Shown: positions 1 to 64,000 of the stretch, one piece after another
Layout of the letters: each line of letters opens with the position of its first letter
How positions within the stretch are numbered: position 1 is the stretch's first letter
Source: an uncultured Clostridia bacterium
GTDB taxonomy: Bacteria; Bacillota; Clostridia; Oscillospirales; Acutalibacteraceae
Assembly: GCA_947625785.1 (NCBI GenBank)
Contig: CANQPS010000014.1
Coordinates: 11,241-75,240 of the forward strand
Direction: 5' to 3'
Length of the DNA: 64,000 nucleotides
Position numbers and translations under genes: made by a program
Notes under the pieces: generated by a model
The model's database searches: none
What the model was told of the DNA's origin: nothing
What the model saw: only the letters and a program-made list of their open reading frames with translations

Positions 1-1551
1 TGCAATAACAAATGTTCCGTCCTCAATAAGAGATATCGTACCGTGTTTTAGCTCACCAGCCGCATAAGCCTCAGAATGAATATAAGAAATTTCTTTTAGT
101 TTTAAAGAACCTTCCAATGATATTGCATAATCTATATTTCTGCCTATAAAAAATACACTTTTACAATTAAAATATTTTGATGCAAAATACTGTATATCTT
201 CTTTATTAGATAAAATTTGTTCTATTTTATCCGGCAAGGCATTAAGCTCATCAATATAATACTTATATTGTTCATCTGACAGCTTATCAAGCAACTTTGC
301 AAATTTTAACGCTAACATATACAATACTGCAAGTTGAGTACTATAAGCCTTTGTAGTAGCAACTGCTATCTCCGGACCTGCTAATGTATAAATAACATCA
401 TCTGATTCCATAGCTATCGCACTTCCAACAACATTTACTATACTTAAAACTCTTGCACCAAGTTCTTTTGCCTTAATAACACCCGCTTTTGTATCGGCCG
501 TTTCTCCCGATTGACTTATTGCAATTACAAGCGTATTTTCGTCAACAATAGGTTCTCTGTAACGAAATTCGGAAGCTATATCAACTTCAACAGGGATTTT
601 TATTAACTTTTCAATTACATATTTACCCACTACTCCTGCGTGATAAGCAGAACCACAAGCTACAATAAATATTTTTCTTAAATTTTTAAGTTGGTCGACT
701 GTAATTTTTACATCATCAAAATTTATATCATAATCTTTAACCCTGCTGCTAATGGTAGAACGCATAGCTTTTGGCTGTTCCATTATTTCTTTAAACATAA
801 AATGCTCATATCCGCCTTTTTCTGCTGCTGAAATGTCCCAGTCGATATAAATTTTTTCTTTATTTATAAGTTCTTTATCAAGATTATAAACTTTTACGCT
901 ATCTCTTTTTAATACTGCAATTTCATTATTTTCCAAACGATAAATATTTCTTGTTTTTGATAAAATTGCAGGTATATCAGAGGCTATATAATTTTCTCCA
1001 TCACCAATACCTATAATAAGAGGACTCTCTTTTCTAACTGCGATTATTTCATCGGGGTTATCACTATTAATTATACCAAGGGCATACGAACCTTCCATTC
1101 TTGACATAACTTTTATAATTGCATCAATAATGTCACCTTTATAGTAGTATTCGAGTAATTGTGCAATAACCTCTGTATCTGTTTCGGAAACAAAGTTTAT
1201 ATTCTTATTCATAAGTTTATTTTTTAATTGAATATAATTTTCTATAATACCATTATGTACTACCGCAAATTTCCCCGAACAGCTTTTATGAGGGTGAGAG
1301 TTTATATCAGATGGTCTGCCGTGTGTAGCCCATCTTGTATGACCAATTCCCACTGTTCCCTCGATTTTATGCTTAGAAACTGTTTCTCTAAGATTTTTTA
1401 ACTCACCCTTGGATTTTATAACCTCTATTCTATTGCCGTTAAAAACAGCAATACCGGCAGAATCATAACCTCTGTATTCAAGTTTTTCAAGACCTTTCAG
1501 CAAGAACGGAGTTGCCTGTTCGTAGCCAATGTAACCAACTATACCACACAC
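1..1551 (-). CDS. glmS: Glutamine--fructose-6-phosphate aminotransferase GlmS, partial. The C-terminal roughly 90 aa lie outside the window. The start is GTG.
   Basis: The minus-strand translation starts V/M-CGIVGYIGYEQATPFLLKGLEKLEYRGYDSAG, the GlmS N-terminal glutaminase motif with the catalytic Cys2. An aggagg RBS lies 7 nt upstream. The frame stays open to position 1 and is absent from the ORF track because it runs off the window. Confidence 0.85.
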   Translation of the reverse strand, partial: MCGIVGYIGYEQATPFLLKGLEKLEYRGYDSAGIAVFNGNRIEVIKSKGELKNLRETVSKHKIEGTVGIGHTRWATHGRPSDINSHPHKSCSGKFAVVHNGIIENYIQLKNKLMNKNINFVSETDTEVIAQLLEYYYKGDIIDAIIKVMSRMEGSYALGIINSDNPDEIIAVRKESPLIIGIGDGENYIASDIPAILSKTRNIYRLENNEIAVLKRDSVKVYNLDKELINKEKIYIDWDISAAEKGGYEHFMFKEIMEQPKAMRSTISSRVKDYDINFDDVKITVDQLKNLRKIFIVACGSAYHAGVVGKYVIEKLIKIPVEVDIASEFRYREPIVDENTLVIAISQSGETADTKAGVIKAKELGARVLSIVNVVGSAIAMESDDVIYTLAGPEIAVATTKAYSTQLAVLYMLALKFAKLLDKLSDEQYKYYIDELNALPDKIEQILSNKEDIQYFASKYFNCKSVFFIGRNIDYAISLEGSLKLKEISYIHSEAYAAGELKHGTISLIEDGTFVIA

Positions 1552-1579
1552 TGACCTTAACCTCCTAACCTAAATATAA

Positions 1580-2860
1580 TTATCTATAAATTATATCCTC
1601 ACGTTTTGGTCCGTTAGAAACCATAGTAATTGGCACACCAATCGCCTTCTCTGCAAATTCAATATACTTTCTGCAATTTTCCGGTAAATCCTCGTATTTT
1701 TTTATACCTCTGATGTCGCATTTCCAACCCGGCAACACTTCAAGAATTGGTTTTGCTCTTTTTAATTTAGTTGTAGACGGGAAATAATCTATTCTTTCAC
1801 CATCAAGCTCATAAGCAACGCATACAGGAATTTTATCCAAATAACCAAGTGCATCTATAACCGTAAAGGCAACCGCAGTAGCCCCTTGTACACGACAGCC
1901 ATATCTTGTAGCCACAAGGTCAAGCCAACCCATTCTTCTTGGTCTGCCCGTTGTAGCACCGTATTCGCCGCCGTCACCTCCACGTTTTCTGAGTTCTTCG
2001 GCTTCGTCACCGAAAATTTCGCTTACAAATTCACCTGCTCCAACTGCACTTGAATACGCCTTTACAACTGTAATAACATCTTTAATTTCGTAAGGTGGTA
2101 TTCCACCTGCACCAACTGCTCCATAACCTGCTATTGTATTAGATGATGTAACCATCGGATATATACCAAAATCTGTATCCTTTAATGAACCTAATTGTCC
2201 CTCGAGAAGAATTTTCTTACCTGAACGAACAGCATCATTCAATATTGTGAATGTATCAGAAACATAAGGTCTTATAATTTCTTTATATTCCATAAGTTTA
2301 TTAAAAATATCTTCTTCTTTAAGAGGTTCTTTATGATAGAGATTGACAATAAGAGCATTTTTAATTTCAAGTACATTCTTTACTTTTTGTCTTAAACAAT
2401 CCATATCATCAAACAATTCATTTATCTGAAAACCTATTTTAGAATATTTATCTGCATAGAATGGTGCTATACCTGATTTTGTTGAACCAAATTTTCTATC
2501 GGATAATCTTTCTTCTTCGTAACAATCAAGAAGAATGTGATAAGGCATAACTATTTGCGCTCTATCTGAAATCTTAATGTTAGGCATAGGGACACCTTTT
2601 TCTTGCATAGACCTAATTTCTTTTGCGAAATTTTCAACACTAAATGCAACACCATTACCTATAATATTGGTAATATGATTATAAAAAACACCTGACGGTA
2701 ATTGATGTAATGCAAATTTGCCATAATTATTTATTATAGTGTGACCTGCGTTACTTCCTCCCTGAAATCTTATAACAATGTCTGACTCGGCTGCGAGAAC
2801 ATCAGTAATTTTACCCTTTCCCTCATCTCCCCAGTTAGCACCTACAATAGCTTTTACCAT
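1580..2860 (-). CDS. purA: Adenylosuccinate synthetase
   Basis: MVKAIVGANWGDEGKGKITD P-loop and PurA-typical motifs over 426 aa. Confidence 0.95.
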   Translation of the reverse strand: MVKAIVGANWGDEGKGKITDVLAAESDIVIRFQGGSNAGHTIINNYGKFALHQLPSGVFYNHITNIIGNGVAFSVENFAKEIRSMQEKGVPMPNIKISDRAQIVMPYHILLDCYEEERLSDRKFGSTKSGIAPFYADKYSKIGFQINELFDDMDCLRQKVKNVLEIKNALIVNLYHKEPLKEEDIFNKLMEYKEIIRPYVSDTFTILNDAVRSGKKILLEGQLGSLKDTDFGIYPMVTSSNTIAGYGAVGAGGIPPYEIKDVITVVKAYSSAVGAGEFVSEIFGDEAEELRKRGGDGGEYGATTGRPRRMGWLDLVATRYGCRVQGATAVAFTVIDALGYLDKIPVCVAYELDGERIDYFPSTTKLKRAKPILEVLPGWKCDIRGIKKYEDLPENCRKYIEFAEKAIGVPITMVSNGPKREDIIYR

Positions 2861-3034
2861 TATAAAATCATTCCTCTCTCTTTTTGTGTAATTTTTATCT
2901 TTAAGTTAAAATAATTTTTATTACACAACTAATATAAATATTTACTTAAATGCTTTCCGTTTGTTTAGGCAAAAATATTTACCTTATATACCCCTTATTG
3001 TCAATTTTACAATATAATAGTGGCTATACCAAAA

Positions 3035-4474
3035 TTATACATTAATCTCTGCTTTTTCTGTTTCCATATTATTATATGGTGCAAGAGCATTTTTGACAGT
3101 AATATTTAAAAATTCTTCTGTTTGTTCAGGAGCTCTGCCAACATATTTTTCCGGCGATAAAAGTGCATTTAATTCTTCTAATGTCATTCCGAAAGCCTCA
3201 TCATTAGCTATTCTTTCCATCAAATCGTTTTCCTTGCCTTCAACCTTTATAGCTCTTGAAGCAGCCATAGAATGTTCTCTGATTTTTTCGTGCAGTACTT
3301 GTCTGTCACCGCCACGATATTTAACAGTATCCATCATAATATTTTCTGTTGCCATAAACGGCAATTCTTTGCGTAATCTCTGTTCAATTACCTTAGGATA
3401 CACAACAAGTCCGTCAGTAACATTAAGTAAAAGATTGAGAATAGCATCTGTTGCAAGAAATCCCTCCGGAATACTAATACGCTTATTTGCGGAATCATCA
3501 AGTGTACGCTCAAACCATTGAGTAGCCGTTGTAATATATCCGTTAAGGACATCTACCATCACATATCTCGATAACGACGCAATTCTTTCCGAACGCATAG
3601 GATTACGCTTATATGCCATTGCAGATGAACCTATTTGATTTTTCTCAAATGGTTCTTCAATTTCTCTCAAATGCTGCAAAAGTCTTATATCATTTGAAAA
3701 TTTAGCAGCACTTTGAGCAATACCGGCTAAAATATTAAGCATCTGACTGTCAAGTTTTCTTGAATAAGTTTGACCTGATACGGCAAAACAACTCTTAAAG
3801 CCCATTTTTTCAGCAATCTTTTGGTCAAGAGCCTTAACCTTTTCGTGATTTCCCTCGAATAACTCAAGGAAACTCGCTTGTGTACCTGTTGTACCCTTAG
3901 AACCCAATAACTTAGCCTTTGAAAGCTGATATTCTACATCTTCCAAATCCATTAAAAATTCTTGTATCCAAAGGGCAGCTCTTTTGCCCACCGTTGTAGG
4001 CTGAGCCGGTTGAAAATGTGTAAATGCGAGTGTTGGCAAACTCTTGTATTTATCTGCAAAGGCTGATAAATTTCTGATAACACCAACCAATTTTTTTTGA
4101 ATAACCTTTAAAGCCTCTGTCATTATAATTATATCGGTATTATCGCCAACATAACAAGAAGTTGCTCCTAAATGAATTATACCCTTAGCTTTTGGACATT
4201 GTACGCCATAAGCATAAACGTGTGACATTACATCGTGACGAACTATTTTTTCTCTTTCTTCCGCAACATCATAATTAATATTATCTTGATTAGCCTTAAG
4301 TTCATCAATCATTTCAGGTTTAATTGTATCAAGACCAAGTTCCATTTCACTTTCAGCAAGTGCAATCCAAAGTTTACGCCAAGTTCTGAACTTCATATCC
4401 GGTGAAAACAAATATTTCATTTCTTTGTCAGCATATCTTGATGACAAAGGTGATTCATATATATCTCTGCTCAT
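3035..4474 (-). CDS. purB: Adenylosuccinate lyase
   Basis: 479 aa with fumarate-lyase family motifs (GSSAMAYKRNP). Confidence 0.93.
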   Translation of the reverse strand: MSRDIYESPLSSRYADKEMKYLFSPDMKFRTWRKLWIALAESEMELGLDTIKPEMIDELKANQDNINYDVAEEREKIVRHDVMSHVYAYGVQCPKAKGIIHLGATSCYVGDNTDIIIMTEALKVIQKKLVGVIRNLSAFADKYKSLPTLAFTHFQPAQPTTVGKRAALWIQEFLMDLEDVEYQLSKAKLLGSKGTTGTQASFLELFEGNHEKVKALDQKIAEKMGFKSCFAVSGQTYSRKLDSQMLNILAGIAQSAAKFSNDIRLLQHLREIEEPFEKNQIGSSAMAYKRNPMRSERIASLSRYVMVDVLNGYITTATQWFERTLDDSANKRISIPEGFLATDAILNLLLNVTDGLVVYPKVIEQRLRKELPFMATENIMMDTVKYRGGDRQVLHEKIREHSMAASRAIKVEGKENDLMERIANDEAFGMTLEELNALLSPEKYVGRAPEQTEEFLNITVKNALAPYNNMETEKAEINV

Positions 4475-4512
4475 TTAGCACCTCAAATAAGTATTTTTCT
4501 AATTTTAAAAGT

Positions 4513-5973
4513 TTATATATTTTTTTGGCTATTGCCAATTTCCAGACCGCCTCTTTCTTTACCGGCAAGCTGTTGGGTTGGAATATGCGATGGATATTTT
4601 CCCGTAAAACAGGCATCACAAAAATTACAATTCTTATTAAAAATCATATTTGGTAATGTTTCAACAGGTAAAAATCCGATTGAATCCGCACCGGCTAATT
4701 TTCCTATTTCTTCTTCCTTCAATTTACAGGCAATCAATTCATCTTTTGAAGGAATATCTGTTCCATAATAACACGGCCATCTAAACGGAGGTGATGAAAT
4801 TCTAAGATGAACTTCTTTTGCTCCTGCATCTCTTAACATACTTACTATTCTGTCACAGGTTGTACCTCTGACGATTGAATCATCAAGCATAACTACTCTT
4901 TTACCTTTTACACTTGTAATAAGTGGATTTAGTTTTATTCTTACACTTTTAGCTCGTTCTTTTTGGCTCGGTTTAATAAATGTTCTGCCTATATAATTAT
5001 TTTTCACAATGCCTTTTTCATAAGGAATACCCGACTCCTCACTATAACCAATAGCTGCATCAATACCGGATTCCGGAACACCAATGACAAGGTCTGCATC
5101 AACAGGATATGTTCTTGCAAGTATTCTTCCGGCTTCTTTTCTTGCTTCATAAACACTAATTCCGTCTATAATTGAATCTGTACGAGCAAAATATATATAT
5201 TCAAATATACACAAACTCTTTTTATTACGGCAATTATCCTTTATTGAAGTAATACCTCTTTCGTCTACTACAACGATTTCACCGGGTTCGATATCTCTCA
5301 CAAACTCCGCACCACAAGCGTCCAAGGCACAACTTTCTGATGCAAAGACAATACTGTTATTAAGTTTACCCATACAAAGAGGTCTGAAACCTTGCATATC
5401 TCTTGCTGCAATAAGTTTTCTTGGGCTCATAACAAGCAATGAATATGCACCGTTAAGCTGCAGCATAGCTCTTTTTACAGCTTCCTCAACAGAATGTGAG
5501 TTTACCCTTTCTCTTGCTATAACATAAGCGATTACTTCGGAATCAATGGTGGTTTGGAATATAGCACCTCTGTGTTCAAGTTCTTTTCTGATTTCTACGG
5601 CGTTAGTTAAATTTCCGTTATGGGATATAGCTATTGTACCTTTTACATAACGCATAACAAGCGGTTGTGCATTTTCACGCACACTACCGCCTGCTGTTGA
5701 ATACCTAACGTGACCTATTGCCATTTGACCGTCCAAAGTGCTAAGTACATCATTGTTAAATACTTCGCTTACAAGTCCCATATCTTTGCGATAGGATATT
5801 ACACCTCTATCATTTACTGCAATTCCGCAGCTCTCCTGACCTCTGTGCTGTAACGCAAGAAGCCCATTATATGTAGAATATACAGGATTTAAAGTGCCAT
5901 CACTATATATGCCAAATACACCACATTCTTCGTGCAGTTCTTCGGTAAAATAATTGTCTTTTTGTAAATTCAT
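4513..5973 (-). CDS. purF: Amidophosphoribosyltransferase. The likely start is the internal Met at 5973; the ORF-track start at 6030 overlaps the purC stop.
   Basis: The N-terminus is ...EECGVFGI, a propeptide ending in the catalytic Cys followed by a glutaminase domain, with a PRTase domain downstream. The ATG at 5973 has a ggaaagag RBS and places the Cys 17 residues from the start. Confidence 0.9.
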   Translation of the reverse strand: MNLQKDNYFTEELHEECGVFGIYSDGTLNPVYSTYNGLLALQHRGQESCGIAVNDRGVISYRKDMGLVSEVFNNDVLSTLDGQMAIGHVRYSTAGGSVRENAQPLVMRYVKGTIAISHNGNLTNAVEIRKELEHRGAIFQTTIDSEVIAYVIARERVNSHSVEEAVKRAMLQLNGAYSLLVMSPRKLIAARDMQGFRPLCMGKLNNSIVFASESCALDACGAEFVRDIEPGEIVVVDERGITSIKDNCRNKKSLCIFEYIYFARTDSIIDGISVYEARKEAGRILARTYPVDADLVIGVPESGIDAAIGYSEESGIPYEKGIVKNNYIGRTFIKPSQKERAKSVRIKLNPLITSVKGKRVVMLDDSIVRGTTCDRIVSMLRDAGAKEVHLRISSPPFRWPCYYGTDIPSKDELIACKLKEEEIGKLAGADSIGFLPVETLPNMIFNKNCNFCDACFTGKYPSHIPTQQLAGKERGGLEIGNSQKNI

Positions 5974-6022
5974 TAATTCACACTCTTTCCGTTTACTTAT
6001 CAAAACGATAAATCGGTAAATA

Positions 6023-6733
6023 TTAAGCAAGACCTATTCTTTTCATAACCTCAGCATAGGCTTCTTCTACACCGCCCATATCCCTGCGGAAGCGGTCTTT
6101 ATCAAGTTTCTCGTGAGTATTTATATCCCAGAAACGGCAGGTATCAGGTGAAATTTCATCTGCAAGAACGATTGTACCATCAGCACAACGGCCAAATTCA
6201 AGTTTAAAGTCTATAAGTTCGATATTTACGCTTTTAAAGAACTCGCAAAGATACTCATTTACTTTAAATGCCATAGTACTAATTGTATCAAGGTCTTGTT
6301 TTGTAGCAAATCCTGCTGCTAATATATGATAATCATTAACCATTGGATCTCCCAACTCATCATCTTTATAGGAATATTCAAGAACAGGTGTTAATAATTC
6401 TGTACCCTCTGTAAGACCAAGTCTTTTAGCCATACTTCCTGCTGCTTTATTTCTGATAATAACTTCAAGAGGAACAATGGAAACTTTCTTTACAAGAGTA
6501 TCCCTGTCACTTAACTCCTCTACGAAATGGGTTTTTATACCTTTTTCTTCAAGCATTTTGAAAAGAAAATTAGACATTCTGTTATTTACTACGCCCTTGC
6601 CTACTATTGTACCTTTTTTAAGACCATTGAATGCTGTTGCATCATCTTTATAAGATACTATGCACATATTTTCGTCATCGGTCGCAAAAACCTTCTTTGC
6701 CTTACCTTCATATAACATTTGACCCTTTACCAT
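6023..6733 (-). CDS. purC: Phosphoribosylaminoimidazole-succinocarboxamide synthase (SAICAR synthetase)
   Basis: The [16 protein letters not shown]... start is preceded by an aggagga RBS. SAICAR synthetase family motifs are present. Confidence 0.92.
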
Positions 6734-6940
6734 AATAAATAAATCCTCCTGTTTAGTCAACAATTTTCTTGTTTATCTGCATATTTATTAAAAAAGAAAT
6801 ACACATTCTATTATAACCTTATATTTAATTTTAGGCAATACCAAAAATTAAGTATTTACTCTTTTCAACATTTAACAATAAAAAAACTTGTTTTCCGCTA
6901 TTGTTTTATGCAATTTTAACAAAAGCAATAAGTCATATAA

Positions 6941-7363
6941 TTAATTTTTTTCTGCCCCGCAGCCACAAATTCCAACATATTGCTTGTTAATTTTGCCGCA
7001 TTTTGAGCATTTCCAGTCACCAGCCTCCAATTTACCGATATTCTTTTTTTCTTCAAGTTGTCTTAATAGGATTTCTTTACTTATTTTTGTTTCGCAGTCT
7101 TCAACTCTTGTTATAAGATTTATTATCACTATAAATAAAATAGAAACAACTGCTATTGGCAATATAATTTGGCAACCGGCGATTATTAAATTTAATATCT
7201 TAATATCCCCTATTGAAAATAAATCGGATACTGTACCTAATATATATATAAATCCTGCAATAAACCATAATATCATTAATATACAAGCAATTGTTACCAT
7301 TATATTGATGGTTCTATGACTATTTTTTGATTTTGTTTTTTTAGTTACTTTAATATTTTTCAT
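6941..7363 (-). CDS. Small membrane protein with a C-terminal zinc-ribbon (CSKCGKINKQYVGICGCG). Function unknown.
   Basis: It has an N-terminal basic region, two predicted TM helices and a C-terminal CxxC...CxC motif. Confidence 0.55.
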   Translation of the reverse strand: MKNIKVTKKTKSKNSHRTINIMVTIACILMILWFIAGFIYILGTVSDLFSIGDIKILNLIIAGCQIILPIAVVSILFIVIINLITRVEDCETKISKEILLRQLEEKKNIGKLEAGDWKCSKCGKINKQYVGICGCGAEKN

Positions 7364-7381
7364 AAGAATATCACCTTCATA

Positions 7382-8341
7382 TTAAAATTCGGACTTTATA
7401 CTTCTTAAAAACAAATCAGCTATTGTTTTTTTAGCATCATAACCATTGTTTATAACATCATTCACAGCATTACATATAGGCAAATCTATATTATACATCT
7501 TGCTGAGTTTAACAACAGCTCTTGCAGTAGCAACTCCTTCCGCCAAACTATCGAATTTCTCACCTTTTACAAACATCTCTCCGAACATTCTGTTGTGACT
7601 GTATTTTGAAAACAAAGTTGCCTCATAATCCCCTAAATGTGCTAAACCATATGCAGAAATTTCATTTCCGCCAACGGCCTTAATAATTCTTGCAATTTCT
7701 CTCGTTCCTCTCGACATCAATGCACCTTTCAAACTTGTATATCCAAGGCCATCAAGAATACCGGCAGCTATTCCAATAACATTTTTAGTAGCAGCACCTA
7801 TTTCATTACCAATTAAATCAGTACCTATATAAAAACGAATAAGGTCACTCGATAAATTATAAACGAGATATTTTTTAGTTTCCTCGCACTTTGAGTCTAT
7901 AACCATACAATTAGGTATTCCGTTTGAAAAATCCTGCGGGTGTCCCGGTCCTACCCATATAGCAATCTTTGTATCATTTGGAACAAATTCTTCAACTACT
8001 TCGCTTAATCTCTTGCCTGTACTTTCCTCAATGCCCTTCATACATAAAACTATTATTTTTCCGCTTAAATCTTCTTTTGATAAATCTTTCATAAAGGAAC
8101 GCACTGCTTGTGAACTTATTGATATAACCAAAACTTCTGCTTGAGATACTGCTCTATGTAAATTATCAGTTACTTCAAGTTCTTCTCTAAATGTAAGAAT
8201 ATTATTTTTTCTTTCATTTTTTATTTCTATAAATTGTGGTGCGTCAGATAATCCCCACATTTTAACATTATGCCCTGTCTTATCCAAATACCAAGCTATA
8301 AAAGAACCCCATCTTCCACAACCTAAAACTGAAATATTCAA
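7382..8341 (-). CDS. gpsA: NAD(P)H-dependent glycerol-3-phosphate dehydrogenase
   Basis: It has an N-terminal Rossmann motif (VLGCGRWGSFIA) and GpsA-typical KNVIGIAAGILDGLG and EG...T motifs. Confidence 0.9.
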   Translation of the reverse strand: MNISVLGCGRWGSFIAWYLDKTGHNVKMWGLSDAPQFIEIKNERKNNILTFREELEVTDNLHRAVSQAEVLVISISSQAVRSFMKDLSKEDLSGKIIVLCMKGIEESTGKRLSEVVEEFVPNDTKIAIWVGPGHPQDFSNGIPNCMVIDSKCEETKKYLVYNLSSDLIRFYIGTDLIGNEIGAATKNVIGIAAGILDGLGYTSLKGALMSRGTREIARIIKAVGGNEISAYGLAHLGDYEATLFSKYSHNRMFGEMFVKGEKFDSLAEGVATARAVVKLSKMYNIDLPICNAVNDVINNGYDAKKTIADLFLRSIKSEF

Positions 8342-8534
8342 ATCATAACCCCCTATTTTTTAAAATTTAGTTACTATCGTATTATATCACATTACACTTT
8401 AAAAGTGAACTCTATGTCACACAAAATTAACATAATATAATACTGTTTTATGAATAAATATTCTAAGATATTGACTTATAACGAATAAAATGATAAAATC
8501 TATTTAAAATTATATTTTTATGGAGGAATGTTTA

Positions 8535-9140
8535 ATGGCTTATTGTAAAAATTGCGGTCAATTTATCTCTGATAATGATAAAGTTTGCAGTAATTGTGGT
8601 GTTTCTGTTCAGCCAACCCAATCATCATCAAACAAACAACAAACTAATCAATACCAACAGCAAAATTATCAACAGTATCAACAGCCTAATCAATATCAAC
8701 AACAATATAATTCATCTCAAAACGATATTTTAAATAAGGTTCTTAATACAAAAGATTGTACTAATGAATTTGACCAAAATGATATTAATGAAAATTGGGT
8801 ATTTGCTATATTTTCATACATAGGACTGCTTTTTCTTATTCCACTGTTGGCAAGGGGAAACTCGAAATTCTGTAAATTCCATATTAATCAGGGAGTTACG
8901 CTGTTTATAGCCGAATTGGCTATAACTGTTGTATTGACAATATTAAATTTAATTATCAGACTTATATTCGGACACGGGTTTTTAGTGGTCATTGAAGTTA
9001 TTTTATTAATTGTAGTTGATTTAGTTGGTGGTGTAATCGCCTTGGCTACATTAATCCTTGCAGTTATGGGTATTATTAATGTTGTCAAACATCAGGCTAA
9101 GGAACTTCCTTTGATTAGTAAATTTAAGATTTTAAAATAA
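8535..9140 (+). CDS. Membrane protein with an N-terminal zinc-ribbon, a Q-rich linker and a C-terminal multi-TM (DUF4870-like) domain
   Basis: It contains CKNCGQFISDNDKVCSNCG, a QQYQQ low-complexity stretch, then hydrophobic helices. A ggagga RBS lies 7 nt upstream of the ATG at 8535. Confidence 0.6.
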   Translation: MAYCKNCGQFISDNDKVCSNCGVSVQPTQSSSNKQQTNQYQQQNYQQYQQPNQYQQQYNSSQNDILNKVLNTKDCTNEFDQNDINENWVFAIFSYIGLLFLIPLLARGNSKFCKFHINQGVTLFIAELAITVVLTILNLIIRLIFGHGFLVVIEVILLIVVDLVGGVIALATLILAVMGIINVVKHQAKELPLISKFKILK

Positions 9141-9208
9141 TCCAATACGAAATTAATTAACACATCAATCTTTTAAAAAGAATTGATGTGTTAATTTTTT
9201 ATTAATAA

Positions 9209-10135
9209 CTAAATATTTTCTTGTTTACGCAATTTACTAAGAAAGTCCGTAAAGTATTCAGGCAAAGGAGCACTAAATTCCAACCATTTATTCGTCACAG
9301 GATGAACAAACCCTATATAATAGGCGTGTAAACACTGTCCCTGCAAAGATGTTATAACCTTTTTTACACCGTAAACATCATCACCTGCAACTGAATGTCC
9401 TATACTTGACATATGAACTCTTATTTGATGGGTGCGTCCTGTTTCAAGAATTAACTCTATATGCGTAAATCCATCATATCTCTCCAATACTTTATAATGA
9501 GTTATTGCGGGTTTTGAATTTTTATAAGTGATAGCCATTTTTTTACGGTCAACAGGGTGTCTGCCTATCGGAGCATCAATTGTACCTTCATCATCTTTCA
9601 GATTTCCGTAAACAACAGCTTGATATTTTCTTTTAAAACTATGTTCTTTTATTTGATTTGCCAGATGTTTATGTGAAATATCATTTTTGGCGACTATCAA
9701 AAGACCACTTGTATTTTTATCAATTCTATGAACTATACCCTGTCTTATAACTCCATTTATACCGGATAAAGAATTTCCACAATGATACATTAGAGCATTA
9801 ACAAGCGTTCCGCTATAATTGCCGGGTGCAGGGTGAACTACCATTCCTTTTGGCTTATTTACAACAAGCAAATCATTATCCTCATATACTATATCAAGCG
9901 GAATATTTTCTGCGGTTATATCAGGGGAAACAGCATCAGGAATATTAACAATAATTTTATCATTTATCTTAACTTTATATTTTTTATCAACTATTTTATT
10001 ATTGACGATTATATTACTGCTATCTATAAGTTTTTGAATAGAATTTCTTGTCATACATAGATTTTCGTCTTGTGATAAATACTTATCTATTCTTTCACCA
10101 TTATTTATTTCAACTGTCAACTCTATAATGTTCAT
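9209..10135 (-). CDS. rluD: 23S rRNA pseudouridine synthase, RluA/RluD family, with an S4 domain
   Basis: It has an S4-like N-terminus (RIDKYLSQ) and the catalytic HRIDKNTSGLLIVAKN motif. Confidence 0.9.
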   Translation of the reverse strand: MNIIELTVEINNGERIDKYLSQDENLCMTRNSIQKLIDSSNIIVNNKIVDKKYKVKINDKIIVNIPDAVSPDITAENIPLDIVYEDNDLLVVNKPKGMVVHPAPGNYSGTLVNALMYHCGNSLSGINGVIRQGIVHRIDKNTSGLLIVAKNDISHKHLANQIKEHSFKRKYQAVVYGNLKDDEGTIDAPIGRHPVDRKKMAITYKNSKPAITHYKVLERYDGFTHIELILETGRTHQIRVHMSSIGHSVAGDDVYGVKKVITSLQGQCLHAYYIGFVHPVTNKWLEFSAPLPEYFTDFLSKLRKQENI

Positions 10136-10608
10136 ATATCATTACCCGTTTTTTCTTTTTCAAATAAATCAGAAAAAAATAATAAATATACAGCAAATAT
10201 AAAAGCCCCTATCACTATACAATAATCAGCCAAGTTACATACCGGAGAAAAAAATGACAGCTGTAAATAATCAACTACATATCCATAATAAATTCTGTCA
10301 ATAAAATTACCTATTCCACCGCCAAGAACCAATATTATGGCAGATTGTAATAATTTACTTTCGGGTTTATATTTTATCAAAAAAAATGTTATAAATACTA
10401 TCATAACAACACTTACTAATAAAAATATCCACCTTTGATTAGATAAAATTCCAAATGCTGCACCTTTATTTTCAACATATACCAAATCAAGCAAATTTGG
10501 AATAGCAGTAATTTCTCCTATTGGTTTCAATTCTCTTACTATAACTATTTTAAGTAACTGATCTGCAAAGGCTACCGTTGCTGACATAAATAATACAAAT
10601 GCCACCAT
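10132..10608 (-). CDS. lspA: Lipoprotein signal peptidase II
   Basis: 158 aa with 4 TM helices and the NKGAAFG motif. Its stop overlaps the rluD start (ATGA). Confidence 0.88.
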   Translation of the reverse strand: MVAFVLFMSATVAFADQLLKIVIVRELKPIGEITAIPNLLDLVYVENKGAAFGILSNQRWIFLLVSVVMIVFITFFLIKYKPESKLLQSAIILVLGGGIGNFIDRIYYGYVVDYLQLSFFSPVCNLADYCIVIGAFIFAVYLLFFSDLFEKEKTGNDI

Positions 10609-10629
10609 TAAAATTACCCCTTCTTTTTT

Positions 10630-10680
10630 AAAAAAGAGGCTATCTGTTTTCTTATCTCTGAAAAAAGACAGCCTCTTATA
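10630..10680 (-). terminator. Rho-independent terminator downstream of ileS
   Basis: An imperfect inverted repeat AAGAGGCTGTCT...AGATAGCCTCTT is followed by a T-run on the minus strand. Confidence 0.6.
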
Positions 10681-10701
10681 TTTTTATATTTTAAATAATG
10701 A

Positions 10702-13470
10702 TTAACTTAATATTTCAGCACAACGCTTACATAATGTAGGGTGATTAGCATTGCAGCCTACTGTTTGGCTGTAACTCCAACAACGCTCACACTTTTGACC
10801 GTCTGCGTGAGCAACTTTTATATTAAGTTCTTTGCTTTCCGTCTTAATCACCTTAACATCTGATACTATAAATACTGTTGTTAATTCCTTTTCAACAGAT
10901 TTTATAAAATCATAAAGTTCGCCGCCGCAGTAAAGTTCAATTTTAGATTCAAGTGAAGAACCTATAACTTTTTCTTTTCTTGCGATTTCAAGAGATTTTT
11001 TAACTTCATCTCTTATACTGTGTATTTTGTCCCAAGTTTCAATAAATTTTTCAGAACACTCTATGCCGGTTAAGTCCAACATTTGATTAAATAACACATT
11101 TTCTGAGTCATCAGATTTTTTATGCGGCATAAACTTCCAGATTTCATCTGATGTATATGCAAGGATAGGAGCAATCATTCTTGTCATACTATCAAGAATG
11201 ATATAAATAGTAGTTTGAGCTGCTCTTCTCAATTCACTGTCAGCATTTTCCGTATATAATCTGTCTTTCAATACATCAAGATAGAAATTAGACATATCAA
11301 CAACACAGAAGTTGTGTATGCTATGATAAACTTGATGAAATTCAAATGCATCGTAACCTGCTCTGACTTTTTTATTAAGTTCGTCAAGCTTCATCAATGC
11401 CCACTTATCTATCGGCAATAGTTTATCAAAAGATACCATATCCAAATCAGGATTAAAATCGCTTATATTACCGAGAATATATCTTGCGGTATTTCTGATT
11501 TTTCTGTATGCCTCAGACAGTTGTTTTAAAATATCCTTAGAAATTCTAATATCAGCGTGATAATCTGACGATGCAACCCAAAGTCTTAATATATCAGCAC
11601 CATATTCATTTACAATATCTGACGGTTCTATTCCGTTGCCTAATGACTTGGACATTTTTCTTCCTTCGCCGTCAACTACCCAACCGTGTGTAACAACGGC
11701 TTTATAAGGTGCTATTCCCTTTGTAGCAACAGATGTCAAAAGCGAAGATTGGAACCAACCTCTATATTGGTCTGCACCTTCAAGATATAAATCAGCAGGC
11801 CACTTCAAATAAGGTCTTGTTTCGCACACTGCTGCGTGTGTAACACCTGAATCAAACCATACGTCCATAATATCTTTTTCTTTATTAAATTCTGAACAAC
11901 CGCATTTTTTGCAGACAGTTCCCTCAGGTAAAAACTCCTTAGCATCTTTTACATACCAAGCGTCAGAACCCTCGGCTCTAAATACATCAGATACGGCCAT
12001 CATAGCAGTTTTATCAATTAAAGGTTCGTTACATTCTTTACAGAAGAATATCGGAATAGGAACACCCCATTTTCTTTGACGAGATATGCACCAATCTTTA
12101 CGGTCACGAACCATTGATATAATTCTGTCTTCTCCCCAGCTTGGTATCCACTTAACATTTTTAATAGCCTCGACCGCCTGTTCCTTAAAATCTTCAACAG
12201 AACAGAACCATTGTTCAGTAGCTCTAAACAATACCGGTTGCTTACAACGCCAACAGTGAGGATACTGGTGGATAATTTTCTGTAATGCAAATAAATTACC
12301 TGTTTTTTCAAGATGTTCGGCAATAGGCTTATTAGCATCACCTGTTTTTAAGCCGGCAAATTGTCCTGCCTCATCAGTAAGTCTGCCATCTGCGTCAACA
12401 GGGACTATTACAGGAATTTCCGGATAATTCTGACATACATCATAGTCCTCTACACCGTGGCCGGGAGCTGTATGTACACAACCTGTACCACTTTCAAGAG
12501 TAACGTGATTACCAACAATCACAACAGATTCTCGGTCAAGGAAAGGGTGAGCCGTTTTCATATATTCAAAGTCCGAACCTTTGAAAGTTGCTACGACTTC
12601 ATAATTATCTTTTCCGGCAGTTTTCATAACATTTTGATATAATTCTTCTGCCATAATATAGTATTCATCGCTGCATTTTATAACTGAATAATCAAATGAA
12701 GGTCCTACACAAATTGCAACATTAGCAGGTAAAGTCCACGTTGTTGTCGTCCAAATTACAAAATATGCCTTCTTATAATCTATTCCCAATGATGATAAAA
12801 GACCTTTATCGTCTGTAATATTAAATTTAACATATATTGAATGACAAGGGTCTTCTGCATACTCAATTTCAGCTTCGGCAAGTGCGGTTTTACAGTCAGC
12901 ACACCAATAAACAGGCTTTAATCCTTTATAAATATACCCCTTACAAGCCATCTCTGAGAAAATTTCAATTTGCTTTGCCTCAAATTCGTGTAATAATGTA
13001 ATATATGGATTATTCCATTCACCTATACAGCCAAGTCTTTTAAACTGATTTCTTTGGTCATCAATATAACCCTGTGCAAATTCACGGCAAATTTCTCTTA
13101 ATTTAATATCTGAAATTGTTGTAGAATTATCAACGCCAGCCTTTGCTCTTGCCTTTAACTCGGTTGGAAGTCCGTGAGTATCCCAACCCGGCACAAAAGG
13201 TGCTTTAAAACCTGTCATATTCTTATATCTTACAATAAAATCTTTAAGCACTTTGTTAAGAGCTGTTCCAAGGTGAATATTGCCATTAGCATAAGGAGGC
13301 CCATCGTGGAGTACATAAAGTAATTTATTATCATTTTTTTTCATTAACTTTCCATAAATATCAGAATCCTCCCAATTTTTAAGAGTTTCAGGTTCAGTTT
13401 TTGGCAAACCTGCTCTCATAGGAAAATCTGTTTTTGGTAGATTAAGAGTTAAATTATAATCCTGTGCCAT
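10702..13470 (-). CDS. ileS: Isoleucine--tRNA ligase
   Basis: 922 aa with HIGH-type and KMSKSLGN motifs and C-terminal Zn-binding cysteines. Confidence 0.96.
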   Translation of the reverse strand: MAQDYNLTLNLPKTDFPMRAGLPKTEPETLKNWEDSDIYGKLMKKNDNKLLYVLHDGPPYANGNIHLGTALNKVLKDFIVRYKNMTGFKAPFVPGWDTHGLPTELKARAKAGVDNSTTISDIKLREICREFAQGYIDDQRNQFKRLGCIGEWNNPYITLLHEFEAKQIEIFSEMACKGYIYKGLKPVYWCADCKTALAEAEIEYAEDPCHSIYVKFNITDDKGLLSSLGIDYKKAYFVIWTTTTWTLPANVAICVGPSFDYSVIKCSDEYYIMAEELYQNVMKTAGKDNYEVVATFKGSDFEYMKTAHPFLDRESVVIVGNHVTLESGTGCVHTAPGHGVEDYDVCQNYPEIPVIVPVDADGRLTDEAGQFAGLKTGDANKPIAEHLEKTGNLFALQKIIHQYPHCWRCKQPVLFRATEQWFCSVEDFKEQAVEAIKNVKWIPSWGEDRIISMVRDRKDWCISRQRKWGVPIPIFFCKECNEPLIDKTAMMAVSDVFRAEGSDAWYVKDAKEFLPEGTVCKKCGCSEFNKEKDIMDVWFDSGVTHAAVCETRPYLKWPADLYLEGADQYRGWFQSSLLTSVATKGIAPYKAVVTHGWVVDGEGRKMSKSLGNGIEPSDIVNEYGADILRLWVASSDYHADIRISKDILKQLSEAYRKIRNTARYILGNISDFNPDLDMVSFDKLLPIDKWALMKLDELNKKVRAGYDAFEFHQVYHSIHNFCVVDMSNFYLDVLKDRLYTENADSELRRAAQTTIYIILDSMTRMIAPILAYTSDEIWKFMPHKKSDDSENVLFNQMLDLTGIECSEKFIETWDKIHSIRDEVKKSLEIARKEKVIGSSLESKIELYCGGELYDFIKSVEKELTTVFIVSDVKVIKTESKELNIKVAHADGQKCERCWSYSQTVGCNANHPTLCKRCAEILS

Positions 13471-13485
13471 AAAAAATCTATCTCC

Positions 13486-14289
13486 TTAATTTTTATCTTT
13501 AAAATTTAATTCGCCGTAATCCACTTCATTTTTATCTTCGGAAATAGGCTTACTAATTATATTGCTCTCATCATCAACATTTGCAGCATCTGTATTACTT
13601 TCTGATGCAGCAGTATTGCTGTCAATTGATTTTGTAGATTCAGGATAATCATATACTGTATAAGGTGTAACATCAATAGGTGTAACATAATCAGGCAAAA
13701 CATATTTTTCGTTTAAATCATTTATAGCGTTTTCAGCTTGTTCTTTATTTGGTAATGAATCAATTAACTTTATATGATTTTTATATTCTCTCATTATGTT
13801 TGCTCTGAAAGAAGCTATTTCTCTTTCCAATGATATAAGTAAATCCTTATTATCTTTAATTGCAATATTTGCTTCATAAACAATATTTTCTGCTTTTTCA
13901 TTAGCCTCCATAACTAATTCTTTTGCTCTTAAGGTAGCATTTTTAAGCAAATTATCGGCCTTTTCCTTAGCTTCTTTAAGCATAGCATCTGACTTAGTTG
14001 TCGCATCATTCATCAATGCGGCAGCTTTTTCCTTAGCCTCTTTAACCGCCGCCTCTGCTATCTTCTGAGCACTTAACATAGCAATACCAACTGCATCTTC
14101 TGATGCCTTATATTGTTCTACTTTTTTAATTAATTGTTCTGATTTTTTTAATAGAACTATTTTTTCACTTGTAAGTTTATTTACAGTTTCCACTATATCA
14201 TCTATAAACTTGTCTACATCTTCCGTTCTATATCCATTAAAACTTGCCTTACGAAAACTTATAGCTTTTATTTCATCTAATGTCAGCAT
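13486..14289 (-). CDS. divIVA: Cell division protein DivIVA
   Basis: It has the MLTLDEIKAISFRKASFNGYRTEDVDKFIDDI N-terminal domain and a coiled-coil body. It sits in the conserved position before ileS. Confidence 0.9.
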   Translation of the reverse strand: MLTLDEIKAISFRKASFNGYRTEDVDKFIDDIVETVNKLTSEKIVLLKKSEQLIKKVEQYKASEDAVGIAMLSAQKIAEAAVKEAKEKAAALMNDATTKSDAMLKEAKEKADNLLKNATLRAKELVMEANEKAENIVYEANIAIKDNKDLLISLEREIASFRANIMREYKNHIKLIDSLPNKEQAENAINDLNEKYVLPDYVTPIDVTPYTVYDYPESTKSIDSNTAASESNTDAANVDDESNIISKPISEDKNEVDYGELNFKDKN

Positions 14290-14332
14290 TATTGACAGCC
14301 CTCCATATATAAATACAACTTTTTATAAAAAA

Positions 14333-14875
14333 TTATTGTTGTATTTCTATCGTGCCGCTATCATTATTAGCGGCAATATTTGCAAGTTCACTTGCCAAAG
14401 CATCTCCGATTACCTCAACATCTCTTGGAGTTACAATATATGTATTCATAGCTATTTTATTGATTTGACCCTCAAGAGCATACGCAACCCCTGAAATAAA
14501 ATCAATTATTCTTCTTGACATTTCTTTTGTTGTATCTTCAAGATTTACTAAAACAATATCTCCGCTTTTTAGAACTGCTGCCATTTCTGATAGAACTGTA
14601 TCATATGCCAATGGCTTAAATAAGACAACCTTTATTCTTTTAGGTTCTTCAGTAGGAGGAACAGGAGCGACAAAACTCTCAGCACCTACATCATTACCTT
14701 CAAAATTTTCTTCCGTATCTGCATCATTGTCTCCGTTTATATCAACAAAGCCCTCTTCTCCGCCATTATCCTCGTAATAGCTAACATCGTAATTATCCTC
14801 GTCAGGATTACCCATTATATTATGTGTCATACTTTTAAATCTATCAAACAATCTTGCCATAATTACAACCTCCAA
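14333..14875 (-). CDS. sepF: Cell division protein SepF
   Basis: The C-terminal SepF/DUF552 domain reads KVVLFKPLAYDTVLSEMAAVLKSGDIVLVNLE. Confidence 0.85.
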   Translation of the reverse strand: MEVVIMARLFDRFKSMTHNIMGNPDEDNYDVSYYEDNGGEEGFVDINGDNDADTEENFEGNDVGAESFVAPVPPTEEPKRIKVVLFKPLAYDTVLSEMAAVLKSGDIVLVNLEDTTKEMSRRIIDFISGVAYALEGQINKIAMNTYIVTPRDVEVIGDALASELANIAANNDSGTIEIQQ

Positions 14876-14881
14876 AAAATT

Positions 14882-15637
14882 TTACTTATTTATATATTGT
14901 CTTGCCCCATAAAGAGAAGAGCCTATTCTAACCATATTAGCACCACTCTTAATAGCCTCCTGATAATCATTAGACATACCCATAGATAAATAACACATAT
15001 TTATATTATCTATTTTTTTACTTGATATGTCAATAAATAGTTTATTCATCTTGTCAAAATATTTATAAATTTCGTTATTATTGCTGCAAATTGGAGGAAT
15101 TGTCATCAAACCCTCTACCTTTATATTATCAAGTGCAGATACCTGATATAAAAGTTCTTCAACAGTTTCAGGAGTAGTGCCTGATTTACTTTCTTCACCG
15201 CCAATATTTACTTCTATCAATATTTTTGTGGTAAGATTTTTTTGTACAGAAATTTTACTTATTTCTTGTGCGAGCTTCAAACTATCTACCGATTGTATCA
15301 TATCTACTTTACCGACAATTTGTTTTACTTTATTAGTTTGCAAATGGCCTATAAGATGAGCCTTACAATTATCTAAGTTATATTGTTCGTATTTACTCAA
15401 AAATTCCTGAACTTTATTTTCCCCTATATACTTTAATCCAAGCGAAATACTATAATTTATTATTTCAACAGGAACTGTTTTAGTTGCTGCAAGAAATATA
15501 ATATCATCTGCCGTTTTACCTACTGATTGAGCTGATTTAGCAATATTTTCTTGTATTTCAAAGAAATTTCTTTTTACCTGTTCAAGTTTTTCATTGTCTG
15601 CCTCAATGTTATTAACTTTTGATAACTTTTCCGTCAT
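14882..15637 (-). CDS. yggS: YggS/YlmE-family pyridoxal-phosphate homeostasis protein
   Basis: It has an alanine-racemase-N-like fold (ATKTVP...HLIGHLQTNKVK...MGMSNDY). Its position between sepF and an ylmD-position gene is conserved. Confidence 0.85.
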   Translation of the reverse strand: MTEKLSKVNNIEADNEKLEQVKRNFFEIQENIAKSAQSVGKTADDIIFLAATKTVPVEIINYSISLGLKYIGENKVQEFLSKYEQYNLDNCKAHLIGHLQTNKVKQIVGKVDMIQSVDSLKLAQEISKISVQKNLTTKILIEVNIGGEESKSGTTPETVEELLYQVSALDNIKVEGLMTIPPICSNNNEIYKYFDKMNKLFIDISSKKIDNINMCYLSMGMSNDYQEAIKSGANMVRIGSSLYGARQYINK

Positions 15638-16919
15638 ATAAATCTGTACCCCCTATGACAATCTTATCGTATAAAGTAACAGTATTCTTTGTGAGAATAC
15701 CGGCTTTTTCTATTTTTTTGGCATCTGCCTCACAAATTACAAAATTTTCATCTGTGTATATAGGCAATATCTGTTTAAAAACAAGTTGATTTTTATATAA
15801 AACATATACACCCGGTACATTTTTAATTTTTTGGACATAATTTCCATTATTGTCTATTTCTAAACAAAGTATATTTTCATTATGTATAGCTTTTTTGCTT
15901 ACTTTAATTCCCGTATATGTTTTGAAATTTATTTTAACTGTTTCCATTCTTGCATTTATAATTATATCGTTCATATATGAACTTTTTACTATAAGTACGG
16001 CGTCAGAAGTTTTTGTTTCCTGATTAATAGAATATATTTCCGCCGGAATATCATAAAGTCCGATAGCCGAAATTGATAATGTTATGCCTGTATCTAATGA
16101 TTTAATTTCTAAAGCTTCTTCTGCTGAGATATTAAAGGCAACATACCATTCTAACCCTGTCATAACTTTACCAACGACATTACTTTCTATATTTTTAGGA
16201 GTAATTTTATCGAAATTCAAATCGTCCGGCAAAATATTTTTAATATCCTTCGTTGTAAATATTCCCTCATATCCGTCAGTACTTGATGAAAAATAACCTG
16301 CTGAATTTGAAACTATTGATGATGTACTATTTGAAAAACTATTTAATAATCCTTTTTTTTCATTTTGAAGTTCTGATATTCTAAATGAAAAATCAGGATT
16401 TTTTCCTGTTACAATTTGTTTTTCGCTTATCAAATATAAAAGATTTTCTTTATTATTATTAATTTTAGAGTAATCTTCTGATTTTACATTTAAAATCATA
16501 TTTTGTATTTCTTGTGATATATTTTTATCAACTGAATCCACACTCGCAAAAAAGCTATCTGATAATCTTAATAACTCATTTAGCTTTAACAATTCACTGT
16601 TTATATTTTCTACTCTTTTTTCAGTAACAACATCATTTGCATTTTCATAAGTTTTTATCAGGACACCGCCACTATTTATATGTTCGCCGTCTTCAATCTG
16701 ATAGGATAAAATATCATATTCATTTGCCTGATTTATAATTAATTCCTCGTCACGAATAAAATAACCTGTTCTTGTTAATGAGTCAGATGCTGTTATAGTA
16801 TTTGCGACCTCTGTATCTATTGACGAGAAATTTGACCTATATATCTGAGAGCCTATATATACTAACACAAGTATAGATATGAGCATCATTATAAATTTTC
16901 TCACAAATCCATTTTTCAT
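15612..16919 (-). CDS. Membrane-anchored protein with an HlyD-like C-terminal beta domain. Function unknown.
   Basis: It has a single N-terminal TM and a C-terminus (ILTKNTVTLYDKIVIGGTDLYDGKVI) that resembles the membrane-fusion-protein barrel. Confidence 0.4.
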   Translation of the reverse strand: MKNGFVRKFIMMLISILVLVYIGSQIYRSNFSSIDTEVANTITASDSLTRTGYFIRDEELIINQANEYDILSYQIEDGEHINSGGVLIKTYENANDVVTEKRVENINSELLKLNELLRLSDSFFASVDSVDKNISQEIQNMILNVKSEDYSKINNNKENLLYLISEKQIVTGKNPDFSFRISELQNEKKGLLNSFSNSTSSIVSNSAGYFSSSTDGYEGIFTTKDIKNILPDDLNFDKITPKNIESNVVGKVMTGLEWYVAFNISAEEALEIKSLDTGITLSISAIGLYDIPAEIYSINQETKTSDAVLIVKSSYMNDIIINARMETVKINFKTYTGIKVSKKAIHNENILCLEIDNNGNYVQKIKNVPGVYVLYKNQLVFKQILPIYTDENFVICEADAKKIEKAGILTKNTVTLYDKIVIGGTDLYDGKVIKS

Positions 16920-16976
16920 AAATCAACCCCCTGTTTATATCCTTAAACAGCTAAAAATTATCTCTGTGTCATTATA

Positions 16977-17957
16977 TCACAAAATATTGTTTTCTTCTAT
17001 AATATCCATAGATTTTTTTAATATTTCTTCATAATTTCCATATTCATCGACATTAATCCAATTTATATTACTAATTTTTCTAAACCAAGTTAATTGTCTT
17101 TTCGCATATCGTCTTGTTTCCATTTTTAATTTATCGACAGCCTGTTCAAATGTTACTTCACCTTTTAAATACGGTACTAATTCTTTATATCCTATTGCAC
17201 TCATAGCATTTTTACAGTAATTTTGGGATAATACAAATTTTGTTTCCTCTAAAAGACCTTTTTGCAGCATCATATCAACGCGTTCATTTATACGATTATA
17301 TAAATTCTGTCTGTTTGAATAATTAAGTCCGATAACCAGTGATTTATATGGTGATGGTATTGATTTTGATTTTTCTATCTGTTCGCTCATTGTAACACCT
17401 GTGGTTTCATATATCTCAAAAGCTCTTATAATTCTTTTTGTATTAGACGGCAATAGTGTTTGTGCTGTTTTGGGGTCAAACCTTTTCAATTCATTTAATA
17501 AATTTTCTGCACCTTCGTTTTCTAAACGCTTTTTTAGACGCTCACGCAGTGCATAATCTGTTTCTCCCTCCGTAAATTGTACATTATCCAATATAGATGA
17601 TATATAAAGACCTGTTCCACCAACTAATATAGGTAATTTGCCTCTATTATATATTTCTTGGATTTTTTCTCTTGTCATCTTGACATATTCTGCTACACTA
17701 AAACTTTCATAAGGTGATAAGAAATTCATTAAATGATGAGGAATACCATTCATTTCAGATACAGTCGGTTTTGCTGTTGCTATATCCATACCTTTGTAAA
17801 TTTGCATAGAATCTGCCGATATAATTTCACCGTCTAATTTCTTAGCCAATATAATAGATAAACCTGTTTTTCCTGACGCAGTTGCACCAACTATTACAAT
17901 TAAAGGAATTTTATTATTAATCTCCAAAATATCACACCCTAAAAAATTGTTTTTCAA
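16977..17957 (-). CDS. miaA: tRNA dimethylallyltransferase
   Basis: It has the P-loop IVIVGATASGKTGLSI plus SADSMQIYKGMDIATAKP. Confidence 0.93.
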   Translation of the reverse strand: MKNNFLGCDILEINNKIPLIVIVGATASGKTGLSIILAKKLDGEIISADSMQIYKGMDIATAKPTVSEMNGIPHHLMNFLSPYESFSVAEYVKMTREKIQEIYNRGKLPILVGGTGLYISSILDNVQFTEGETDYALRERLKKRLENEGAENLLNELKRFDPKTAQTLLPSNTKRIIRAFEIYETTGVTMSEQIEKSKSIPSPYKSLVIGLNYSNRQNLYNRINERVDMMLQKGLLEETKFVLSQNYCKNAMSAIGYKELVPYLKGEVTFEQAVDKLKMETRRYAKRQLTWFRKISNINWINVDEYGNYEEILKKSMDIIEENNIL

Positions 17958-19851
17958 GTTCTTTTTTTGTAATTATAAATGAAACCGGTCTTCCGTGCGG
18001 ACAATATCTTAATGTTGTATCCTTCTGGATTTTTAAAGCTATATCAATAAGTTCTTTTGCAGTACTCTTATTACCGCCTTTTACGGCACTTCTACAAGCT
18101 ATATTCGCAAAAAACCAATCAACTTTTTCAGTATTAAGGTCTTTGCGATTTTCCATAAGAAATGTTATAACCTCCATTAATGTATCAACAATATCCATAT
18201 TTCTAAGATATTCCGGTGCAGAACGCACTATTATTGTTCCAACTCCAAAATCATCTATCTCATATCCTAATCTATGCAGCTCTTTTTTATTAGATAAAAC
18301 CGTATCATACTCAATTTTATCTAATGTTAATGTTATTGGTTCAATTAAATATTGTGCAAGACATTCATCTTGTGTTGCTCTTAATTTTTCGTATAAAATT
18401 CTTTCGTGAGCTGCGTGTTTATCAATGAGCATTAGTTTATCTGTTCCATATTCAACTATTATATATGTATCAAATGCTTCACCTACATATTTTATTGCGG
18501 TATTTTCTTCTTTTTTAGATATTTCTTCCTTGAAAACAATATTACTTCTATCAGGCTCTTTTGCTTTTGATTGAACAGGAGGCTCAATATTTTTAATAAC
18601 TTCTTGCTTCTTTTTTTCGGTTTCCAATATAGGTTCTTTAACAGAAGATTTTACGGTTTCTTTTACAACAGAAATATCTTGTTTTTTGTTATTAACCTTT
18701 TCTTCATTTTTTGAAATGCCAAATGTCGATTTTGGAGGTGTATATACAATAACATTCTCATTATTAGTATCAGTCATTTTAATTTGCTTATATTCGGAAT
18801 TTGCAAATCCGTCTACCATCTGAATAGGTGTAGTTTTACCAAGTTCAATCTCTAACGGATTATTATTTTTCATCAATGCTGATTTAACAGCGTGATATAT
18901 AGCATCAAAAATTGTTTTTTCGTCCGTAAATCTTATTTCCAACTTTGCAGGGTGTACATTAACATCTGTATCACTGCAAGCCATCAATATGTTTAAGAAA
19001 CATACAGGAAATCTTCCCACAGGTATAGTATGTCTGAAAGCCTCCTCAACTGCGACACTTCCCGTCTGGGTTTTAACAAATCGTCCATTTATAAAAAATA
19101 ACTCCTTAACTCTATTGGCAACTGCTTTTTCGGGCTTTGAAATATACCCTTTTACCGATATATCTTTAAATTTATAATCAACCGGTATAAGATTATCTGT
19201 TATACTTTTTCCAAAGACCGCATATATAGCCTGTAATAAATCGCCTTTGCCTGATGTTTTCAATTCCGGTCTGCCATCTCTAATAAAATTAAATGCAATT
19301 TCCGGATGAGAAATTGCCATTTTATCTATTATAGATGCCACCGCATTTGCCTCTGAAATATCTTTTTTCAAAAACTTCATTCGTGCCGGTACATTATAAA
19401 ATAAATCTCTGACAATTATTGTAGTACCCTTTGGACAGCCTGTATCTTCGAGAGATACCTCTTTACCACCATATATCGAATATTTATTTCCGCATATATT
19501 ATCATCACATTTTGTTATAACTTCAACTTTTGATACTGCACAAATAGATGCCAGTGCTTCTCCTCTAAACCCTAATGTCAGAATACTGTTTAAATCATCT
19601 TTTGATTTTACTTTACTTGTTGCGTGTCGCAAAAATGCTTTAGGTAAATCGTCTTTTTCTATACCACAGCCATTATCTGTTACTCTTATAAAAGATATGC
19701 CCCCGTGTTGTATCTCAACGGTTATCATTGTAGCACCTGCATCTATTGAATTTTCAACTAATTCTTTTATCACAGATAATGGTCTTTCAATAACTTCGCC
19801 TGCTGCTATTAATTCGGATATACTTTTATCAAGCACATTTATTTTAGCCAC
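17932..19851 (-). CDS. mutL: DNA mismatch repair protein MutL (GTG start)
   Basis: It has the GHKL ATPase motif ELVENSIDAGATMITVEI. aaggagg lies upstream of the GTG. Confidence 0.95.
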   Translation of the reverse strand: MAKINVLDKSISELIAAGEVIERPLSVIKELVENSIDAGATMITVEIQHGGISFIRVTDNGCGIEKDDLPKAFLRHATSKVKSKDDLNSILTLGFRGEALASICAVSKVEVITKCDDNICGNKYSIYGGKEVSLEDTGCPKGTTIIVRDLFYNVPARMKFLKKDISEANAVASIIDKMAISHPEIAFNFIRDGRPELKTSGKGDLLQAIYAVFGKSITDNLIPVDYKFKDISVKGYISKPEKAVANRVKELFFINGRFVKTQTGSVAVEEAFRHTIPVGRFPVCFLNILMACSDTDVNVHPAKLEIRFTDEKTIFDAIYHAVKSALMKNNNPLEIELGKTTPIQMVDGFANSEYKQIKMTDTNNENVIVYTPPKSTFGISKNEEKVNNKKQDISVVKETVKSSVKEPILETEKKKQEVIKNIEPPVQSKAKEPDRSNIVFKEEISKKEENTAIKYVGEAFDTYIIVEYGTDKLMLIDKHAAHERILYEKLRATQDECLAQYLIEPITLTLDKIEYDTVLSNKKELHRLGYEIDDFGVGTIIVRSAPEYLRNMDIVDTLMEVITFLMENRKDLNTEKVDWFFANIACRSAVKGGNKSTAKELIDIALKIQKDTTLRYCPHGRPVSFIITKKELEKQFFRV

Positions 19852-19913
19852 TATATATACACCTCCTTATATTTATTAATGGGCGAACTAAGTCCGCCCT
19901 TAAATGACATATA

Positions 19914-22532
19914 TTATTTATTTGCTAATTTAACTAATTCAAATAATGTATTCATAGCCTCTATTGGTGTGAGAGTATTTATATCAATGGATTGTAATTT
20001 TTGTTTTATTTCATTTGTATTGTCCATTAATGACATAAGCGGCAGCATATCATTATCATTACTGTGTTTTTTAGGTTTCGGAGATAATAATATATTGGTT
20101 TTATTCTCACTTTCTAATTCGGATAAAACTTGTTTTGCTCTTGTAATAACCCAATTAGGTATTCCGGCTAATTTTGCAACATCAATTCCATAGCTATCAT
20201 CTGCCGAACCTTTTATTATTTTTCTCAAAAATGTTATGTCATCACCTCGTTTTTTAACGGCGACATTATAGTTATTTATTCCGTCAACGGTATCTCCAAG
20301 AGATGTCAGTTCGTGATAGTGTGTTGCAAAAAGTGTTTTAGCACCAAGTTTCTTTTTATCAGTAACATATTCGAGAACAGCTTTTGCTATACTCATTCCA
20401 TCAAAGGTTGATGTTCCACGGCCAATTTCATCAAGTATTAATAAACTTCTTGATGTAGCATTTTTCAAAATATATGCCACCTCATTCATTTCAACCATAA
20501 AAGTAGATTGTCCCGATGCCAAATCGTCAGATGCTCCTACTCTTGTAAAAATACTGTCAGTTATACCTATTTCTGCATAACTTGCGGGTACAAAACTTCC
20601 TATTTGTGCCATAAGCACTATAATTGCACTTTGTCGCATAAATGTAGATTTACCCGCCATATTAGGACCTGTTATAATTGCAACTCTATGTTTATCATTA
20701 TCAAGCATCAGGTCATTTGCAACAAATGGTATATCCCCCATTAAACTCTCAACAACAGGATGTCTGCCATCTTTTATAAGTATTTTACCACTGAGATTTA
20801 TTTGAGGTTTTGTATAATTATTATTATATGCTGCAACCGCAAATGATGCTAAGACATCGAGCTGGGCTATAACTCTTGCTGTTTTATTAACTCTGTCAAG
20901 CTGTTTTGATACCATAGTACGGATATTATTGAATATTTCATATTCGAGATTTATGGATTTTTCTTTTGCACCTATAATTCTGTTTTCAAGAGATTTAAGT
21001 TCCTCTGTTATATATCTCTCACAATTTGACAAGGTTTGCTTTCTTATATATGTATCAGGGACAAGATTTTTATAAGAATTTGTTACCTCTATATAATAAC
21101 CAAAAACCTTATTATAACCTATTTTAAGTTTCGGAATATTTGTTTTTTCTCTTTCTTGTGACTCAATATTTGCTATAATATTATGACCATCTGTTAAATC
21201 TCCTCTTAATATATCAAGTTCTTCACTGTAACCTTTACGAATGATACCACCCTCCTTGATTGTGAAGGGCGGGTCATCTACTATTGCATTGTCTATAATC
21301 TGAACAACATCTTCGAGCAAATCTATATTGTTGCAAAGACTTTCCAATAACTGAGATTTACAGCTTGATATAGAATTTTTAACCTCAGGCATTTGTTTCA
21401 ATGTTGAACATAATGCCCTTAATTCCCTGCCATTTGCTGAACCATACACTATTTTGGTCATTATGCGTTCTATATCAAATACACTTGATAAAGCCTTTGT
21501 AAGTTCATCACACATTATTTTATTTGAATAAAGTTCTTCAACGGCATTTTGTCTGTTTATTATTCTTCCGCAACTTAAAAGTGGCTGCTCTATCCAATTT
21601 CTTATCAATCTTTTTCCCATAGAAGTTTTAGTTTTATCAAGAACCCACAACAATGAACCTTTTTTTTCTTTATTTCGCATTGTTTCTGTGAGTTCAAGAT
21701 TACGCTTTGAATTATAATCAAGACGCATATATTGACTTTCGTTATATATCTCTATACCTGAAATTCTTTCGATTCCGGTTATTTGTGTTTTTCTGAGATA
21801 ATCAATCAATGCACCTATACAACAGACAGTTTTCGGTTTATCATCTATTCCTAAATCTTCCAGATTTTTATTATTGAAATGTTCTTTAATTATATTACTT
21901 GATTTATCAAAATCAAAATTTTCATCTGTCAGCATTTCAATATTTGCTTTTAATTTATCCCTGATAAAATCTTTTAAAGCAGAAATTCTATCAATATCTC
22001 CGCCAATTAATATTTCAGATGGTGAAAATCTGCCTAACTCATCTCTTATTTTATCAACAATACTATTATTAATTTGAGTAGCATACAATTCTCCCGTTGA
22101 AATATCGCAAAAACATATTCCAACTTCATTATTTGATATAAGCATACTACATATAAAATTATTTCGTGATTCATCAAGCATACTGTTTTCCATTACAGTT
22201 CCGGAAGTTATAACCCTTATAACTTCTCTTTTAACAATACCTTTTGCTTGCGATGGATCTTCCGTTTGTTCACATATAGCAACTTTATGGCCATTAGCAA
22301 CAAGTTTTGCTACATATCCCTCATAACTATGGTATGGTACGCCACACATTGGAGCTCTTTCCTCTTGTCCACAATCTTTGCCTGTTAAAGTTAGTTCAAG
22401 CTCTTTTGATGCAATAATTGCATCATCAAAAAACATCTCGTAAAAGTCGCCTAATCTGAAAAACAATATTGTATCTTTATGTTTTTCTTTTATAGCAAAA
22501 TATTGTTTCATCATTGGAGAAAGCTCTGACAT
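19914..22532 (-). CDS. mutS: DNA mismatch repair protein MutS
   Basis: It has the MKQYFAIKEKHKDTILFFRLGDFYEMF mismatch-binding N-terminus and a Walker A motif GPNMAGKST. Confidence 0.96.
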   Translation of the reverse strand: MSELSPMMKQYFAIKEKHKDTILFFRLGDFYEMFFDDAIIASKELELTLTGKDCGQEERAPMCGVPYHSYEGYVAKLVANGHKVAICEQTEDPSQAKGIVKREVIRVITSGTVMENSMLDESRNNFICSMLISNNEVGICFCDISTGELYATQINNSIVDKIRDELGRFSPSEILIGGDIDRISALKDFIRDKLKANIEMLTDENFDFDKSSNIIKEHFNNKNLEDLGIDDKPKTVCCIGALIDYLRKTQITGIERISGIEIYNESQYMRLDYNSKRNLELTETMRNKEKKGSLLWVLDKTKTSMGKRLIRNWIEQPLLSCGRIINRQNAVEELYSNKIMCDELTKALSSVFDIERIMTKIVYGSANGRELRALCSTLKQMPEVKNSISSCKSQLLESLCNNIDLLEDVVQIIDNAIVDDPPFTIKEGGIIRKGYSEELDILRGDLTDGHNIIANIESQEREKTNIPKLKIGYNKVFGYYIEVTNSYKNLVPDTYIRKQTLSNCERYITEELKSLENRIIGAKEKSINLEYEIFNNIRTMVSKQLDRVNKTARVIAQLDVLASFAVAAYNNNYTKPQINLSGKILIKDGRHPVVESLMGDIPFVANDLMLDNDKHRVAIITGPNMAGKSTFMRQSAIIVLMAQIGSFVPASYAEIGITDSIFTRVGASDDLASGQSTFMVEMNEVAYILKNATSRSLLILDEIGRGTSTFDGMSIAKAVLEYVTDKKKLGAKTLFATHYHELTSLGDTVDGINNYNVAVKKRGDDITFLRKIIKGSADDSYGIDVAKLAGIPNWVITRAKQVLSELESENKTNILLSPKPKKHSNDNDMLPLMSLMDNTNEIKQKLQSIDINTLTPIEAMNTLFELVKLANK

Positions 22533-22709
22533 TTAATACAATCCTCTCTATTATCAAAAAAATTTTTGTAACTGATTATCTTTTGGTATATCTTTTGTTA
22601 ATCCAAGAACATATACTTATTTATCTGTTTCTGCAATAATAATTCTCATTATCATTCTCATAATGCTCAATTCGATTATTCCTTTATAATATCACAATAA
22701 CTATTCATA

Positions 22710-23117
22710 TCAGCCGCAGCCTCCACAAGTTGAACAACTTCCGCTGCAAGACGGTGAATAATCTGTTGTTTCAGGGTCTGCTCCTTCCGCTGATTGTGTA
22801 ATTATAGCTGTAACTCTTGCTAACAATAAATCTATATCTTTTTTAGCCGAATTATAATTCATCATATTTTCATTTTCCATAATTTCCTTATAAATTGTTT
22901 GTAATTTGGTATTTTTTGATTTAATAGCTTCTTCATCTCTATCAGTTCTGGATACTAAATCATTTATTTGCATTCTTATAAGATTAAATTCTCCTATAAG
23001 TTCCTGTAACTTTTCATCATTGTCACTATTTTGTCTTGCTATTTCAAACTTTAAATATTCATCTGAACACTGAATTTCTTTTCCGATTTCTCTTGCTAAT
23101 TTTATTATATCTGCCAT
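22710..23117 (-). CDS. YmcA/RicA-like (UPF0342) protein with a C-terminal cysteine-cluster tail
   Basis: It is a helical YlbF/YmcA-like protein between miaB and mutS, as in Bacillus ymcB-ymcA-mutS-mutL. The tail ends CSGSCSTCGGCG. A gggag RBS precedes the Met at 23117. Confidence 0.6.
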   Translation of the reverse strand: MADIIKLAREIGKEIQCSDEYLKFEIARQNSDNDEKLQELIGEFNLIRMQINDLVSRTDRDEEAIKSKNTKLQTIYKEIMENENMMNYNSAKKDIDLLLARVTAIITQSAEGADPETTDYSPSCSGSCSTCGGCG

Positions 23118-23133
23118 AATTACATACTCCCTT

Positions 23134-24537
23134 TTATTCATTTATCAATAGTTTACCCTTTAATATCCAATTTCTTGCCCTTGTTATTTCAACATTCACA
23201 AATTGACCAATTAAATTTTTATCGCCTTCAAATTCAACTACAATATTTTCCTGATTTCTTGCTGACAATTCTCCTTCTGTATTTGCTTCGCTCTCTACAA
23301 GAACTTTATAAGTTTTACCGACCATAGATGCACATCTATCAGCAGCAATTTCTTCTTGAACTTTTAATAATTCTCCCATCCATCTTGCTTTTTCTTCATA
23401 AGTAATAGGGTCGTCCATTTTAGCGGCCGGCGTTCCAACCCTCGGGGAATATATAAATGTGAACAGTGATGTAAATTTTACTTCTCTTATAAGTGACAAT
23501 GTTTCTTCAAATTCTTCGTATGTTTCTCCCGGAAAACCTACTATAACATCACTCGTTAAAGATACATCAGGAATTTTTTCTCTTATATAATTTACGAGTT
23601 CTAAATATTTTTCCCTTGTATAATTTCTGTTCATTGCTTTAAGCACTCTGTTGCTTCCGCTTTGAAACGGTAAATGAATATGATTGCAAATTTTTTCATT
23701 TTTAGCTATTGTATCAATTAATTCTTTGGTAGCGTCTTTTGGGTGTGATGTCATAAACCTAATCCAGAAATCTCCTTCATAATTAGCTATCGTATCAAGT
23801 AATTTCGCAAAATTAATATCTTGATTAAGATTTTTGCCGTATGAATTTACATTCTGACCTAAAAGCGTTATATCTTTATATCCGTTTTGTATCATTTCTT
23901 TTGCTTCATCAAATATAATTTGCGGTTCTCTGCTTCTTTCCCTTCCTCTTACATACGGCACTATACAATATGTGCAAAAATTATCGCAGCCATACATAAT
24001 CGGCAGCCAGCCTTTAAATGTACCGTCACGCTTTATAGGTAAACCTTCGTGTATTAGTTTATCATCGTCACCTATCTTTACTATCCTTGTTTTAAAATTT
24101 AATGACAAATACATAAGATACGGCAATTTATGTATTGAATGTGTCCCGAATACAAGATTTACAAACGGAAAACTTTTATATATTTTATCTGCAATATGCT
24201 GCTGTTCCATCATACAGCCACACAACGCTATAAATAAATTCGGATTTTTACGCTTGATATTTTTTAATGCACCAACATTACCAAAAACTCTGTCTTCGGC
24301 GTGTTCCCTTACTGCACAGGTATTATATATAATAATATCCGCCTTATCCGGCTCATCTGTAAATTCACAGCCCATTTTTTCAAGTATACCTTTGATTTTT
24401 TCGCTGTCCGCTACATTTTGTTGGCAGCCATAAGTTCTTACCATAGCAATAGGTGTATTATTGTTTCTTGCTTTTGCTGAAATTATAGAACTTGTAAGTG
24501 CTATATATTTTGATTGCTCCTGCAAAATCTCACTCAA
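23134..24537 (-). CDS. miaB: tRNA-2-methylthio-N6-dimethylallyladenosine synthase (radical SAM methylthiotransferase)
   Basis: It has a UPF0004 N-terminus (MVRTYGCQQNVADSE), a radical-SAM CxxxCxxC motif (CDNFCTYC) and a TRAM C-terminus. Confidence 0.93.
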   Translation of the reverse strand: MSEILQEQSKYIALTSSIISAKARNNNTPIAMVRTYGCQQNVADSEKIKGILEKMGCEFTDEPDKADIIIYNTCAVREHAEDRVFGNVGALKNIKRKNPNLFIALCGCMMEQQHIADKIYKSFPFVNLVFGTHSIHKLPYLMYLSLNFKTRIVKIGDDDKLIHEGLPIKRDGTFKGWLPIMYGCDNFCTYCIVPYVRGRERSREPQIIFDEAKEMIQNGYKDITLLGQNVNSYGKNLNQDINFAKLLDTIANYEGDFWIRFMTSHPKDATKELIDTIAKNEKICNHIHLPFQSGSNRVLKAMNRNYTREKYLELVNYIREKIPDVSLTSDVIVGFPGETYEEFEETLSLIREVKFTSLFTFIYSPRVGTPAAKMDDPITYEEKARWMGELLKVQEEIAADRCASMVGKTYKVLVESEANTEGELSARNQENIVVEFEGDKNLIGQFVNVEITRARNWILKGKLLINE

Positions 24538-24834
24538 GACCTTATCTCTCCTTACGCATAAATAATCATTATAATTTTATCATTGCATATTATAGTTGTC
24601 AAGTTCATTGACAAACTTAAAATCTTATAAAAAGATATGAAACATTTTAAATAAAAAATTAAAGATTTTTAAAATTCATTAGCTAAATTTGTTAATTTTT
24701 CTTTGGGAAACCATACTAAATCTTTGTAATCTATCGTTCTTATAGTAAATTTTGTTTCTGATTATCTTACATTAAATCAAAATAGTAATTGTTTAATAAT
24801 AAGTACTATAAAACCCTATAAAAGCAAAAAAGAA

Positions 24835-24868
24835 AAAATCGGAACTTAGTTCCGATTTTCCCTTTTTA
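24835..24868 (-). terminator. Bidirectional rho-independent terminator after the BI-1-family gene
   Basis: A perfect hairpin AATCGGAAC-T-GTTCCGATT is flanked by T/A runs on both strands. Confidence 0.7.
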
Positions 24869-25041
24869 CTTTCTATCAAAAACAATTCTTTGTTTAAGTA
24901 TAAATTTTTTAACATTTCCTTTTTAACTGACTATACGGCAACTATTACAATTATTATTATACTATCTATAATACAATATAAAATAGTATTTAATATTAGG
25001 ATACCATTAATAAAAACTACTGCCTATATCTATTATTTTGA

Positions 25042-25779
25042 TTAATCCCTTGCTCTGCCGAATATACTTAGCAGCCTTATGAATATATTAATAAAATCAA
25101 GATATAAATTTAATGCAGAAATAACGGCAAATTTTTGTACATTATCTCCGTCAAGATAATGATTTTCATAAGTTCTTTTTATCATTTGAATATCATACGC
25201 CGTAAATCCTAAGAATATCAGCAATACAAATGCAGACAATAAAACTTGTGCTAATTCAAATCCACTGAAAAAGATTAATATTATTGAAAATAACATTGTG
25301 CATAAAAGACCAATCATCAGTATAACACCAAGTTTGCTTAAATCTATTTTTGTTTTATAACCCAAAATGGCAAATATACCAAACATAGCTCCTGCACCTG
25401 CAAATGCCCAGATTATTGATGATAATTCATACGCTACAAGCAACGGTGATAAAGTTATACCCATTGATATTGAATATAACATATATAAAACCCTCGCAGC
25501 ATTTACAGACAACTTATGGATTGCTAATGATAATATCAATACAAATACAATTTCTGCTATAACAGCTACAAAAATAATACCCATATTTTGCTGAACTAAG
25601 CTATATAAATCCATTCCTGCCGTTAAATAAAATCCCAGTGCAAAGGTAATTGCTAATCCCAAAAACATCCAAGCAAATGTTTTTGATATAAACTTAGATA
25701 AACCAATAGAGTCTGTTTGATTGACATAACCATTGTTGTAACCATCATAATTGTCGTTATAATTATTATAGTTTTGCAT
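25042..25779 (-). CDS. Bax inhibitor-1/YccA-family membrane protein
   Basis: It has seven TM helices and a C-terminal basic FIRLLSIFGRARD typical of the BI-1/YccA family. Confidence 0.8.
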   Translation of the reverse strand: MQNYNNYNDNYDGYNNGYVNQTDSIGLSKFISKTFAWMFLGLAITFALGFYLTAGMDLYSLVQQNMGIIFVAVIAEIVFVLILSLAIHKLSVNAARVLYMLYSISMGITLSPLLVAYELSSIIWAFAGAGAMFGIFAILGYKTKIDLSKLGVILMIGLLCTMLFSIILIFFSGFELAQVLLSAFVLLIFLGFTAYDIQMIKRTYENHYLDGDNVQKFAVISALNLYLDFINIFIRLLSIFGRARD

Positions 25780-26009
25780 AAAGATTCATTCCTTTCTAAT
25801 CTTATTGTATATATAATATCATAAAAAAAGAAAATATTTTTCTTTATAATCAAAAAAACTGTTATTTATATATTATTTATAGTTTGGTATCAAATTATTA
25901 ATTACTTAATTTTACAAAAATTTCTTTTATATTTTTGTCTTATATATGAAATAATAGTAGTAAATACGGTTTTCGTATTTATGTTATAATTAAGGAGATA
26001 TTAAAAATT

Positions 26010-26462
26010 ATGAAGAAAATATTATGTGCTTTATCAGCTGTACTTATGATATGCATTTTTGCAGGTTGTAATGCAGAAGATGGTATTATCAGCGATGACA
26101 ACGGAACAATTACTGATAATAATAATAACAATAATAATAACAATAACAACAACAGTAATACACCCAATAGTACAAATTCAAACAATAGCAGCATATTAGA
26201 TAATAACAATGGCAATGTAAATAATTCTAATAATAATGACACTAACTCAGATAATAACAGTGCCACAGAAAGTAACGGTACAGGCGGCGGTATGGAAAAT
26301 AACAACAATAATAACACAGGAAATACTGACCCCGGCCGTATATCCGATAATGGAAACGGCAGTACCAATGGAGATTTTGATGGTGCATTGGGAAACAATT
26401 TAAATAATGGCGGAAGTATCGGCGGTATTGGCGGTGCCGGTGCCGGCGGCGGTATTGGATAA
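26010..26462 (+). CDS. Low-complexity Asn/Ser/Gly-rich lipoprotein
   Basis: It has a signal peptide with a lipobox (IFAGC) and a strong RBS (aaggag). The body is N/S/G-rich, including N13 encoded by an (AAT/AAC)n run. Confidence 0.65.
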   Translation: MKKILCALSAVLMICIFAGCNAEDGIISDDNGTITDNNNNNNNNNNNNSNTPNSTNSNNSSILDNNNGNVNNSNNNDTNSDNNSATESNGTGGGMENNNNNNTGNTDPGRISDNGNGSTNGDFDGALGNNLNNGGSIGGIGGAGAGGGIG

Positions 26463-26551
26463 GTCAAAAAACTTCTGTTTTATTCCAATATATTAGATAA
26501 TAAAAACAGACAACGGGATAATATCTTGTTGTCTGTTTATTATATTTAATC

Positions 26552-28525
26552 CTAATTTAATATATCTTCAACATAAGCTCTTAGAATTTCGCCTACACTC
26601 CACGCCTGAGCATAACAACCTCTTGATATATGCGGTTCATCTCCATCAAATATCTCTGCTATTGAACCCACACAACCATCTCTTAAATGGTCTTCAATAG
26701 GTTCTAACAACAATTTTGCATAACTCTTACTTTCCGGCGAACGGTCATTTACTTTTACATAAGCCGTAATTAATGCACCAAGCGGAAATGCCCACGCAGT
26801 CCCTTGATGGTATGCGGCATCTCTGTCGTGTAATCTGCCTTTGTATACACCTTTATAATCTTTATCATCATGCGACAACGACCTTAATCCATAACTTGAA
26901 TATAATTCAGCTATGACAGTATTTACAACCTTTTTTTCCTGTTCCAAAGACAACATCGTAAAAGGTAATGATACTGCCCAAATTTGATTTGGCCTTATTT
27001 TATCATCTTTTTCCGCACCATCAATTACATCGTATAAACACTGTTTTTCCTCATTCCAGAATTTTTCTGTAAATGATGTTTTTACTTTATTTGCAAGTTT
27101 TGAATAGTCTTGATATTCCCTGCCAAAACGCTTTGACAGTTTTTCCATCACTTTTAAAGCGTTATACCACAATGCATTTATCTCAACCGGCTTTCCGTGT
27201 CTTGGAGTTACAACCCATTCACCAACCCTTACGTCCATCCAAGTAACTTGGTCAAAACCACTTCCTGCGTGAATAAGTCCGTCATCTTCCATATAAATAG
27301 AAAAATCTGTTCCATTTTTATAAGCCTGTATAATTTCTTCTAATTTACTATAAATTTCTTTTTCTACAAAATCATAGTCGTTTGTATATTCAAGATATTT
27401 ATATACGGAATAAAAATACCACATAGAAGCATCAACAGTATTATATAATGGTTCAAGACCTTCATCAGGGAACATATTTGGCACAAGACCATTATTAATA
27501 TATTTTGCAAATGTTCTTAAAATACCTTTTGCATCTTCAAAGCGTTTTGTAACGAGTGTTAAGCCTTGCAGTGCTATCATAGTATCTCTGCCCCAATCAG
27601 AAAACCAAGGATAACCTGCCAATATTGTTTTATAGCCTGTTGACTCTCTTTTAACAATAAATTGGTCTGCTGCCTGTACGAGTTGACGAACTATTTCATT
27701 GTTATATCCTGCATTATCTTTAATATTCTTCATTCTATTAACAAAATTATCAATAGTAACAAATGAATTTTTTTCAAAAGTATCTTCGATAGAACATACA
27801 ACGGAAATCTTCTTTTTCTCGAAAGGCTTTAAATCTATTGAAATATCATAAGGTGTAAGTTGATTATCAATACAAGTCATACCGGTATTAATTTCTGTCT
27901 GATATTCTAAGTCTATTGTATATCTATCATCATATTGAGTTCTTTCCTTATATTTGCCCTCACTAACATAGAACTTTATATCTAAATTTTTATTTTGTTC
28001 AGGTGTCAGATGCAGTATTGTTCCGTCTATATACATATTATATTTAATTTCAGCTCTTTCGCTTCTTTCGTGGTGACTTCTATAACTGAAAAGCGGTTTT
28101 ATTGTAAATACTGTATTTTTAGAACCATTTAAAACTTCATAACCTATTGCAATAGTATTTCTTTCAAACTCAAATGCAATAGTCTTTTTTACAAAACATT
28201 CTTCTGCTTGATATATAAAGTTAGGAACTTCCTCATATATAAATCTTTGTAAGTAAAGCTGTCCCTCATCATTATAGCCTCCGGCTTTTTGATTAGTTGC
28301 AAAATTATAAATCTTGTTATCAATTTTTACGCTTTCATCAATTTTAGATAAAATCAAATATCTTTCAATAGGTGCTTTTAAACTTGCTATTAAAAGACCG
28401 TGATGTTTTCTTGTATTTGCACCTATAATAGAGCTGCCGCAATATGCACCTGCACCATTTGCAATAACCCATTCACGTTCTATACCTGATGCAAATGTTT
28501 TCCAATATCCTTTACCAAATTTCAC
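26552..28525 (-). CDS. Glycogen debranching enzyme-like protein (amylo-alpha-1,6-glucosidase family, GDE_C)
   Basis: It has the GYPWFSDWGRDTMIALQGL motif and a six-hairpin glycosidase C-terminal domain. Confidence 0.8.
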   Translation of the reverse strand: MKFGKGYWKTFASGIEREWVIANGAGAYCGSSIIGANTRKHHGLLIASLKAPIERYLILSKIDESVKIDNKIYNFATNQKAGGYNDEGQLYLQRFIYEEVPNFIYQAEECFVKKTIAFEFERNTIAIGYEVLNGSKNTVFTIKPLFSYRSHHERSERAEIKYNMYIDGTILHLTPEQNKNLDIKFYVSEGKYKERTQYDDRYTIDLEYQTEINTGMTCIDNQLTPYDISIDLKPFEKKKISVVCSIEDTFEKNSFVTIDNFVNRMKNIKDNAGYNNEIVRQLVQAADQFIVKRESTGYKTILAGYPWFSDWGRDTMIALQGLTLVTKRFEDAKGILRTFAKYINNGLVPNMFPDEGLEPLYNTVDASMWYFYSVYKYLEYTNDYDFVEKEIYSKLEEIIQAYKNGTDFSIYMEDDGLIHAGSGFDQVTWMDVRVGEWVVTPRHGKPVEINALWYNALKVMEKLSKRFGREYQDYSKLANKVKTSFTEKFWNEEKQCLYDVIDGAEKDDKIRPNQIWAVSLPFTMLSLEQEKKVVNTVIAELYSSYGLRSLSHDDKDYKGVYKGRLHDRDAAYHQGTAWAFPLGALITAYVKVNDRSPESKSYAKLLLEPIEDHLRDGCVGSIAEIFDGDEPHISRGCYAQAWSVGEILRAYVEDILN

Positions 28526-28542
28526 AAAATCACTCCTTAACT

Positions 28543-28827
28543 TTATAAATTCATCAAATTTAAAATCCTGTTTTTATACTCTTGTAATGATAAATCTTTA
28601 TCATCCGGATTTAAAATTATTTTCGGATTTTTATAAATCTTATTTCTGCCATTATCGAGAAAAATATAATCTATAAATTTATCCATATCTCTGATTGTAT
28701 AATCTGATAAGTCATCTATTAACTGTTTTGGAATTTTTATATTTATAGGTTCATTCGCAACAGTATTAAGCCATTTGTCTATATTATCGTTATTATTTGT
28801 AATTTTTTCATCTAAATTCTTACCCAA
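28543..28827 (-). CDS. Hypothetical small protein
   Basis: It is a 94-aa ORF packed tightly between the HAD and GDE genes. No recognisable motif. Confidence 0.35.
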   Translation of the reverse strand: MGKNLDEKITNNNDNIDKWLNTVANEPINIKIPKQLIDDLSDYTIRDMDKFIDYIFLDNGRNKIYKNPKIILNPDDKDLSLQEYKNRILNLMNL

Positions 28828-28847
28828 TTCAGTTCTCTCCTTTATTT

Positions 28848-29489
28848 TTATATAAAATTAATTAAATCTTCAAAATTATTTATAATACCGTAAATTTTTT
28901 CAGTTATATTTTTGTCAGGCGGCGTCAAATCCGGAATCATAATAACATTACAACCTGCACAATATGCAGATTGGATACCATTTGGCGAATCTTCAACGGC
29001 TATACAATCCGCAGGTCTTTCGTTTAGTTGTTCGCAGGCATACAAGTATATATCCGGCATAGGTTTTCCTCTCAAGACCATTGAAGCCGTTAATATTTTA
29101 TTAAAAAATTGATATATTCCTATTTCTTTCAAATATTTTTCTGTTGTTTCTAAATTAGTCGCAGTTGCAACTGCTGTTTTAATATTTTTATCTTTTATTT
29201 TTTCGAGAGTATTTTTTACACCTTTTTTTATTTTGATACCATTTTTTTGTAGATGTTCATTCATAAGCTGCCTGCGTCTGTTCCTGACAGCGTTATAATT
29301 AAAATTTTTACCTAATTCAGATTTCAAATATTTTTCTGCAAAAGGTGCTGCTAAACTACGAATATGCAAGGCATTTTCAAATGTCATATTAAAACCATAC
29401 TCATTAGCCGCCTGACACCAAAACTTTGTGAGATACTTTTCTGTGTCTATCAATACACCGTCCATATCAAATATTATTGCCCTTATCAT
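28848..29489 (-). CDS. HAD-IA family hydrolase (beta-phosphoglucomutase-like)
   Basis: It has the IIFDMDGVLIDTE motif I and downstream HAD motifs. Confidence 0.8.
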   Translation of the reverse strand: MIRAIIFDMDGVLIDTEKYLTKFWCQAANEYGFNMTFENALHIRSLAAPFAEKYLKSELGKNFNYNAVRNRRRQLMNEHLQKNGIKIKKGVKNTLEKIKDKNIKTAVATATNLETTEKYLKEIGIYQFFNKILTASMVLRGKPMPDIYLYACEQLNERPADCIAVEDSPNGIQSAYCAGCNVIMIPDLTPPDKNITEKIYGIINNFEDLINFI

Positions 29490-29632
29490 TAATAATCACA
29501 CCATTAACTTTTATAATACTATTATACATACAATAGCCTATGATTTCAACAATATATCTTTTTAAAATTAGCATTTTATGTTATTATATAAGTAATAGGT
29601 ACTATTTTTATAATATTGGGAGATAAATTACT

Positions 29633-30229
29633 ATGAATAAACAAGATTTAGAAAAGCAATTTTCATTTTTAGGTGAATTAGATAAAGAAAAATTTATCAC
29701 AAGACAAACATATTTAACAGACGGAATACGCAAGGAAAATGATGCCGAACACGCTTGGCATATGGCTGTAATGGCATTAATATTAGAACAATATTCAAAT
29801 GAAAAAATAGACCTTCTTCGTACAATATCAATGATATTAATACACGATGTTGTTGAAATTGATGCCGGAGATACTTACGCTTATGATGAACAAGCCAAAT
29901 CTACACAAACCGAAAGAGAATTGTTAGCTTCAGAAAGATTATTTGAAATGCTGCCAAAAGAACAGGCAGAATATTTCAAGAATTTATGGTTAGAGTTTGA
30001 AGCACAGGAAACCCCGGAAGCCAAATTTGCTCGGACAATGGATAATATTCAGCCTATGATGTTGAACGCTATGACAAACGGCAAAGCTTGGGTTGAACAT
30101 AGCGTACATCTACACCAGATATTAAAAAGAAACCAAAATACTGCTAAGGGTTCGCAAATACTATGGCAATACGCAAAAGAACATTTTATTGATAAAAATG
30201 TTGAAAATAATAAAATTATAAACGATTAA
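29633..30229 (+). CDS. HD-domain phosphohydrolase (YfbR-like 5'-deoxynucleotidase family)
   Basis: It has H...HD...D metal-binding motifs (AEHAWHMAV...LIHDVVEIDAGD). Confidence 0.75.
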   Translation: MNKQDLEKQFSFLGELDKEKFITRQTYLTDGIRKENDAEHAWHMAVMALILEQYSNEKIDLLRTISMILIHDVVEIDAGDTYAYDEQAKSTQTERELLASERLFEMLPKEQAEYFKNLWLEFEAQETPEAKFARTMDNIQPMMLNAMTNGKAWVEHSVHLHQILKRNQNTAKGSQILWQYAKEHFIDKNVENNKIIND

Positions 30230-30342
30230 TTTACTCTTTATATTTTTGACGATAAATAAAATTAAAACGGCTTTATAATCATTATATATAGGTTATCAAG
30301 CCGTTTTAAGTATTTTTATATTTAATTTTTAAAAATTCTAAT

Positions 30343-31671
30343 TCAGTTACTATTAATGTAACTTTTACCTGATATGCTATTAATAAATTGTTGTGCTGTT
30401 CGTCCTGATACTCCGCCTTTTGTCATTTCCCATATATTAGCCTGACGCAAAATTTCATCATCTGACATAGGCAGCTTTTCTTTATGTGCAAGTGTTAAAA
30501 CTATATTATTAAATTCCTTTTTATTTGGTTTAGTATAACATATTGATAAACCAAAACGATGTACAAGAGATAATTTTTCTTCCATCGTATCAGAGCGGTG
30601 CATACCGTCCTGATGCTCTATGTCATTTCTATCGCTCCAATTTTCTTTTATAATATGTCTTCTGTTAGATGTTGCATATATCAAAATATTATCGGGTTTT
30701 GTTTCAACTCCGCCCTCTATGACCGCTTTTAAAAATTTGTATTCAACTTCAAATTCTTCAAATGATAAATCGTCCATATAAATTATAAATTTATAGTTAC
30801 GATTTTTAATTTGTGAAATTATATTAGATAAGTCTTTGAATTGATGTTTATAAATTTCTATCATTCTAAGTCCCTTATCGTAAAACTCATTAACTATTGC
30901 CTTTATGCTTGTTGATTTACCGGTGCCGCTGTCACCATACAATAATACATTATTTGCTTTTTGTCCTTCAACAAATGCAAGTGTATTGTCGATTAATTCT
31001 TTCTTTTGATGCTCATATCCAACCAAATCATTGAGTACTACTGTATCCATATTATTAATAGGACAAAATTTTATACTGCCATCATCATTTTTAGCTATTC
31101 TAAATGCCTTGTTTAATCCAAACATTCCAACGCCATAATCTTTATAAAATGTTGTTACATAATCAAAAAACTCATTTTCATCTTTTGCTTTTTCTAATTT
31201 TGCACTCAATGTTTTAACCTTTTCGCTTACATTCTTATTATACATAAGTTCCTTTTTATTAACTGCTGTATAATTTGAAATTATTGTAAAACAATTTATA
31301 TCAAGCGTTTTCTCTATACCGGTGAAATCAAAATCAAATAATTTCTTAAAGGCTTTAAAATCATTTTTAGCAAAACAATTCACCGTACCATTATTAGCCC
31401 CAACTTTTTCACTTGTTATAGTAAAAGGGTTTTCGTCTGTGATTAATAAAAATGTAAGATAATTATGCCATAAATTTTTATCAAATCCATAGTCTGTGGA
31501 TACTTGCAGTAATCTTTTTATTTGAGTAAATACTCTTGTAACCAATTCATCTTTTGTTTGGGAATTTTCGTCCATTTTCTTGAATATGTCGCTAAGTTCC
31601 ATAATTATTGAATCCTTCGGCATATTACCATATACAAGTAATTTGGAAACTATATTATACATAATAAACAC
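30343..31671 (-). CDS. ATP-binding protein, DUF815/AAA-like
   Basis: It has a Walker A motif LLYGDSGTGKSTSI and a Walker B motif FIIYMDDLSFEE. Confidence 0.65.
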   Translation of the reverse strand: MFIMYNIVSKLLVYGNMPKDSIIMELSDIFKKMDENSQTKDELVTRVFTQIKRLLQVSTDYGFDKNLWHNYLTFLLITDENPFTITSEKVGANNGTVNCFAKNDFKAFKKLFDFDFTGIEKTLDINCFTIISNYTAVNKKELMYNKNVSEKVKTLSAKLEKAKDENEFFDYVTTFYKDYGVGMFGLNKAFRIAKNDDGSIKFCPINNMDTVVLNDLVGYEHQKKELIDNTLAFVEGQKANNVLLYGDSGTGKSTSIKAIVNEFYDKGLRMIEIYKHQFKDLSNIISQIKNRNYKFIIYMDDLSFEEFEVEYKFLKAVIEGGVETKPDNILIYATSNRRHIIKENWSDRNDIEHQDGMHRSDTMEEKLSLVHRFGLSICYTKPNKKEFNNIVLTLAHKEKLPMSDDEILRQANIWEMTKGGVSGRTAQQFINSISGKSYINSN

Positions 31672-31685
31672 CTTCCGTTAAATAA

Positions 31686-31714
31686 AAAGTTCCTGTTTTG
31701 AAACAGGAACTTTT
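31686..31714 (-). terminator. Terminator hairpin immediately downstream of tRNA-Gly
   Basis: GTTCCTGTTT-loop-AACAGGAAC followed by a T-run on the minus strand. Confidence 0.65.
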
Positions 31715-31720
31715 CTTATG

Positions 31721-31797
31721 TGGAGCGGATGACGGGGTTCGAACCCGCTACATTCACCTTGGCAAGGTGACACTCTACCAAATGAGCTACATCCGCA
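31721..31797 (-). tRNA. tRNA-Gly (anticodon GCC), CCA encoded
   Basis: The minus-strand sequence GCGGATGTAGCTCATTTGGTAGAGTGTCACCTTGCCAAGGTGAATGTAGCGGGTTCGAACCCCGTCATCCGCTCCA folds as a cloverleaf. The anticodon stem TCACC/GGTGA flanks a TTGCCAA loop, and the discriminator is U. Confidence 0.88.
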
Positions 31798-31876
31798 TTA
31801 TACTTGTTTCTTACTTATCAGTGCCGATGTATATTATATCGCATAAAGCAGAGTTTGTCAATATCTTTTTTTATTT

Positions 31877-32785
31877 TTATTCCCCAAACATTAAAATTTT
31901 ATTTATCCCGTCGTATCCTGCTTTTGTATTCTCAAAAATATCTGTTGCGGTATATATATTTTCATTTGGATTTTCTATGCAGGGACTATAATGTGTCAGC
32001 CATAATTCTTTTACATTTGCTGTTTTGGCAATATTTGCCGCCTCACTATATAACATATGTTTTTTTTCAATAGCTTTTTGGAGCTTATCGGGAGTGTCAT
32101 ACATACCCTCACATATCAATATATCATTATCCTTAGCATTATCTATTATTGATTGTGTTGGTCTGGTATCAGTACAATATGTCAATGATAATCCTTTTCG
32201 TTCACTGCCCATAACCATATCCGGTGTGAAAATTTTCTCATCAATTACAACGCTTTCTCCTTTTTGGAGATTTTTCCAATATTTTATAGGAATACCAAGT
32301 TCTTTCGCCTTGTCAGGCAAAAATTTTCCTTTTCTTTTTAATCTAAAAGAATATCCGTAGCATTTTGTTGAATGTTCTACCGCAAATGCCTTTATTATCA
32401 TATCTCCAAAGGGCATTTCCAAAAAATCGTCTTGTATTTCTAAAAATTCCAATTGAAACGGCAGTTCAGGTGCTATAACGCAAAGTGATTTTACAATATT
32501 TTCAACATTTCTGCCGCCAATTATTTTTACAGGCTTTGTTCTTCCCATATTTCCCATAGTCAAAAATAAGCCGACTAATCCTGCTATATGGTCGGCGTGA
32601 AAATGTGTTATACATATTATATCTATCGGATTTAAACTATATCCGCATTTTCGTACGGCTAATTGTGTTCCCTCTCCGCAATCTATCAATATCATTCGCC
32701 CATTATATCTTATTACAAGTGATGTCAGCCACCTATTCGGCAATGGAAATGTTCCTCCTGTTCCTACAAGTGTTATTTCCAACAT
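31877..32785 (-). CDS. rnz: Ribonuclease Z (tRNA 3' processing, metallo-beta-lactamase fold)
   Basis: It has the HFHADH motif (ITHFHADHIAGL) and a ~300-aa MBL fold. It is adjacent to a tRNA gene. Confidence 0.85.
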   Translation of the reverse strand: MLEITLVGTGGTFPLPNRWLTSLVIRYNGRMILIDCGEGTQLAVRKCGYSLNPIDIICITHFHADHIAGLVGLFLTMGNMGRTKPVKIIGGRNVENIVKSLCVIAPELPFQLEFLEIQDDFLEMPFGDMIIKAFAVEHSTKCYGYSFRLKRKGKFLPDKAKELGIPIKYWKNLQKGESVVIDEKIFTPDMVMGSERKGLSLTYCTDTRPTQSIIDNAKDNDILICEGMYDTPDKLQKAIEKKHMLYSEAANIAKTANVKELWLTHYSPCIENPNENIYTATDIFENTKAGYDGINKILMFGE

Positions 32786-32864
32786 TTCTTTTACCTCCTG
32801 ATTTTTATTTTATTATAACATATTTTTTAGAATTTTATAATTACGCCAAAGCATTTTAAAATAA

Positions 32865-32910
32865 AAAACACAAAGACCACAAAATAAAATTTGTGGTCTC
32901 TGTGTTTTTG
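32865..32910 (-). terminator. Bidirectional terminator downstream of the SipW/TasA-like operon
   Basis: A 17-bp stem AACACAAAGACCACAAA / TTGTGGTCTCTGTGTT is flanked by T-runs on both strands. Confidence 0.7.
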
Positions 32911-33065
32911 TGAAATTTATTTCATTTTTGAGAGCCAAACCAAGCCCCATATCTCGTACGCACAATCATAATTTGATAAATTATCTTTATTATTTGAATA
33001 CGATAATATACTCATAGATACAATTCCTATAAAAATATCCAAAATCATTCCTATTATAAACATTA

Positions 33066-34340
33066 TCATTCTATTTTATCACCTGTACTATTTAAATCTT
33101 CCTGTACTGCGATATCATTTGATATATTTATATTATTTTCTTCTATATCAGAATTACCGGATTGTGATTTATCTGTACTAATTTCTTCACTCTGTACATT
33201 ATTTTCTTCTTTATCTATAATATTATTTTCACCATTCTTTGTACTGCTTTCATCACTTATAATATTATCTTCTGAGATATTTTTATCATCTTCAATGTCA
33301 TTTTCGACACTTTCTATATTGCTTGTATCACTTGTAATATTATTTTCATCACTTGCCAAGTTATTTTTGTCATTTAAAATGTCATCTTTATTACTTGTGA
33401 TATTATCCTCTGGGATATTTTTATCATCTATAATGTCATTTTCGACACTTTCTATATTATTTGTATCACTTGTAATATTATTTTTATCACTTAACAAGTT
33501 ATTTTCGTTATATATATTATCATTATTATTACTTAATATATTATTTTCATTACTTACCAAGTTATTTTTGTTGCTTATATCAGCATTATTATTACTTAAT
33601 ATATTATTTTTGATACTATTAACATCAATTTTATATTCGCTGCCACTATATGATGCTGTACTAATTGCACTCTTCAAAACATCAATCGTTCCACCGTTTA
33701 GAACTCTATCTATGGTACTATGATCCTCTCTTATAACACCCCAGACAACTTCAAATGAAATTACAACATCTGTATCTATATCTGTACTTATGGTAATTGC
33801 ATAAGATTCACCAAAATTATCTGTGCGTTCCTTTGATATTACTTTTCCGGTTGCTGCGTCCGTAGCCGTTATTATACAGTAGCCTGTGCCTGTACCATTT
33901 CGAGTTAATGTTAAATTGTATTGCACTTTTGTGCCGTCTGTACTACTTATATTATAATCTCCTGACGTTTCTGCCTTTGCAATATAATCATCTTCTTTTG
34001 GTTCTTCTCCAATAAGCCCACTTTTTCTCAAAGCATCTAAATAGTCATCAAAACTACTATATGCCCCCGCCATACCAGCGTCGAATAGCTGCTTAGCCAT
34101 ACTGTATTTACTTGCATAATCTTTTGAAGCGTTATCATAAGAAGTCCGATCAAGCAACTTAAACCCCAAATCAAAGGAGGATGCTGTAATGGTTGAGGAG
34201 CCGGACAGACTATCAGTAAACCACGCAAATGTCAATCCCACTAAATAGACTATACACATTATACTTGCTATTATAGCAGGCAGTAACATATATATAATAT
34301 TTTTATAGGTGTAAAATTTTCGTCCAATTAACTTTTTCAA
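33066..34340 (-). CDS. Secreted protein with a SipW-cognate-type signal peptide, a TasA/camelysin-like N-domain and an N/D/I/S-rich C-terminal tail of 46-aa tandem repeats
   Basis: Its N-terminus, TM...GLTFAWFTDSLSGSSTITASSFDLG, matches the AWF(T/S)D...TFxxGTLDL class processed by SipW. The tail repeats NNITSDT(N/S)NIESVENDI...DDKNI. At DNA level, 33280-33372 and 33418-33509 are direct repeats with a 138-bp period. Confidence 0.7.
   Translation of the reverse strand: MKKLIGRKFYTYKNIIYMLLPAIIASIMCIVYLVGLTFAWFTDSLSGSSTITASSFDLGFKLLDRTSYDNASKDYASKYSMAKQLFDAGMAGAYSSFDDYLDALRKSGLIGEEPKEDDYIAKAETSGDYNISSTDGTKVQYNLTLTRNGTGTGYCIITATDAATGKVISKERTDNFGESYAITISTDIDTDVVISFEVVWGVIREDHSTIDRVLNGGTIDVLKSAISTASYSGSEYKIDVNSIKNNILSNNNADISNKNNLVSNENNILSNNNDNIYNENNLLSDKNNITSDTNNIESVENDIIDDKNIPEDNITSNKDDILNDKNNLASDENNITSDTSNIESVENDIEDDKNISEDNIISDESSTKNGENNIIDKEENNVQSEEISTDKSQSGNSDIEENNINISNDIAVQEDLNSTGDKIE
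33280..33509 (-). repeat. Intragenic tandem direct repeat, two ~92-bp copies with a 138-bp period (46 aa)
   Basis: Near-identical copies begin TTTTTATCATC(T/A)TCAATGTCATTTTCGACACTTTCTATATT at 33280 and 33418. Confidence 0.75.
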
Positions 34341-34371
34341 AACAATCTACCTCCGATTCTCTATATTTTGA

Positions 34372-34415
34372 GGCAATCAAAAGACATAAACAACTGCTTA
34401 TGTCCTTTGATTGCC
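34372..34415 (-). other. Intercistronic 18-bp-stem hairpin (GGCAATCAAAGGACATAA family) just upstream of the RBS of the 33066..34340 gene
   Basis: ggcaatcaaaagacataa-acaactgc-ttatgtcctttgattgcc gives 18 pairs including one G-U. A related element lies at 35376..35444. Confidence 0.6.
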
Positions 34416-34563
34416 ACCCACCCCATACGGATATATATGGGTATGGGTAGCGTTTTTAAAAGGTTTCCTATGAGCTAAACACTGGTTTTCGTCTTTTGAG
34501 TTTTAATTATCGAGGAGTTATCTTTTAGATTATGCGTTAAGTTATCTAAGGATTTAGGCATTA

Positions 34564-35169
34564 TTATGCTTCACCTGGATATTTTGCACCTAAATCGTAC
34601 TGATCATCGCCGAATGCATCACTATCACCAACATCCTGTTTTGCTAAAATATCAATGCCAAATTCAAACGTTTTATCTTGCAATTTGTTATCAGTAGCTT
34701 CATCATTATCAGTTTTCCATTTAAGAACAATGTACCTCTCAGCGGTACCATTATCCTTTGCTACTGAAGCTTCACCAACAGATCCATCAAATGTACTTAA
34801 TTCTTCCCAATCTTGTATCTCAGAAGCCGCATTAGGTTTAGTTTCAACAATTGCAATCTGCAATGCGTCTGCAAAACCATTAGTATCGCTGGTAGTGTCT
34901 ATATTAAATTTACATTTAGCATTAACATTACCCTCATTAGTTATAGTAACTTTTTTATATACTATTGCTCCCGGCTCAAATGTTTCTCCTGTCCAATCTG
35001 CGTCAAAATCTGCTTTTACCTGCAGTTTACCAGCAGTAATTGAATCTTGTTGTGTTGGAGCAGTATAAGTAAACCAAGCGTATGTAGAACCTACGAGCAT
35101 AGCACTGCATAATGACATTGAAATTATACCTGTTACAAGGGCTTTTTTAGTTGATTTAATATTTAACAT
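34564..35169 (-). CDS. TasA/CalY/camelysin-family secreted protein
   Basis: GSTYAWFTYTAPTQQDSITAGKLQV...FEPGAIVYKKVTITNEGNVNAKCKF aligns with the Bacillus CalY/TasA N-terminal region (GGTFAYFSD...TFAAGTLDL...LKPGDSVKKEF). Confidence 0.75.
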   Translation of the reverse strand: MLNIKSTKKALVTGIISMSLCSAMLVGSTYAWFTYTAPTQQDSITAGKLQVKADFDADWTGETFEPGAIVYKKVTITNEGNVNAKCKFNIDTTSDTNGFADALQIAIVETKPNAASEIQDWEELSTFDGSVGEASVAKDNGTAERYIVLKWKTDNDEATDNKLQDKTFEFGIDILAKQDVGDSDAFGDDQYDLGAKYPGEA

Positions 35170-35375
35170 TATTTACTCTTCTCCTTAATATAATAATTTG
35201 GTAAGCATTTTACTTTTTAAAAATACACTTCCCAAAATGCTTTCAAAATCAAAGCGTATTTTTAGGTCTGTCCTCTCCCCTGAGGACTAAACAAAGACGA
35301 CTAACAGATATTTACTCATTGCACCTCCCATTGCATATCTCTGATATGCAATTTTTAATATTGCCTTATTTTTTC

Positions 35376-35444
35376 GGCAATCAAAGGATATAAACAACCA
35401 TTCCTCAACTAAATATTTCGGGCTGTTTATACCCTTTGATTACC
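35376..35444 (-). other. Intercistronic long hairpin, a second copy of the GGCAATCAAAGGATATAAAC element with a 19/22-bp stem and 25-nt loop
   Basis: ggcaatcaaaggatataaacaa ... ctgtttataccctttgattacc. It shares its arm sequence with the element at 34372. Confidence 0.55.
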
Positions 35445-35473
35445 GCCCACAATCCTTGTGGGCATTATTGAGG

Positions 35474-36169
35474 CTATTGAGATTTGCTTTGGGATACATC
35501 TTCTTGTTTTTCCTGTTTCTCCTTTTTAAGCAATAACTCATCTAACATTTTTTGAGCTTCTGCCAACTGTTCACTGAGCTGCTGTTTTTCAGCATTAATC
35601 TGCTCCATCTGTTCTCTTTTATATTTTCTGAATAACACAACATTGCTTATTCCTTGTATAATAATCAATAGTAAAAACGGAACAAATATACAAATTATAT
35701 ATCCCGGTGTAGTTTTGAGAAATAAAAAGAATTTTCCAATTCCTGCAAATCTTATCTTATATTTTCCCATAACGAAATTATAATAAACAGGGTTTTCGTC
35801 ATCAGTATTAGTTGTTGTACCATATGTCACAAAACACGGCAAACCATCTTTATCCTTTGTTACCGAACGAATTTTATGGGTAATCACCTTGCCATAGCTG
35901 TCGTCAGGATTGGTCGACTGAAACGAAATTATATCGCCCTCCTGCAATGTCGAAGGGTCTACTTCTTTCGATAAAATTAAATCTCCTGCCTTGAAATCAG
36001 TAGCACTCATCGAATCCGACATTACCACAAATGCCTTATATCCAAAAATACTTCTATCCATTCTATTAAATGTCAACACTGATACCAGTGTAAATATCAT
36101 CATTATAGCTGCTATTCCAAAAATAACCCAACTTATTATATTTTTTATTTTAACCAAACCATTTTTCAT
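35474..36169 (-). CDS. sipW: Signal peptidase I, SipW-type (archaeal/ER-type S26B)
   Basis: It has an N-terminal TM, the catalytic region VVMSDSMSATDFKAGDLIL (Ser/His type, no Lys box) and a C-terminal TM plus a coiled-coil basic tail, as in B. subtilis SipW. Confidence 0.8.
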   Translation of the reverse strand: MKNGLVKIKNIISWVIFGIAAIMMIFTLVSVLTFNRMDRSIFGYKAFVVMSDSMSATDFKAGDLILSKEVDPSTLQEGDIISFQSTNPDDSYGKVITHKIRSVTKDKDGLPCFVTYGTTTNTDDENPVYYNFVMGKYKIRFAGIGKFFLFLKTTPGYIICIFVPFLLLIIIQGISNVVLFRKYKREQMEQINAEKQQLSEQLAEAQKMLDELLLKKEKQEKQEDVSQSKSQ

Positions 36170-36192
36170 AACAATAGTTCCTTTCCCTCAAA

Positions 36193-36732
36193 TTAATCGA
36201 ATAATTTGTCAGGATTATTCTTGGTTTGTACTGCCTGTGCGGCTATATCAAACGATATTGTTAGATTTTGTGCCTCGTTGCCTACTTCTTCCGGAAAATG
36301 TATCCTTATCTTTAAATATCTTTTCTCCTTTATCAATAACTCATCATCTGCCGCCGGTACATTCACTTTTGTTAGCTCCGATATTTTTCCGGAAAACAAT
36401 AATTTATCCTCATAAAAAATATCTGCGTCCAATATATCTGCAAGTTGTTCTCCTTTTATATTATCAAAATATACCCTGTAATAAACGTCCCAAGTGCTTT
36501 GGTTTTCTATAAAGAATTCTTTCTCTACCGTCATTCCCGGTTCAAATATATATTCCTGCTCATTTATAATTGCCTTTCCGTCATTGAGGTTAATTTTTAC
36601 CGTACCGGTCTGAAACAAATTATTTTCAACTGATACATCAGCATATACCAACGCAAAACTTGTTATGCAAAAGCAAATGGAAAGTATTAATATCGTGAAA
36701 ACACCTAACTGTAATTTTCTGATTATTTTCAT
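36193..36732 (-). CDS. TasA-like secreted protein with a non-canonical signal/cleavage region
   Basis: FALVYADVSVENNLFQTGTVKINLND...FEPGMTVEKEFFIENQS matches the TasA N-terminal NxF..GT.DL and (K/E)PGD..K.F...N.G motifs. The 4-nt overlap with the upstream gene suggests translational coupling. Confidence 0.65.
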   Translation of the reverse strand: MKIIRKLQLGVFTILILSICFCITSFALVYADVSVENNLFQTGTVKINLNDGKAIINEQEYIFEPGMTVEKEFFIENQSTWDVYYRVYFDNIKGEQLADILDADIFYEDKLLFSGKISELTKVNVPAADDELLIKEKRYLKIRIHFPEEVGNEAQNLTISFDIAAQAVQTKNNPDKLFD

Positions 36733-37511
36733 TTTATTATCCTCCTTCGCTCTTTTTTTGATAAAAGGATTATTAATAATAACATAGCACCTGACATTGC
36801 AACTAAAGCAACTAAAATCTTAATACTATTCTCGTCGCCCGTTTCAGGAGCATCTAAATTACCAATTTCTTCAACCCACCATCTGAAATCAGCAGAAAGT
36901 CCTTGTAATTGATAATCATTTCCCACACTTGTATCGAGGTAAACAGTGATTTCATAATATGCCTCGCTCACAACAGAACTATCAGTATCAATTTTGTAAT
37001 CAAGTGACTTTGGCATATCTTTCATAAGCCCGTCATAGAGGGCTTCACCTGTCGTTAAAAGTACTACTTTGCACTTTAATACTTCGGATAGTTTTTCATA
37101 GCCGTTTTTTATATCGGCGTGGTATCTTACTGTTACCGTATTATTATGAGAAACACGAACACAATAATATTTCGTTATCTTATCACCCGGAAACATATTC
37201 TCTACTTGAAATGGTGAATTATCACTTTCACTTTTACTATGTAAATATAATACATCGGCATTTACCTGTGACTGATTATTTACAGGTGCAGCAAAACTAA
37301 TAGAATTTTCAACAATATTTTCTTGTTCACTATCTTGATTACTAAATTTTTCGGATATATAATCCGATTTGGCAGAAACAAGATTACTTGGAACAACTGT
37401 TGTTTTTTCCTTTGATGTATTAAAGTGATTATATAATGGTATTGCACTCAAAGAAAAAATACTAATTATCAAAAAAATCGACAGAATAATAGTTTTTATT
37501 CTTTTTTTCAT
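36729..37511 (-). CDS. TasA-domain protein with a C-terminal sortase-type sorting signal (APETG, TM helix, KKERRR tail). A possible cell-wall anchor, or TapA analogue, for the fibres.
   Basis: It has a signal peptide and a central ENMFPGDKITKYYCVRVSHNNTV TasA-like motif. The C-terminus reads LDAPETGDENSIKILVALVAMSGAMLLLIILLSKKERRRIIK. A strong RBS aggagg is present. Confidence 0.6.
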   Translation of the reverse strand: MKKRIKTIILSIFLIISIFSLSAIPLYNHFNTSKEKTTVVPSNLVSAKSDYISEKFSNQDSEQENIVENSISFAAPVNNQSQVNADVLYLHSKSESDNSPFQVENMFPGDKITKYYCVRVSHNNTVTVRYHADIKNGYEKLSEVLKCKVVLLTTGEALYDGLMKDMPKSLDYKIDTDSSVVSEAYYEITVYLDTSVGNDYQLQGLSADFRWWVEEIGNLDAPETGDENSIKILVALVAMSGAMLLLIILLSKKERRRIIK

Positions 37512-37547
37512 AAAGGTTTGCCTCCTTTATTTGCAATCTCTATTCTT

Positions 37548-37740
37548 TAGAGTTATTTACTCTAATAAAACTATTATAGCATTATTTACTCTAAATGTCA
37601 ACAGTTTATTTAAAAATATTTCTATTACAATATTTTAGTTTTTAAGACTACTTTTGTTATTAGAGTTATTTATTCTGACAACACTATTATAGCGTCATAT
37701 TCTCTAATTGTCAATACCATTTTAAAAAATATTTTTAATC
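37548..37740. promoter_or_regulatory. Two ~80-bp imperfect direct repeats, each starting with a TAGAGT-N5-ACTCTA palindrome, upstream of the SipW/TasA-like operon
   Basis: Copy A at 37548 and copy B at 37661 are 113 bp apart and about 75% identical. The palindrome TAGAGTTATTTACTCTA is perfect in A and degenerate in B. A second half-site TTATTTACTCTAAAT lies within A. Confidence 0.6.
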
Positions 37741-37888
37741 TAATATTCCTTGGTTAGAAAATTAACATTTCTTTTTAAACCTAATAGAAAGCCTATTCAA
37801 TTTAATCTTTACAATCCATTAATTTTATAATAGAATAAGTACAGGTATTGAATAAATACTTAGAAATAACTTTTGGAGGATTTATTAA

Positions 37889-38413
37889 ATGAGTATTCAA
37901 AACCCGATAGTGACAATTACAATGGAAAACGGAGATATTATCAAAGCCGAATTATATCCCGAAATTGCTCCTAACACTGTAAATAATTTTATCAGCTTGG
38001 TTAATAAGGGCTTCTATAACGGCTTAAAATTCCATAGAGTAATTTACGGCTTTATGATACAGGGGGGCTGCCCATTAGGTACGGGAACAGGCGGACCCGG
38101 ATATCATATCAAGGGTGAATTTTCAAAAAATGGCTTTAAAAACGAACTAAAACATACTGAGGGTGTCTTATCAATGGCAAGAAGTCAATTAATGGATTCT
38201 GCCGGTTCACAATTTTTTATTATGCACAGACCGGCACCTCATTTAGACGGCTTATATGCAAGTTTCGGAAAAGTTATTGAAGGTTTGGAAATTGTAAATA
38301 AAATCGCAGAATGTGAAACTAATTTCAAAGACGCTCCTATTAATCCACAAATTATAAAAACCATTACCGTTGAAACTTTTGATATAACATATCCGGAACC
38401 GGAAAAGGTTTAA
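37889..38413 (+). CDS. ppiB: Peptidyl-prolyl cis-trans isomerase, cyclophilin type
   Basis: It has [13 protein letters not shown]...GTGTGGPGY cyclophilin motifs. Confidence 0.92.
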
Positions 38414-38480
38414 TTTTATAACTAAAAAGCGTTACTATATTTTAATATAGTAACGCTTTTAAAGTTCATTTAAGAATTAA

Positions 38481-39992
38481 TTATTTTATAAGTGAAACTC
38501 CGTCCATTTCTTTTGGCTGAGGTAATCCCATAATTTGTAAAATTGTCGGTGCAATATCAGCGAGTTTACCACCTTCACGCAGTTCGCAAGGGTAACCAAC
38601 TACGCAGAATGGAACAGGATTTGTTGTATGTGCGGTAAAAGGCGAACCATCATCTTCAAACATTTTATCAGCATTACCGTGGTCTGCTGTAATAAGTGAT
38701 ACGCCACCCATTTTAGCAATAGCATCTGTAATTCTGCCTACACACTTATCGACTGCCTCAACAGCCTTAACAGCCGCATCAAATACACCTGTGTGTCCTA
38801 CCATATCACAGTTAGCAAAATTAAGAATAATGACATCATATTTGCCGCTTTCAATTTGTTCTACGCACTTATCAGTAACCTCATATGCACTCATTTCCGG
38901 TTGTAAGTCATATGTTGCAACTTGCGGAGATTTTACAAGTATCCTATCTTCCCCATCTGAAATTGTTTCTACGCCGCCATTAAAGAAAAATGTCACATGT
39001 GCATATTTTTCTGTTTCAGCAATTCTAAGTTGTTTCATATTATTTTCAGCGAGATATTCGCCAAGCGTATTTTTAAGTGATTGAGGCTTAAATGCAACAT
39101 TCACATTAGGCATTGTAGCGTCATATTGTGTCATACAAACATAATTAAGAGGGAAAAATCCATTTTTACGCTTAAAGCCCGAAAAATCCTTGTCAACAAA
39201 ACTACGAGTAATTTCTCTTGCTCTATCAGGACGGAAATTAAAGAATATTACGGAATCACCTTCACTAATCGTTCCGTCTTTTTCACAAACCGTTGGCAAT
39301 AAAAATTCATCTGTAACTTCATTTGCATAAGATTCCTCGATAGCTTTTACAGGATTATCACATTGTACGCCTTCACCATATACCATAGCAGAATATGCAC
39401 GCTCCACACGCTCCCAACGATTATCTCTGTCCATAGCATAGTAGCGTCCCATAACAGTAGCTATTTTACCAACACCGATTTTATTTAACTCATCAACACA
39501 ATCCGCAACAAAATCTTTTGCACTTGTAGGCGGAACATCACGGCCATCGAGTAATGCGTGAATATAAACTTTATTAAGACCTTTTTTCTTAGCAAGTTCA
39601 ACAAGTGCATAAAGATGTGTATTATGGCTATGAACTCCGCCATCTGAAAGTAAACCAATTAAATGTAATGCCTTATTATTGTTAATGGCACTGTCAACTG
39701 CATTTACAAGAGCTTCATTTTCAAAAAAAGTACCATCTTTAATAGATTTCGTAATTCTTGTAAGTTCTTGATAAACAACCCTGCCGGCACCCATATTTGT
39801 ATGACCGACTTCGCTGTTACCCATCTGACCATCCGGTAAACCAACATTCATACCCGATGCACCTATTTGGGTAATAGGATTTTCACTGAAAAGTTTGTCT
39901 AAATTTGGCTTTTTAGCTGCATATATAGCATTTCCATCTTTTCCGGCACAGCCAAAACCATCAAGTATCATAAGAATTAAAGGTTTTTTCAT
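38481..39992 (-). CDS. gpmI: 2,3-bisphosphoglycerate-independent phosphoglycerate mutase. The start is at the MKKPLILMILDGFG Met; the track's upstream extension is unlikely.
   Basis: The iPGM N-terminal motif follows an aggag RBS. Metal-binding motifs run throughout. Confidence 0.93.
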   Translation of the reverse strand: MKKPLILMILDGFGCAGKDGNAIYAAKKPNLDKLFSENPITQIGASGMNVGLPDGQMGNSEVGHTNMGAGRVVYQELTRITKSIKDGTFFENEALVNAVDSAINNNKALHLIGLLSDGGVHSHNTHLYALVELAKKKGLNKVYIHALLDGRDVPPTSAKDFVADCVDELNKIGVGKIATVMGRYYAMDRDNRWERVERAYSAMVYGEGVQCDNPVKAIEESYANEVTDEFLLPTVCEKDGTISEGDSVIFFNFRPDRAREITRSFVDKDFSGFKRKNGFFPLNYVCMTQYDATMPNVNVAFKPQSLKNTLGEYLAENNMKQLRIAETEKYAHVTFFFNGGVETISDGEDRILVKSPQVATYDLQPEMSAYEVTDKCVEQIESGKYDVIILNFANCDMVGHTGVFDAAVKAVEAVDKCVGRITDAIAKMGGVSLITADHGNADKMFEDDGSPFTAHTTNPVPFCVVGYPCELREGGKLADIAPTILQIMGLPQPKEMDGVSLIK

Positions 39993-40090
39993 AGTATTAT
40001 AAACTCCTTCTGAATTTTTATATTTATTATTTGCACAATAATAGCTGATAAACCTAAACAAAGAGCTTATCAGCTATAAAATCTCTATAA

Positions 40091-40858
40091 TTATATACTT
40101 GCAGCTTCGAGAAGTACACCAAAATCATTAGCTTTTAATGATGCACCGCCAATAAGTCCACCGTCAACATCAGGTTGAGCAAGTAATTCAGCAGCATTTT
40201 TAGGATTCATAGAACCGCCGTATTGAATTGTAAGGGCATCAGCATCAGCCTGTGTATAAAGTTTTGCAACTGTCGCACGAATTAAAGAACAAACCTCATT
40301 TGCTTGTTCCGCACTTGCAGTTTTACCTGTACCGATAGCCCATACAGGTTCATAAGCAATAATAACATTCTTTAATTGCTCAGCAGTTACTCCAAGTAAT
40401 GCAACTTTTGTTTGCATAGCAACGATTTCATCTGTAATTCCTTTTTCTCTTTCGTCAAGCATTTCTCCAACACAAACGATAACATTTAATCCTGCAGCAA
40501 GTGCAGCTTTTGTTCTTTTATTTACAGTTACATCTGTTTCACCAAAGTATTGACGGCGTTCGCTATGTCCGATAATTACATATTCTACTCCTACTTCTTT
40601 GAGCATATCAGCAGAAACCTCACCGGTAAAAGCACCACTTTTTTCAAAGTGGCAATTTTCAGCACCAACTTTTATATTAGTACCTGCTGTGAGAGCGACA
40701 GCAGTTTCAAGATTTGTGTATGGTACACAAATAACAACTCCACAAGCAGCCTTCTCAGCTATTGGCTTTAATTCTTCGATAAGAGCCTTTGCCTCAGGAC
40801 GAGTTTTATTCATTTTCCAATTACCAGCAATAACAGCTTGTCTTAATTTCTTATTCAT
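40091..40858 (-). CDS. tpiA: Triosephosphate isomerase
   Basis: It has AGNWKMNKT and AYEPVWAIGTGKTA motifs. Confidence 0.95.
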   Translation of the reverse strand: MNKKLRQAVIAGNWKMNKTRPEAKALIEELKPIAEKAACGVVICVPYTNLETAVALTAGTNIKVGAENCHFEKSGAFTGEVSADMLKEVGVEYVIIGHSERRQYFGETDVTVNKRTKAALAAGLNVIVCVGEMLDEREKGITDEIVAMQTKVALLGVTAEQLKNVIIAYEPVWAIGTGKTASAEQANEVCSLIRATVAKLYTQADADALTIQYGGSMNPKNAAELLAQPDVDGGLIGGASLKANDFGVLLEAASI

Positions 40859-40935
40859 ACCTATAAATACCTCTTTTTTAATGTAATATAATTATAGGGC
40901 AAGATATAGTTATCTTGCCCTAATTTATCAGAAAA

Positions 40936-42129
40936 TTATTTATCGTTTAGGCAAGCAATACCCGGAAGTACTTTACCCTCTAAAAATTCAAGAGAAGCAC
41001 CACCACCTGTTGAGATGTGAGTCATCTTGTCTGCAAAGCCAAGATTTTCAACAGCAGCAGCAGAGTCGCCGCCGCCAATAATCGAGATTGCATCACTTTC
41101 AGCAACAGCCTTTGCAACAGCGATAGTACCACTTGCAAAGTTTTCCCATTCTGAAACACCCATAGGTCCGTTCCAAACAACTGTGCCTGCATTTTTTACA
41201 GCCTCAGCATAAACAGCCTCAGTCTTAGGGCCTATATCAAGTCCCATCCAACCGTCAGGAATAGCATCAGAATCAACAATTTGGAAATTTGCATCTGCTG
41301 CATATTTATCAGCAACTTTATTATCGCTTGGGATTAGGAATTTAACACCCTTTTCCTTAGCTTTGGCCATAATATCCTTAGCAAGTTCAACTTTATCGTT
41401 CTCGCATATTGATGTACCGATTGGATAACCAAGAGCCTTAAGGAATGTATAAGCCATACCTCCACCAATAATAAGAGTATCAACTTTTTCTATAAGATTT
41501 GTAATAACTCCAATTTTGTCTGAAACCTTGGCACCACCGAGAATAGCAACAAACGGACGCTTTGGTTCTGTTAAAGCACCGCCCATAATTGATATTTCTT
41601 TTTGAATAAGATAACCACAAACTGATGGCAAGTAATCAGCAACACCGGCTGTTGAAGCGTGTGCTCTATGAGCTGTGCCAAATGCATCATTTACATATAT
41701 TTCAGCAAGTGAAGCTAATTTCTTTGAAAATTCCGGATCATTTTTTTCTTCTTCCTTATGGAAACGAACATTTTCGATAAGAGCAACTTCGCCATCTTGT
41801 AAAGATGCAGAAATGCTTTGAGCACTCTCGCCTACTACATCAGCAGCCATTTTAACTTCTTTGCCGAGAGCCTTTGAAAGATAAGCAGCAACAGGGGCAA
41901 GTGAATACTTCATATTAAATTCGCCCTTTGGACGACCAAGATGTGAACAAAGGATAACCTTTGCATTATTATCAACGAGATACTTAATAGTTTTAAGAGC
42001 CTCGTTTATGCGCTTAGGGTCTGAAATATTGCCCTCAGCATCAAATGGTACATTGAAATCGCAGCGAACAAGAACTTTTTTTCCTGCAACATCAATATCT
42101 TCGACAGTTTTCTTGTTAAGATAATTCAT
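40936..42129 (-). CDS. pgk: Phosphoglycerate kinase
   Basis: 397 aa with Pgk N- and C-domain motifs (RCDFNVP, GGGASLE). Confidence 0.95.
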
Positions 42130-42340
42130 TGTTGAAACAATCCTTTCGATTTATAATTTTTTTCGTTCATATAATAAACTTATACCAATACTATTCTATA
42201 ACAAAAATTGTTATTTTTCAATACATATTTGTATTTATTTTACAGTTTTCACATAAAACTGCATTAGTAAGCCAGTATTTCGCTATTAAAATTAAAAAAT
42301 TTTATTTTTATGAACCTTATATAAACAGTATTACAGATAA

Positions 42341-42838
42341 TTACCATTCATATTCTCTTAATCTTCCCTTTTCTAAAAGTTCCGGAAAATTCCATTGTCT
42401 TAGAGTTTCATAAACGGCGATAGCCACAGAATTAGACAAATTTAAACTTCTTGCTTCATCTATCATAGGTATTCTTACTGTTGTATCAGGATTATCGTGG
42501 AGTAATTTTTCCGGTAAGCCAGCCGTTTCTTTTCCGAATAACAGATAACAATTATCCGGATAACTTATATCGGTATATTTTTGATTGGCTTTTGTAGAGA
42601 AAAAATAGTACTTACCATTCTTAGTTTTTTCAAAAAAGTCATCAAGATTTTCATAATAAGTTATATCAAGAAAATGCCAGTAATCAAGACCTGCTCTTTT
42701 TAATTGTTTATCATCAATTTTAAAGCCAAGCGGTTTAACAAGATGTAATCTTGCACCCGTTGCGGCACACGTTCTTGCTACATTACCTGTATTTTGAGGA
42801 ATTTCAGGCTCAACCATAACAATATTTAAAATTGCCAT
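42341..42838 (-). CDS. trmL: tRNA (cytidine/uridine-2'-O)-methyltransferase TrmL (SpoU family)
   Basis: LNIVMVEPEIPQNTGNVARTCAATGARLHLV is a SPOUT-class motif. The start is at Met preceded by ggggg. Confidence 0.85.
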   Translation of the reverse strand: MAILNIVMVEPEIPQNTGNVARTCAATGARLHLVKPLGFKIDDKQLKRAGLDYWHFLDITYYENLDDFFEKTKNGKYYFFSTKANQKYTDISYPDNCYLLFGKETAGLPEKLLHDNPDTTVRIPMIDEARSLNLSNSVAIAVYETLRQWNFPELLEKGRLREYEW

Positions 42839-42980
42839 AATTACTTTTACCCCCGTTAATATAATTTTGCAAATGATATTATACAACACGGTTTAAAATA
42901 TTACAAGAAATTACTAAATATTATAAATGATAAAAATTAAAAATTCTCTTAACGCTCTTAAAAACTTCTATATTAATATT

Positions 42981-44318
42981 TTATTGAATATCATTTGAAT
43001 CAAAAGGGTCACCACAATTTGGACAGAACTTTGGCGGATTTGAAGGGTCGGAAGGCTGCCAACCACATTTATCGCATCTATACACAGTTGAAGATGCCGG
43101 TTTGCTTTTACCGCAATTCATACAAAATTTTCCGCTATTAACCGTACCACAAATACAAGTCCATTGAGAGTTGTTATTTTGTACAGGTAACGGTTTCTGC
43201 CTTCCGCAATTCATACAAAACTTTCCTGTATTTTGTGAACCGCACTGACATATCCAAGTATTTGCATTACTATTGTTATTAAAATTATTAAAATTATTAT
43301 TAACTTGTTGCTGTTGTCCCATCTGGTACAGATTTTGTGCATTCATACCACCCATTTGGCTTGCCATATTCATTCCCATAAATCCGACAGCAGCACCATT
43401 TTTATTATTTGCAGCTGCTCTCATAGCATCAGATTGAGCTCCCACCAATGTAGCAGCAGCCATAGTAGGGTCACGCAATATAGCTGCGTGTTGTGCCTGT
43501 TTAATCATATTTGCGTCTTCTTCCGGCAGAGTTATAGGATTTAACGCAACAGATACAACTGCAAGACCTCTTAATTCAGTCCATTTTTTTGTTAAGGCCT
43601 CGTTTATAGCTTCGGCTAATTCCTCGGCGTGTGACGGTAAGTCGCTTGGACGAACCTGCAATCCCGAAATTTTTGCAAATGCAGGTTGTAAGGCACTTAC
43701 AAACTCTGTTTTTAACTGTCTGTCAATGTCTGCTCTTGTGTATTCTCTTTCAACATTACCACAAACATTGGTATAGAATAATAATGGATTTACTATTTTA
43801 TAGGAATAAACACCATTGCAGCGTACGGATACATCTATATCAAGACCAATATTTCTATCTACTACCCTAAACGGTATTGGATTAGCTGTACCAAATTTAT
43901 TATCAACTAATTCTTTTGTATTAAAGTAATAAACTCTTTGGTCTTTGCCTGTATCACCGCCATAAGTAAATCTACGACCTATTGTTCTGAAAGTTTGTTT
44001 AATGCCTTCTCCCAAACTGCCGGTAAAAATGCTCGGTTCTGACGAAGTGTTATAAGTATATTCACCAGGCTCGGCACATACCTCAACTATCTTTCCCTGC
44101 TCGACAATAATCATACATTGACCATCAGCAACAGCTATTCCTGAACCATTAGAAATAATATTATCGTTTCCGTGAGTATTTGAAGAGCGTTTTGTTATTC
44201 TTTTTTTGCCTTTTACAACAAGGACATCACTGCTTAATGCCTCACAATAAATAAATTCTTTCCATTGGTCTGCCATAGTTCCGTTAAATGCTCCAAGAGC
44301 GGCTTTAATTAATCCCAT
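42981..44318 (-). CDS. SPFH/band-7 domain protein with three C-terminal zinc-ribbons (COG4260-like)
   Basis: It has an SPFH-like N-terminal two-thirds, a Q/N-rich linker, then WICQCG...CMNCG, WTCICG...CMNCG and YRCDKCG...CPNCG. Confidence 0.65.
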   Translation of the reverse strand: MGLIKAALGAFNGTMADQWKEFIYCEALSSDVLVVKGKKRITKRSSNTHGNDNIISNGSGIAVADGQCMIIVEQGKIVEVCAEPGEYTYNTSSEPSIFTGSLGEGIKQTFRTIGRRFTYGGDTGKDQRVYYFNTKELVDNKFGTANPIPFRVVDRNIGLDIDVSVRCNGVYSYKIVNPLLFYTNVCGNVEREYTRADIDRQLKTEFVSALQPAFAKISGLQVRPSDLPSHAEELAEAINEALTKKWTELRGLAVVSVALNPITLPEEDANMIKQAQHAAILRDPTMAAATLVGAQSDAMRAAANNKNGAAVGFMGMNMASQMGGMNAQNLYQMGQQQQVNNNFNNFNNNSNANTWICQCGSQNTGKFCMNCGRQKPLPVQNNNSQWTCICGTVNSGKFCMNCGKSKPASSTVYRCDKCGWQPSDPSNPPKFCPNCGDPFDSNDIQ

Positions 44319-44499
44319 TTTTATTAACTCCTTTCATTAAGTACTACTATTGTATCATATTTTTTATAAAAAAACTACATATTTTTATTTATATTTACAA
44401 TATATTAATTTTTTATTTCCATAATATTACAATAGTATATCAATTAAAGATGATAATACTATATATAAACATTAATTATATAAATAAGGAGTTATTAAA

Positions 44500-44688
44500 A
44501 TGTGTAAATCTGTTATATGTGCTATGAAATGCATAATATTAAGTATAATAATAGGTATGATATTTGGAGCTATGTGCTGCTGTAAAATAAAAAATAATAA
44601 AAAGATGCAAAGAAAAGCTAATAAAGCACTAAATGCGGTGGAAGATTTTATGGAAGATATGCCCCAAATATTTAAACATCAAAAATAA
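44500..44688 (+). CDS. Possible small Cys-rich membrane peptide (62 aa)
   Basis: An ORF with an aaggag RBS, a hydrophobic N-half with CCC and a basic C-half. It may be spurious. Confidence 0.3.
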   Translation: MCKSVICAMKCIILSIIIGMIFGAMCCCKIKNNKKMQRKANKALNAVEDFMEDMPQIFKHQK

Positions 44689-44710
44689 TATTTTAATAAA
44701 AATAACAAAA

Positions 44711-44739
44711 GCCGATTAACTTTATAAAAGTCAATCGGC
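44711..44739. terminator. Bidirectional terminator after ilvC
   Basis: GCCGATTAAC-loop-GTCAATCGGC hairpin with T-runs on both strands. Confidence 0.6.
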
Positions 44740-44760
44740 ATAATTAATATATTATAAAGA

Positions 44761-45822
<1,062 letters not shown>

Positions 45823-46029
45823 TCACTGTACAAAAGTATAGCTTTTACATATATACTAAATTATATAACACATATTGTTCTATGTCAATATAGAAATTCC
45901 TTTTTCAATATATATCATTGTAGGATTACAATTGATATGTTACAGTTATAAAAAAAGATAGCAAATAGGAAGAACCTGTGTTACAGTTAATTTACCACAA
46001 AAAACATAACAAAGGAGAACCTATTTGAT

Positions 46030-46978
46030 ATGAATACTGTAACACAAAAGATGAAGTTTCGTCAATTCCTAATCAAATATTCTGAGAAGCATGGAGTGAC
46101 AAAGGCAGTAATTAAATATGATGTTACTCGTCAATATATTTATTTCTGGAAAAGAAGATATGACGGGACCCCTCAATCGCTGGCAGATCGTTCACATAGA
46201 CCAAAATATCATCCTAAACAGCATACAGAGGAAGAAATAAAGCTGATAAAGGATATGAGGAAAAGAAATCCTCACGCAGGACTTGTAGTATTCTGGGTCA
46301 AGCTGCGATTAAGAGGATATAAAAGAAGCATAACAGGACTTTACCGTATGCTCCGGAAGTTCGGAGAACCTCGCCAAACACCTCCGAACCCAAAATACAT
46401 TACAAAGCCTTATGAGAAAATGCTGTATCCGGGACAAAGAGTACAGGTAGATGTCAAAGTTGTACCAACTGCTTGTATTGTAGGTGATGCTAAAGGAGAG
46501 AAGTTCTATCAATATACAGCCATTGATGAATACTCCCGGTTCAGATATATTGAGGCTTTTAAAGAGCAGAACACATATTCTTCAAAAGTTTTTCTTGAGC
46601 ATATGGCTCAAGGCATTTCCTTTTAATATCGAGTGTGTTCAGACTGACAACGGTTTTGAGTTTACCAAGAGGTTTGGCGGCAGTAAAAATCCAAAAGATA
46701 TGACACTCTTTGAGGTATACCTCAAAGAAAAGGGAATAAGACACAAGCTGATCAAGCCCTACGCTCCAAGACACAATGGTAAGGTGGAGCGGTCAAATAG
46801 AAAAGACAATGAATACTTCTATGCAACACACTCTTTCTACTCGTTTGAAGATTTTGAAAAGCAATTAGCTGTTCACAGCAGAAAATATAATAACTTCCCT
46901 ATGCACCCTTTGAATTGGAAATCCCCTTGTCAGATTATACGTCATTTCTTGCAAACAGGCGAATTTGATGCTATTTAA
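46030..46978 (+). pseudogene. IS481-family-like DDE transposase, frameshifted between catalytic D residues
   Basis: Two overlapping ORFs (46030..46626 and 46484..46978) carry an N-terminal HTH and an rve core (QYTAIDEYSRF / QTDNGFEF / KPYAPRHNGKVER). The frame switches near 46600 (…EHMAQGISF* versus …LKAFPFNIECVQTD). Confidence 0.7.
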
Positions 46979-47650
46979 AAAATCTGCCTTTCCAGTTCCT
47001 TGCGATCGGCTGTTTTCCTGTGCGCAGCCATAGCGCACAGTTCCCGAAGCAGTTTCCCGTCGTCCCGAAGTGCCAGATTCGCCTTTTCCCGAATGTCCTG
47101 CAGGATGGTTTCCTGTGCTTCTTTGCTCGGCAGGAAATGGTGGGTGCAGTATTCCCGTCCGTTGTTCCGATAGGTACGGCAGCAGTAGAATTCTCGGTTT
47201 TTCCCTTTTTTCTTACTGTTGCACGTAATGGATTTTCCACAATCGGCACACTTCAGATATCCGTTTAGAATGCCCTTGGGAATGAGGTCGACATTCTGAT
47301 GCCGCACAGAGATGGTTCGCTGCACCGTTTCAAAGGTTTCCTTGTCGATGATCGGCTCGTGTATTCCTTCCACGATCACCAGATTCTCTGGTTCGCTCCG
47401 AATCCGCTTTTTCAATTCGAATGATACGGTGGGATGCTTGTTGCCTACGATGGCTCCGGTATAGGCTCGGTCATGCAGCATCTTACGAATCGTTTGCTCC
47501 GGCCACACATACTTGTCCCGAACGGGCTTTATGCAGTTGTATCCCAGCTCTGCATAACGGTAGGACGGACAAAGCACCTGTTCGTTTTTCAGTATCGTCC
47601 CGATGGCTCTGCCGCCGTAGTCTTGCAGAGCAAGGTCGAAGATACACCGC
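46975..47650 (-). pseudogene. Large serine recombinase, C-terminal fragment (recombinase domain, zinc-ribbon, coiled coil). The N-terminal catalytic domain is missing and the gene is truncated by the IS3-family element.
   Basis: YVWPEQTIRKMLHDRAYTGAIVGNKH is a recombinase-domain motif and GYLKCADCGKSITC...CC...C is a zinc-ribbon recombinase motif. The frame runs as nonsense into the IS inverted repeat at 47651. This segment is about 55% GC against about 30% for the host. Confidence 0.7.
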
Positions 47651-47725
47651 ACTGATGGTGTATAATAAAACTTGACACAATCCAAACAATCAAAGTATAT
47701 TAAAATAAGAAGCAGAGTGTCAAAA

Positions 47726-48055
47726 ATGGGAACAGGAAAACAGTATGATGAGGAATTTAAGAAGCAGGCTGTAAAGCTTGCAAAAGAAATAGGAAACACA
47801 GCGGCTGCCAAGGAGTTGGGTGTTCCGAAAGGAACATTAGGAACATGGATGGGTAAAGCAAGAGCAGGAGAAATAGACACAGGATCAGGAACTCGCACTC
47901 CCGAGGAGTCGCTGAATCTTGCACAGCAGCTGCAAGCAGCAAATAAGCGAATAAAAGAACTGGAAAAGAAAAACCGAGAGTTAGAAGAGCTGAATGAGTT
48001 TCTGGAGGAGGCTTCCGCTTTTTTCGCTGCGAGCCGTCGGAAGTCGGGAAAATAG
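47726..48055 (+). CDS. IS3-family transposase OrfA (HTH plus leucine zipper)
   Basis: MGTGKQYDEEFKKQAVKLAKE...LGVPKGTLGTWM followed by a coiled-coil ELEKKNRELEELNEFLEEA. Confidence 0.8.
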   Translation: MGTGKQYDEEFKKQAVKLAKEIGNTAAAKELGVPKGTLGTWMGKARAGEIDTGSGTRTPEESLNLAQQLQAANKRIKELEKKNRELEELNEFLEEASAFFAASRRKSGK

Positions 48056-48362
48056 AGCGATTAAAGTTCATTGCATTGAAGACCGACGACGGCAGAATCA
48101 CCGGGAAGATCAGCTTTTATTGCAGAGCCTTGGAGGTTAGCAGATCAGCATTTTATGACTACCTTGCTTGCAGGGATAATCCATGGAAATACGAACCGCT
48201 TGCGAAAGAAATGATGAAAATACATAACGAGGATAAGTATAACGACTGCTACGGTAGAGAGCGTATGTATATGGCTCTAATGCAAAAGAAAGGAGCAGGA
48301 GAAATCAATATTGACATACTGAAATTATCAATAACCCTTGACACATTTTCCTCGAACAAATT

Positions 48363-48998
48363 TCAAGCAGCAATGCTCAAACTTTCGTAGTAGTGCTTTC
48401 TCTTGATAGCCGGAGGCAGACCACCGTTTGCAGTACAAATTCTTCTGTTTGCCCAATAGCTCATATAATATCTCCAAATTATTGTTTTCAATTCTGACAT
48501 CGTGTAATTATCAGACTTATCGCTGCGGCTGTAAAACAGCTCCTCTTTCATTCTTGCCCACATACTTTCACACCGTGCATTGTCATGACATCTGCCGCCG
48601 GCACTGTTCATGCTTTGAATTATTCCGTATCTTTGTATTACAGCACGATATTCCGCACTTGTATACTGACTTCCTCTATCAGAGTGTATTATGCACCCCG
48701 AAATATCCGGATAAGCCTTTTTTGCATTTTCAATGGTATGACAGCAAAGCAAAGCCCTCATATTATCTTCAATGACAAGCCCCAGCGGCATTAAATCAAA
48801 ACAGTCAAATATTGCTGAAACATAGATTTTTCCATCTTTGGCTTTGAGCTCACTGATGTCGGTTACTGCTTTCTCAAGAGGCTTCTCAGCACTAAAATCA
48901 CGCTTTAGAAAATCGTCAGACTTGCGTGCTTCACGGTCAGCTTTAGTGATTCCGTTCGGTTTCCTGCGAGGCTTGTGGATAAGTCCAATCTGCTCCAT
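48363..48998 (-). pseudogene. IS3-family transposase OrfB segment carrying the integrase core (DDE), on the opposite strand from orfA
   Basis: RKVMEQIGL...KAVTDISE...HSDRGSQYTS...HDNARCES (D, D, E). It continues where the plus-strand orfB N-fragment (…YGRERMYMALMQKKGAGEIN) stops. Confidence 0.75.
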
Positions 48999-49091
48999 AA
49001 CCTTTCGAACGGTTGCTTCACATGGTAGGATTGTGTCAAGTTTTATTATACACCATCAGTCTGATTTTCTCAGAACTGACAGGACATGAAT

Positions 49092-50018
49092 TCAGATATT
49101 CTTTTTATTAAGATTAAGAATAATAATTGCTGATAAAATAAGAAGCATACCAACGATCTTTTCTATTGTTAAGCTTTCATTAAAAAATAATAATCCGACT
49201 ATTGCAGCTACAAACGGCTCAATAGTTGCAAAAACAGCGGCTTTTCCTGCCTCTGTTTTTTTAAGTCCGATCGTGTACAGCAAAAATGGCAGAACTGTAC
49301 ATATCAAAGCAAGAGCGATCCCTGAAATTATTGCCTTAAATGAAAACATAAGTGAAATATTATTCGTTATTTTTGAAATTGGTATTGCAAATACTGATGC
49401 AATGATAAAAGTATATGCAGTAATTGTCAGCGAATCATATTTATCCACAAGGTACTTCCCGAAAATACTATACAAAGCATATCCCAATCCTGCACCGAGA
49501 CCAAGTAAAACCGCTTTGTAAGAAATATTATCTGATGAAGATAAAACACCTGTTACCAACATCAATCCGACAAATGTCATAATAAGAGAAATAATTTTCT
49601 TTTTTGTGATTTTTTCCTTGAATAGAAACAGTGATATAATCATAACAAAAATCGGAGCAGTATAAAGCAGTAATGCAGGCAGTGACGAACCGCCAATAAC
49701 ATTTATCGCTTCAAAATAGCACAGATTAAAGAAAACTATGCTGCAAACTCCCGTTCCTATAAAAAGGGGAATGTCTTTTATTTTAATTTTAAGTTTTGAT
49801 TTATCTTTGACAAGGATCAGCAGCACCATCAGAATTGCAGATATCGTTACTCTTATACAGACGATTTCCATTGAATTAAAGCCGATTTCCTGAAGTACCC
49901 TTACAAATAAAGAAATTATTCCCCAGAGTATCCCTGCAACAATTATACAAACCGAATTTTTAATAATATCAGCTCCTTTATATTTTTTATTTTTTATTTC
50001 ATTACAAATAATTGTCAA
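49092..50018 (-). CDS. EamA/DMT-family transporter
   Basis: Ten TM helices in two EamA-like repeats. Confidence 0.75.
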   Translation of the reverse strand: MTIICNEIKNKKYKGADIIKNSVCIIVAGILWGIISLFVRVLQEIGFNSMEIVCIRVTISAILMVLLILVKDKSKLKIKIKDIPLFIGTGVCSIVFFNLCYFEAINVIGGSSLPALLLYTAPIFVMIISLFLFKEKITKKKIISLIMTFVGLMLVTGVLSSSDNISYKAVLLGLGAGLGYALYSIFGKYLVDKYDSLTITAYTFIIASVFAIPISKITNNISLMFSFKAIISGIALALICTVLPFLLYTIGLKKTEAGKAAVFATIEPFVAAIVGLLFFNESLTIEKIVGMLLILSAIIILNLNKKNI

Positions 50019-50027
50019 TAAATTACA

Positions 50028-50065
50028 GCAGGAACCCTAAATTTGTTTCGGGTTCCTGCTTTTTA
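50028..50065. terminator. Terminator hairpin between the EamA gene and the catabolic operon
   Basis: GCAGGAACCC-loop-GGGTTCCTGC followed by TTTTTA. Confidence 0.6.
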
Positions 50066-50091
50066 TATAGGCATAATTTTACGGAAACGGC

Positions 50092-52233
50092 TTAAACAGT
50101 TACGTTAATAAATGCTGAAATATGTTCAGCAAGATTATCAAGTCCCATTGAGCTTGTATTAACGCATAAATCATAATATTGTGGGTCACCCCATACATAT
50201 GATGAATAATAATTGAAATAGTATTCTCTGTTCTTTTCCTTTTTGTATATAAACGATTTAGCCTCTGATTCAGACATATTCTCTCTTTGTGCTACATGTT
50301 TTATTCTGTCTTCAGAATTTGCAGAAACAAATATATCAATTGTATTGATGCCTTCTTTATTCAGAACATAGTTAGAACATCTTCCGACAAAAATACAAGG
50401 TGACATTTTTGCAAGCTGGAGAATAATATTCGACTGAATAAGAAACATTCTGTCTGTTGTTGAAGCATCATATTCTTTAGCAGCATACATTGTGCCCGAT
50501 GTCAAAGCGTGAAGAAGCTCTTTTCTAGGAGTTTCTTCTCCTTTTCTTATTTCTTTTTCAGTAAGTCCAAGTTCCATTGAGGCATATTTTATCATATCTT
50601 CATCATATACCGGAATATCCAGCTTTTTACCTAAAATACGAGCAAGCTCTCTGCCTCGGCTTCCATACTGTCTGCCGAATGTGATAATAAGTTTTTCACC
50701 GGTTTTTTCTTCATATTCCTTACCGCCTGAATATTGCGTAACATCAATATCAGATTCAATAGACGGAATTATCTCATAACCGGCCTGTTTTTCATATCCC
50801 GGAATAATCCAATCTTTATTAGCAGAAACGCCAAGATATTCGTCAGAAAATTCAGAAGTAATTTCTTTCTGCGGATATTTTTTAATGTACCATGTTTTCA
50901 TTAATACAAGATATATGATAAATCCTAAAGGAAAACCAATAAAATATCCGAAACTCGAAATAATATTTGCAAAAACAGTACCAACCATCAATGCGATAAG
51001 TCCGCATACATTAAAGCCGCCGCTGTATTTATACTGTCCGTCGCTTTTGAATAGCTCCTGAACGTTTAATCTTCTTTTTCTGATTATATAATAATCAGCA
51101 ATCATAATACCTGCAATTGCAGAAAGGATCGAGCCGAAATATCCGAGATATGTATAAAGCTGATTTAGTATATTCCAGGGCTGAACAAGACAGCCGATAA
51201 GACCTGCAATGATAACCGCAGCCTTATATGGAAGATTCCACCTTGCACCTGCATTTGTAAAACACATTGCAGGCGGCACAAGGTTAGCTGCTGTATTTGT
51301 TGACCATTGTGCAAGTATAACCATAACGAGCAGAATAACAAGAGTTACACCCTTTGCCTGTCCCTGAATAACTTCAACAGGATTCCAGTTCCCTGTTGTT
51401 TTATATGAAATCGCACCGATCACAGCTATAAAAGCTTCAATTATCGGAAGTGTTGCAAACTGTGGGATCCAGTTGTTTTTATTTCTCTTAAACCAGCTTT
51501 TTTCACCCATTGGTGCTTTCAAACTTCTTGTCATATTCGGAATATCAGCCGCAAGTGCTGCCCACATACCCATATTTGAACTCATGGTAACAAACCAGTA
51601 ACTTGCAGACGGCTGTGCAGGATGGTAACCTAAAATCGAAAAATTCTGCAAAGCAGCAATGTTGTTTACTTTATAGAACATCCAGCAGGTAATAAGGATG
51701 ATACATGGAGCTGCAATTGAAGAAAATTTGTCAATTGCCTTTAAGCCGAACATTGTATTTATAATTTGCAAAGCAGCAAATATTACAAACCATAAAAACC
51801 AGTTATCTATACCAAATAACGCAATTGTAAAATAGTTTATGGCTGTTGAACCTATATACGTATTTATTCCGAACCAGCATGATGCGATTATGCCTCGTAC
51901 CACAGCAGGAATATGTACACCCTTTATTCCAAACGGTGCTCTCAGATATGTTGCAAATGATAAACCATGTTCTACACCGATATCACCCGTAAGACTTCCT
52001 ATTGCTGCTATAATCAGATTAGCAACAAATGTAGCTGAAGCAACACCTATGACTCCCATCTTTTCAATGCCGCTTGCGCCAAAGCTGAAAACAGAAATTA
52101 CAATAGCCATACCTACCCAAATGTTGGCAAATCCTAATCCTGACAAAGTCCTTTTTCTTGAAGTAACAGGTATTACATCATCTGAAATAAGTGCATTATT
52201 CAAAGCCTTATTTTTTTCTTTCATAATTATCAC
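50092..52233 (-). CDS. NCS1-family nucleobase/hydantoin-type cation symporter fused to a C-terminal cytidylate-kinase-like (PF13189-type) domain
   Basis: Residues 1-~460 form a 12-TM NCS1 permease (cytosine/allantoin/hydantoin permease-like). A ~60-aa linker is followed by LIITFGRQYGSRGRELARILGKKLDIPVYDEDMI...FVGRCSNYVL..., typical of the cytidylate kinase-like family. It is a single uninterrupted 713-aa ORF. Confidence 0.7.
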   Translation of the reverse strand: MIIMKEKNKALNNALISDDVIPVTSRKRTLSGLGFANIWVGMAIVISVFSFGASGIEKMGVIGVASATFVANLIIAAIGSLTGDIGVEHGLSFATYLRAPFGIKGVHIPAVVRGIIASCWFGINTYIGSTAINYFTIALFGIDNWFLWFVIFAALQIINTMFGLKAIDKFSSIAAPCIILITCWMFYKVNNIAALQNFSILGYHPAQPSASYWFVTMSSNMGMWAALAADIPNMTRSLKAPMGEKSWFKRNKNNWIPQFATLPIIEAFIAVIGAISYKTTGNWNPVEVIQGQAKGVTLVILLVMVILAQWSTNTAANLVPPAMCFTNAGARWNLPYKAAVIIAGLIGCLVQPWNILNQLYTYLGYFGSILSAIAGIMIADYYIIRKRRLNVQELFKSDGQYKYSGGFNVCGLIALMVGTVFANIISSFGYFIGFPLGFIIYLVLMKTWYIKKYPQKEITSEFSDEYLGVSANKDWIIPGYEKQAGYEIIPSIESDIDVTQYSGGKEYEEKTGEKLIITFGRQYGSRGRELARILGKKLDIPVYDEDMIKYASMELGLTEKEIRKGEETPRKELLHALTSGTMYAAKEYDASTTDRMFLIQSNIILQLAKMSPCIFVGRCSNYVLNKEGINTIDIFVSANSEDRIKHVAQRENMSESEAKSFIYKKEKNREYYFNYYSSYVWGDPQYYDLCVNTSSMGLDNLAEHISAFINVTV

Positions 52234-52308
52234 TTCCTTATAAATTTAAGAGGACGTCTGCTGCTTAATGAGCAGACGTTCTCAATTTTTTAAGGGATAG
52301 AAGACTGC

Positions 52309-54093
52309 TTATTTTACCTTTCTTGCCTCTGCTGTGGCTGAATAATTGACCTTCATTGTAATCGGGTCAATAATTACTCCGTAAGAATCCTTTGCATCTT
52401 CAATTGTTGTGAAGTCATCAAGAACATCGCTGAGAACAAGCTCGGGATCTCTTTCAAAAGGATCTCCATATCCGCCGCAGGGAGTACGGATCTGAAGTAT
52501 ATCATTTACATTAAATTCTTCATCTGAAAGTTTTGAAGGAAGAGAAACTGCATTGTCTGAGCCTGGATTTTTAGTCATGCTTGCAGAATGACCGTCACTT
52601 CCTCCGAAAATACCCTTCGGTGCTTCAATATGTCTGTCACCTTCACAGGTTACAGTACCTTCTGAAAGGAATCTTGTTTCTCTTATGATACCTAAACCGC
52701 CTCTCCACTTACCCGGAGCAACAAGCTCAGGATTGAGTTCATAGCGTTCAATACGAAGTGGATAGTGCCACTCGATCTCCTCGATCGGAACGTTTCTTGT
52801 ATTAGCAACAAGGGCATCACATGAGTCAATGGCATCTTTGCCGTAACGGCCGCCGTATGAACCCTCATCAACTTCAAGATATACCCAGTATTCATCCTTG
52901 TTTTTATCAAAGCCGTTATAGCTTACAAAGTGAATATGAGCGCTTGTACCTGCGGAAACTCTTTCAGGCATTACATCAGCAAGTAAACGCATTACGCAGT
53001 CAGCCAAAAGATTTGCTTGATTGAATCTTGAGAATGATGCACGGGGGAAATTCGGATTGAAAATACATCCCTTCGGAGCAATAACCTTAACAGGTCTTCT
53101 CATACCGTCATTTTGAGGGATATACTGCTGATAAACAGCATCATCAAGGAACAAGGCGTGCATAATGTAGCTGATAGACGTCATTGTCGTACCCTCAAAT
53201 GATGCATTGAACGCTGTATAAACCTCATCTGCACTTCCTGTAAGGTCAATTGTAACTTCATCGCCTTTGATGGTAGTTGTTGTGCAGACCTTTAAGTGCT
53301 TGTCAAGATTTACGCCGTCATCATCAAGATATCCTTCCGCATAATATGTTCCGTCAGGGACTTTTGCGATAGCATTTCTGAGCATTCTTTCAGAATAATC
53401 CATCCAGTCCTCAATTGCCGAATAAACTGTTTCCATTCCGTATTTATCAAGAAGCTCTGTAAATCTTACAATGCCGTGCTTTGCAGAAGCGATCATAGCT
53501 TTCAGGTCATTTTCATTCATTGAAGGAGTACGGACATTATCAAGGATCATTCTCCATAACTGCTCATTCTTCTGTCCTTTTTCATAGAGCTTAATTGCAT
53601 AGTAAATTCTCGTTTCAGCATAAATATCTCTTGCAAAAACATCCATGCCGGGAGTATGCGAACCATTATCAAGCAAATGTGCCTGAACACATGAAAAGCT
53701 TATAAGCTTACCTTTATAAAAAATAGGGATACAAATATGAAGGTCAGGTGAATGTGATGTACCATAGTATGGATGATTATGAATAAAAACGTCACCCTCA
53801 TGAATATCTTCGAGTTTCCATCTTGTAAGAATGCCCTTTACATTGCCTCCTATAGAGCCAACGTGCATAGGTGTACTTTCACTTTCACAAAGCTGTCTTC
53901 CTGTGATATCAATTATACCACAGCCTATATCCTCTGATTCTCTAACGATACTTGAATATGACATTCTGTACAATACCATACCCATTTCCTGAGCGATCAT
54001 TTTAAACGAGCCGCCCAAAACCTGTAAAGTTACAGGATCGACCTCTACTCTTGGAATATTTAATCCTTCGATCATCTTAGCCATATTTATCAT
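52309..54093 (-). CDS. Hydantoinase B/oxoprolinase family protein (N-methylhydantoinase B-like)
   Basis: 594 aa. The N-terminus LNIPRVEVDPVTLQVLGGSFKMIAQEMG fits the Hydantoinase_B family. Confidence 0.85.
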   Translation of the reverse strand: MINMAKMIEGLNIPRVEVDPVTLQVLGGSFKMIAQEMGMVLYRMSYSSIVRESEDIGCGIIDITGRQLCESESTPMHVGSIGGNVKGILTRWKLEDIHEGDVFIHNHPYYGTSHSPDLHICIPIFYKGKLISFSCVQAHLLDNGSHTPGMDVFARDIYAETRIYYAIKLYEKGQKNEQLWRMILDNVRTPSMNENDLKAMIASAKHGIVRFTELLDKYGMETVYSAIEDWMDYSERMLRNAIAKVPDGTYYAEGYLDDDGVNLDKHLKVCTTTTIKGDEVTIDLTGSADEVYTAFNASFEGTTMTSISYIMHALFLDDAVYQQYIPQNDGMRRPVKVIAPKGCIFNPNFPRASFSRFNQANLLADCVMRLLADVMPERVSAGTSAHIHFVSYNGFDKNKDEYWVYLEVDEGSYGGRYGKDAIDSCDALVANTRNVPIEEIEWHYPLRIERYELNPELVAPGKWRGGLGIIRETRFLSEGTVTCEGDRHIEAPKGIFGGSDGHSASMTKNPGSDNAVSLPSKLSDEEFNVNDILQIRTPCGGYGDPFERDPELVLSDVLDDFTTIEDAKDSYGVIIDPITMKVNYSATAEARKVK

Positions 54094-54112
54094 TCCTTTC
54101 CATACAGTTTAC

Positions 54113-56188
54113 TCAAGCATTGATATCAATTACGATGATACCGTATTCATTGACCTTACCTACGCAGTCAGGTTCAACAACAATAGTTGTATCCATCTGA
54201 TTTATAATTGCAGGTCCCAAAATTATATCTCCAGCCTTAAACTTAGCTCTGTCATATACCTTTGTTTCAAAGTGTACAGGCTTTCCTTCAATCTTGAATG
54301 TAACATTTCTTGTATCGGTTACTGCTCTTTCAACATCACCATTTCCGATCTCGATCTTGATCGGTTCAAGCTCTTCTATGCTGCCTGTACCGACAACACG
54401 AATATTAACAATTTCAACAGCAACGTTCCTGTATGAACGACCGAACTGCTGCTTGTGGATCTGATGGAATGATTCCTTGAGTTTTTCAATTGTATCTTCT
54501 GTTACTTCACCGCCGATAACAGGAACTCTCATTTCATAGCCCTGACCTTCGTAACGACAGTCGGCATAACGAATAATTGTAATATCATCCTCTGACATAT
54601 TATCTTCAACAAGCTTGTCATGAGCTTCTTTTTCCAATTCGGCAAAATCATCTGTAAGAATACTGTAATCAACTTTTGTGGAAAGCTGCATTTCTGTCTT
54701 GGAGAAATCATACATAAGGTCTGTATTAACAAGACCTACAGCACATAATGCACCGGGATTTACAGGAATAATAACATTCTTCATACCGAGTTCTCTTGCA
54801 ACCGAGCAAGCGTGAAGTGATCCGGCGCCGCCGCACGCAAAGAGGGCAAACTCACGAGGGTCAAAACCACGTCTTACACTTTCCATTTCGATTTCCTGGA
54901 TCATATTATTGTTCATTACATCAATAATGCCAAGCGCTGCTTCGTCAAGAGTCTGTCCAAGCGGTTCACCGATCTTAGTCATAATAGCCTTTTCAGCAAG
55001 TTCGGGCTTGATTTCCATACGTCCGCCGAGAAGCTTTGTACCAAGTCTTCCAAGAATAATATTAGCATCTGAAACAGTAGGATCTGTACCGCCTCTGTCA
55101 TAGCAGGCAGGTCCCGGAACAGCGCCTGCACTCTGAGGACCTACTCTGAAGAATCCGCCCTCATCAATATAAGCCATCGAACCGCCGCCTGCTCCGATCG
55201 TACCTACATCAATCATAGGAACCATTGCAGAATATCCGCCTACTTTAGTATCAAGGATATGTTTCATGCTGGGCTTTAAATCAGCAAGAACTGAAATATC
55301 TGCTGATGTTCCTCCGATGTCAAGTGTAATTACATTGTTTATATCAGTAAGTTTTGTTGTCCATATCGCACCAAGAACACCGCCGACAGGACCTGAAAGA
55401 AGAAGATTTACAGGCTTTTCCTGAGCAGCTTGAGCTGAAGCAACACCGCCGAAGGACTGCATAAGATGTACTTTTGCCGTATATCCCTGTTCTTTAAGAG
55501 TTTTTTCAAGCTGTTTTATATATCTTGAAGTTGTAGGTCCAATATACGAATTCAACGCTGTTGTTGTAAATCTTTCATATTCTCTGAACTGCGGAAGAAC
55601 CTCGCTGCTGAGTGAAATGTAAACATCAGGATATTCTTCTTTTATGATCTCCTTTACACGCTGTTCATGCGCAGGATTTAAGAATGAGAAAAGAAAGCAT
55701 ACAGATATAGCTTCGATTTTTTCTTCTTTCATCTTTCTTACAGCACTTCTTACCTCATCCTCATTGAGAGGTACAAGTTCTTCACCTGTCGGAGCAATAA
55801 CACGTTCTGTAACTCCATATCTGTCACGTCTTTTGGCAACAGGGTATTTCTGCCACGGAATATCTTCAACAATAGAAAAGTTAGTAGGTCTTTTATGACG
55901 GGCGATATGAATGATATCTCTGTAACCCTTTGTTGTGATCATACCTGCTCTGCATCCCTTGTGTTCAAGAACCATATTTGTGGCAATTGTTGTACCATGG
56001 AAGATTTCCTGAATTTCACCATGCGGGATCTCAAGCTTATCACAGATAGCGTTAATACCTTCCATCATACCTATTGAAGGATCATGAGGAGTTGTTGAAG
56101 TTTTATAAACCTCTATTTTTCCGTCATCATCAACATAAATAAAGTCAGTAAACGTACCGCCTACGTCAACACCAATTCTTTTCATCAA
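54113..56188 (-). CDS. Hydantoinase A/oxoprolinase family protein (N-methylhydantoinase A-like, ATP-dependent)
   Basis: 691 aa. The N-terminus MKRIGVDVGGTFTDFIYV fits the Hydant_A_N plus Hydantoinase_A domains. Confidence 0.85.
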   Translation of the reverse strand: MMKRIGVDVGGTFTDFIYVDDDGKIEVYKTSTTPHDPSIGMMEGINAICDKLEIPHGEIQEIFHGTTIATNMVLEHKGCRAGMITTKGYRDIIHIARHKRPTNFSIVEDIPWQKYPVAKRRDRYGVTERVIAPTGEELVPLNEDEVRSAVRKMKEEKIEAISVCFLFSFLNPAHEQRVKEIIKEEYPDVYISLSSEVLPQFREYERFTTTALNSYIGPTTSRYIKQLEKTLKEQGYTAKVHLMQSFGGVASAQAAQEKPVNLLLSGPVGGVLGAIWTTKLTDINNVITLDIGGTSADISVLADLKPSMKHILDTKVGGYSAMVPMIDVGTIGAGGGSMAYIDEGGFFRVGPQSAGAVPGPACYDRGGTDPTVSDANIILGRLGTKLLGGRMEIKPELAEKAIMTKIGEPLGQTLDEAALGIIDVMNNNMIQEIEMESVRRGFDPREFALFACGGAGSLHACSVARELGMKNVIIPVNPGALCAVGLVNTDLMYDFSKTEMQLSTKVDYSILTDDFAELEKEAHDKLVEDNMSEDDITIIRYADCRYEGQGYEMRVPVIGGEVTEDTIEKLKESFHQIHKQQFGRSYRNVAVEIVNIRVVGTGSIEELEPIKIEIGNGDVERAVTDTRNVTFKIEGKPVHFETKVYDRAKFKAGDIILGPAIINQMDTTIVVEPDCVGKVNEYGIIVIDINA

Positions 56189-56284
56189 TGCTCACTCCTT
56201 ATAGAAAAAGCAGATAGTGGCATTCTCTGCAAAAATATGAGACGCCATTGTATGCTAAAATTTTTTAATGATTATCTGTAATTA

Positions 56285-57022
56285 TTACTTGTCCAGCTGT
56301 CTTTCGTGTTTTGTGTAAACAGAAGGATCAATACCTTCAAGATATTTAACAACTTCGTCAACAGGAACAACATCACAGAACTTAGCTTCCATATCAAAAA
56401 GGTTCCATTCAACAACACCGGGAACTCTGTCACCAACTGTTCCTTCAGGAACGATCGTCTTGAATCCGTAGCCTGTGGAATCCATAACTGTATATCTTAC
56501 GCAGGCACAAGCTGTAGCGCCCATAACAATAAGAGTATCTACACCAAGGAAATTAAGCGTCTGAGCAAGGTGTGTGCCAAAGAAGTTGGAAGCAAACTTC
56601 TTATGTATAACCGGTTCTTCCAGAAGAGGTTTGATCTTAGGGTCTATCTCCATCCATTCACTGTTAATATCAAGAGTGTTAAGCGGAATTTTTTCATCCC
56701 ATCTCGGAAGATCCATCTGATTTTTGCCAAGGAAACCTGTAGTTGTGTGAAAAATCGGAACACCTGATTTTCTTCCTGCTTCAAGAACCTTGAGAGCCTC
56801 TGCACAAACTTCTTCAGAGTGATTGCACGTAAACGGGTGACCTTCGCTCATCCAAGCCTTAGCCATATCAACTGTAGTAATTGCAGGAGCCTTACCGAAT
56901 CCCATCTTACGCATGAATCCACGCTCTTTATATACTTCTCTTGCCTCAGCAAAAGCCTTCTTTAAAAGTTCCTCATCAAATTCATAATGATCAACAAATT
57001 TAAAATCTTTATTCTCAGCCAT
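56285..57022 (-). CDS. Isochorismatase-family cysteine hydrolase (N-carbamoylsarcosine amidase / RutB-like amidase)
   Basis: TLIVMGATACACVRYTVMDSTGYGFKTIVPEGTVGDR carries the catalytic Cys in the isochorismatase-like fold. The start at 57022 has an agagagg RBS. Confidence 0.75.
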   Translation of the reverse strand: MAENKDFKFVDHYEFDEELLKKAFAEAREVYKERGFMRKMGFGKAPAITTVDMAKAWMSEGHPFTCNHSEEVCAEALKVLEAGRKSGVPIFHTTTGFLGKNQMDLPRWDEKIPLNTLDINSEWMEIDPKIKPLLEEPVIHKKFASNFFGTHLAQTLNFLGVDTLIVMGATACACVRYTVMDSTGYGFKTIVPEGTVGDRVPGVVEWNLFDMEAKFCDVVPVDEVVKYLEGIDPSVYTKHERQLDK

Positions 57023-57155
57023 AATAACATACCTCTCTAACAATTATTTTTTATAACGTCAGTTACTGTCTGAGAATTAAAATCCGGATTTACTTTCTCT
57101 GTAACTGTCTTAATTATAGCAGACAAAAAAAATGAAAATCAACAAATTTTACGAT

Positions 57156-57202
57156 TTGTCAATACTGTTTCATTGACAAATAATTGTACATATGGTACAA
57201 TT
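57156..57202 (+). promoter_or_regulatory. Near-consensus sigma-A promoter (TTGACA-17-TACAAT) embedded in two perfect palindromes, TTGTCAAT-N8-ATTGACAA and AATTGTAC-N5-GTACAATT, upstream of the regulator gene
   Basis: Read directly from the sequence. The -35 lies at 57174-57179 and the -10 at 57197-57202. The palindrome arms are exact reverse complements. Confidence 0.6.
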
Positions 57203-57215
57203 ATAAAAAAGCAAA

Positions 57216-57247
57216 GGTGCTGTACAGTTTTGTACGGCGCCTTTTTT
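57216..57247 (+). terminator. Leader hairpin with a U-run (terminator/attenuator-like) between the predicted promoter and the regulator start codon
   Basis: GGTGCTGTAC-agtttt-GTACGGCGCC (10 pairs, 2 G-U) followed by TTTTTT. The ATG is at 57279. Confidence 0.5.
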
Positions 57248-57278
57248 ATATGAGGTGATAAATGTGAAATCAAGGAAT

Positions 57279-58745
57279 ATGTCAACATTTGGTTATATAG
57301 TAAATTATCTGAATATCAAGACTTCTCTGATGGCAAAATTCATTCACGTTGATTCAAGTCTGATAAGTAAATGGAAATCAGGTCAAAGACAGATCAATGA
57401 GGAGTCGGTCTACTTTAATGATGTCGTTTCGTTTATAATGAATTATGATGAAAATAATTGTTATTCAACGCTGAAAAAGGTATTGACGGAACTGTATCCT
57501 TATGAAAAAATATTGGATAAAAATAATATTGAATCAATGCTGAAATATGCACTTTGCGGCAATATAAAAAACGAGTCAAATATTCTTATGGGAAATCTTA
57601 AAACAATTCCTATAGTTTTTTTCAGCGGCATTAAAGGTCAGCAAGAAGCAATCATGAAATTGTTTGATTCAATTGAAAAGACAGAAACCGGTAACCTTAC
57701 ATTTATTGATACGCTTGCTTTTAAGTGGATATGGATCGATTCGGAATTTTCCAAAAACTTCACAAACAGACTCATCAAACTTCTTAATCGTGGATATCAT
57801 GCTGTATTTGTTATAAGATATTCCTCGTCCAAGGAAAATTTTCACAAGTTTTTTGATTCCTGCATTTCAATTATCTTTAACAAAAATGTAAGATGGTATT
57901 ATGTTCAGTATTATGATGAACCTATTGTCGGATTATCAATTATTCTGTATAACCATATATTGTCAATTATAGGAATGTTTTCAAATATTTTTAAAATGAC
58001 AACAATGGTATTTAAAGACAAAGAAATAGTAATGAATCATTATGAGGTAGCTAAGGAATTTACGGAAAGAAGTATACCGTTATTTAACAAATCCGAACCA
58101 TTTTCACTGCCTGATAAAATTTTAAACATACATAGTCTAAGTATAAAAAAAGACTTTTATGCTTTTCTTCCGACTCCCGCAATGATCGCAACAAATGTTC
58201 ATAACATAAGCGATGTGCTTAAGGAAAATAATATTGACGAAAACTCTGAACTGTTTGCACAAGTACTTGAACTTAACGGATTTTTCAGGCATCATTCGGG
58301 AATTAACAATGAAGATTCGGTTCTCAAAAAGAAATATTTTATCTTTCATATAGAAGAACTCATTGAAAATGCTGAAAAAGAAGTTATCGGAAGCAACAGC
58401 CTTACGCTTGCTTGCGGCAAAGAAATAAATATAAAAAAAGAATACTTTGCAAACGAACTGAAAACACTTGCTGAAATTCTTATGGAAAATTCTGACTTTA
58501 ATATTGCTCTTGTATCAGAAAAAGATAATCTTATGCTTCCTAATATGAATTGTTGGTGTCTGGAAGGCGGCTTTCTGATGCAGATGCGTGATGACGGATT
58601 TTATATCTGCGAAGAAAGCACCATCATCTCTACAGCATTTAATGCTCTTGAACGCTGCATTCATAAGATCCCGCCTGAAAGGAAGGATAAGGAGTACGTT
58701 TCAAAATATTTAATTGAACTGGCTGATGAAATAATGAAACAGTAA
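57279..58745 (+). CDS. XRE-family HTH transcriptional regulator with a large uncharacterised C-terminal domain, divergent from the hydantoinase operon
   Basis: The N-terminal FGYIVNYLNIKTSLMAKFIHVDSSLISKWKSGQRQI matches the XRE HTH pattern. An aagga RBS precedes the ATG at 57279. It is 489 aa. Confidence 0.65.
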   Translation: MSTFGYIVNYLNIKTSLMAKFIHVDSSLISKWKSGQRQINEESVYFNDVVSFIMNYDENNCYSTLKKVLTELYPYEKILDKNNIESMLKYALCGNIKNESNILMGNLKTIPIVFFSGIKGQQEAIMKLFDSIEKTETGNLTFIDTLAFKWIWIDSEFSKNFTNRLIKLLNRGYHAVFVIRYSSSKENFHKFFDSCISIIFNKNVRWYYVQYYDEPIVGLSIILYNHILSIIGMFSNIFKMTTMVFKDKEIVMNHYEVAKEFTERSIPLFNKSEPFSLPDKILNIHSLSIKKDFYAFLPTPAMIATNVHNISDVLKENNIDENSELFAQVLELNGFFRHHSGINNEDSVLKKKYFIFHIEELIENAEKEVIGSNSLTLACGKEINIKKEYFANELKTLAEILMENSDFNIALVSEKDNLMLPNMNCWCLEGGFLMQMRDDGFYICEESTIISTAFNALERCIHKIPPERKDKEYVSKYLIELADEIMKQ

Positions 58746-59175
58746 TAAAATAACAGCTATACCATAAGTTAAGTTACAGCTGCTTTAATCAAAATATTAA
58801 CTTTACACACAATAGCATCTCCTTAATAACATGGTGATCTGAAAATACCGTCAAAATACATATAGCAATGGAAATATGGTTAAGAAATTATTTCTGTATT
58901 GTAAATAAATATAACTCAAAAATAATTACACTGCTTGTGATGAGCAGTGAATATGAATCTATAACATTATCAGAGGTGATTCATAAAAAATCAAAAAATG
59001 CTTATTCCACACAGGAATATTGCGGCTTATATATGACCTTATATGCAGTTTATGCTGCTGTCTGCTGAACAAGGAAAAGCAATGTAAGGTCAATACTATG
59101 CAAATACAGCAAATTACACTTGATTTCAAAGTGAAAAAAATGATATACTCATAATATAAGATCGGAGGTGCAGTC

Positions 59176-60747
59176 ATGGGAATTTATTTAAATCCGGATA
59201 ATACTGATTTTTATAATGCTGTGAATCATTCGCAGATATATGTTGATAAAACTAATCTAATTGGGTATACAAATAAGATTTTGTTTGGAGAGCAAAAGTA
59301 CATTTGCGTAAGCCGCCCAAGAAGATTCGGAAAGTCAATGGCAGCCAATATGCTGACAGCATATTATAGCCGTGGCTGTGATTCAAGAGAATTGTTCAGC
59401 AACTTGAAAATTGTAAAGGCTGATTCTTTTGAAAAGCACCTGAATAAATACAATGTTATTCATTTGAGCATTCCACAATTTATGGATGAAGCTGAAAATG
59501 TTCAAGAAATGGTGCAGTTTATTAAGGACGATGTAATGGAGGAACTGCTAAGTTCATTTCCGGATGTCCGGATGCCAAGCCGTAAAACATTGGAAAAAGT
59601 GTTTGCAACAATATTTAATACAACAAAAATTCCCTTTATTTTCATAATTGACGAGTGGGATTGTATTTTCAGGGAACACAAAGAAGATAAAGCCGCACAG
59701 GAAGCGTATCTTAAATTTTTGAGGAATTTACTTAAAAATCAGCCGTATGCAGCGCTTGTTTATATGACCGGTATACTGCCAATTAAAAAGTACGGCGATC
59801 ATTCAGCACTCAATATGTTTGATGAGTATTCAATGACAAACCAAATGGCTTTAGCAGAATTTACAGGCTTTACGGAACAAGAAGTAAAAGCCTTATGCGA
59901 AAAATACGGAATGTCATTTGAGGAAACAAAACGTTGGTATGATGGATATGATTTAAAGGGACTGTCGGTTTATAATCCTCGTTCTGTGGTAATGGCAATG
60001 ATGAGCCGTGATTTTGATAATTATTGGACAAAAACAGAAACCTATGAATCGCTTAAAAAATATATTCAAATAAATAGTTTCGGATTAAAGGAAATTGTAA
60101 AAAGATTGATTGCCGGTGAACACCTGCCGATGAATCCGGATAAATTTCAAAACGATATGACCACATTTAACAGTGCGGATGATGTTTTAACATTGTTGGT
60201 TCATCTCGGTTATCTGACATTCGATTTTGGCACGAAAACAGTATGGATTCCCAATAGTGAGGTGCAACGGGAATTTATCAATTCCATTGAGGACGGCGGT
60301 TGGGAAGAAGTTATGAAAGCAATAAGAATTTCAGATGAACTTCTGACAGCAACTCTTAACTGCAATGAAGAAAAAGTCGCAATGATAATAGAACAAGTAC
60401 ACCGTGAAAATACATCCATTCTTCAATATAATAATGAAAATTCACTGTCATGCGTACTTTCCCTTGCATATTATTCTGCCAAAAAAGATTATGCGATGTA
60501 TCGTGAACTGCCAAGCGGAGACGGGTTTGCAGATTTAGTATTTGTACCGAGAAGCAATTGTCGGGCTTCGGCGTTTATAGTTGAGTTAAAGTGGGATAGA
60601 TCGGCAGAAACTGCAATAGATCAGATAAAGCAAAAAAAGTATGCAGAATGTCTGAAAGATTATTCCGGAGAAATTTTACTTGTCGGGATCAATTACAACA
60701 AGGACGATAAACGACATACTTGTAAGATTGAAAAAATCACTAAATAA
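59176..60747 (+). CDS. Predicted AAA-ATPase (PF09820-like N-domain) fused to a PD-(D/E)XK nuclease-family C-domain (DUF1703-like)
   Basis: The N-terminus reads YVDKT...ISRPRRFGKS. The C-terminal GDGFADLVFVP...FIVELKW is a PD-(D/E)XK motif. Strong RBS ggaggtg. Confidence 0.65.
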   Translation: MGIYLNPDNTDFYNAVNHSQIYVDKTNLIGYTNKILFGEQKYICVSRPRRFGKSMAANMLTAYYSRGCDSRELFSNLKIVKADSFEKHLNKYNVIHLSIPQFMDEAENVQEMVQFIKDDVMEELLSSFPDVRMPSRKTLEKVFATIFNTTKIPFIFIIDEWDCIFREHKEDKAAQEAYLKFLRNLLKNQPYAALVYMTGILPIKKYGDHSALNMFDEYSMTNQMALAEFTGFTEQEVKALCEKYGMSFEETKRWYDGYDLKGLSVYNPRSVVMAMMSRDFDNYWTKTETYESLKKYIQINSFGLKEIVKRLIAGEHLPMNPDKFQNDMTTFNSADDVLTLLVHLGYLTFDFGTKTVWIPNSEVQREFINSIEDGGWEEVMKAIRISDELLTATLNCNEEKVAMIIEQVHRENTSILQYNNENSLSCVLSLAYYSAKKDYAMYRELPSGDGFADLVFVPRSNCRASAFIVELKWDRSAETAIDQIKQKKYAECLKDYSGEILLVGINYNKDDKRHTCKIEKITK

Positions 60748-60963
60748 AAAATTGCGTACTCGTTTTTTAAAACGGGTACGCTTTTTCTATTTCATAAAAT
60801 AGAACACTTAAATATAGCGTAAAGAAAGTGAAAAAATATTTTAGGAATTTTTCTGAAAATAGGTTGTCATTTGGCTGACTAATTCCAAATTAGTGAAGGG
60901 GGATTTTTAATCCGGATAAAAGATTTCTCATTCACTAAATCTTGGAAATGGGAGGTCAATGAT

Positions 60964-61712
60964 ATGCAAATACAGAATACAGAAAAAGTGAAGCGTGGGG
61001 AAATTTATCTCTACAACTTTGGCAGCAATGCAGGATCTATTCAAAATGGGATAAGAAATGAATATCTATCCTGCCATATTGTTAGGGAGGTTCATAAGCT
61101 GCTTAGAAGTGCATTTAATCAGGCGGTAAAATGGGAATTGATGTCTAAAAATCCTTGTCTCAATGCAACGCTCCCAAAGGAAGAACACAAAACTCGTGAT
61201 ATATGGGACGCAGACACTCTTTTTAGGGCAATTGAACTATGTAATAATGATATTCTCCGATTAGCCTTAAACTTAGCTTTTGCCTGTTCTTTGCGTATGG
61301 GAGAAATGCTTGGTTTAACATGGGACTGTATTGATGTCAGCGACGAGAGCATTAAATCCGGAAAGGCTTTTCTATTTGTCAACAAGGAATTACAGCGTGT
61401 AAACCGTGAAGCTCTGAAACTCTTAACAATAAAGGCGTAGTATTCATATTTCCTGCTGTCAGAGCAATGAAGAATACCGCATTGGTACTGAAAGAACCCA
61501 AAACAAAGACAAGTACCCGCAGAGTGTTTATTCCAACTACCGTTGCAGAAATGCTCAAACAGAGAAAAGCTGAAATTGAAGAATATAAGGCTCTGTATGG
61601 AGATGAATTCGCAGACTACAATCTTGTATTTTGTCATCCGCACGGCAGACCGATCGAGGGAGTGACAATTAACAATGAAGTGACATACTCCCGCCGCCTA
61701 CGCTTCGCTTAG
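60964..61712 (+). pseudogene. Tyrosine recombinase/phage integrase remnant. It is N- and C-terminally truncated and split by a frameshift/stop at ~61440.
   Basis: ORF1 reads ...LAFACSLRMGEMLGLTWDCID (start of the catalytic domain, R...GE...L.W). ORF2 reads LKEPKTKTSTRRVFIP...HPHGRPIEG, then stops before the H-x-x-R/Y region. Confidence 0.6.
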
Positions 61713-62092
61713 AGGCGGGGGGCTTCTCGCTCAAGTACAGTAGTCTGTACAGTATCGACGAGCTAACCCCGTGTGTCCCACGGTTATGACAAATTTGCTT
61801 GCTATCGTCTTGCTTGGCACATGTTACATCCCGACTGATTACGGAAAAAAGAGGTCAATTTGTCAGAATCCCTTATCATAGAGGAATGATTACCTCTAAT
61901 CCGTTCTCCTTTCGTAATTCTCTGTATTACGGCTTGGTTATCGCTCTATTGTAATACAGGCTTATTTCGATTTCATCTGATTTTAGTATATCACTGTAAT
62001 TTCATAATGTCAAGAAAAAGTCAGCCTGCGGCTGACCGGCAATTCATCCCACCGCTTTAGAAGCGGGGCACTTCTTGCCTATTTAGGTTAAA

Positions 62093-62140
62093 AAAGCAAA
62101 AGTCAAGCTATCCTTGCGGCTTGACTTTTGCTTTTTTATG
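62093..62140. terminator. Strong bidirectional terminator hairpin
   Basis: AAAGCAAAAGTCAAGC-tatccttgcg-GCTTGACTTTTGCTTT followed by TTTAT. Confidence 0.65.
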
Positions 62141-62328
62141 CTATAACAAATAAACCGAAATGATATTATGGAAAATTTTAAAAGAAAATAACAGAAAAAG
62201 TGCCTATTGAATATTCACCCTAATTTCATTTGTCCTGCTAATTTTTAGCTAATCAAACGAGCTAAAATCACCTAAAATCAGCAGGGAAAGCACAAGAAAA
62301 TCTGACGATTAAAATGCTTGAAAAGTCG

Positions 62329-63051
62329 CTATTTACTGGGATTTTCGGGGGCTTTGAGTGAAACTGTATATAATGTATTGTACTTCTTGAAAGTGCGCCA
62401 AGTCATATCGTCCCATTTTCTAAGCTGCGCCCAAAGTTCGGGAAAATCCGAATAGAGAGTCCGCAGTTCACCAAACAGCTGTAAAGGACAGCACCAACAG
62501 GATACCCTCCCAAACTTATCATACAGACCGCCCCAATCGTAGCCGCGCTCCTTGCAGTAAGCAAGACAGTCAGCCTCAGTCATGCCCCATTCCACAAGCG
62601 GCAGACGAACGTTCGGTCGGCTGTTGCAATGGCGTGTGACACGTTCCGTTTCATCGGCGGCGATCCCGACATACTCGACAAGGTCGTATTCATCGTTCAG
62701 TTTACGCAGATATTTCTCACGAGGTACGGTCTTGAGAAGATTGGTACACCACCGCATCAGCGGTCCTGCCCAACTGTATCCGAGTTTGCCTTGAAGTTCG
62801 GGTTTCTTTCGCTTGATAGGTTTTTCGGAAAACAGATACTCAAAGGTGTACTCGCTGCGTACTGTCGTAACTTTAATTCCCGTGTTTTTCTCGACTTTTC
62901 GGATATGCCCATAAAGCTGAGGGAACTCAGGCCCGGTATCGCAGAAAAGAACTATATCCACAGGCATATTTTCTTCAAGCATACGGAGCAGCATTGCCGT
63001 TGAATCCTTGCCGCCGCTGAGTGAAACAACATGAAGTGCGGGTTTACTCAT
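62329..63051 (-). CDS. Phosphoadenosine-phosphosulfate reductase family protein (PP-loop ATPase, phage-type)
   Basis: It has the SGGKDS PP-loop (VVSLSGGKDSTAML) and a C-terminal cysteine cluster CWCC. Confidence 0.75.
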   Translation of the reverse strand: MSKPALHVVSLSGGKDSTAMLLRMLEENMPVDIVLFCDTGPEFPQLYGHIRKVEKNTGIKVTTVRSEYTFEYLFSEKPIKRKKPELQGKLGYSWAGPLMRWCTNLLKTVPREKYLRKLNDEYDLVEYVGIAADETERVTRHCNSRPNVRLPLVEWGMTEADCLAYCKERGYDWGGLYDKFGRVSCWCCPLQLFGELRTLYSDFPELWAQLRKWDDMTWRTFKKYNTLYTVSLKAPENPSK

Positions 63052-64000
63052 TGCCCTCCACCTCTTTCACAAGTTCGGAGTAGGGTATCTTCTCACCGTT
63101 CCGCACCACATACACACCATCCGCATTTCCCGTATCCTCAACATACCTGTGCAGGATTACAGACGCATATTTTTCGTCAAGTTCCATCGTGTAACAAATG
63201 CGGTTCGTATGCTCACAGGTCATGAGCGTTGAACCACTGCCACCAAAGGTATCAATGACGATTGCATTTTCCTGACTTGAATTTCCAATCGGATAAGCAA
63301 GCAGGTCAAGTGGCTTTGAAGTCGGATGGTTCTTATTCTTCTTCGGCTTATCGAAATTCCAGATGGTAGTCTGACTTCTGCCTGCATTCTTGCTCCAGTA
63401 GTGCTTTCCATTTTGTAAAAAGCCATAAAGGACTGGTTCATGCTGCCATTGATAGTCGGAGCGTCCGAGCACCAGACTATCTTTCACCCAGATACAGCAG
63501 CCTGCGAGGTGAAAGCCTGCGTCAATGAATGCCTTGTGGAAGTTAAGTCCCTCGGTGTCAGCGTGAAACACATAAGCCGAGCCGCCTTTTTCGAGGTGAT
63601 CAGACATATTCTTAAATGCCGAAAGCAGGAAGTTGTAAAATTCCTCGCCCTTGATTGAATCATTCTGTATTTTTAAGCCGCTCGAAGATGTGAACGAAAC
63701 TCCGTAAGGCGGATCCGTAAGAATGAGATTTGCTTTGACATCTCCCATAAGAGCGGAAACATCATCTGCGCTTGTGGCGTCGCCGCACATCAGCTTGTGT
63801 CTGCCGACCGTCCAGATATCACCACGCATAACAAAAGCCGCCTTTTCCAAAGCGGCTGACAGGTCGTAATCATCATCTTTCGCATCGCTGTCGGTATCGC
63901 TGCCGAACAGGTCCGCAAGTTCTTTTTCGTCAAACCCCGTAAGCGAAACATCAAAATCCTCTCCTTGCAGGGATTCTATCTCCACTCGCAGAAGTTCTTC
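63044..64000 (-). CDS. DNA methyltransferase (N6-A/N4-C, DPPY class), probably with an N-terminal ParB-like domain. The 5' end lies beyond the window.
   Basis: It has ILTDPPYGV motif IV and FxGSGST motif I (DTFGGSGST). The linker LTGFDEKELADL is typical of ParB-methylase fusions. The frame is open to the window edge. Confidence 0.75.
   Translation of the reverse strand, partial: EELLRVEIESLQGEDFDVSLTGFDEKELADLFGSDTDSDAKDDDYDLSAALEKAAFVMRGDIWTVGRHKLMCGDATSADDVSALMGDVKANLILTDPPYGVSFTSSSGLKIQNDSIKGEEFYNFLLSAFKNMSDHLEKGGSAYVFHADTEGLNFHKAFIDAGFHLAGCCIWVKDSLVLGRSDYQWQHEPVLYGFLQNGKHYWSKNAGRSQTTIWNFDKPKKNKNHPTSKPLDLLAYPIGNSSQENAIVIDTFGGSGSTLMTCEHTNRICYTMELDEKYASVILHRYVEDTGNADGVYVVRNGEKIPYSELVKEVEGNE

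Follow-up and report, generated by a model that had tools for sequence, protein, structure and literature searches.

A five-gene operon with a SipW-type signal peptidase, TasA-like proteins and a sortase-signal-bearing subunit in a Clostridia genome

Our analysis of a 64-kb stretch of DNA from an uncultured Clostridia bacterium (the window) revealed a real operon of five co-directional open reading frames on the minus strand, at 33066-37511 and in the order g1-g2-g3-g4-g5, at the places given for them in an earlier note (Table 1). With moderate confidence, we read it as an operon that probably builds a TasA-superfamily cell-surface fibre, using its own SipW-type peptidase and including one subunit with a sortase signal, which upholds that note's central idea of a SipW-centred, TasA-like fibre operon. 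Since earlier work has predicted systems of this kind, what is new lies in the fast evolution of the main subunit, g4, and in a DNA on/off switch carried by relatives.

In the model that we favor, two strong tandem promoters would transcribe the operon, and the stem-loops flanking g4 probably lift its message over those of the other genes. On the precedents of Bacillus subtilis and Clostridium perfringens, the dedicated peptidase g3 would cleave g4 and g5 at their AWFT-type signals and probably also g2 at its degenerate one. By homology, the minimal beta-sandwich of g4 would polymerise as the shaft through N-terminal donor-strand exchange. g5 combines a donor-type strand with an unrelated small domain and a long tail of acidic character, a layout suggestive of a TapA-like initiator or tip that would occupy the first groove still free. 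The invariant g2, translationally coupled to g1, would be an adaptor. Finally, g1 would be the basal subunit; a SrtB-like sortase of clostridial type, encoded elsewhere in the genome, may cut its xPxTG-TM-basic signal and so link it covalently to peptidoglycan. Donor-strand exchange, the order of subunits and the role of g5 are drawn by analogy with known fibres.

Table 1. Genes and transcription-related elements of the operon, listed in the direction of transcription.
Feature	Position	Strand	Description
Two tandem sigma-70-type promoters	37573-37714	-	Within a ~110-nt direct duplication; P1 37714-37686, P2 37601-37573
Two palindromes	37549-37676	-	TAGAGTAAATAACTCTA 37549-37563; CAGAATAAATAACTCTA 37662-37676; each just 3' of a -10 box
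g1	36729-37511	-	260 aa; putative sortase-anchored base subunit
g2	36193-36732	-	179 aa; conserved TasA-like minor/adaptor subunit (putative role)
g3	35474-36169	-	231 aa; SipW/ER-archaeal-type (S26B) signal peptidase I
Double stem-loop	35376-35463	-	Directly 3' of g3 stop; no U-tract; -47.5 kcal/mol predicted, z = -10.8
g4	34564-35169	-	201 aa; minimal TasA-like putative major subunit
Double stem-loop, second copy	34372-34448	-	3' of g4; -47.7 kcal/mol predicted, z = -8.3
g5	33066-34340	-	424 aa; candidate TapA-like terminal protein
Small hydrophobic ORF	32917-33069	-	50 aa; ATGA overlap with g5 stop codon
Intrinsic terminator, end of operon	32864-32909	-	20-bp stem, then U-run; -28.2 kcal/mol predicted, z = -9.8

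Both promoters fit TTGACA-17-TATAAT at 12 of 12 positions, in a region 95-100% identical to that of sister strains. An ATGA overlap of 4 nt joins g1 to g2 and, judged from this arrangement, couples the translation of the second to the first. The double stem-loop repeat family is confined to two sites, after g3 and after g4, and the copy after g3 is a putative element for mRNA processing or stabilisation. The start codon of g5 is a TTG with GGAGG just 5' of it; gene callers elsewhere start at an ATG at 34289, giving 407 aa. The small ORF behind g5, shortened to 40 aa in sister strains, is uncertain as a real gene.

g3 belongs to the SipW (ER/archaeal-like) type of signal peptidase, as the earlier note had claimed, with 73.1 bits on TIGR02228 (cut-off 51.85), SDSMS and THKI motifs, one hydrophobic segment on each side of the catalytic region and a C-terminal coiled-coil tail. 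Pfam PF12389 (Peptidase_M73) matches g2 at 31.6 bits and g4 at 36.7 (cut-off 22.5), and profile alignment of the two cores (hhalign, 96%, E 5e-9) identifies them as homologous. The same note had described all four proteins around the peptidase as TasA/camelysin-like, sharing AWFT(D/Y) and PGxxVxK motifs, and this stands in part. AWFT occurs in g4 (YAWFTY) and g5 (FAWFTDS) only, is degenerate in g2 (FALVYAD) and has nothing comparable in the sequence of g1; PGxxVxK is present in g1, g2 and g4 and missing from g5. Family membership holds for g2 and g4, does not extend to g5 (see below) and is moderately supported for g1, the core of which is probably a divergent TasA-superfamily domain: it aligns with the g2 core (hhalign, 81% probability, E 1.2e-5), and Foldseek places TasA (5of2) second among its matches (E 4e-4, 190 columns) for an AF2 model with a pLDDT of 78.6. 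One g1 homologue, P0024, is annotated at source as 'Spore coat-associated protein N, biofilm matrix'.

What might tie g1 to the cell wall? The protein begins with a signal/anchor helix, followed by a short strand (TTVVPSNLV) that is conserved in the family with the consensus VTVPDNIIT, a disordered linker, the beta-sandwich core and a C-terminus reading LDAPETG-DENSIKILVALVAMSGAMLLLIILLS-KKERRRIIK, so that the tripartite sortase-substrate layout recognised earlier, APETG, a hydrophobic (TM) helix and KKERRR, is present and is conserved in the family. A family search gave 1611 matches; among the best 120, 110 have xPxTG with a hydrophobic helix and basic tail behind it, the (S/P)PxTG form occurs in 88 and APETG in one. 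(S/P)PxTG is the exact motif cleaved by Clostridioides difficile SrtB, with SPKTGD, PPKTG and SPQTG as examples, and LPETG is not cleaved by that enzyme in vitro (PMC4155245). Signals of this kind in the C. difficile substrates, with D after (S/P)PxTG and then a hydrophobic helix and basic tail, fit the g1-family consensus, but the proteins that carry them are adhesins and hydrolases, none of them TasA-like, and g1 of the window has APETG instead (PMC4155245). The proposed search for a sortase returned none in the window or in ~10 kb past its left end, the right end being traced onto short contigs only, and four related loci (L028, L034, L039 and L076) have Pfam-confirmed TLSTC sortases within 10 kb. 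We therefore infer the anchoring of g1 from its sorting signal, no sortase being present in the DNA searched.

The fibre might instead be a released, TasA/BsaA-like component of the biofilm matrix, with g1 a co-transcribed tethered surface protein or a membrane-anchored nucleator that escapes sortase processing. We consider this unlikely, although several observations agree with it. Most BsaA polymer is extracellular or associated with the membrane; in C. perfringens strain 13 it is membrane-associated rather than wall-linked, and polymerisation does not require srtB (PMC7395162, PMC11580942). In addition to the missing sortase and the atypical APETG, the LPXTG profile scores lie below their cut-offs. 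The LPXTG and SipW-cognate profiles that the earlier note had proposed as checks both gave scores under the curated thresholds (g1, 13.9 vs 15.9 and 16.1 vs 20; g5, 14.7 vs 19). Against such a matrix fibre, xPxTG has been retained by selection immediately ahead of the helix in 110 of 120 homologues, where a simple membrane anchor would have no use for it; g1 is always the first gene, coupled in translation to a TasA-like subunit; and its core is related to that of g2.

The earlier note had compared the role of g1 with that of TapA, but g5 is closer to TapA in layout. Behind its AWFT signal, g5 has a single TasA-like strand, a helical insert with a small beta domain (~33690-34152) and a tail rich in N, D, I and S. 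Its likeness to the other operon proteins is limited to the signal and the first strand: in profile alignments the mature domain does not match the cores of g1, g2 or g4 (hhalign, probability <1%); it represents a separate conserved family, and we rejected g5 as a TasA/camelysin-like protein. A family profile, g5x, of a one-per-locus last gene in 39 loci matches it (E 4.8e-8); the AF2 model is of low confidence (pLDDT 53.5). Bacillus TapA, an initiator, has a complete small fold and an N-terminal donor strand, and g5 resembles it in its donor-type N-terminal strand, its complete, unrelated small fold and its disordered tail (PMC10151520). By this analogy, g5 looks more like a TapA counterpart than g1 does. 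The 46-aa tandem repeats noticed in the tail were recovered (138-nt unit, 2.2 copies, 85% match, 33247-33544, with 21-nt sub-repeats), but the suggestion of a variable stalk or adhesin was not: repeat number is the same and sequence near-invariant in three strains, and it is the helical insert and small beta domain that vary between strains.

g4 is hypervariable. The four strains compared are 98-100% identical in the flanks, while their g4 alleles are only ~50% identical, and the mature part (~34528-35070) behaves as a hypervariable cassette, with dN/dS of 1.5-2.7 (dN 0.38-0.54, dS 0.18-0.37) and dN above dS in all six strain pairs. g1-g3 are under strong purifying selection (dN ~0.002, also for g2 by itself, dS 0.02-0.07, dN/dS ~0.05-0.1). 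Diversifying selection on g4 indirectly supports surface exposure, and the pattern fits an exposed shaft with a conserved base and machinery. One may ask whether g4 and g5 diverged simply by import of cassettes under relaxed constraint, without functional meaning, in an operon that is decaying here. The sharp boundaries between identical and divergent DNA do suggest recombination, the g4 of the window is the shortest version (201 aa vs 350-950 aa), and three accessory genes common in relatives (recombinase, TetR and 4-Cys) are missing from the window. However, all reading frames are intact in the four strains, every g4 allele keeps the beta-strand skeleton and motifs, g1-g3 remain constrained, the promoters are perfect matches to consensus, and neutral decay would bring dN/dS near 1 together with frameshifts; decay thus seems quite improbable. 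That the locus encodes secreted camelysin-type metalloproteases and their maturation, with no fibre, as the Pfam name 'Camelysin metallo-endopeptidase' would have it, is barely credible, given that g4 has no histidine and g2 a single one without HExxH, that TasA-family members of solved structure are fibre subunits (5of2; PMC9674648; PMC10151520), and that hypervariability together with a preserved beta-strand skeleton agrees with a structural surface antigen.

How does the operon relate to described systems? It shares with tapA-sipW-tasA of B. subtilis and sipW-tasA-calY of B. cereus, the latter described in the available text of its source as sortase-independent (PMC13082335), a SipW-type peptidase amid TasA/camelysin-family subunits and AWFT-like signals on substrates. 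It differs in gene order and in the additional g1, a TasA-like subunit with a sortase signal, and the invariant adaptor candidate g2, and scores on the TasA and Bacillus SipW equivalog models are far below cut-off (16 bits vs 450 and 73.7 vs 190). The combination of SipW-cognate signals with a sortase signal, which the earlier note had set apart from the classic layout, has prior cases in C. perfringens (PMC11580942) and in AbpX-type loci (bioRxiv 10.64898/2026.01.04.697558). The former, srtB/sipW-bsaA-bsaB-bsaC, is likewise a clostridial SipW and TasA-like operon (PMC7395162, PMC11580942), and most strains have an LPXTG-bearing bsaB-like gene and adjacent srtB beside sipW-bsaA (PMC11580942). 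There, sipW comes first, a sortase is adjacent and a vWA protein (BsaC) is encoded; here, the anchor gene comes first, SipW lies mid-operon, and the window has neither an adjacent sortase nor a vWA protein. g4 scores 29.8 vs 60 on the BsaA family model and is therefore not a BsaA member.

The AbpX/TasA-superfamily loci of bacteria, with their LPXTG or SLH anchors, follow the same concept: a fibre subunit of the donor-strand type is accompanied by minor subunits, a tip protein, an SPase I of its own and an LPXTG anchor. Sortases are reported with the LPXTG anchors, and in AF3 predictions the fibril subunit and this anchor form donor-strand complexes (bioRxiv 10.64898/2026.01.04.697558). Their peptidase is described as having ten TM helices, unlike the SipW type here; the subunits here match Peptidase_M73, unlike those of AbpX loci; and, in the available text of the preprint, the g1 family itself is not described (bioRxiv 10.64898/2026.01.04.697558).

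The 80 loci retrieved and kept, from at least 187 matching species-level genomes, repeat the order g1-g2-SipW-g4(n)-g5, and g2 is present in 81 of 85 loci; all loci inspected come from gut- or rumen-type Clostridia. In relatives, an invertible promoter lies 5' of g1: a segment of ~1.5 kb between inverted repeats. The segment encodes a recombinase, and its promoter faces outward and drives the surface-structure operon in only one of the two orientations. It is comparable to the Hin/hix-type invertible promoter segments of Salmonella, which likewise combine a recombinase gene, inverted repeats and an outward promoter, but Hin is a serine invertase, whereas the related loci encode a recombinase of the tyrosine type (Pfam Phage_integrase). 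The window itself lacks the switch. The two palindromes near its promoters are similar to AGAGT-N4-AACTCT, the core of the recombinase-flanking inverted repeats in related loci, a likeness that is statistically weak (3 of 100 shuffles equal the match count); an operator is one possible role for them, and a relic of the relatives' recombination site another.

The minus-strand operon analyzed here is probably a SipW/TasA-type fibre locus whose putative base subunit bears a sortase-type signal. Its five ORFs, g1 to g5, lie exactly where the earlier note had placed them, and the overall reading offered there mostly holds, with corrections. New here are the particular proteins involved, with g1 and g2 as putative base and g5x as putative tip family (a profile family of the last gene, one per locus), the breadth of the system, its clostridial SrtB-type motif, and the selection pattern. 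The operon is flanked by a divergent cyclophilin gene on one side and by a gene for a metallo-beta-lactamase-fold (RNase Z-like) protein on the other, and the wider surroundings consist of housekeeping genes, including pgk, tpi and gpmI.

Positions of the features discussed, in the window and in related loci (L-numbers)
Feature	Sequence	Coordinates	Strand	Remarks
Operon	window	33066-37511	minus	five co-directional ORFs
g1, putative sortase-anchored base	window	36729-37511	minus	
g2, putative TasA-like adaptor	window	36193-36732	minus	
g3, SipW-type peptidase	window	35474-36169	minus	
g4, putative shaft subunit	window	34564-35169	minus	
g5, candidate TapA-like terminal protein	window	33066-34340	minus	
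Tandem promoters upstream of g1	window	37714-37686; 37601-37573		each 12/12 to sigma-70 consensus
Palindromes, one after each promoter	window	within 37549-37714		
Double stem-loop, two copies bracketing g4	window	35376-35463; 34372-34448		no U-tract; ~-47.5 kcal/mol, z -8 to -11
Intrinsic terminator closing the operon	window	32909-32864		20-bp stem
Hypervariable cassette 1	window	~35070-34528		mature part of g4
Hypervariable cassette 2	window	~34152-33690		core of g5
Candidate small ORF	window	32917-33069	minus	50 aa, hydrophobic; overlaps g5 stop codon (ATGA)
TLxTC match	window	63229		
Mobile-element-like genes, right end	window (also L094)	62329-63985		
Mobile-element-like genes, beyond left end	L092	14892-19168		
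Putative switch segments (~1.5 kb)	L034; L054; L077; L028	6070-7561; 7720-9312; 8266-9793; 7717-9205		
Further putative switch segments (~1.5 kb)	L063; L047; L078; L039	7725-9204; 8124-9628; 7681-9170; ~7624-9124		
Small 4-Cys protein	L054; L077; L009	11416-11640; 11271-11495; 11377-11622		
Extended g4-like genes (examples)	L004; L054	12291-13643; 12408-14603		GLUG-motif or right-handed beta-helix matches
TM-plus-basic-helix module, separate 72-aa ORF	L009	12342-12560		after SipW

Drawing on homology and analogy, we propose the following model for fibre assembly. The SipW-type peptidase would process g4, g5 and probably g2. The g4 subunit would polymerise via N-terminal donor-strand exchange, as TasA does (PMC9674648, PMC10151520), and g5, with a TasA-like first strand on an unrelated domain, would serve as a TapA-like initiator or tip, its acidic tail facing outward. 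The g2 protein would adapt the shaft to g1, which would take the last strand and be fixed to peptidoglycan by an SrtB-like sortase. With a stem-loop on either side, the g4 message would be stable and abundant; a loose precedent is the way RNase Y controls the bsa transcript in C. perfringens, as cited in PMC11580942.

The joining of SipW-cognate and sortase signals in one operon had been singled out as unusual. It is instead a known, predicted arrangement, because most C. perfringens strains have, beside sipW-bsaA, a bsaB-like gene with an LPXTG motif and srtB adjacent to it (PMC11580942), and because, according to a 2026 preprint, bacterial AbpX/TasA-superfamily loci often come with LPXTG anchors and sortases, donor-strand complexes between anchor and fibril subunit being predicted for them (bioRxiv 10.64898/2026.01.04.697558). 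BsaA polymerisation in C. perfringens strain 13 does not need srtB (PMC7395162). The papers cited contain no experimental demonstration of the combined SipW/TasA and sortase-anchor arrangement.

The peptidase assignment of g3 as SipW type, not standard LepB, is borne out by its score on TIGR02228 (SipW/archaeal-type signal peptidase I, S26B; 73.1 bits against a cut-off of 51.85) and by the catalytic motifs SDSMS (Ser) and THKI (His), which differ from the Ser-Lys LepB type. The general S26 Pfam model matches weakly (16.8 bits, threshold 22.9), and the Bacillus SipW equivalog NF046067, which needs at least 190 bits, gives 73.7. Judged by these profiles, g3 is the same type of enzyme as B. subtilis SipW, yet not its orthologue. 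Two of its presumptive substrates, g2 and g4, are members of PF12389 Peptidase_M73 (TasA/camelysin; 31.6 and 36.7 bits, gathering threshold 22.5), with clearly homologous signal-free cores (hhalign 96%, E 5e-9); they fall outside the BsaA family TIGR04090 (15.8 and 29.8 bits, with at least 60 required). A metalloprotease function for g4 is excluded because the sequence contains no histidine. The motif I-x-A-G-x-L-x-V is present in all g4 alleles, and on this conservation and the structural precedents (PMC9674648, PMC10151520) we propose a donor-strand-exchange fibre of the TasA type. In the window, g4 is a bare TasA-like domain of 201 aa. The g4-like proteins of relatives span 350-950 aa and add C-terminal extensions to this domain, some matching GLUG or beta-helix models; these hint at adhesin-like passengers carried along the fibre or at its end.

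How might such a fibre be held at the cell surface? Alignment of the g1 family and an AF2 model of g1 (pLDDT 78.6) give, from the N to the C terminus, a helix, a short conserved strand (family consensus VTVPDNIIT), a linker that is both disordered and variable, a beta-sandwich core, and an xPxTG motif followed by a helix and a basic tail. Pfam returns nothing for g1 apart from a sub-threshold LPXTG match, and the family profile has no meaningful match among PDB sequences. The g1 core aligns with that of g2 (hhalign 81%, E 1.2e-5, 65 columns) and less well with that of g4 (32%), and Foldseek retrieves TasA 5of2 with the model (E 4e-4, TM 0.48). The C terminus reads APETG, a 23-residue hydrophobic stretch and KKERRR, the tripartite layout described earlier; in searches with the LPXTG models (TIGR01167 / PF00746) it stays under the cut-off both times, at 13.9 versus 15.9 in one and 16.1 versus 20 in the other. 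Among the 120 best g1 homologues, xPxTG occurs in 110 and (S/P)PxTG in 88, most commonly as SPQTG, PPKTG, PPQTG or SPKTG, and what comes next is usually D, a hydrophobic helix and a K/R-rich stretch; the APETG of the window is a rare variant, with A at the first position in 7 further homologues. The C. difficile enzyme SrtB cleaves (S/P)PxTG but not LPETG (PMC4155245). The motif conservation argues strongly for sortase processing of the g1 family. At the other terminus, the family consensus ends the hydrophobic helix with ALA-G, which looks like a general signal-peptidase site.

A sortase was found neither in the 64-kb window nor in the ~10 kb beyond its left end, the right side being followed only onto short contigs. 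The sole TLxTC match in a six-frame scan of the window falls in an N6/N4 DNA methylase by Pfam and was rejected. Four related loci (L028, L034, L039 and L076) contain Pfam-confirmed TLSTC sortases within 10 kb of the operon.

The g5 protein has no Pfam match and reaches only a sub-threshold score on the SipW-cognate-signal model TIGR04088 (14.7 bits, cut-off 19); its close relatives number only two in 5.8 billion clusters. It does match the g5x profile (E 4.8e-8), built signal-free from the last gene of 39 related operons. Members of this family comprise an AWFT signal, a ~96-aa domain with tGYC...WG, and a low-complexity C-terminal tail of 16-205 aa that is usually T/P/A/E/S-rich; from its composition, the N/D/I/S-rich tail of 46-aa repeats in the window looks like a low-GC version of the same element. 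Against the g1, g2 and g4 cores, the g5x profile gives an hhalign probability below 1%, and g5 shares with TasA-like proteins only the signal and the first strand (TITASSFDLGF in g5, SITAGKLQVKA in g4). A TapA-like initiator would combine a SipW signal, a donor-type N-terminal strand, a small fold complete in itself, a disordered C-terminal tail and low abundance; at the sequence level, g5 matches this layout, and no sequence model matches. An AF2 model of residues 1-230, made from two sequences, was confident only in a helical insert (pLDDT 53.5) and was kept out of the fold search. These family comparisons used signal-free core alignments and hhalign; an iterative HMM seeded with signal peptides was dropped after drifting across all TasA-like families. 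The earlier view that all four non-peptidase products are TasA/camelysin relatives sharing an AWFT signature consequently narrows: relatedness stands for g2 and g4, fails for g5, and for g1 takes the form of its core alignment with g2, and the signature is confined to g4 and g5, with a degenerate version, FALVYAD, at this position in g2 and no counterpart in g1. As a separate observation, a TM-plus-basic-helix module (…YRYWRRELRCLYLCLIPF…) occurs in 10 loci, either as an ORF of its own or as an in-frame N-terminal extension ahead of the g5-like signal (L034, L054, L077).

Within the operon, a 4-nt overlap (ATGA) between g1 and g2 points to translational coupling, and gaps of 304 nt and 223 nt separate g3 from g4 and g4 from g5. 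The double stem-loops in these gaps are 100% conserved in the four strains compared below, and their family is absent elsewhere in the 64 kb; an Rfam search of the operon gave no credible match to the intergenic hairpins. Possibly they act in processing or stabilising the mRNA and so set the stoichiometry of the subunits. The candidate small ORF overlapping the end of g5 is cut to 40 aa in sister strains by a TGG-to-TGA change.

Comparison of the window with three strains of the same species (L088, L089 and L091) revealed 98-100% identity over the operon and its flanks, except in two sharply bounded cassettes. For g1, g2 and g3, dN is ~0.002 and dS 0.02-0.07 (dN/dS ~0.05-0.1). The mature part of g4, in all six pairs, yields dN of 0.38-0.54 and dS of 0.18-0.37 (dN/dS 1.5-2.7), and the g5 core, compared between the window and L088 and L089, dN of 0.27-0.30 and dS of 0.11-0.13 (dN/dS ~2.4). 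Four g4 alleles share ~50% amino-acid identity while keeping the first 34 residues identical and the beta-strand skeleton intact; the g5 core has two alleles. The 46-aa repeats of g5 are real; three strains have equal numbers of them, and the tail they form, earlier put forward as possibly variable, hardly differs. These contrasts are compatible with diversifying selection on an exposed shaft and tip and with conservation of base and machinery. Other explanations were rejected. Compositional or synonymous saturation would place pS, given the codon usage of this genome, far above the observed 0.16-0.29. Mutagenesis of the DGR type is countered by a divergence that extends over ~500 nt and includes indels, with no template copy of g4 nearby, and silent pilS-like cassettes from which g4 variation might be drawn were not detected in the window by tblastn with all alleles.

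The g1 family has 1611 detectable members, and those with a named source are labelled as Acutalibacteraceae MAGs, apart from one labelled as a Caudoviricetes contig. The latter carries the g1-family cluster P0024, and its label is probably due to a neighbouring tyrosine recombinase that makes such contigs look viral. In a scan of one genome per species, relatives occurred in 187 genomes; the 80 loci retrieved from these are nearly all labelled Clostridia, of Oscillospirales type, and include the cultured Yeguia hominis NSJ-40 and Merdimmobilis hominis An559. The comparison across genomes that had been called for shows a recurrent order, g1-g2-(small 4-Cys protein)-SipW-(one to five g4-like genes)-g5-like. 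The 4-Cys protein, found in 24 loci, has 72-81 aa and a zinc-ribbon-like CxCC...CGQLCxxC pattern; it is without a Pfam match and absent from the window.

Directly upstream of g1, about 28 of 85 loci encode a tyrosine recombinase of ~370 aa (Pfam Phage_integrase), often with a TetR-family gene in between. The recombinase gene is bracketed by inverted repeats of 22-30 nt whose core is TTTCGCAGAGT-N4-AACTCTG and which lie 1.43-1.53 kb from each other, and the segment contains an outward-facing promoter (TTGATT-17-TGnTATAAT; variants TTGCAT/TATACT) at the end distal to the recombinase 3' end. Both orientations occur among genomes. L034 and the Yeguia hominis locus L039 are collinear on both flanks, and the inversion between them runs precisely from one repeat to the other. 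Where recombinase and operon point the same way, the promoter faces away from the operon; in the inverted segment (L047, L078), it faces into it. By its sequence features the segment looks like a phase-variation switch for the fibre operon, Hin-like yet using a tyrosine recombinase. Neither the recombinase nor the switch segment is present in the window. Its two promoters are each followed by a palindrome, TAGAGTAAATAACTCTA and CAGAATAAATAACTCTA, of the form AGAGT-N4-AACTCT, like the recombination-site core of the relatives, and each promoter spacer holds a half-site. With weak statistics, these palindromes may be what is left of a switch locked ON, or else an operator for a repressor.

We regard it as possible, though somewhat less likely than not, that the operon represents a class of Gram-positive pilus not yet characterised and found widely among gut Clostridia of the Oscillospirales type (at least 187 species genomes). 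Its shaft would be non-covalent, formed by donor-strand exchange of SipW-processed TasA-like subunits; a TapA-like tip protein would start it, and a dedicated TasA-like subunit, fixed covalently to the wall by a sortase, would finish it. The shaft subunit would be under strong diversifying selection between strains, and many species would toggle the whole operon by a Hin-like invertible promoter with its own tyrosine recombinase. If this reading is true, these features together would mark the pilus as a colonisation organelle of commensals that is exposed to immunity or to phages.

What is the relevance of a sortase-signal-bearing, TasA-like base? Most of what is known of TasA-type fibres concerns Bacillus, where they are released scaffolds of the biofilm matrix, and to our knowledge their attachment to cells is understood only via TapA, which is non-covalent. 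A conserved base of this kind in many gut commensal Clostridia would join SipW-dependent donor-strand fibres with sortase anchoring, the two main Gram-positive surface-assembly routes. The hypervariability of the shaft and the invertible promoter of relatives point to recognition of the structure by host immunity or phages, and the fibre is therefore a candidate for a colonisation factor and for a marker of strains in the gut microbiota. Since the cultured Yeguia hominis NSJ-40 has, within its retrieved locus, both operon and switch, with a sortase close by, the model can be tested experimentally.

Mobile-element-like genes also occur at either end of the window. Those at its right end encode ParB-N/DNA methylase, PAPS-reductase-like, HNH and sigma-70 r4 proteins, and those beyond its left end a split tyrosine integrase, HicAB and an HTH protein. 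Parts of the stretches at 46-48 kb and 62-64 kb have a raised GC content, up to 0.43-0.46.

Follow-up and report, generated by a model that had tools for sequence, protein, structure and literature searches.

The four-gene operon on the minus strand at positions 50092-57022 of the window, the 64-kb stretch of DNA analyzed here, is probably (we put the chance at about two in three) a self-contained module for N-methylhydantoin (1-methylhydantoin) utilization, which would import the compound and cleave it to sarcosine, CO2, and NH3. We infer the pathway steps from homology and gene context. An earlier interpretation made without database searches, hereafter the sequence-only reading, had proposed that N-methylhydantoin is degraded to sarcosine by way of N-carbamoylsarcosine, and our comparisons favor this route: among solved proteins the amidase is closest to 1NBA and HyuA and HyuB to 7HK5, and reductase-type genes lie near amidase orthologues. 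The chemistry is already known; what is new is a PF13189 domain on the transporter and a regulator outside any described family.

Organization and conservation of the locus

ORF calling fills the minus strand of this interval with four long ORFs, whose Pfam matches agree with the sequence-only reading: Isochorismatase (56285-57043; E 7e-23), Hydant_A_N, Hydantoinase_A, and Hydant_A_C (54113-56188; E 1e-53, 4e-88, and 2e-11), Hydantoinase_B (52309-54093; E 2e-148), and Transp_cyt_pur, or NCS1 (50092-52233, 713 aa; E 3e-49). Because identical proteins of 245, 690, 594, and 710 aa are called on independent metagenome contigs, the starts are fixed at 57022, 56185, 54093, and 52224. Transcription runs from a cshA-like amidase gene (57022-56285; PF00857) through hyuA (56185-54113) and hyuB (54093-52309) to the permease gene (52224-50092); the gene content proposed earlier thus stands, but in the opposite direction. 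Similarly, the permease does have the NCS1 part ascribed to it but is not a single-domain protein, since the N-terminal NCS1 (LeuT-fold) domain and a conserved linker (50689..52224; PF02133) are fused to a C-terminal Cytidylate_kin2 domain (50092..50688; PF13189). Two more genes belong to the larger functional unit, one for an EamA/DMT-family transporter on the minus strand (49092..50018; 308 aa, two Pfam EamA repeats) and one for a divergent regulator on the plus strand (57264..58745; 493 aa, GTG start).

The fusion gene and neighboring core genes occur in the same order in 20 species loci, which span several gut lineages. Fourteen of these have every one of the four core genes at full length, and the remaining six are truncated by a contig end, have a partial amidase match, or are partly degraded. 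Carriers include the cultured Butyricicoccus porcorum BB10. The amidase accompanies hyuAB in related loci, and across 21 such loci the only other recurrent neighbors are genes for the EamA transporter (17), the regulator (13), and a P-II protein (8). The P-II gene lies within the operon, and we counted it as a link to nitrogen. This wide spread among gut anaerobes, like the PF13189 fusion, the linked EamA transporter, and the P-II gene, had been overlooked.

The sequence-only reading correctly reported no creatinine deiminase in the window: the ORFs scanned there include no amidohydrolase/CodA-type protein, and no creatinine deaminase or deiminase recurs within 10 kb in related loci. Sarcosine reductase and oxidase genes are likewise absent from the window and do not recur within 10 kb in relatives. 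Because neither a creatinine deaminase nor a sarcosine-consuming gene recurs nearby, the cluster looks like a system for scavenging N-methylhydantoin for nitrogen, and we assume both where the substrate comes from and what becomes of sarcosine.

The amidase and the hydantoinase

The amidase is a predicted N-carbamoylsarcosine amidohydrolase of the isochorismatase-like Cys hydrolase type. In a PDB comparison, its closest solved relative is 1NBA, the N-carbamoylsarcosine amidohydrolase of Arthrobacter (E 1.3e-58, 202 bits, 45.5% identity across 213 residues), far ahead of the maleamate-amidohydrolase-type protein 3OT4 (75 bits) and of the RutB, nicotinamidase, and biuret-hydrolase models (22-35 bits). 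The catalytic Asp/Lys/Cys triad expected of such an enzyme is present, with D52, K141, C174, and also R199 (245-aa numbering) aligning with Asp51, Lys144, Cys177, and Arg202 of 1NBA. Near amidase orthologues of 78-84% identity in two lineages, Terrisporobacter and a Tissierellia MAG, are Gly_reductase/GrdX genes, a type expected to consume sarcosine. In Terrisporobacter and Bacillus benzoevorans, orthologues in the same identity range adjoin a gene for a D-hydantoinase-like amidohydrolase. These surroundings agree with the anaerobic pathway described in the literature, in which N-methylhydantoin is converted to N-carbamoylsarcosine and then to sarcosine (PMC4417704, PMC5364220).

HyuA and HyuB are the predicted ATP-binding and catalytic subunits of an ATP-dependent N-methylhydantoinase. 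The solved "N-methylhydantoinase" 7HK5, which we take to be an Arthrobacter enzyme, is the best match of both HyuA (744 bits, 48.8% identity) and HyuB (656 bits, to residues 701-1275); it is a single fused chain of 1288 aa, whereas HyuA and HyuB are separate polypeptides. Its name is the depositors' label, as our literature search found no paper describing 7HK5 or 9H03. Two ASKHA-type motifs, DVGGTFTD and DIGGTSAD, appear in the HyuA translation. Comparison with 5-oxoprolinases and carboxylases supports the assignment made in the sequence-only reading: the next best match, 6YRA, a caprolactamase deposited as "5-oxoprolinase," scores 428 bits with HyuA and 208 bits with HyuB (6YRA_B), and acetophenone and acetone carboxylases reach at most 319 bits with HyuA and 99 bits with HyuB. 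The caprolactamase equivalog models give 633 bits for HyuA (NCBIfam NF050156) and 256 bits for HyuB against cut-offs of 1000, and the NCBIfam acetophenone-carboxylase models score far under their cut-offs. We counted against N-methylhydantoin as the substrate that identity to the characterized enzymes is 45-49% and that the substrate specificity of the HyuAB family is broad.

Transport

The best solved relative of the permease NCS1 domain is the hydantoin permease Mhp1 (4D1A; 180 bits). Among the Mhp1 residues with described binding roles, of which Trp117 and Asn318 contact the hydantoin ring (PMC4195764), Trp117, Asn314, Asn318, and Trp220 are retained, and Gln121, Gly219, and Gln42 are replaced by Asn, Met, and Val, respectively. 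The Gly219 to Met change should disfavor bulky substituents at position 5, and together with the Gln42 to Val change it implies a smaller predicted pocket, ill-suited to 5-aryl hydantoins. The permease scores under the NCBIfam NCS1 subfamily cut-off (195 versus 353 bits), and its best equivalog match is allantoin permease (164 bits, far under the cut-off). NCS1 relatives of 42-55% identity that lack the fusion work in other pathways, such as a reductive pyrimidine cluster in Peribacillus, so that the substrate cannot be fixed from the permease by itself.

The PF13189 domain (E 2e-47, residues 516-694 of the 713-aa ORF) is joined to the NCS1 domain in all 120 homologues listed at 71% identity or more. 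Its only PDB relatives are the structural-genomics entries 3HDT and 3FDI, and elsewhere it is joined to MFS, MMPL/RND, and DUF6198 membrane proteins. In the permease its P-loop is degenerate. By analogy, the most likely role of this domain, which lies at the permease's cytoplasmic end, is to regulate transport, possibly through nucleotide sensing; CMP kinase activity is unlikely. The EamA protein, which scores 129 bits against the TIGR00950 "carboxylate/amino acid/amine transporter" model (cut-off 230) and whose gene varies in position and orientation among the loci that have it, is proposed to export the amino-acid product.

Regulation

The 493-aa regulator combines a predicted N-terminal XRE-type helix-turn-helix with predicted TrmB-like (PLD-fold) sensor domains (AlphaFold mean pLDDT 80.5); its sequence matches nothing in Pfam or NCBIfam and has no significant match in the PDB. 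Its 17 homologues are all about 490-510 aa long, and those in related loci share 32-50% identity. The proposal of a dedicated divergent regulator is borne out by this predicted DNA-binding architecture, by conservation with the cluster, and by a conserved candidate operator, the inverted repeat TGTCA-N12-TGACA at 57157..57178. This is the sole match in the window (chance expectation 0.16), and it lies at an equal distance upstream of the -35 element in loci of different families.

Consensus scans place the operon promoter on the minus strand at 57113..57142 (TTGATT, 18 nt, TG-TATAAT), with -35 and -10 columns that are conserved in an alignment of related loci, and the regulator promoter on the plus strand at 57173..57201 (TTGACA, 17 nt, TG-TACAAT; 11/12 matches). 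The regulator would bind the candidate operator, whose center, at about -61.5 relative to the predicted operon start, would suit an activator of the operon. The right half of the operator overlaps the -35 element of the promoter that drives the regulator gene itself, implying autorepression. The signal is presumably the pathway substrate or one of the intermediates. In the operon 5' leader, a palindrome centered on ATCCGGAT (57072..57099) retains its core, (A/T)TCCGGA(T/A), in eight related loci and shows symmetric changes in loci L018 and L029; the leader RNA fold is not significant (z -1.5), and the palindrome is possibly a second protein-binding site.

Two hairpins lie on the minus strand. 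One, in the 75-nt spacer between hyuB and the permease gene (52250..52283; dG -23.3 kcal/mol, z -7.6), sits where eight related loci have the P-II gene. The other follows the permease stop codon (50028..50060; 11-bp perfect stem, dG -21.3 kcal/mol, z -5.0). Its stability agrees with the earlier description of the locus as terminator-bounded, but it has a weak T-tract and is not listed by the consensus scan, leaving it a candidate weak terminator or RNA-processing site.

Proposed pathway and alternative explanations

We propose that creatinine/cytosine deaminases of other gut bacteria act on creatinine and release N-methylhydantoin, which the NCS1 portion of the fusion would import. HyuA/HyuB would then open the ring, with hydrolysis of one ATP, to give N-carbamoylsarcosine, and the amidase would convert this to sarcosine, CO2, and NH3. 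The ammonia would be assimilated, making nitrogen the main value of the pathway, and sarcosine would probably leave the cell through the linked EamA-family transporter or be handed to enzymes whose genes lie elsewhere in the genome.

It is rather unlikely, though still a serious consideration, that the same chemistry serves another small cyclic ureide or imide, such as hydantoin (through N-carbamoylglycine to glycine), 5-methylhydantoin, dihydrouracil, or an allantoin-related compound, with N-methylhydantoin at most a side substrate. Identity below 50% to the characterized N-methylhydantoinase and N-carbamoylsarcosine amidohydrolase, the lack of a linked creatinine-specific gene, and the pyrimidine-cluster and allantoin-permease similarities of the permease would all fit such a role, as would the Pseudomonas putida 77 enzyme, which reportedly acts on several cyclic amides. 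Uncoupled hydrolysis of ATP in the presence of non-substrates has also been noted (PMC8453981). Against this, creatinine-pathway enzymes are independently the closest solved relatives of both enzymes, and close amidase orthologues lie near sarcosine/glycine-reductase-type genes. Free hydantoin is not known to be abundant among gut metabolites, whereas bacteria are known to form 1-methylhydantoin from creatinine (PMC8864220).

We consider it improbable that the cluster is recently acquired mobile cargo, passenger or decaying, with no adapted role in its host. An IS3-like element (47651-49060, 38-bp inverted repeats), recombinase and transposase fragments, and an integrase fragment flank it, and GC content is higher in the enzyme genes (0.40-0.41) than in the genome (0.32). 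However, the six genes are all intact, conservation extends to the promoter and operator, the EamA and regulator genes are host-like in GC content (0.316), and cluster GC tracks that of other hosts (0.36-0.585). This tracking, and DNA identity across hosts of only 70-86% against protein identity of 83-97%, indicate that strong purifying selection has acted on a long-resident cluster, not on one transferred recently. Very improbable is an ATP-dependent lactamase (5-oxoprolinase, caprolactamase, or valerolactamase type) with an unrelated amidase: such enzymes do occur in the family and account for the 6YRA and caprolactamase-model matches, but these fall well below the 7HK5 scores or the model cut-off, lactam opening yields an amino acid directly and would make the conserved ureido-amidase needless, and the permease is of the hydantoin/nucleobase type, not an amino-acid or lactam carrier.

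Comparison with known systems

N-methylhydantoin utilization as proposed here pairs the same enzyme families, with the same predicted reactions, as the Arthrobacter sp. N-methylhydantoinase and N-carbamoylsarcosine amidohydrolase (7HK5/9H03 and 1NBA), which belong to the creatinine deiminase branch and, among solved proteins, are nearest to the products of all three enzyme genes. The Arthrobacter enzymes differ in sequence and in having a fused hydantoinase chain, and they come from an aerobic actinobacterium rather than low-GC gut anaerobes; the linked NCS1-PF13189 permease, EamA transporter, and new regulator are features of the present cluster.

Corynebacterium glutamicum ATCC 14067 likewise pairs an N-carbamoylsarcosine amidase gene with an ATP-type hydantoinase gene, and obtains nitrogen from creatinine-derived N-methylhydantoin with cshA and hyuB under AmtR control (PMC8864220), a nitrogen-linked regulation comparable to the P-II gene in eight related loci. 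There, these two single genes are transcribed divergently under repression by a global regulator of the TetR type, and genes for creatinine deaminase and creatininase are also present in the genome (PMC8864220), whereas here one operon includes a transporter and is paired with a dedicated XRE/TrmB-like regulator, with no creatinine-converting enzyme nearby.

Among strictly anaerobic Bacillota, Clostridium sp. FS41 and Tissierella follow an anaerobic route through the same predicted intermediates (PMC4417704, PMC5364220), and the amidase type is orthologous, as the Tissierellia and Terrisporobacter loci show. In these organisms ring opening is reported or predicted to be ATP-independent and D-hydantoinase-like (Amidohydro_1), unlike the HyuAB type here, and sarcosine to pass to a neighboring sarcosine reductase, which the window cluster lacks. 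That FS41, a studied N-methylhydantoin-degrading anaerobe, reportedly uses an ATP-independent enzyme was counted against our assignment.

Mhp1 of Microbacterium liquefaciens (2JLN, 4D1A) shares the ring-contacting residues and is also encoded in a hydantoin-utilization cluster, as is predicted for the permease here. Identity is roughly 30%, estimated by eye from the alignment; Mhp1 lacks the C-terminal PF13189 domain and prefers 5-aryl hydantoins. The caprolactamase CapAB and HyuA/HyuB of Pseudomonas sp. NS671 have the same two-subunit ATP-dependent architecture and Pfam families. The caprolactam pathway needs no ureido-amidase, and the partner enzyme in NS671 is an N-carbamoyl-L-amino-acid amidohydrolase of another family.

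Organization of the operon

We put the probability that this operon acts on N-methylhydantoin at roughly two in three, and the argument begins with its genes. Four long, tightly spaced minus-strand ORFs occupy 50092-57022, and Pfam assigns all four to the families named in the sequence-only reading: Isochorismatase (the amidase), Hydant_A_N + Hydantoinase_A + Hydant_A_C (HyuA), Hydantoinase_B (HyuB) and Transp_cyt_pur (the NCS1 permease). This gene content is far above chance expectation. Because identical proteins on independent metagenome contigs are called as 245, 690, 594 and 710 aa, we place the starts at 57022 (ATG), 56185 (ATG), 54093 and 52224 (ATG), the last of these with a ribosome-binding site, AGGAAG, directly upstream. 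The order of transcription is therefore amidase, hyuA, hyuB, permease, with hyuA and hyuB adjacent and 19 nt apart.

The earlier delimitation of the locus holds for these four genes but left out a fifth. Downstream of the permease gene and a stable hairpin (50028-60, dG -21.3 kcal/mol, z -5.0) lies an EamA/DMT transporter gene on the minus strand (49092-50018). On the other side of the operon, a divergent gene at 57264-58745 (plus strand, GTG start) encodes a predicted regulator of 493 aa. None of the scanned window ORFs is an amidohydrolase or CodA-type protein, in agreement with the earlier observation that the window holds no creatinine deiminase.

The amidase and its orthologues

The amidase matches PF00857 (E 7e-23, residues 54-228). 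Among solved structures, its top match is 1NBA, an N-carbamoylsarcosine amidohydrolase from Arthrobacter (E 1.3e-58, 202 bits; the two are 45.5% identical over 213 residues). The next PDB scores are 129 bits for a second entry named N-carbamoylsarcosine amidohydrolase, 92 for 4L07, 75 for 3OT4, which we take to be of the maleamate-amidohydrolase type, and 24 for the biuret hydrolase 6XJM, while the NCBIfam models for RutB, nicotinamidase and BiuH give 22-35 bits, far under their cut-offs. Arg202 of 1NBA, which Zajc et al. reportedly described in 1996 as binding the ligand carboxylate, is also matched, inside a near-identical GDRVPGVV-WNL-D segment. The active-site comparison proposed from sequence came out in favor of the assignment: in the HMMER alignment, D52/K141/C174 of the amidase (245-aa numbering) correspond to Asp51/Lys144/Cys177 of 1NBA and are identical at all three positions, an Asp-Lys-Cys triad that is typical of the isochorismatase-like superfamily (PMC5353710). 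The protein thus has the fold and triad of an N-carbamoylsarcosine amidohydrolase and lies closer to 1NBA than to nicotinamidase, RutB, biuret hydrolase or maleamate amidohydrolase. Hydrolysis of N-carbamoylsarcosine to sarcosine, CO2 and NH3 is the predicted reaction, with indirect support from the gene context of its orthologues.

Three other lineages carry orthologues that are 78-84% identical to the amidase. The gene of a Tissierellia MAG (locus L005, 8387-17381) sits behind a sigma-54/PAS activator, a few kb from Gly_reductase and GrdX genes; in Terrisporobacter (L007, 4303-12227), where GrdX is not present, it is flanked by a sigma-54/PAS-type activator, a gene for a 463-aa Amidohydro_1 (D-hydantoinase-like) protein and Gly_reductase genes; and in Bacillus benzoevorans (L009, 8527-10753), it immediately follows a 477-aa Amidohydro_1 gene. 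These contexts agree with two published descriptions, namely the clustering of an N-carbamoylsarcosine amidase gene with a D-hydantoinase-like gene in Tissierella creatinophila (PMC5364220) and the conversion of N-methylhydantoin to N-carbamoylsarcosine and then sarcosine in Clostridium sp. FS41, which uses an ATP-independent hydantoinase and, after it, sarcosine reductase (PMC4417704). The Amidohydro_1 clusters of Terrisporobacter and B. benzoevorans thus look like a second, non-homologous, ATP-independent ring-opening module for the same pathway. A tight group of amidases that is paired with two kinds of ring-opening enzyme and with genes of a sarcosine-consuming type fits an N-carbamoylsarcosine amidohydrolase, and it suggests that anaerobes employ two interchangeable ring-opening enzymes with the same amidase, either ATP-dependent HyuAB or an ATP-independent D-hydantoinase-like protein.

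The predicted ring-opening enzyme

HyuAB comprises a Hydantoinase_A subunit with its N- and C-terminal domains and a Hydantoinase_B subunit, both recognized by Pfam. For both proteins, the best PDB match is one fused chain of 1288 aa deposited as 'N-methylhydantoinase' (7HK5/9H03), which we take to be an Arthrobacter diagnostic enzyme; our literature search found no publication for these entries. HyuA aligns with residues 1-687 of 7HK5 at 744 bits and 48.8% identity, and HyuB with residues 701-1275 at 656 bits. Scores are lower for the caprolactamase 6YRA (428 bits for HyuA and 208 for HyuB), acetophenone carboxylase (319 and 99) and acetone carboxylase (239 and 66), and the NCBIfam caprolactamase CapA and CapB models (NF050156, NF050157) give 633 and 256 bits against an equivalog cut-off of 1000. 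The sequence-only reading had named a placement with 5-oxoprolinases or acetone carboxylases as grounds for refutation; by this ranking, which orders similarity rather than branching in a tree and in which the name of 7HK5 is its depositors' label, HyuAB groups with N-methylhydantoinase rather than with lactamases or carboxylases. The two ASKHA phosphate-binding motifs of HyuA, DVGGTFTD (residues 7-14) and DIGGTSAD (about residues 291-298), are both identical in 7HK5, and ATP-coupled hydrolysis of N-methylhydantoin is the predicted activity. The 'hyuA' of papers on gut urate degradation is presumably an unrelated D-phenylhydantoinase, and we set it aside.

A permease fused to a kinase-like domain

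The permease is indeed an NCS1 protein (PF02133, E 3e-49), as first proposed, but the sequence-only reading missed a second domain, Cytidylate_kin2 (PF13189), at its C terminus (residues 516-694 of the 713-aa ORF, E 2e-47). The NCS1 part scores 195 bits with the TIGR00800 subfamily model, under the cut-off of 353; among solved structures it is most similar to Mhp1, a hydantoin permease (180 bits). The hydantoin ring bound by Mhp1 is stacked against Trp117 and hydrogen-bonded by Asn318 and Gln121, and residue 219 must be glycine, leaving space for a 5-aryl group (PMC4195764). Our alignment finds Trp117, Asn314, Asn318 and Trp220 kept, with changes of Gln121 to Asn, Gly219 to Met and Gln42 to Val. 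A site of this kind could accommodate a small hydantoin and speaks against substrates with a bulky 5-substituent. The kept Trp and Asn residues are not proof of small-hydantoin specificity, because such residues are general features of NCS1 proteins, and unfused relatives, 42-55% identical, belong to other pathways, among them pyrimidine degradation. Two of these relatives, at 45-55% identity, illustrate the range: in Peribacillus (L034, 5696-15291), the relative lies in a reductive pyrimidine-degradation cluster with PreT/PreA-like, dihydropyrimidinase, PucR and aldehyde dehydrogenase genes, and in Lysinibacillus (L031, 6036-12248), it lies beside genes for a sigma-54 activator, a Zn-dependent alcohol dehydrogenase, a CN-hydrolase and a short-chain dehydrogenase.

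Both domains are present in all 120 of the homologues listed at at least 71% identity, which excludes an assembly artefact as the cause of the fusion, and the linker between them carries invariant motifs (alignment A1). The solved relatives of PF13189 are structural-genomics entries only, 3HDT ('putative kinase') and 3FDI, and a literature search found no published function for the family. Read from sequence, the P-loop here is GRQYGSRGRE, compared with G-x-x-G-x-G-K-[GS]-T in CMP kinases; it departs from the canonical Walker-A form GxxGxGK[ST] and has no Lys, and the archaeal CMP kinase model gives the permease protein 31 bits against a cut-off of 102. Since the Walker-A lysine is absent, the domain is not a canonical CMP kinase. 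AlphaFold gave an unusable model of the 710-aa fusion (mean pLDDT 45.6, from an 11-sequence alignment).

A search of 1.84 billion representative proteins for PF13189 returned 5888 matches, nearly all of them stand-alone proteins of about 200 aa. In the long proteins examined, the domain is always C-terminal to a membrane protein, which may be an NCS1 permease (search hit P0292), an MFS transporter (P0412), an MMPL/RND transporter (P0431) or a protein of DUF6198 (P0362), which we take to be a membrane-protein family. The fusion of PF13189 to transporters of at least three unrelated superfamilies suggests that the domain is a cytoplasmic module acting on or with them, and we favor a regulatory, possibly nucleotide-sensing, role for it. 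It may even have a general part in controlling membrane transporters of unrelated superfamilies from the cytoplasmic side. In this operon, it could gate hydantoin uptake by the nucleotide or energy state of the cell, so that substrate would enter only with ATP on hand for the ATP-consuming HyuAB step. A domain so repeatedly joined to transporters merits study.

Conservation and gene neighborhoods

A scan with the fusion protein, covering one genome per GTDB species, returned two groups of loci. The first consists of 20 fusion loci from Ruminococcus, Oscillospiraceae, Porcipelethomonas, Butyricicoccus porcorum, Anaerotignum, Lachnospiraceae, Acutalibacteraceae, Bulleidia, Selenomonadaceae and Ca. 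Alangreenwoodia, none with a fusion protein above 85% identity; in the second, some 50 loci from Bacillaceae, the permeases are unfused and 42-55% identical. When the window proteins were compared with the fusion loci by tblastn, neighboring core genes stood in identical order in all 20. The four core genes are full length in 14, and the other six are cut by a contig end or give a partial amidase match. Relative to the window proteins, identity is 83-97% for the amidase, HyuA and HyuB, 72-89% for the NCS1 part of the fusion, 58-81% for its PF13189 part, 48-68% for EamA and 32-50% for the regulator. The cluster is strongly conserved, and its carriers were sampled from humans, pigs, chickens and the rumen; at least one of them, B. 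porcorum, is cultured.

Clustering of the flanking ORFs of 21 loci yielded only seven recurrent families, the six of the window and a P-II (GlnB-like) protein. Eight loci have the P-II gene, each time placed after hyuB and before the permease gene: L004 of B. porcorum (at 7969-8307), L013, L017 of B. porcorum BB10, L018, L022, L025, L027 and L028. At this position, the window has a 75-nt spacer (52234-52308), and the hairpin in it is very stable (dG -23.3 kcal/mol, z -7.6). In the complete genome of B. porcorum, an IS element with a frameshifted DDE-transposase frame lies between the P-II and permease genes (8400-9900 of that locus), and in that strain it may separate permease expression from the promoter of the operon.

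The proposed pathway

N-methylhydantoin, also called 1-methylhydantoin, is a known dead-end product of bacterial creatinine/cytosine deaminases acting on creatinine (PMC8864220). In the scheme we propose, it would be imported by the permease, its ring would be opened by HyuAB at the cost of ATP, and the amidase would release NH3, CO2 and sarcosine. The sarcosine might then be exported via EamA, a family that includes amino-acid exporters; this step is the weakest of the scheme.

No creatinine deaminase, creatininase or sarcosine reductase/oxidase gene recurs within 10 kb across the 21 loci. The main rival to our assignment, which we judge rather unlikely, supposes the same chemistry on another small cyclic ureide. 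With N-methylhydantoin as the substrate, four observations favor the scavenging of nitrogen from a metabolite obtained by cross-feeding over an energy-yielding fermentation: P-II genes are present in eight of the 21 loci, AmtR controls the homologues in C. glutamicum (PMC8864220), no sarcosine reductase is linked, and the EamA gene is conserved.

The enzyme pair is the classical one of the creatinine-deiminase branch, the same as in Arthrobacter, P. putida 77 and C. glutamicum ATCC 14067, and anaerobic degradation of N-methylhydantoin is known; this is therefore not a new kind of system. What is new is the ATP-dependent HyuAB in strict gut anaerobes, alongside an ATP-independent module with the same amidase; a self-contained operon that brings its own transporters, an EamA protein and the NCS1-PF13189 fusion permease; a dedicated regulator, whose family is undescribed and whose candidate operator is well defined; and a widespread distribution with strong conservation across gut species. 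Creatinine in the gut is partly degraded by bacteria, and the genes that remove 1-methylhydantoin in gut anaerobes are essentially undescribed. The cluster of amidase, HyuAB and EamA genes may be a missing genetic basis for the breakdown of creatinine-derived 1-methylhydantoin in the gut, and hence for non-renal loss of creatinine. We give this reading a rather low probability, as we do the proposal, compatible with it, that PF13189 is a general transporter control module. The cluster supplies testable candidates for 1-methylhydantoin removal, its enzymology itself not being new.

The regulator and its candidate operator

The 493-aa regulator has no Pfam, NCBIfam or significant PDB sequence match. 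A structure model (pLDDT 80.5) points to a putative XRE-type helix-turn-helix and a putative TrmB-like (PLD-fold) effector domain. The DNA-binding domain of TrmB is a winged helix and not of the XRE type, and the architecture of the regulator therefore differs from that of TrmB.

Upstream of the amidase gene, a fixed layout is kept across families, with TGTCA-N12-TGACAA followed after about 13 nt by a -35 element (TTGA/TTGC) and, 17-18 nt further on, by a TATAAT-like -10 element. It is found at the same position in L010, L014-L020, L022, L025 and L029. The repeat in the window (57157-57178) is the sole match in 64 kb, where 0.16 are expected by chance. The predicted operon promoter lies at 57142-57113 on the minus strand, placing the operator center near -61.5, which we infer to be a typical activator position. 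The right half of the operator overlaps the -35 element (57173-57178) of the predicted regulator promoter, and this overlap suggests autorepression. We thus regard TGTCA-N12-TGACAA as the candidate operator of the regulator. GlnR/TnrA boxes have similar half-sites (TGTNA/TNACA) with N7 spacing, so that the N12 spacing here rules out such a box. A regulator family that has no Pfam entry and a clearly defined candidate operator merits study.

The 5' leader of the operon contains a palindrome (57072-57099, core ATCCGGAT); directly before it, where transcription is predicted to start, stands a conserved CAGTTACAGAGAA. Eight related loci keep the core, and in L018 and L029 it shows symmetric changes to TTCCGGAA. 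A structured leader RNA or riboswitch 5' of the amidase gene is unlikely: Rfam gave no match at gathering thresholds and only chance-level matches in the intergenic region, the RNA fold is no better than that of shuffled sequence (z -1.5), and the palindrome is loop-less. Because ATCCGGAT is a DNA palindrome with no space for a loop and the fold is insignificant, a protein-binding site is more likely, and the palindrome may be a second such site. A strong terminator-like hairpin at 57213-57244 (14 bp, dG -20.8 kcal/mol), with T-runs on either strand, separates the predicted promoter of the regulator gene from its ribosome-binding site, where it could serve as an attenuator or as an insulator against antisense read-through; it is absent in L014, in which the regulator is likewise divergent.

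Evolution and mobile surroundings

High GC might be taken as a sign of recent horizontal transfer of the cluster, and we reject this explanation. Only the highly conserved enzyme genes are GC-rich, the EamA and regulator genes, at 0.316, match the host (genome 0.323), and synonymous sites have diverged strongly. In other hosts, the GC of the cluster follows the host over a range of 0.36-0.585. DNA identity between 52309-57022 and the related loci L010-L029 is 70-86% where enzyme protein identity is 83-97%. The host-like GC, the tracking of host composition and the gap between DNA and protein identity therefore leave recent transfer unsupported, and the three enzymes are under unusually strong purifying selection across different orders and classes. 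The patchy spread of the cluster over Clostridia, Erysipelotrichales (Bulleidia) and Negativicutes (Selenomonadaceae) suggests older transfers, followed by this very strong selection on the three enzymes.

The cluster in the window lies inside a patch of mobile-element debris. An IS3-like element (47651-49060, with an rve integrase at 48363-48998 and 38-bp inverted repeats at 47651-88 and 49023-60) is found 32 nt downstream of the EamA gene and apparently interrupts a serine-recombinase gene (46975-47898); HTH/transposase fragments occupy 46030-46978. Beyond the regulator, an AAA-ATPase_like + PD-(D/E)XK gene (59176-60747) is followed by a chimeric ORF with a tyrosine-integrase fragment (60964-61440), and a 29-nt direct repeat (59081 and 60947, 86% identical) ahead of both ORFs suggests an insertion or duplication scar.

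At 62329-63985, a PAPS-reductase-like protein adjoins a Type II DNA methyltransferase (E 2e-116); in PADLOC, the former matches SspD best (E 1e-27) and also BrxP and DndC. The pair, cut by the window end, possibly represents DNA-modification/defence or prophage genes. Elsewhere in the window, 33066-37511 encodes two camelysin/TasA-like (Peptidase_M73) proteins and three proteins of 424, 231 and 260 aa with no Pfam match, and may be a secreted-fibre or biofilm-matrix operon.

Follow-up and report, generated by a model that had tools for sequence, protein, structure and literature searches.

A PF13189 domain fused to an Mhp1-like NCS1 permease in gut Firmicutes: a candidate ligand-sensing regulator of predicted hydantoin uptake

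Introduction

Among described systems, the gene studied here comes closest to Mhp1 (PDB 2JLN/4D1A), an NCS1-family permease from Microbacterium liquefaciens that takes up hydantoins together with Na+ and is likewise encoded in a hydantoin-utilisation gene cluster. In Mhp1, W117 stacks on the hydantoin while N318 and N314 form hydrogen bonds with it, and the protein ends about 20–30 residues after TM12, with no soluble domain. To our knowledge, no bacterial member of the NCS1 family with a fused soluble domain has been reported. Sensing domains are known on other secondary transporters, such as CBS domains on MFS proteins, OpuA, MgtE and ClC, STAS domains on SulP/SLC26, RCK/TrkA_C domains on K+ and YidE/YbjL transporters, and nucleotide-binding C-terminal domains on the LeuT-fold CCC and KimA transporters. 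In the GlnK-AmtB system, the regulator gene adjoins the transporter gene.

At E <= 1e-3, the cytidylate kinase-like family PF13189 has 5,894 representative clusters. Its two solved members, 3HDT ("putative kinase", Clostridium symbiosum) and 3FDI (Eubacterium ventriosum), are stand-alone soluble proteins of about 200 residues deposited as structural-genomics entries, and our search of the literature on PF13189 returned no ligand for any member and nothing on function. A PF13189 domain is also found at the C-terminus of DUF6198/YczE membrane proteins, which are listed in RefSeq as "cytidylate kinase family protein". Here, we describe a gene in which this domain follows an NCS1 permease, and we compare it with these systems.

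Results

Architecture of the fusion gene

We analysed a stretch of 64,000 nucleotides from an uncultured Clostridia bacterium (assembly GCA_947625785.1, contig CANQPS010000014.1), hereafter called the window. The initial annotation of this DNA had reported an NCS1 transporter fused in-frame to a cytidylate kinase-like domain, and we detected both domains well above their cut-offs in one open reading frame. In particular, the profile search matched PF02133 to residues 22–425 (E 3.1e-49; score 168 bits, cut-off 23.5) and PF13189 to residues 516–694 (E 1.7e-47; score 162 bits, cut-off 28); the latter match covers nearly the whole profile (positions 1–175 of 176) and places the C-terminal region in the family that had been proposed. 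The frame (50092–52233, minus strand) is continuous over 713 codons with no stop or frame break around codon 470, where a frameshift check had been advised, and the extension past TM12, earlier put at about 250 codons, measures about 258. The GTG start assigned mechanically at 52233 falls within a Shine-Dalgarno sequence, and the true start is probably the ATG at 52224, giving 710 residues. The database protein 100% identical to the fusion (P0001) is exactly 710 residues long. Residue numbers below follow the 713-residue numbering of the GTG-started frame. The features of the gene are:

50092–52224, minus strand: fusion gene (NCS1 permease, linker, PF13189), 710 residues plus stop, from the probable start
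52233–52238, minus strand: Shine-Dalgarno sequence AGGAAG, seen in the letters themselves; the ATG at 52224 lies 8 nt downstream
50869–52224, minus strand: NCS1 (Mhp1-like) 12-TM permease domain, residues 4–455
50698–50868, minus strand: acidic linker of 57 residues, residues 456–512
50095–50697, minus strand: PF13189 domain (cytidylate kinase-like, NMP-kinase fold), predicted cytoplasmic, residues 513–713
50647–50676, minus strand: degenerate P-loop GRQYGSRGRE, residues 520–529, as first annotated

All the hydrophobic segments of the protein lie within residues 38–445, with no TM segment past 445. The end of TM12 is cytoplasmic in the Mhp1 structure, and by homology the C-terminal domain, which follows TM12, is predicted to be cytoplasmic as well. 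Over its first 12 or so residues the linker can be aligned with Mhp1's own C-terminal tail, and the linker motifs FPQxE, YLG, W, GYE and GG.EYE are kept in the fused clade. In the full-length AF2 model the linker had a pLDDT below 50 and no confident contact was found between the permease and the C-domain; the NCS1 half was poorly modelled, with only close relatives covering it, and its helices were consistent with a 12-TM core.

The permease half and its predicted substrate

For the N-terminal 455 residues, the solved protein closest in sequence was Mhp1 (6e-52), to which the permease aligns over Mhp1 residues 12–466, from TM1 through TM12 into the C-terminal tail. Assignment to the NCS1 family (PF02133, TC 2.A.39) follows from the profile match, the 12-TM LeuT-type core and the substrate- and Na+-site residues; the NCBIfam subfamily model TIGR00800 scored 195 bits, under its strict 353-bit cut-off. 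Residues W120, W224, N313 and N317 match the Mhp1 hydantoin-site residues W117, W220, N314 and N318, so that the stacking Trp and both hydrogen-bonding Asn are conserved, and A308, S311 and T312 match the Na+-site residues A309, S312 and T313. The roles of these Mhp1 residues have been described (PMC4195764), and Na+ coupling of the fusion permease is predicted from their conservation.

Three positions differ from Mhp1, with Val for Q42, Met for G219 and Asn (N124) for Q121. Any side chain at G219 of Mhp1 would clash with a bulky 5-substituent (PMC4195764), and the Met found there fits a small hydantoin; taken together, the three differences predict that the substrate is smaller than the 5-aryl hydantoins that Mhp1 transports. 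Given that Mhp1 is the nearest relative, that the binding residues are kept and that the gene lies in a Hyu operon (described below), the substrate is likely (N-methyl)hydantoin and not cytosine, most probably N-methylhydantoin, a bacterial breakdown product of creatinine.

Assignment as a cytosine permease (CodB) was considered and rejected, since the score with NF008241 was 72 bits (cut-off 326) and CodB (7QOA) was matched at 1e-06, far from the value for Mhp1.

The PF13189 domain

The C-domain was modelled by AF2 with a pLDDT of 90.5 and has the NMP-kinase fold of 3HDT and 3FDI. As family-invariant features of PF13189 we considered the P-loop Arg, the G-S-x-G, YD and VGR motifs, and a Trp and a Tyr near the C-terminus, and all of these residues are present in the fusion (R521, G524, S525, G527, Y543, D544, G617, R618, R669, W681 and Y687). 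The P-loop consensus of the family is [GS]-R-[QE]-[FY]-G-S-G-G-[RHK]-[ED], in which the position of the Walker Lys is Gly in 128 out of 129 representatives and that of the Ser/Thr is Glu or Asp. Because the whole family is without the Walker Lys-Ser/Thr pair, catalysis by the C-domain is unlikely, and it is probably not a phosphotransferase. The fused clade differs from the family of 3HDT and 3FDI in carrying a clade-specific Arg (R526) at the first Gly of the GSGG motif. Finally, about 140 of the 150 best PF13189 representatives were 190–260 residues long, in line with the earlier statement that these proteins are mostly small and stand-alone.

A bona fide cytidylate kinase (EC 2.7.4.25) was also rejected as an assignment. 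The C-domain shares 13–18% identity with true CMP kinases (PF02224/TIGR00017/TIGR02173) and does not have their Walker A motif GxxGxGK[ST]; TIGR02173 scored 31 bits against a cut-off of 102, and PF02224 was not reported.

Recurrence and selection

The architecture search that had been suggested recovered the fusion, uninterrupted, in all of the 120 best protein clusters (71–100% identity), a count that is to be read as at least 120. It was present in 15 species-representative genomes (at least 15 species of gut Firmicutes), and Butyricicoccus porcorum carries the same fusion on a 2.99-Mb contig. Permease, linker and C-domain are each under purifying selection, with median dN/dS values of 0.067, 0.225 and 0.103, respectively, at saturated synonymous sites, and the C-domain evolves faster than the permease (59–82% against 76–89% identity). 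No stand-alone orthologue of the fused C-domain clade was detected among 1.84 billion representatives. The nearest stand-alone relatives (P0125, P0126, P0127 and P0129) are on short contigs whose neighbouring genes are uninformative, and they yielded no "split" ancestor of the fusion.

These data bear on whether two adjoining genes were merged by a sequencing, assembly or frameshift error. We found nothing in favour of such an artefact; the one MAG with a frameshift (L022) is broken near codon 650, within the C-domain and not at the junction. The recurrence of an identical architecture in independent clusters, in the species genomes and on a multi-megabase contig excludes an artefact, and both the purifying selection on the linker and the lack of a stand-alone orthologue speak against it, so that its probability is negligible.

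The gene module around the fusion

The fusion gene was found only within a module of HyuAB and amidase genes (N-carbamoylsarcosine-amidase homolog, HyuA, HyuB, sometimes P-II, fusion, EamA), which was conserved in 18 out of 18 loci examined. An origin of the region in a defence system or a phage was considered and set aside, since the module is metabolic and is kept in chromosomal contexts. In the window it comprises, besides the fusion:

49092–50018, minus strand: EamA-family (DMT) transporter, which travels with the module
52250–52283, no strand assigned: stem-loop of 13 bp between hyuB and the fusion gene, followed by a T-run on the strand opposite to the operon
52309–54093, minus strand: hyuB, hydantoinase B/oxoprolinase-family subunit
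54113–56188, minus strand: hyuA, hydantoinase A-family subunit (ATP-dependent cyclic-amide hydrolase family)
56285–57043, minus strand: isochorismatase-family amidase; best solved relative N-carbamoylsarcosine amidohydrolase 1NBA (1.3e-58)
57113–57201, no strand assigned: divergent pair of sigma-70-like promoters (consensus matches only)
57255–58745, plus strand: divergently transcribed protein of about 500 residues, kept with the module at 32–50% identity

The amidase probably starts at the ATG at 57022, giving 245 residues as in its relatives. The two promoter matches would serve the operon (57142–57113, minus strand) and the divergent gene (57173–57201, plus strand). The protein of about 500 residues has an HTH-like N-terminus (SLISKWKSGxR) and had no match in Pfam or NCBIfam with the threshold relaxed to E = 1; it is a candidate regulator of the operon.

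One operon thus combines the two-subunit hydantoinase HyuA/HyuB, a homolog of N-carbamoylsarcosine amidase and a permease of the hydantoin type, as in hydantoin clusters, and this context points to the likely substrate of the permease. Conversion of N-methylhydantoin into sarcosine by way of N-carbamoylsarcosine has been documented for clostridia (PMC4417704). The partner enzyme of the fusion belongs by family to the ATP-dependent HyuAB type, unlike that of the Mhp1 system; against an ATP-dependent step, ATP independence has been reported for the anaerobic N-methylhydantoinase from Clostridium FS41 (PMC4417704). The EamA transporter may export the product, for instance sarcosine.

The best NCBIfam match of HyuAB was caprolactamase, under its cut-off. 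Enzymes of the HyuAB family also act on other cyclic amides, such as caprolactam and 5-oxoproline, so a hydantoin as the substrate of the module is probable, not proven.

The loci of three lineages have a P-II gene of canonical appearance just upstream of the fusion gene, which recalls GlnK-AmtB, as does the ammonia that the module would yield. The transporter here is an NCS1 permease and not Amt, however, and P-II is absent from the window and from most loci.

PF13189 on or beside other membrane proteins

PF13189 was found fused at the C-terminus of MFS, MMPL and DUF6198 proteins in addition to NCS1. The DUF6198 fusion was present in at least 118 clusters from two phyla (Firmicutes and Bacteroidota) and shows the same order as ours, an N-terminal membrane domain followed by PF13189. 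Its membrane partner is a small protein of no assigned function. The DUF6198 fusion is ancient and varied, with identities reaching down to 33%; the NCS1 fusions make up a single narrow clade, in which identity is at least 69%. MFS relatives at 42–50% identity carry CBS instead of PF13189, C-terminally as judged by protein length. We also found a tandem PF13189-PF13189 protein (P0139).

Among the immediate neighbours of stand-alone PF13189 genes, proteins with at least 6 TM segments were enriched (24/132 against 13/308, p = 6e-6), in 80 loci of one subclade (25-sequence alignment) where lineage-specific synteny may inflate the statistics. These transporters, about 18% of the neighbours, were mostly MatE genes lying immediately upstream in the same orientation, and also CitMHS, CstA and AI-2E; pseudouridine synthase was equally frequent (12/101). 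Several of the stand-alone proteins closest to the fused domain had no transporter neighbour.

Discussion

Taken together, we read the fusion protein as a small-hydantoin importer of the Mhp1 type that serves a nitrogen-scavenging module and whose PF13189 tail acts as a ligand-sensing regulator, a reading that we hold to be evenly balanced between right and wrong. The permease would be a Na+-coupled importer, most likely of N-methylhydantoin, and would carry out the uptake step of a horizontally mobile module. HyuAB would then open the imported ring at the cost of ATP, the N-carbamoylsarcosine-amidase homolog would free NH3 and CO2, and sarcosine may leave through EamA. The PF13189 domain gained by the permease would bind a small molecule with a phosphate group, such as a nucleotide, and pass its signal through the conserved acidic linker joined to TM12, so that transport would be tuned to the state of the cell, for example to the ATP supply that HyuAB needs.

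We propose ligand binding and a regulatory effect from the domain architecture. The initial annotation had suggested that the domain gates or regulates uptake, and this part gains indirect support from the purifying selection, the missing Walker Lys-Ser/Thr pair, the recurrence on MFS, MMPL and DUF6198 proteins, the CBS domains found in place of PF13189 and the stand-alone copies beside transporters. Like CBS, STAS and RCK, PF13189 is a C-terminal globular domain linked to the last TM helix, at a terminus that is cytoplasmic by homology; it recurs on unrelated transporter folds and alternates with CBS in one MFS subfamily. Its fold is unrelated to theirs, and sensing by PF13189 is our proposal.

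Three other roles were weighed. An active kinase or ATPase could modify the imported substrate or an intermediate, by trapping or channelling, or could energise transport. We regard this as distinctly unlikely, given the Gly at the Walker Lys position and the acidic residue in place of the Mg-binding Ser/Thr in the family, the low TIGR02173 score and N-methylhydantoin offering no obvious phosphoryl acceptor. HyuAB is moreover self-sufficient in known systems. The domain also accompanies exporters (MATE, DHA2 MFS, MMPL) and transporters of unrelated substrates, which does not suit a substrate-specific enzyme and leaves the substrate channelling suggested earlier without support.

The domain could instead be a docking platform that tethers HyuAB, the amidase or P-II to the permease, in a metabolon or a P-II-controlled complex, and senses no ligand of its own. 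The confinement of the fusion to the HyuAB and amidase module, the P-II gene upstream in three lineages and the conserved linker motifs agree with docking, but many transporters with PF13189 have neither HyuAB nor amidase and most fusion-bearing loci have no P-II, so we find this role unlikely. Improbable too is a purely structural role, in which the domain would help the permease to dimerise, to stay stable or to reach the membrane, and would not signal. The tandem protein P0139, the two chains in each of the crystal entries 3HDT and 3FDI, which would fit a domain working as a dimer, and the faster evolution of the C-domain are in its favour. Against it, polar and charged residues around the P-loop and VGR motif (R521, G524, G527, D544, G617 and R618) are invariant throughout the family, which is typical of a ligand site and not of an interface, and Mhp1 works without any such soluble domain. 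A ligand-sensing regulatory role therefore fits best, though unproven.

On a broader scale, PF13189 could be an overlooked and widespread cytoplasmic sensor of secondary transporters, functionally analogous to CBS, STAS and RCK, with a catalytically dead NMP-kinase fold as its scaffold. Its ligand would be a nucleotide or a second messenger, and it would gate NCS1, MFS, MMPL, MATE and YczE-like proteins, fused to them or encoded next to them, and the NCS1 fusion would then be a tractable model, in which N-methylhydantoin uptake by gut Firmicutes is tuned to energy or nitrogen status. We put this wider view forward tentatively, as somewhat less probable than its contrary.

The fusion had first been thought undescribed. 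Our literature search on PF13189, on cytidylate kinase-like domains with transporters and on NCS1 fusions returned no paper describing the architecture; its orthologues are nevertheless already listed in RefSeq and UniProt, and fusions of membrane proteins to PF13189 are common. The conflicting names given there, "cytosine permease" and "Cytidylate kinase", are probably both wrong.

If the sensor role is true, it would give a first function to PF13189, a family with thousands of members, two orphan crystal structures and a misleading "cytidylate kinase" annotation, and would bring a new fold into the short list of regulatory domains acting on secondary transporters. The link between PF13189 and transporters is a first functional lead for this family of unassigned role. 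With this mobile gene module, gut Firmicutes probably import and degrade N-methylhydantoin, which bears on nitrogen salvage and on creatinine turnover in the gut.

The fusion gene and its domains

The initial annotation had read the permease and its C-terminal domain as one uninterrupted gene, and the window indeed contains a single open reading frame of 713 codons without interruption (50092..52233, minus strand). The mechanical start of this frame is a GTG at 52233 located within the Shine-Dalgarno sequence AGGAAG; the ATG at 52224, 8 nt after AGGAAG, gives a 710-aa protein, the exact length of P0001, a database protein 100% identical to the fusion. Both Pfam domains scored far over the curated cut-offs, and the proposed placement of the C-terminal region in the cytidylate kinase-like family was borne out (residues in the 713-aa numbering):

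Residues 22–425: PF02133 (NCS1 permease), E 3.1e-49
Residues 516–694: PF13189 (cytidylate kinase-like), entire profile covered, E 1.7e-47
50647–50676, minus strand: motif GRQYGSRGRE, located in the sequence

All the hydrophobic segments fell inside residues 38–445. The acidic linker comprised 57 residues with the invariant motifs FPQxE, YLG, W and GYE, and its first residues aligned with the native C-terminal tail of the hydantoin permease Mhp1. Mhp1 was also the best solved relative of the permease (6e-52, versus 1e-06 for the cytosine permease CodB). Within NCS1, the fusion protein belongs to the Mhp1/allantoin-permease side, not to that of CodB; it is a PF13189 member as well, and it is not a cytidylate kinase. 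The names given to the Butyricicoccus porcorum orthologue, "cytosine permease" in RefSeq and "Cytidylate kinase" in UniProt, are unsupported in view of these E-values and of the lost Walker Lys.

Among 129 PF13189 representatives, the P-loop consensus was [GS]-R-[QE]-[FY]-G-S-G-G-[RHK]-[ED]: the Walker Lys position was Gly in 128 of the 129 and the Walker Ser/Thr position was mostly acidic, so that the P-loop was rightly called degenerate and this extends to the entire family. Arg 521 and the VGR motif were invariant in PF13189, while position 526 was Arg in the fused clade versus Gly in the family. Judging from these alignments, the loss of the Walker residues and the invariance of Arg 521 and VGR indicate that PF13189 retains a conserved polar pocket and has lost the canonical phosphotransfer machinery.

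Recurrence and origin of the fusion

Both domains were present in all the 120 best matches (71–100% identity) from a collection of 5.8 billion proteins, one of them on a 2.99-Mb B. porcorum contig. When species-representative genomes were scanned, 15 species had the full-length fusion (Ruminococcus/Oscillospiraceae, Porcipelethomonas, Acutalibacteraceae, B. porcorum, Lachnospiraceae and Bulleidia). Median dN/dS was low in the permease, linker and C-domain (0.067, 0.225 and 0.103, respectively; codon alignments of 14 genes, synonymous sites mostly saturated), which argues that all three parts are kept by selection. This recurrence, together with the selection, rules out an artefact. Among 18 loci, a single frameshift was found near fusion codon 650 in a Lachnospiraceae MAG (L022, ~5480–5500), with loss of the last ~65 C-domain residues; local decay or a mistake in assembly would explain it.

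When 1.84 billion representatives were searched exhaustively with HMMER, the clade of fused C-domains formed one full-length 50%-identity cluster, and its next relatives were ~200-aa stand-alone proteins with at most 42% identity, a pattern suggesting that the fusion probably arose by a single, fairly recent event.

The probable hydantoin module and its surroundings

The fusion gene was always found within one module, comprising an isochorismatase-family amidase, HyuA, HyuB, P-II (in some lineages), the fusion and an EamA transporter. The best solved relative of the amidase was N-carbamoylsarcosine amidohydrolase (1NBA, 1.3e-58). In the residue-level alignment with Mhp1, the hydantoin-ring recognition residues W117, N318 and N314 were conserved, as were W220 and the Na+-site residues A309, S312 and T313, while Q121, Q42 and G219 were replaced by Asn, Val and Met, respectively. 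Since any side chain at position 219 would clash with a bulky 5-substituent (PMC4195764), we infer that the substrate would be a small hydantoin. Clostridia degrade N-methylhydantoin via N-carbamoylsarcosine to sarcosine (PMC4417704), and the best reading of the module is uptake and degradation of N-methylhydantoin or hydantoin, with release of ammonia. The occasional P-II genes (GlnB/GlnK-like, PF00543) are compatible with nitrogen control:

L001 (2.99-Mb B. porcorum contig): 7969–8307
L002: 9519–9857
L003: 8779–9117
L016 (B. porcorum BB10): ~7477
L022: ~3055

In three lineages the P-II gene was directly flanked by hyuB and the fusion gene, an arrangement that recalls glnK-amtB; the window and most loci had none. 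A 1.7-kb remnant of an IS5/DUF772-like transposase, in split form (L001 8489–9894), was inserted between P-II and the fusion, and was absent from BB10. In the window, a 13-bp GC-rich stem-loop (52250–52283) separated hyuB from the fusion gene, with a T-run on the non-operon strand; its possible functions are mRNA stability or processing, or termination of antisense transcripts.

The module enzymes were 82–97% identical between different orders. In the window, the module appears to be located at a junction with mobile elements:

46030–48998: IS3-type transposase fragments (HTH_Tnp_1, rve), directly downstream of EamA

GC content was ~0.31–0.40 in the module versus 0.45–0.51 in this region. The enzyme identities across orders, the transposase fragments and a recombinase gene (annotated in the identical contigs L006–L008) together indicate horizontal spread. 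Additional integrase-like ORFs were also found at 46030–48998.

A conserved ~500-aa protein without Pfam or NCBIfam match was usually encoded near the module:

Window 57255–58745, plus strand: divergent from the operon, strong promoter-like site
Homologues: L001 13634–15139; L002 1766–3262; L004 3302–4867

It shared 32–50% identity between loci, with about 90 invariant positions. The N-terminal sequence SLISKWKSGxR is similar to an XRE-type HTH, and the protein may accordingly act as a regulator or sensor of a new type for the pathway. A 523-aa ORF (59176–60747, plus strand; predicted AAA-ATPase_like PF09820 and PD-(D/E)XK nuclease PF08011 domains) adjoined the module also in the identical contigs L006 and L007. 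At the window's end (62329–63985, minus strand), the translations of two overlapping ORFs showed motifs of the PP-loop (SGGKDS) and DPPY methyltransferase-like kinds, which points to an origin from phage or mobile elements.

PF13189 with other membrane proteins

Among the best 150 representatives, PF13189 was also found C-terminally on MFS, MMPL/RND and DUF6198/YczE membrane proteins, and as a tandem duplication. Fusions to DUF6198 are ancient and widely distributed, with at least 118 clusters in Firmicutes and Bacteroidota at identities as low as 33%. The MFS fusion was rare (5 clusters); its relatives at 42–50% identity (599–638 aa) had CBS, a classic adenine-nucleotide-sensing regulator of transporters, as extra domain, placed C-terminally by their lengths. 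P0278, P0281, P0282 and P0283 were such CBS-bearing proteins, all of them MFS efflux transporters of the DHA2 type, found in Gordonibacter and in gut or rumen metagenomes. The exchange of CBS and PF13189 between closest MFS relatives looks like a natural domain swap, which could be put to experimental use.

Around stand-alone PF13189 genes (80 metagenomic loci), proteins with at least 6 TM made up 24/132 immediate neighbours versus 13/308 genes at least 3 positions away (Fisher p = 6e-6), and 19/101 versus 9/232 with redundancy removed (p = 2e-5), although all the loci belong to one subclade, whose conserved synteny may inflate the statistics. Most of these neighbours were MatE genes that immediately preceded PF13189 on its own strand (gaps −3 to about 90 nt), and this order, transporter then PF13189, matches that of the fusions; CitMHS, CstA, AI-2E and Asp-Al_Ex/TrkA_C also occurred. 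The association was partial (about 18% of neighbours), and pseudouridine synthase was equally frequent (12/101, redundancy removed). This RluD-like enzyme (PseudoU_synth_2 and S4), a neighbourhood unrelated to transport, directly preceded PF13189 in 12 of 61 non-redundant loci:

Pseudouridine synthase–PF13189 loci: L028, L030, L035, L036, L040, L041, L048, L052, L064, L085, L104

Those stand-alone proteins most closely related to the fused C-domain were encoded on short contigs, with no transporter neighbours there.

Role of the C-terminal domain

PF13189 accompanies importers as well as exporters, and their substrates are unrelated, which makes a substrate-specific enzymatic role unlikely; a general cytoplasmic regulatory domain is the most economical explanation. 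Less probable rival roles would be residual catalysis, dimerisation or stability, and docking of HyuAB or P-II. In the full-length AF2 model the permease half and linker were too weak for any docking to be seen. The searchable literature yielded no paper on PF13189 function and no description of it as a transporter-associated module. The initial annotation had been aware of no description of the NCS1::PF13189 architecture: we likewise found no description in the searchable literature, but the sequences are already public under conflicting single-domain names.

The C-terminal part probably works like the fused cytoplasmic sensors of other transporters (CBS, STAS, RCK, and the C-terminal domains of some LeuT-fold transporters), although the fold differs from CBS, STAS and RCK types. 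We tentatively propose, as a possibility with somewhat less than even chances, that PF13189 is a general, hitherto unrecognised sensor domain of secondary transporters.
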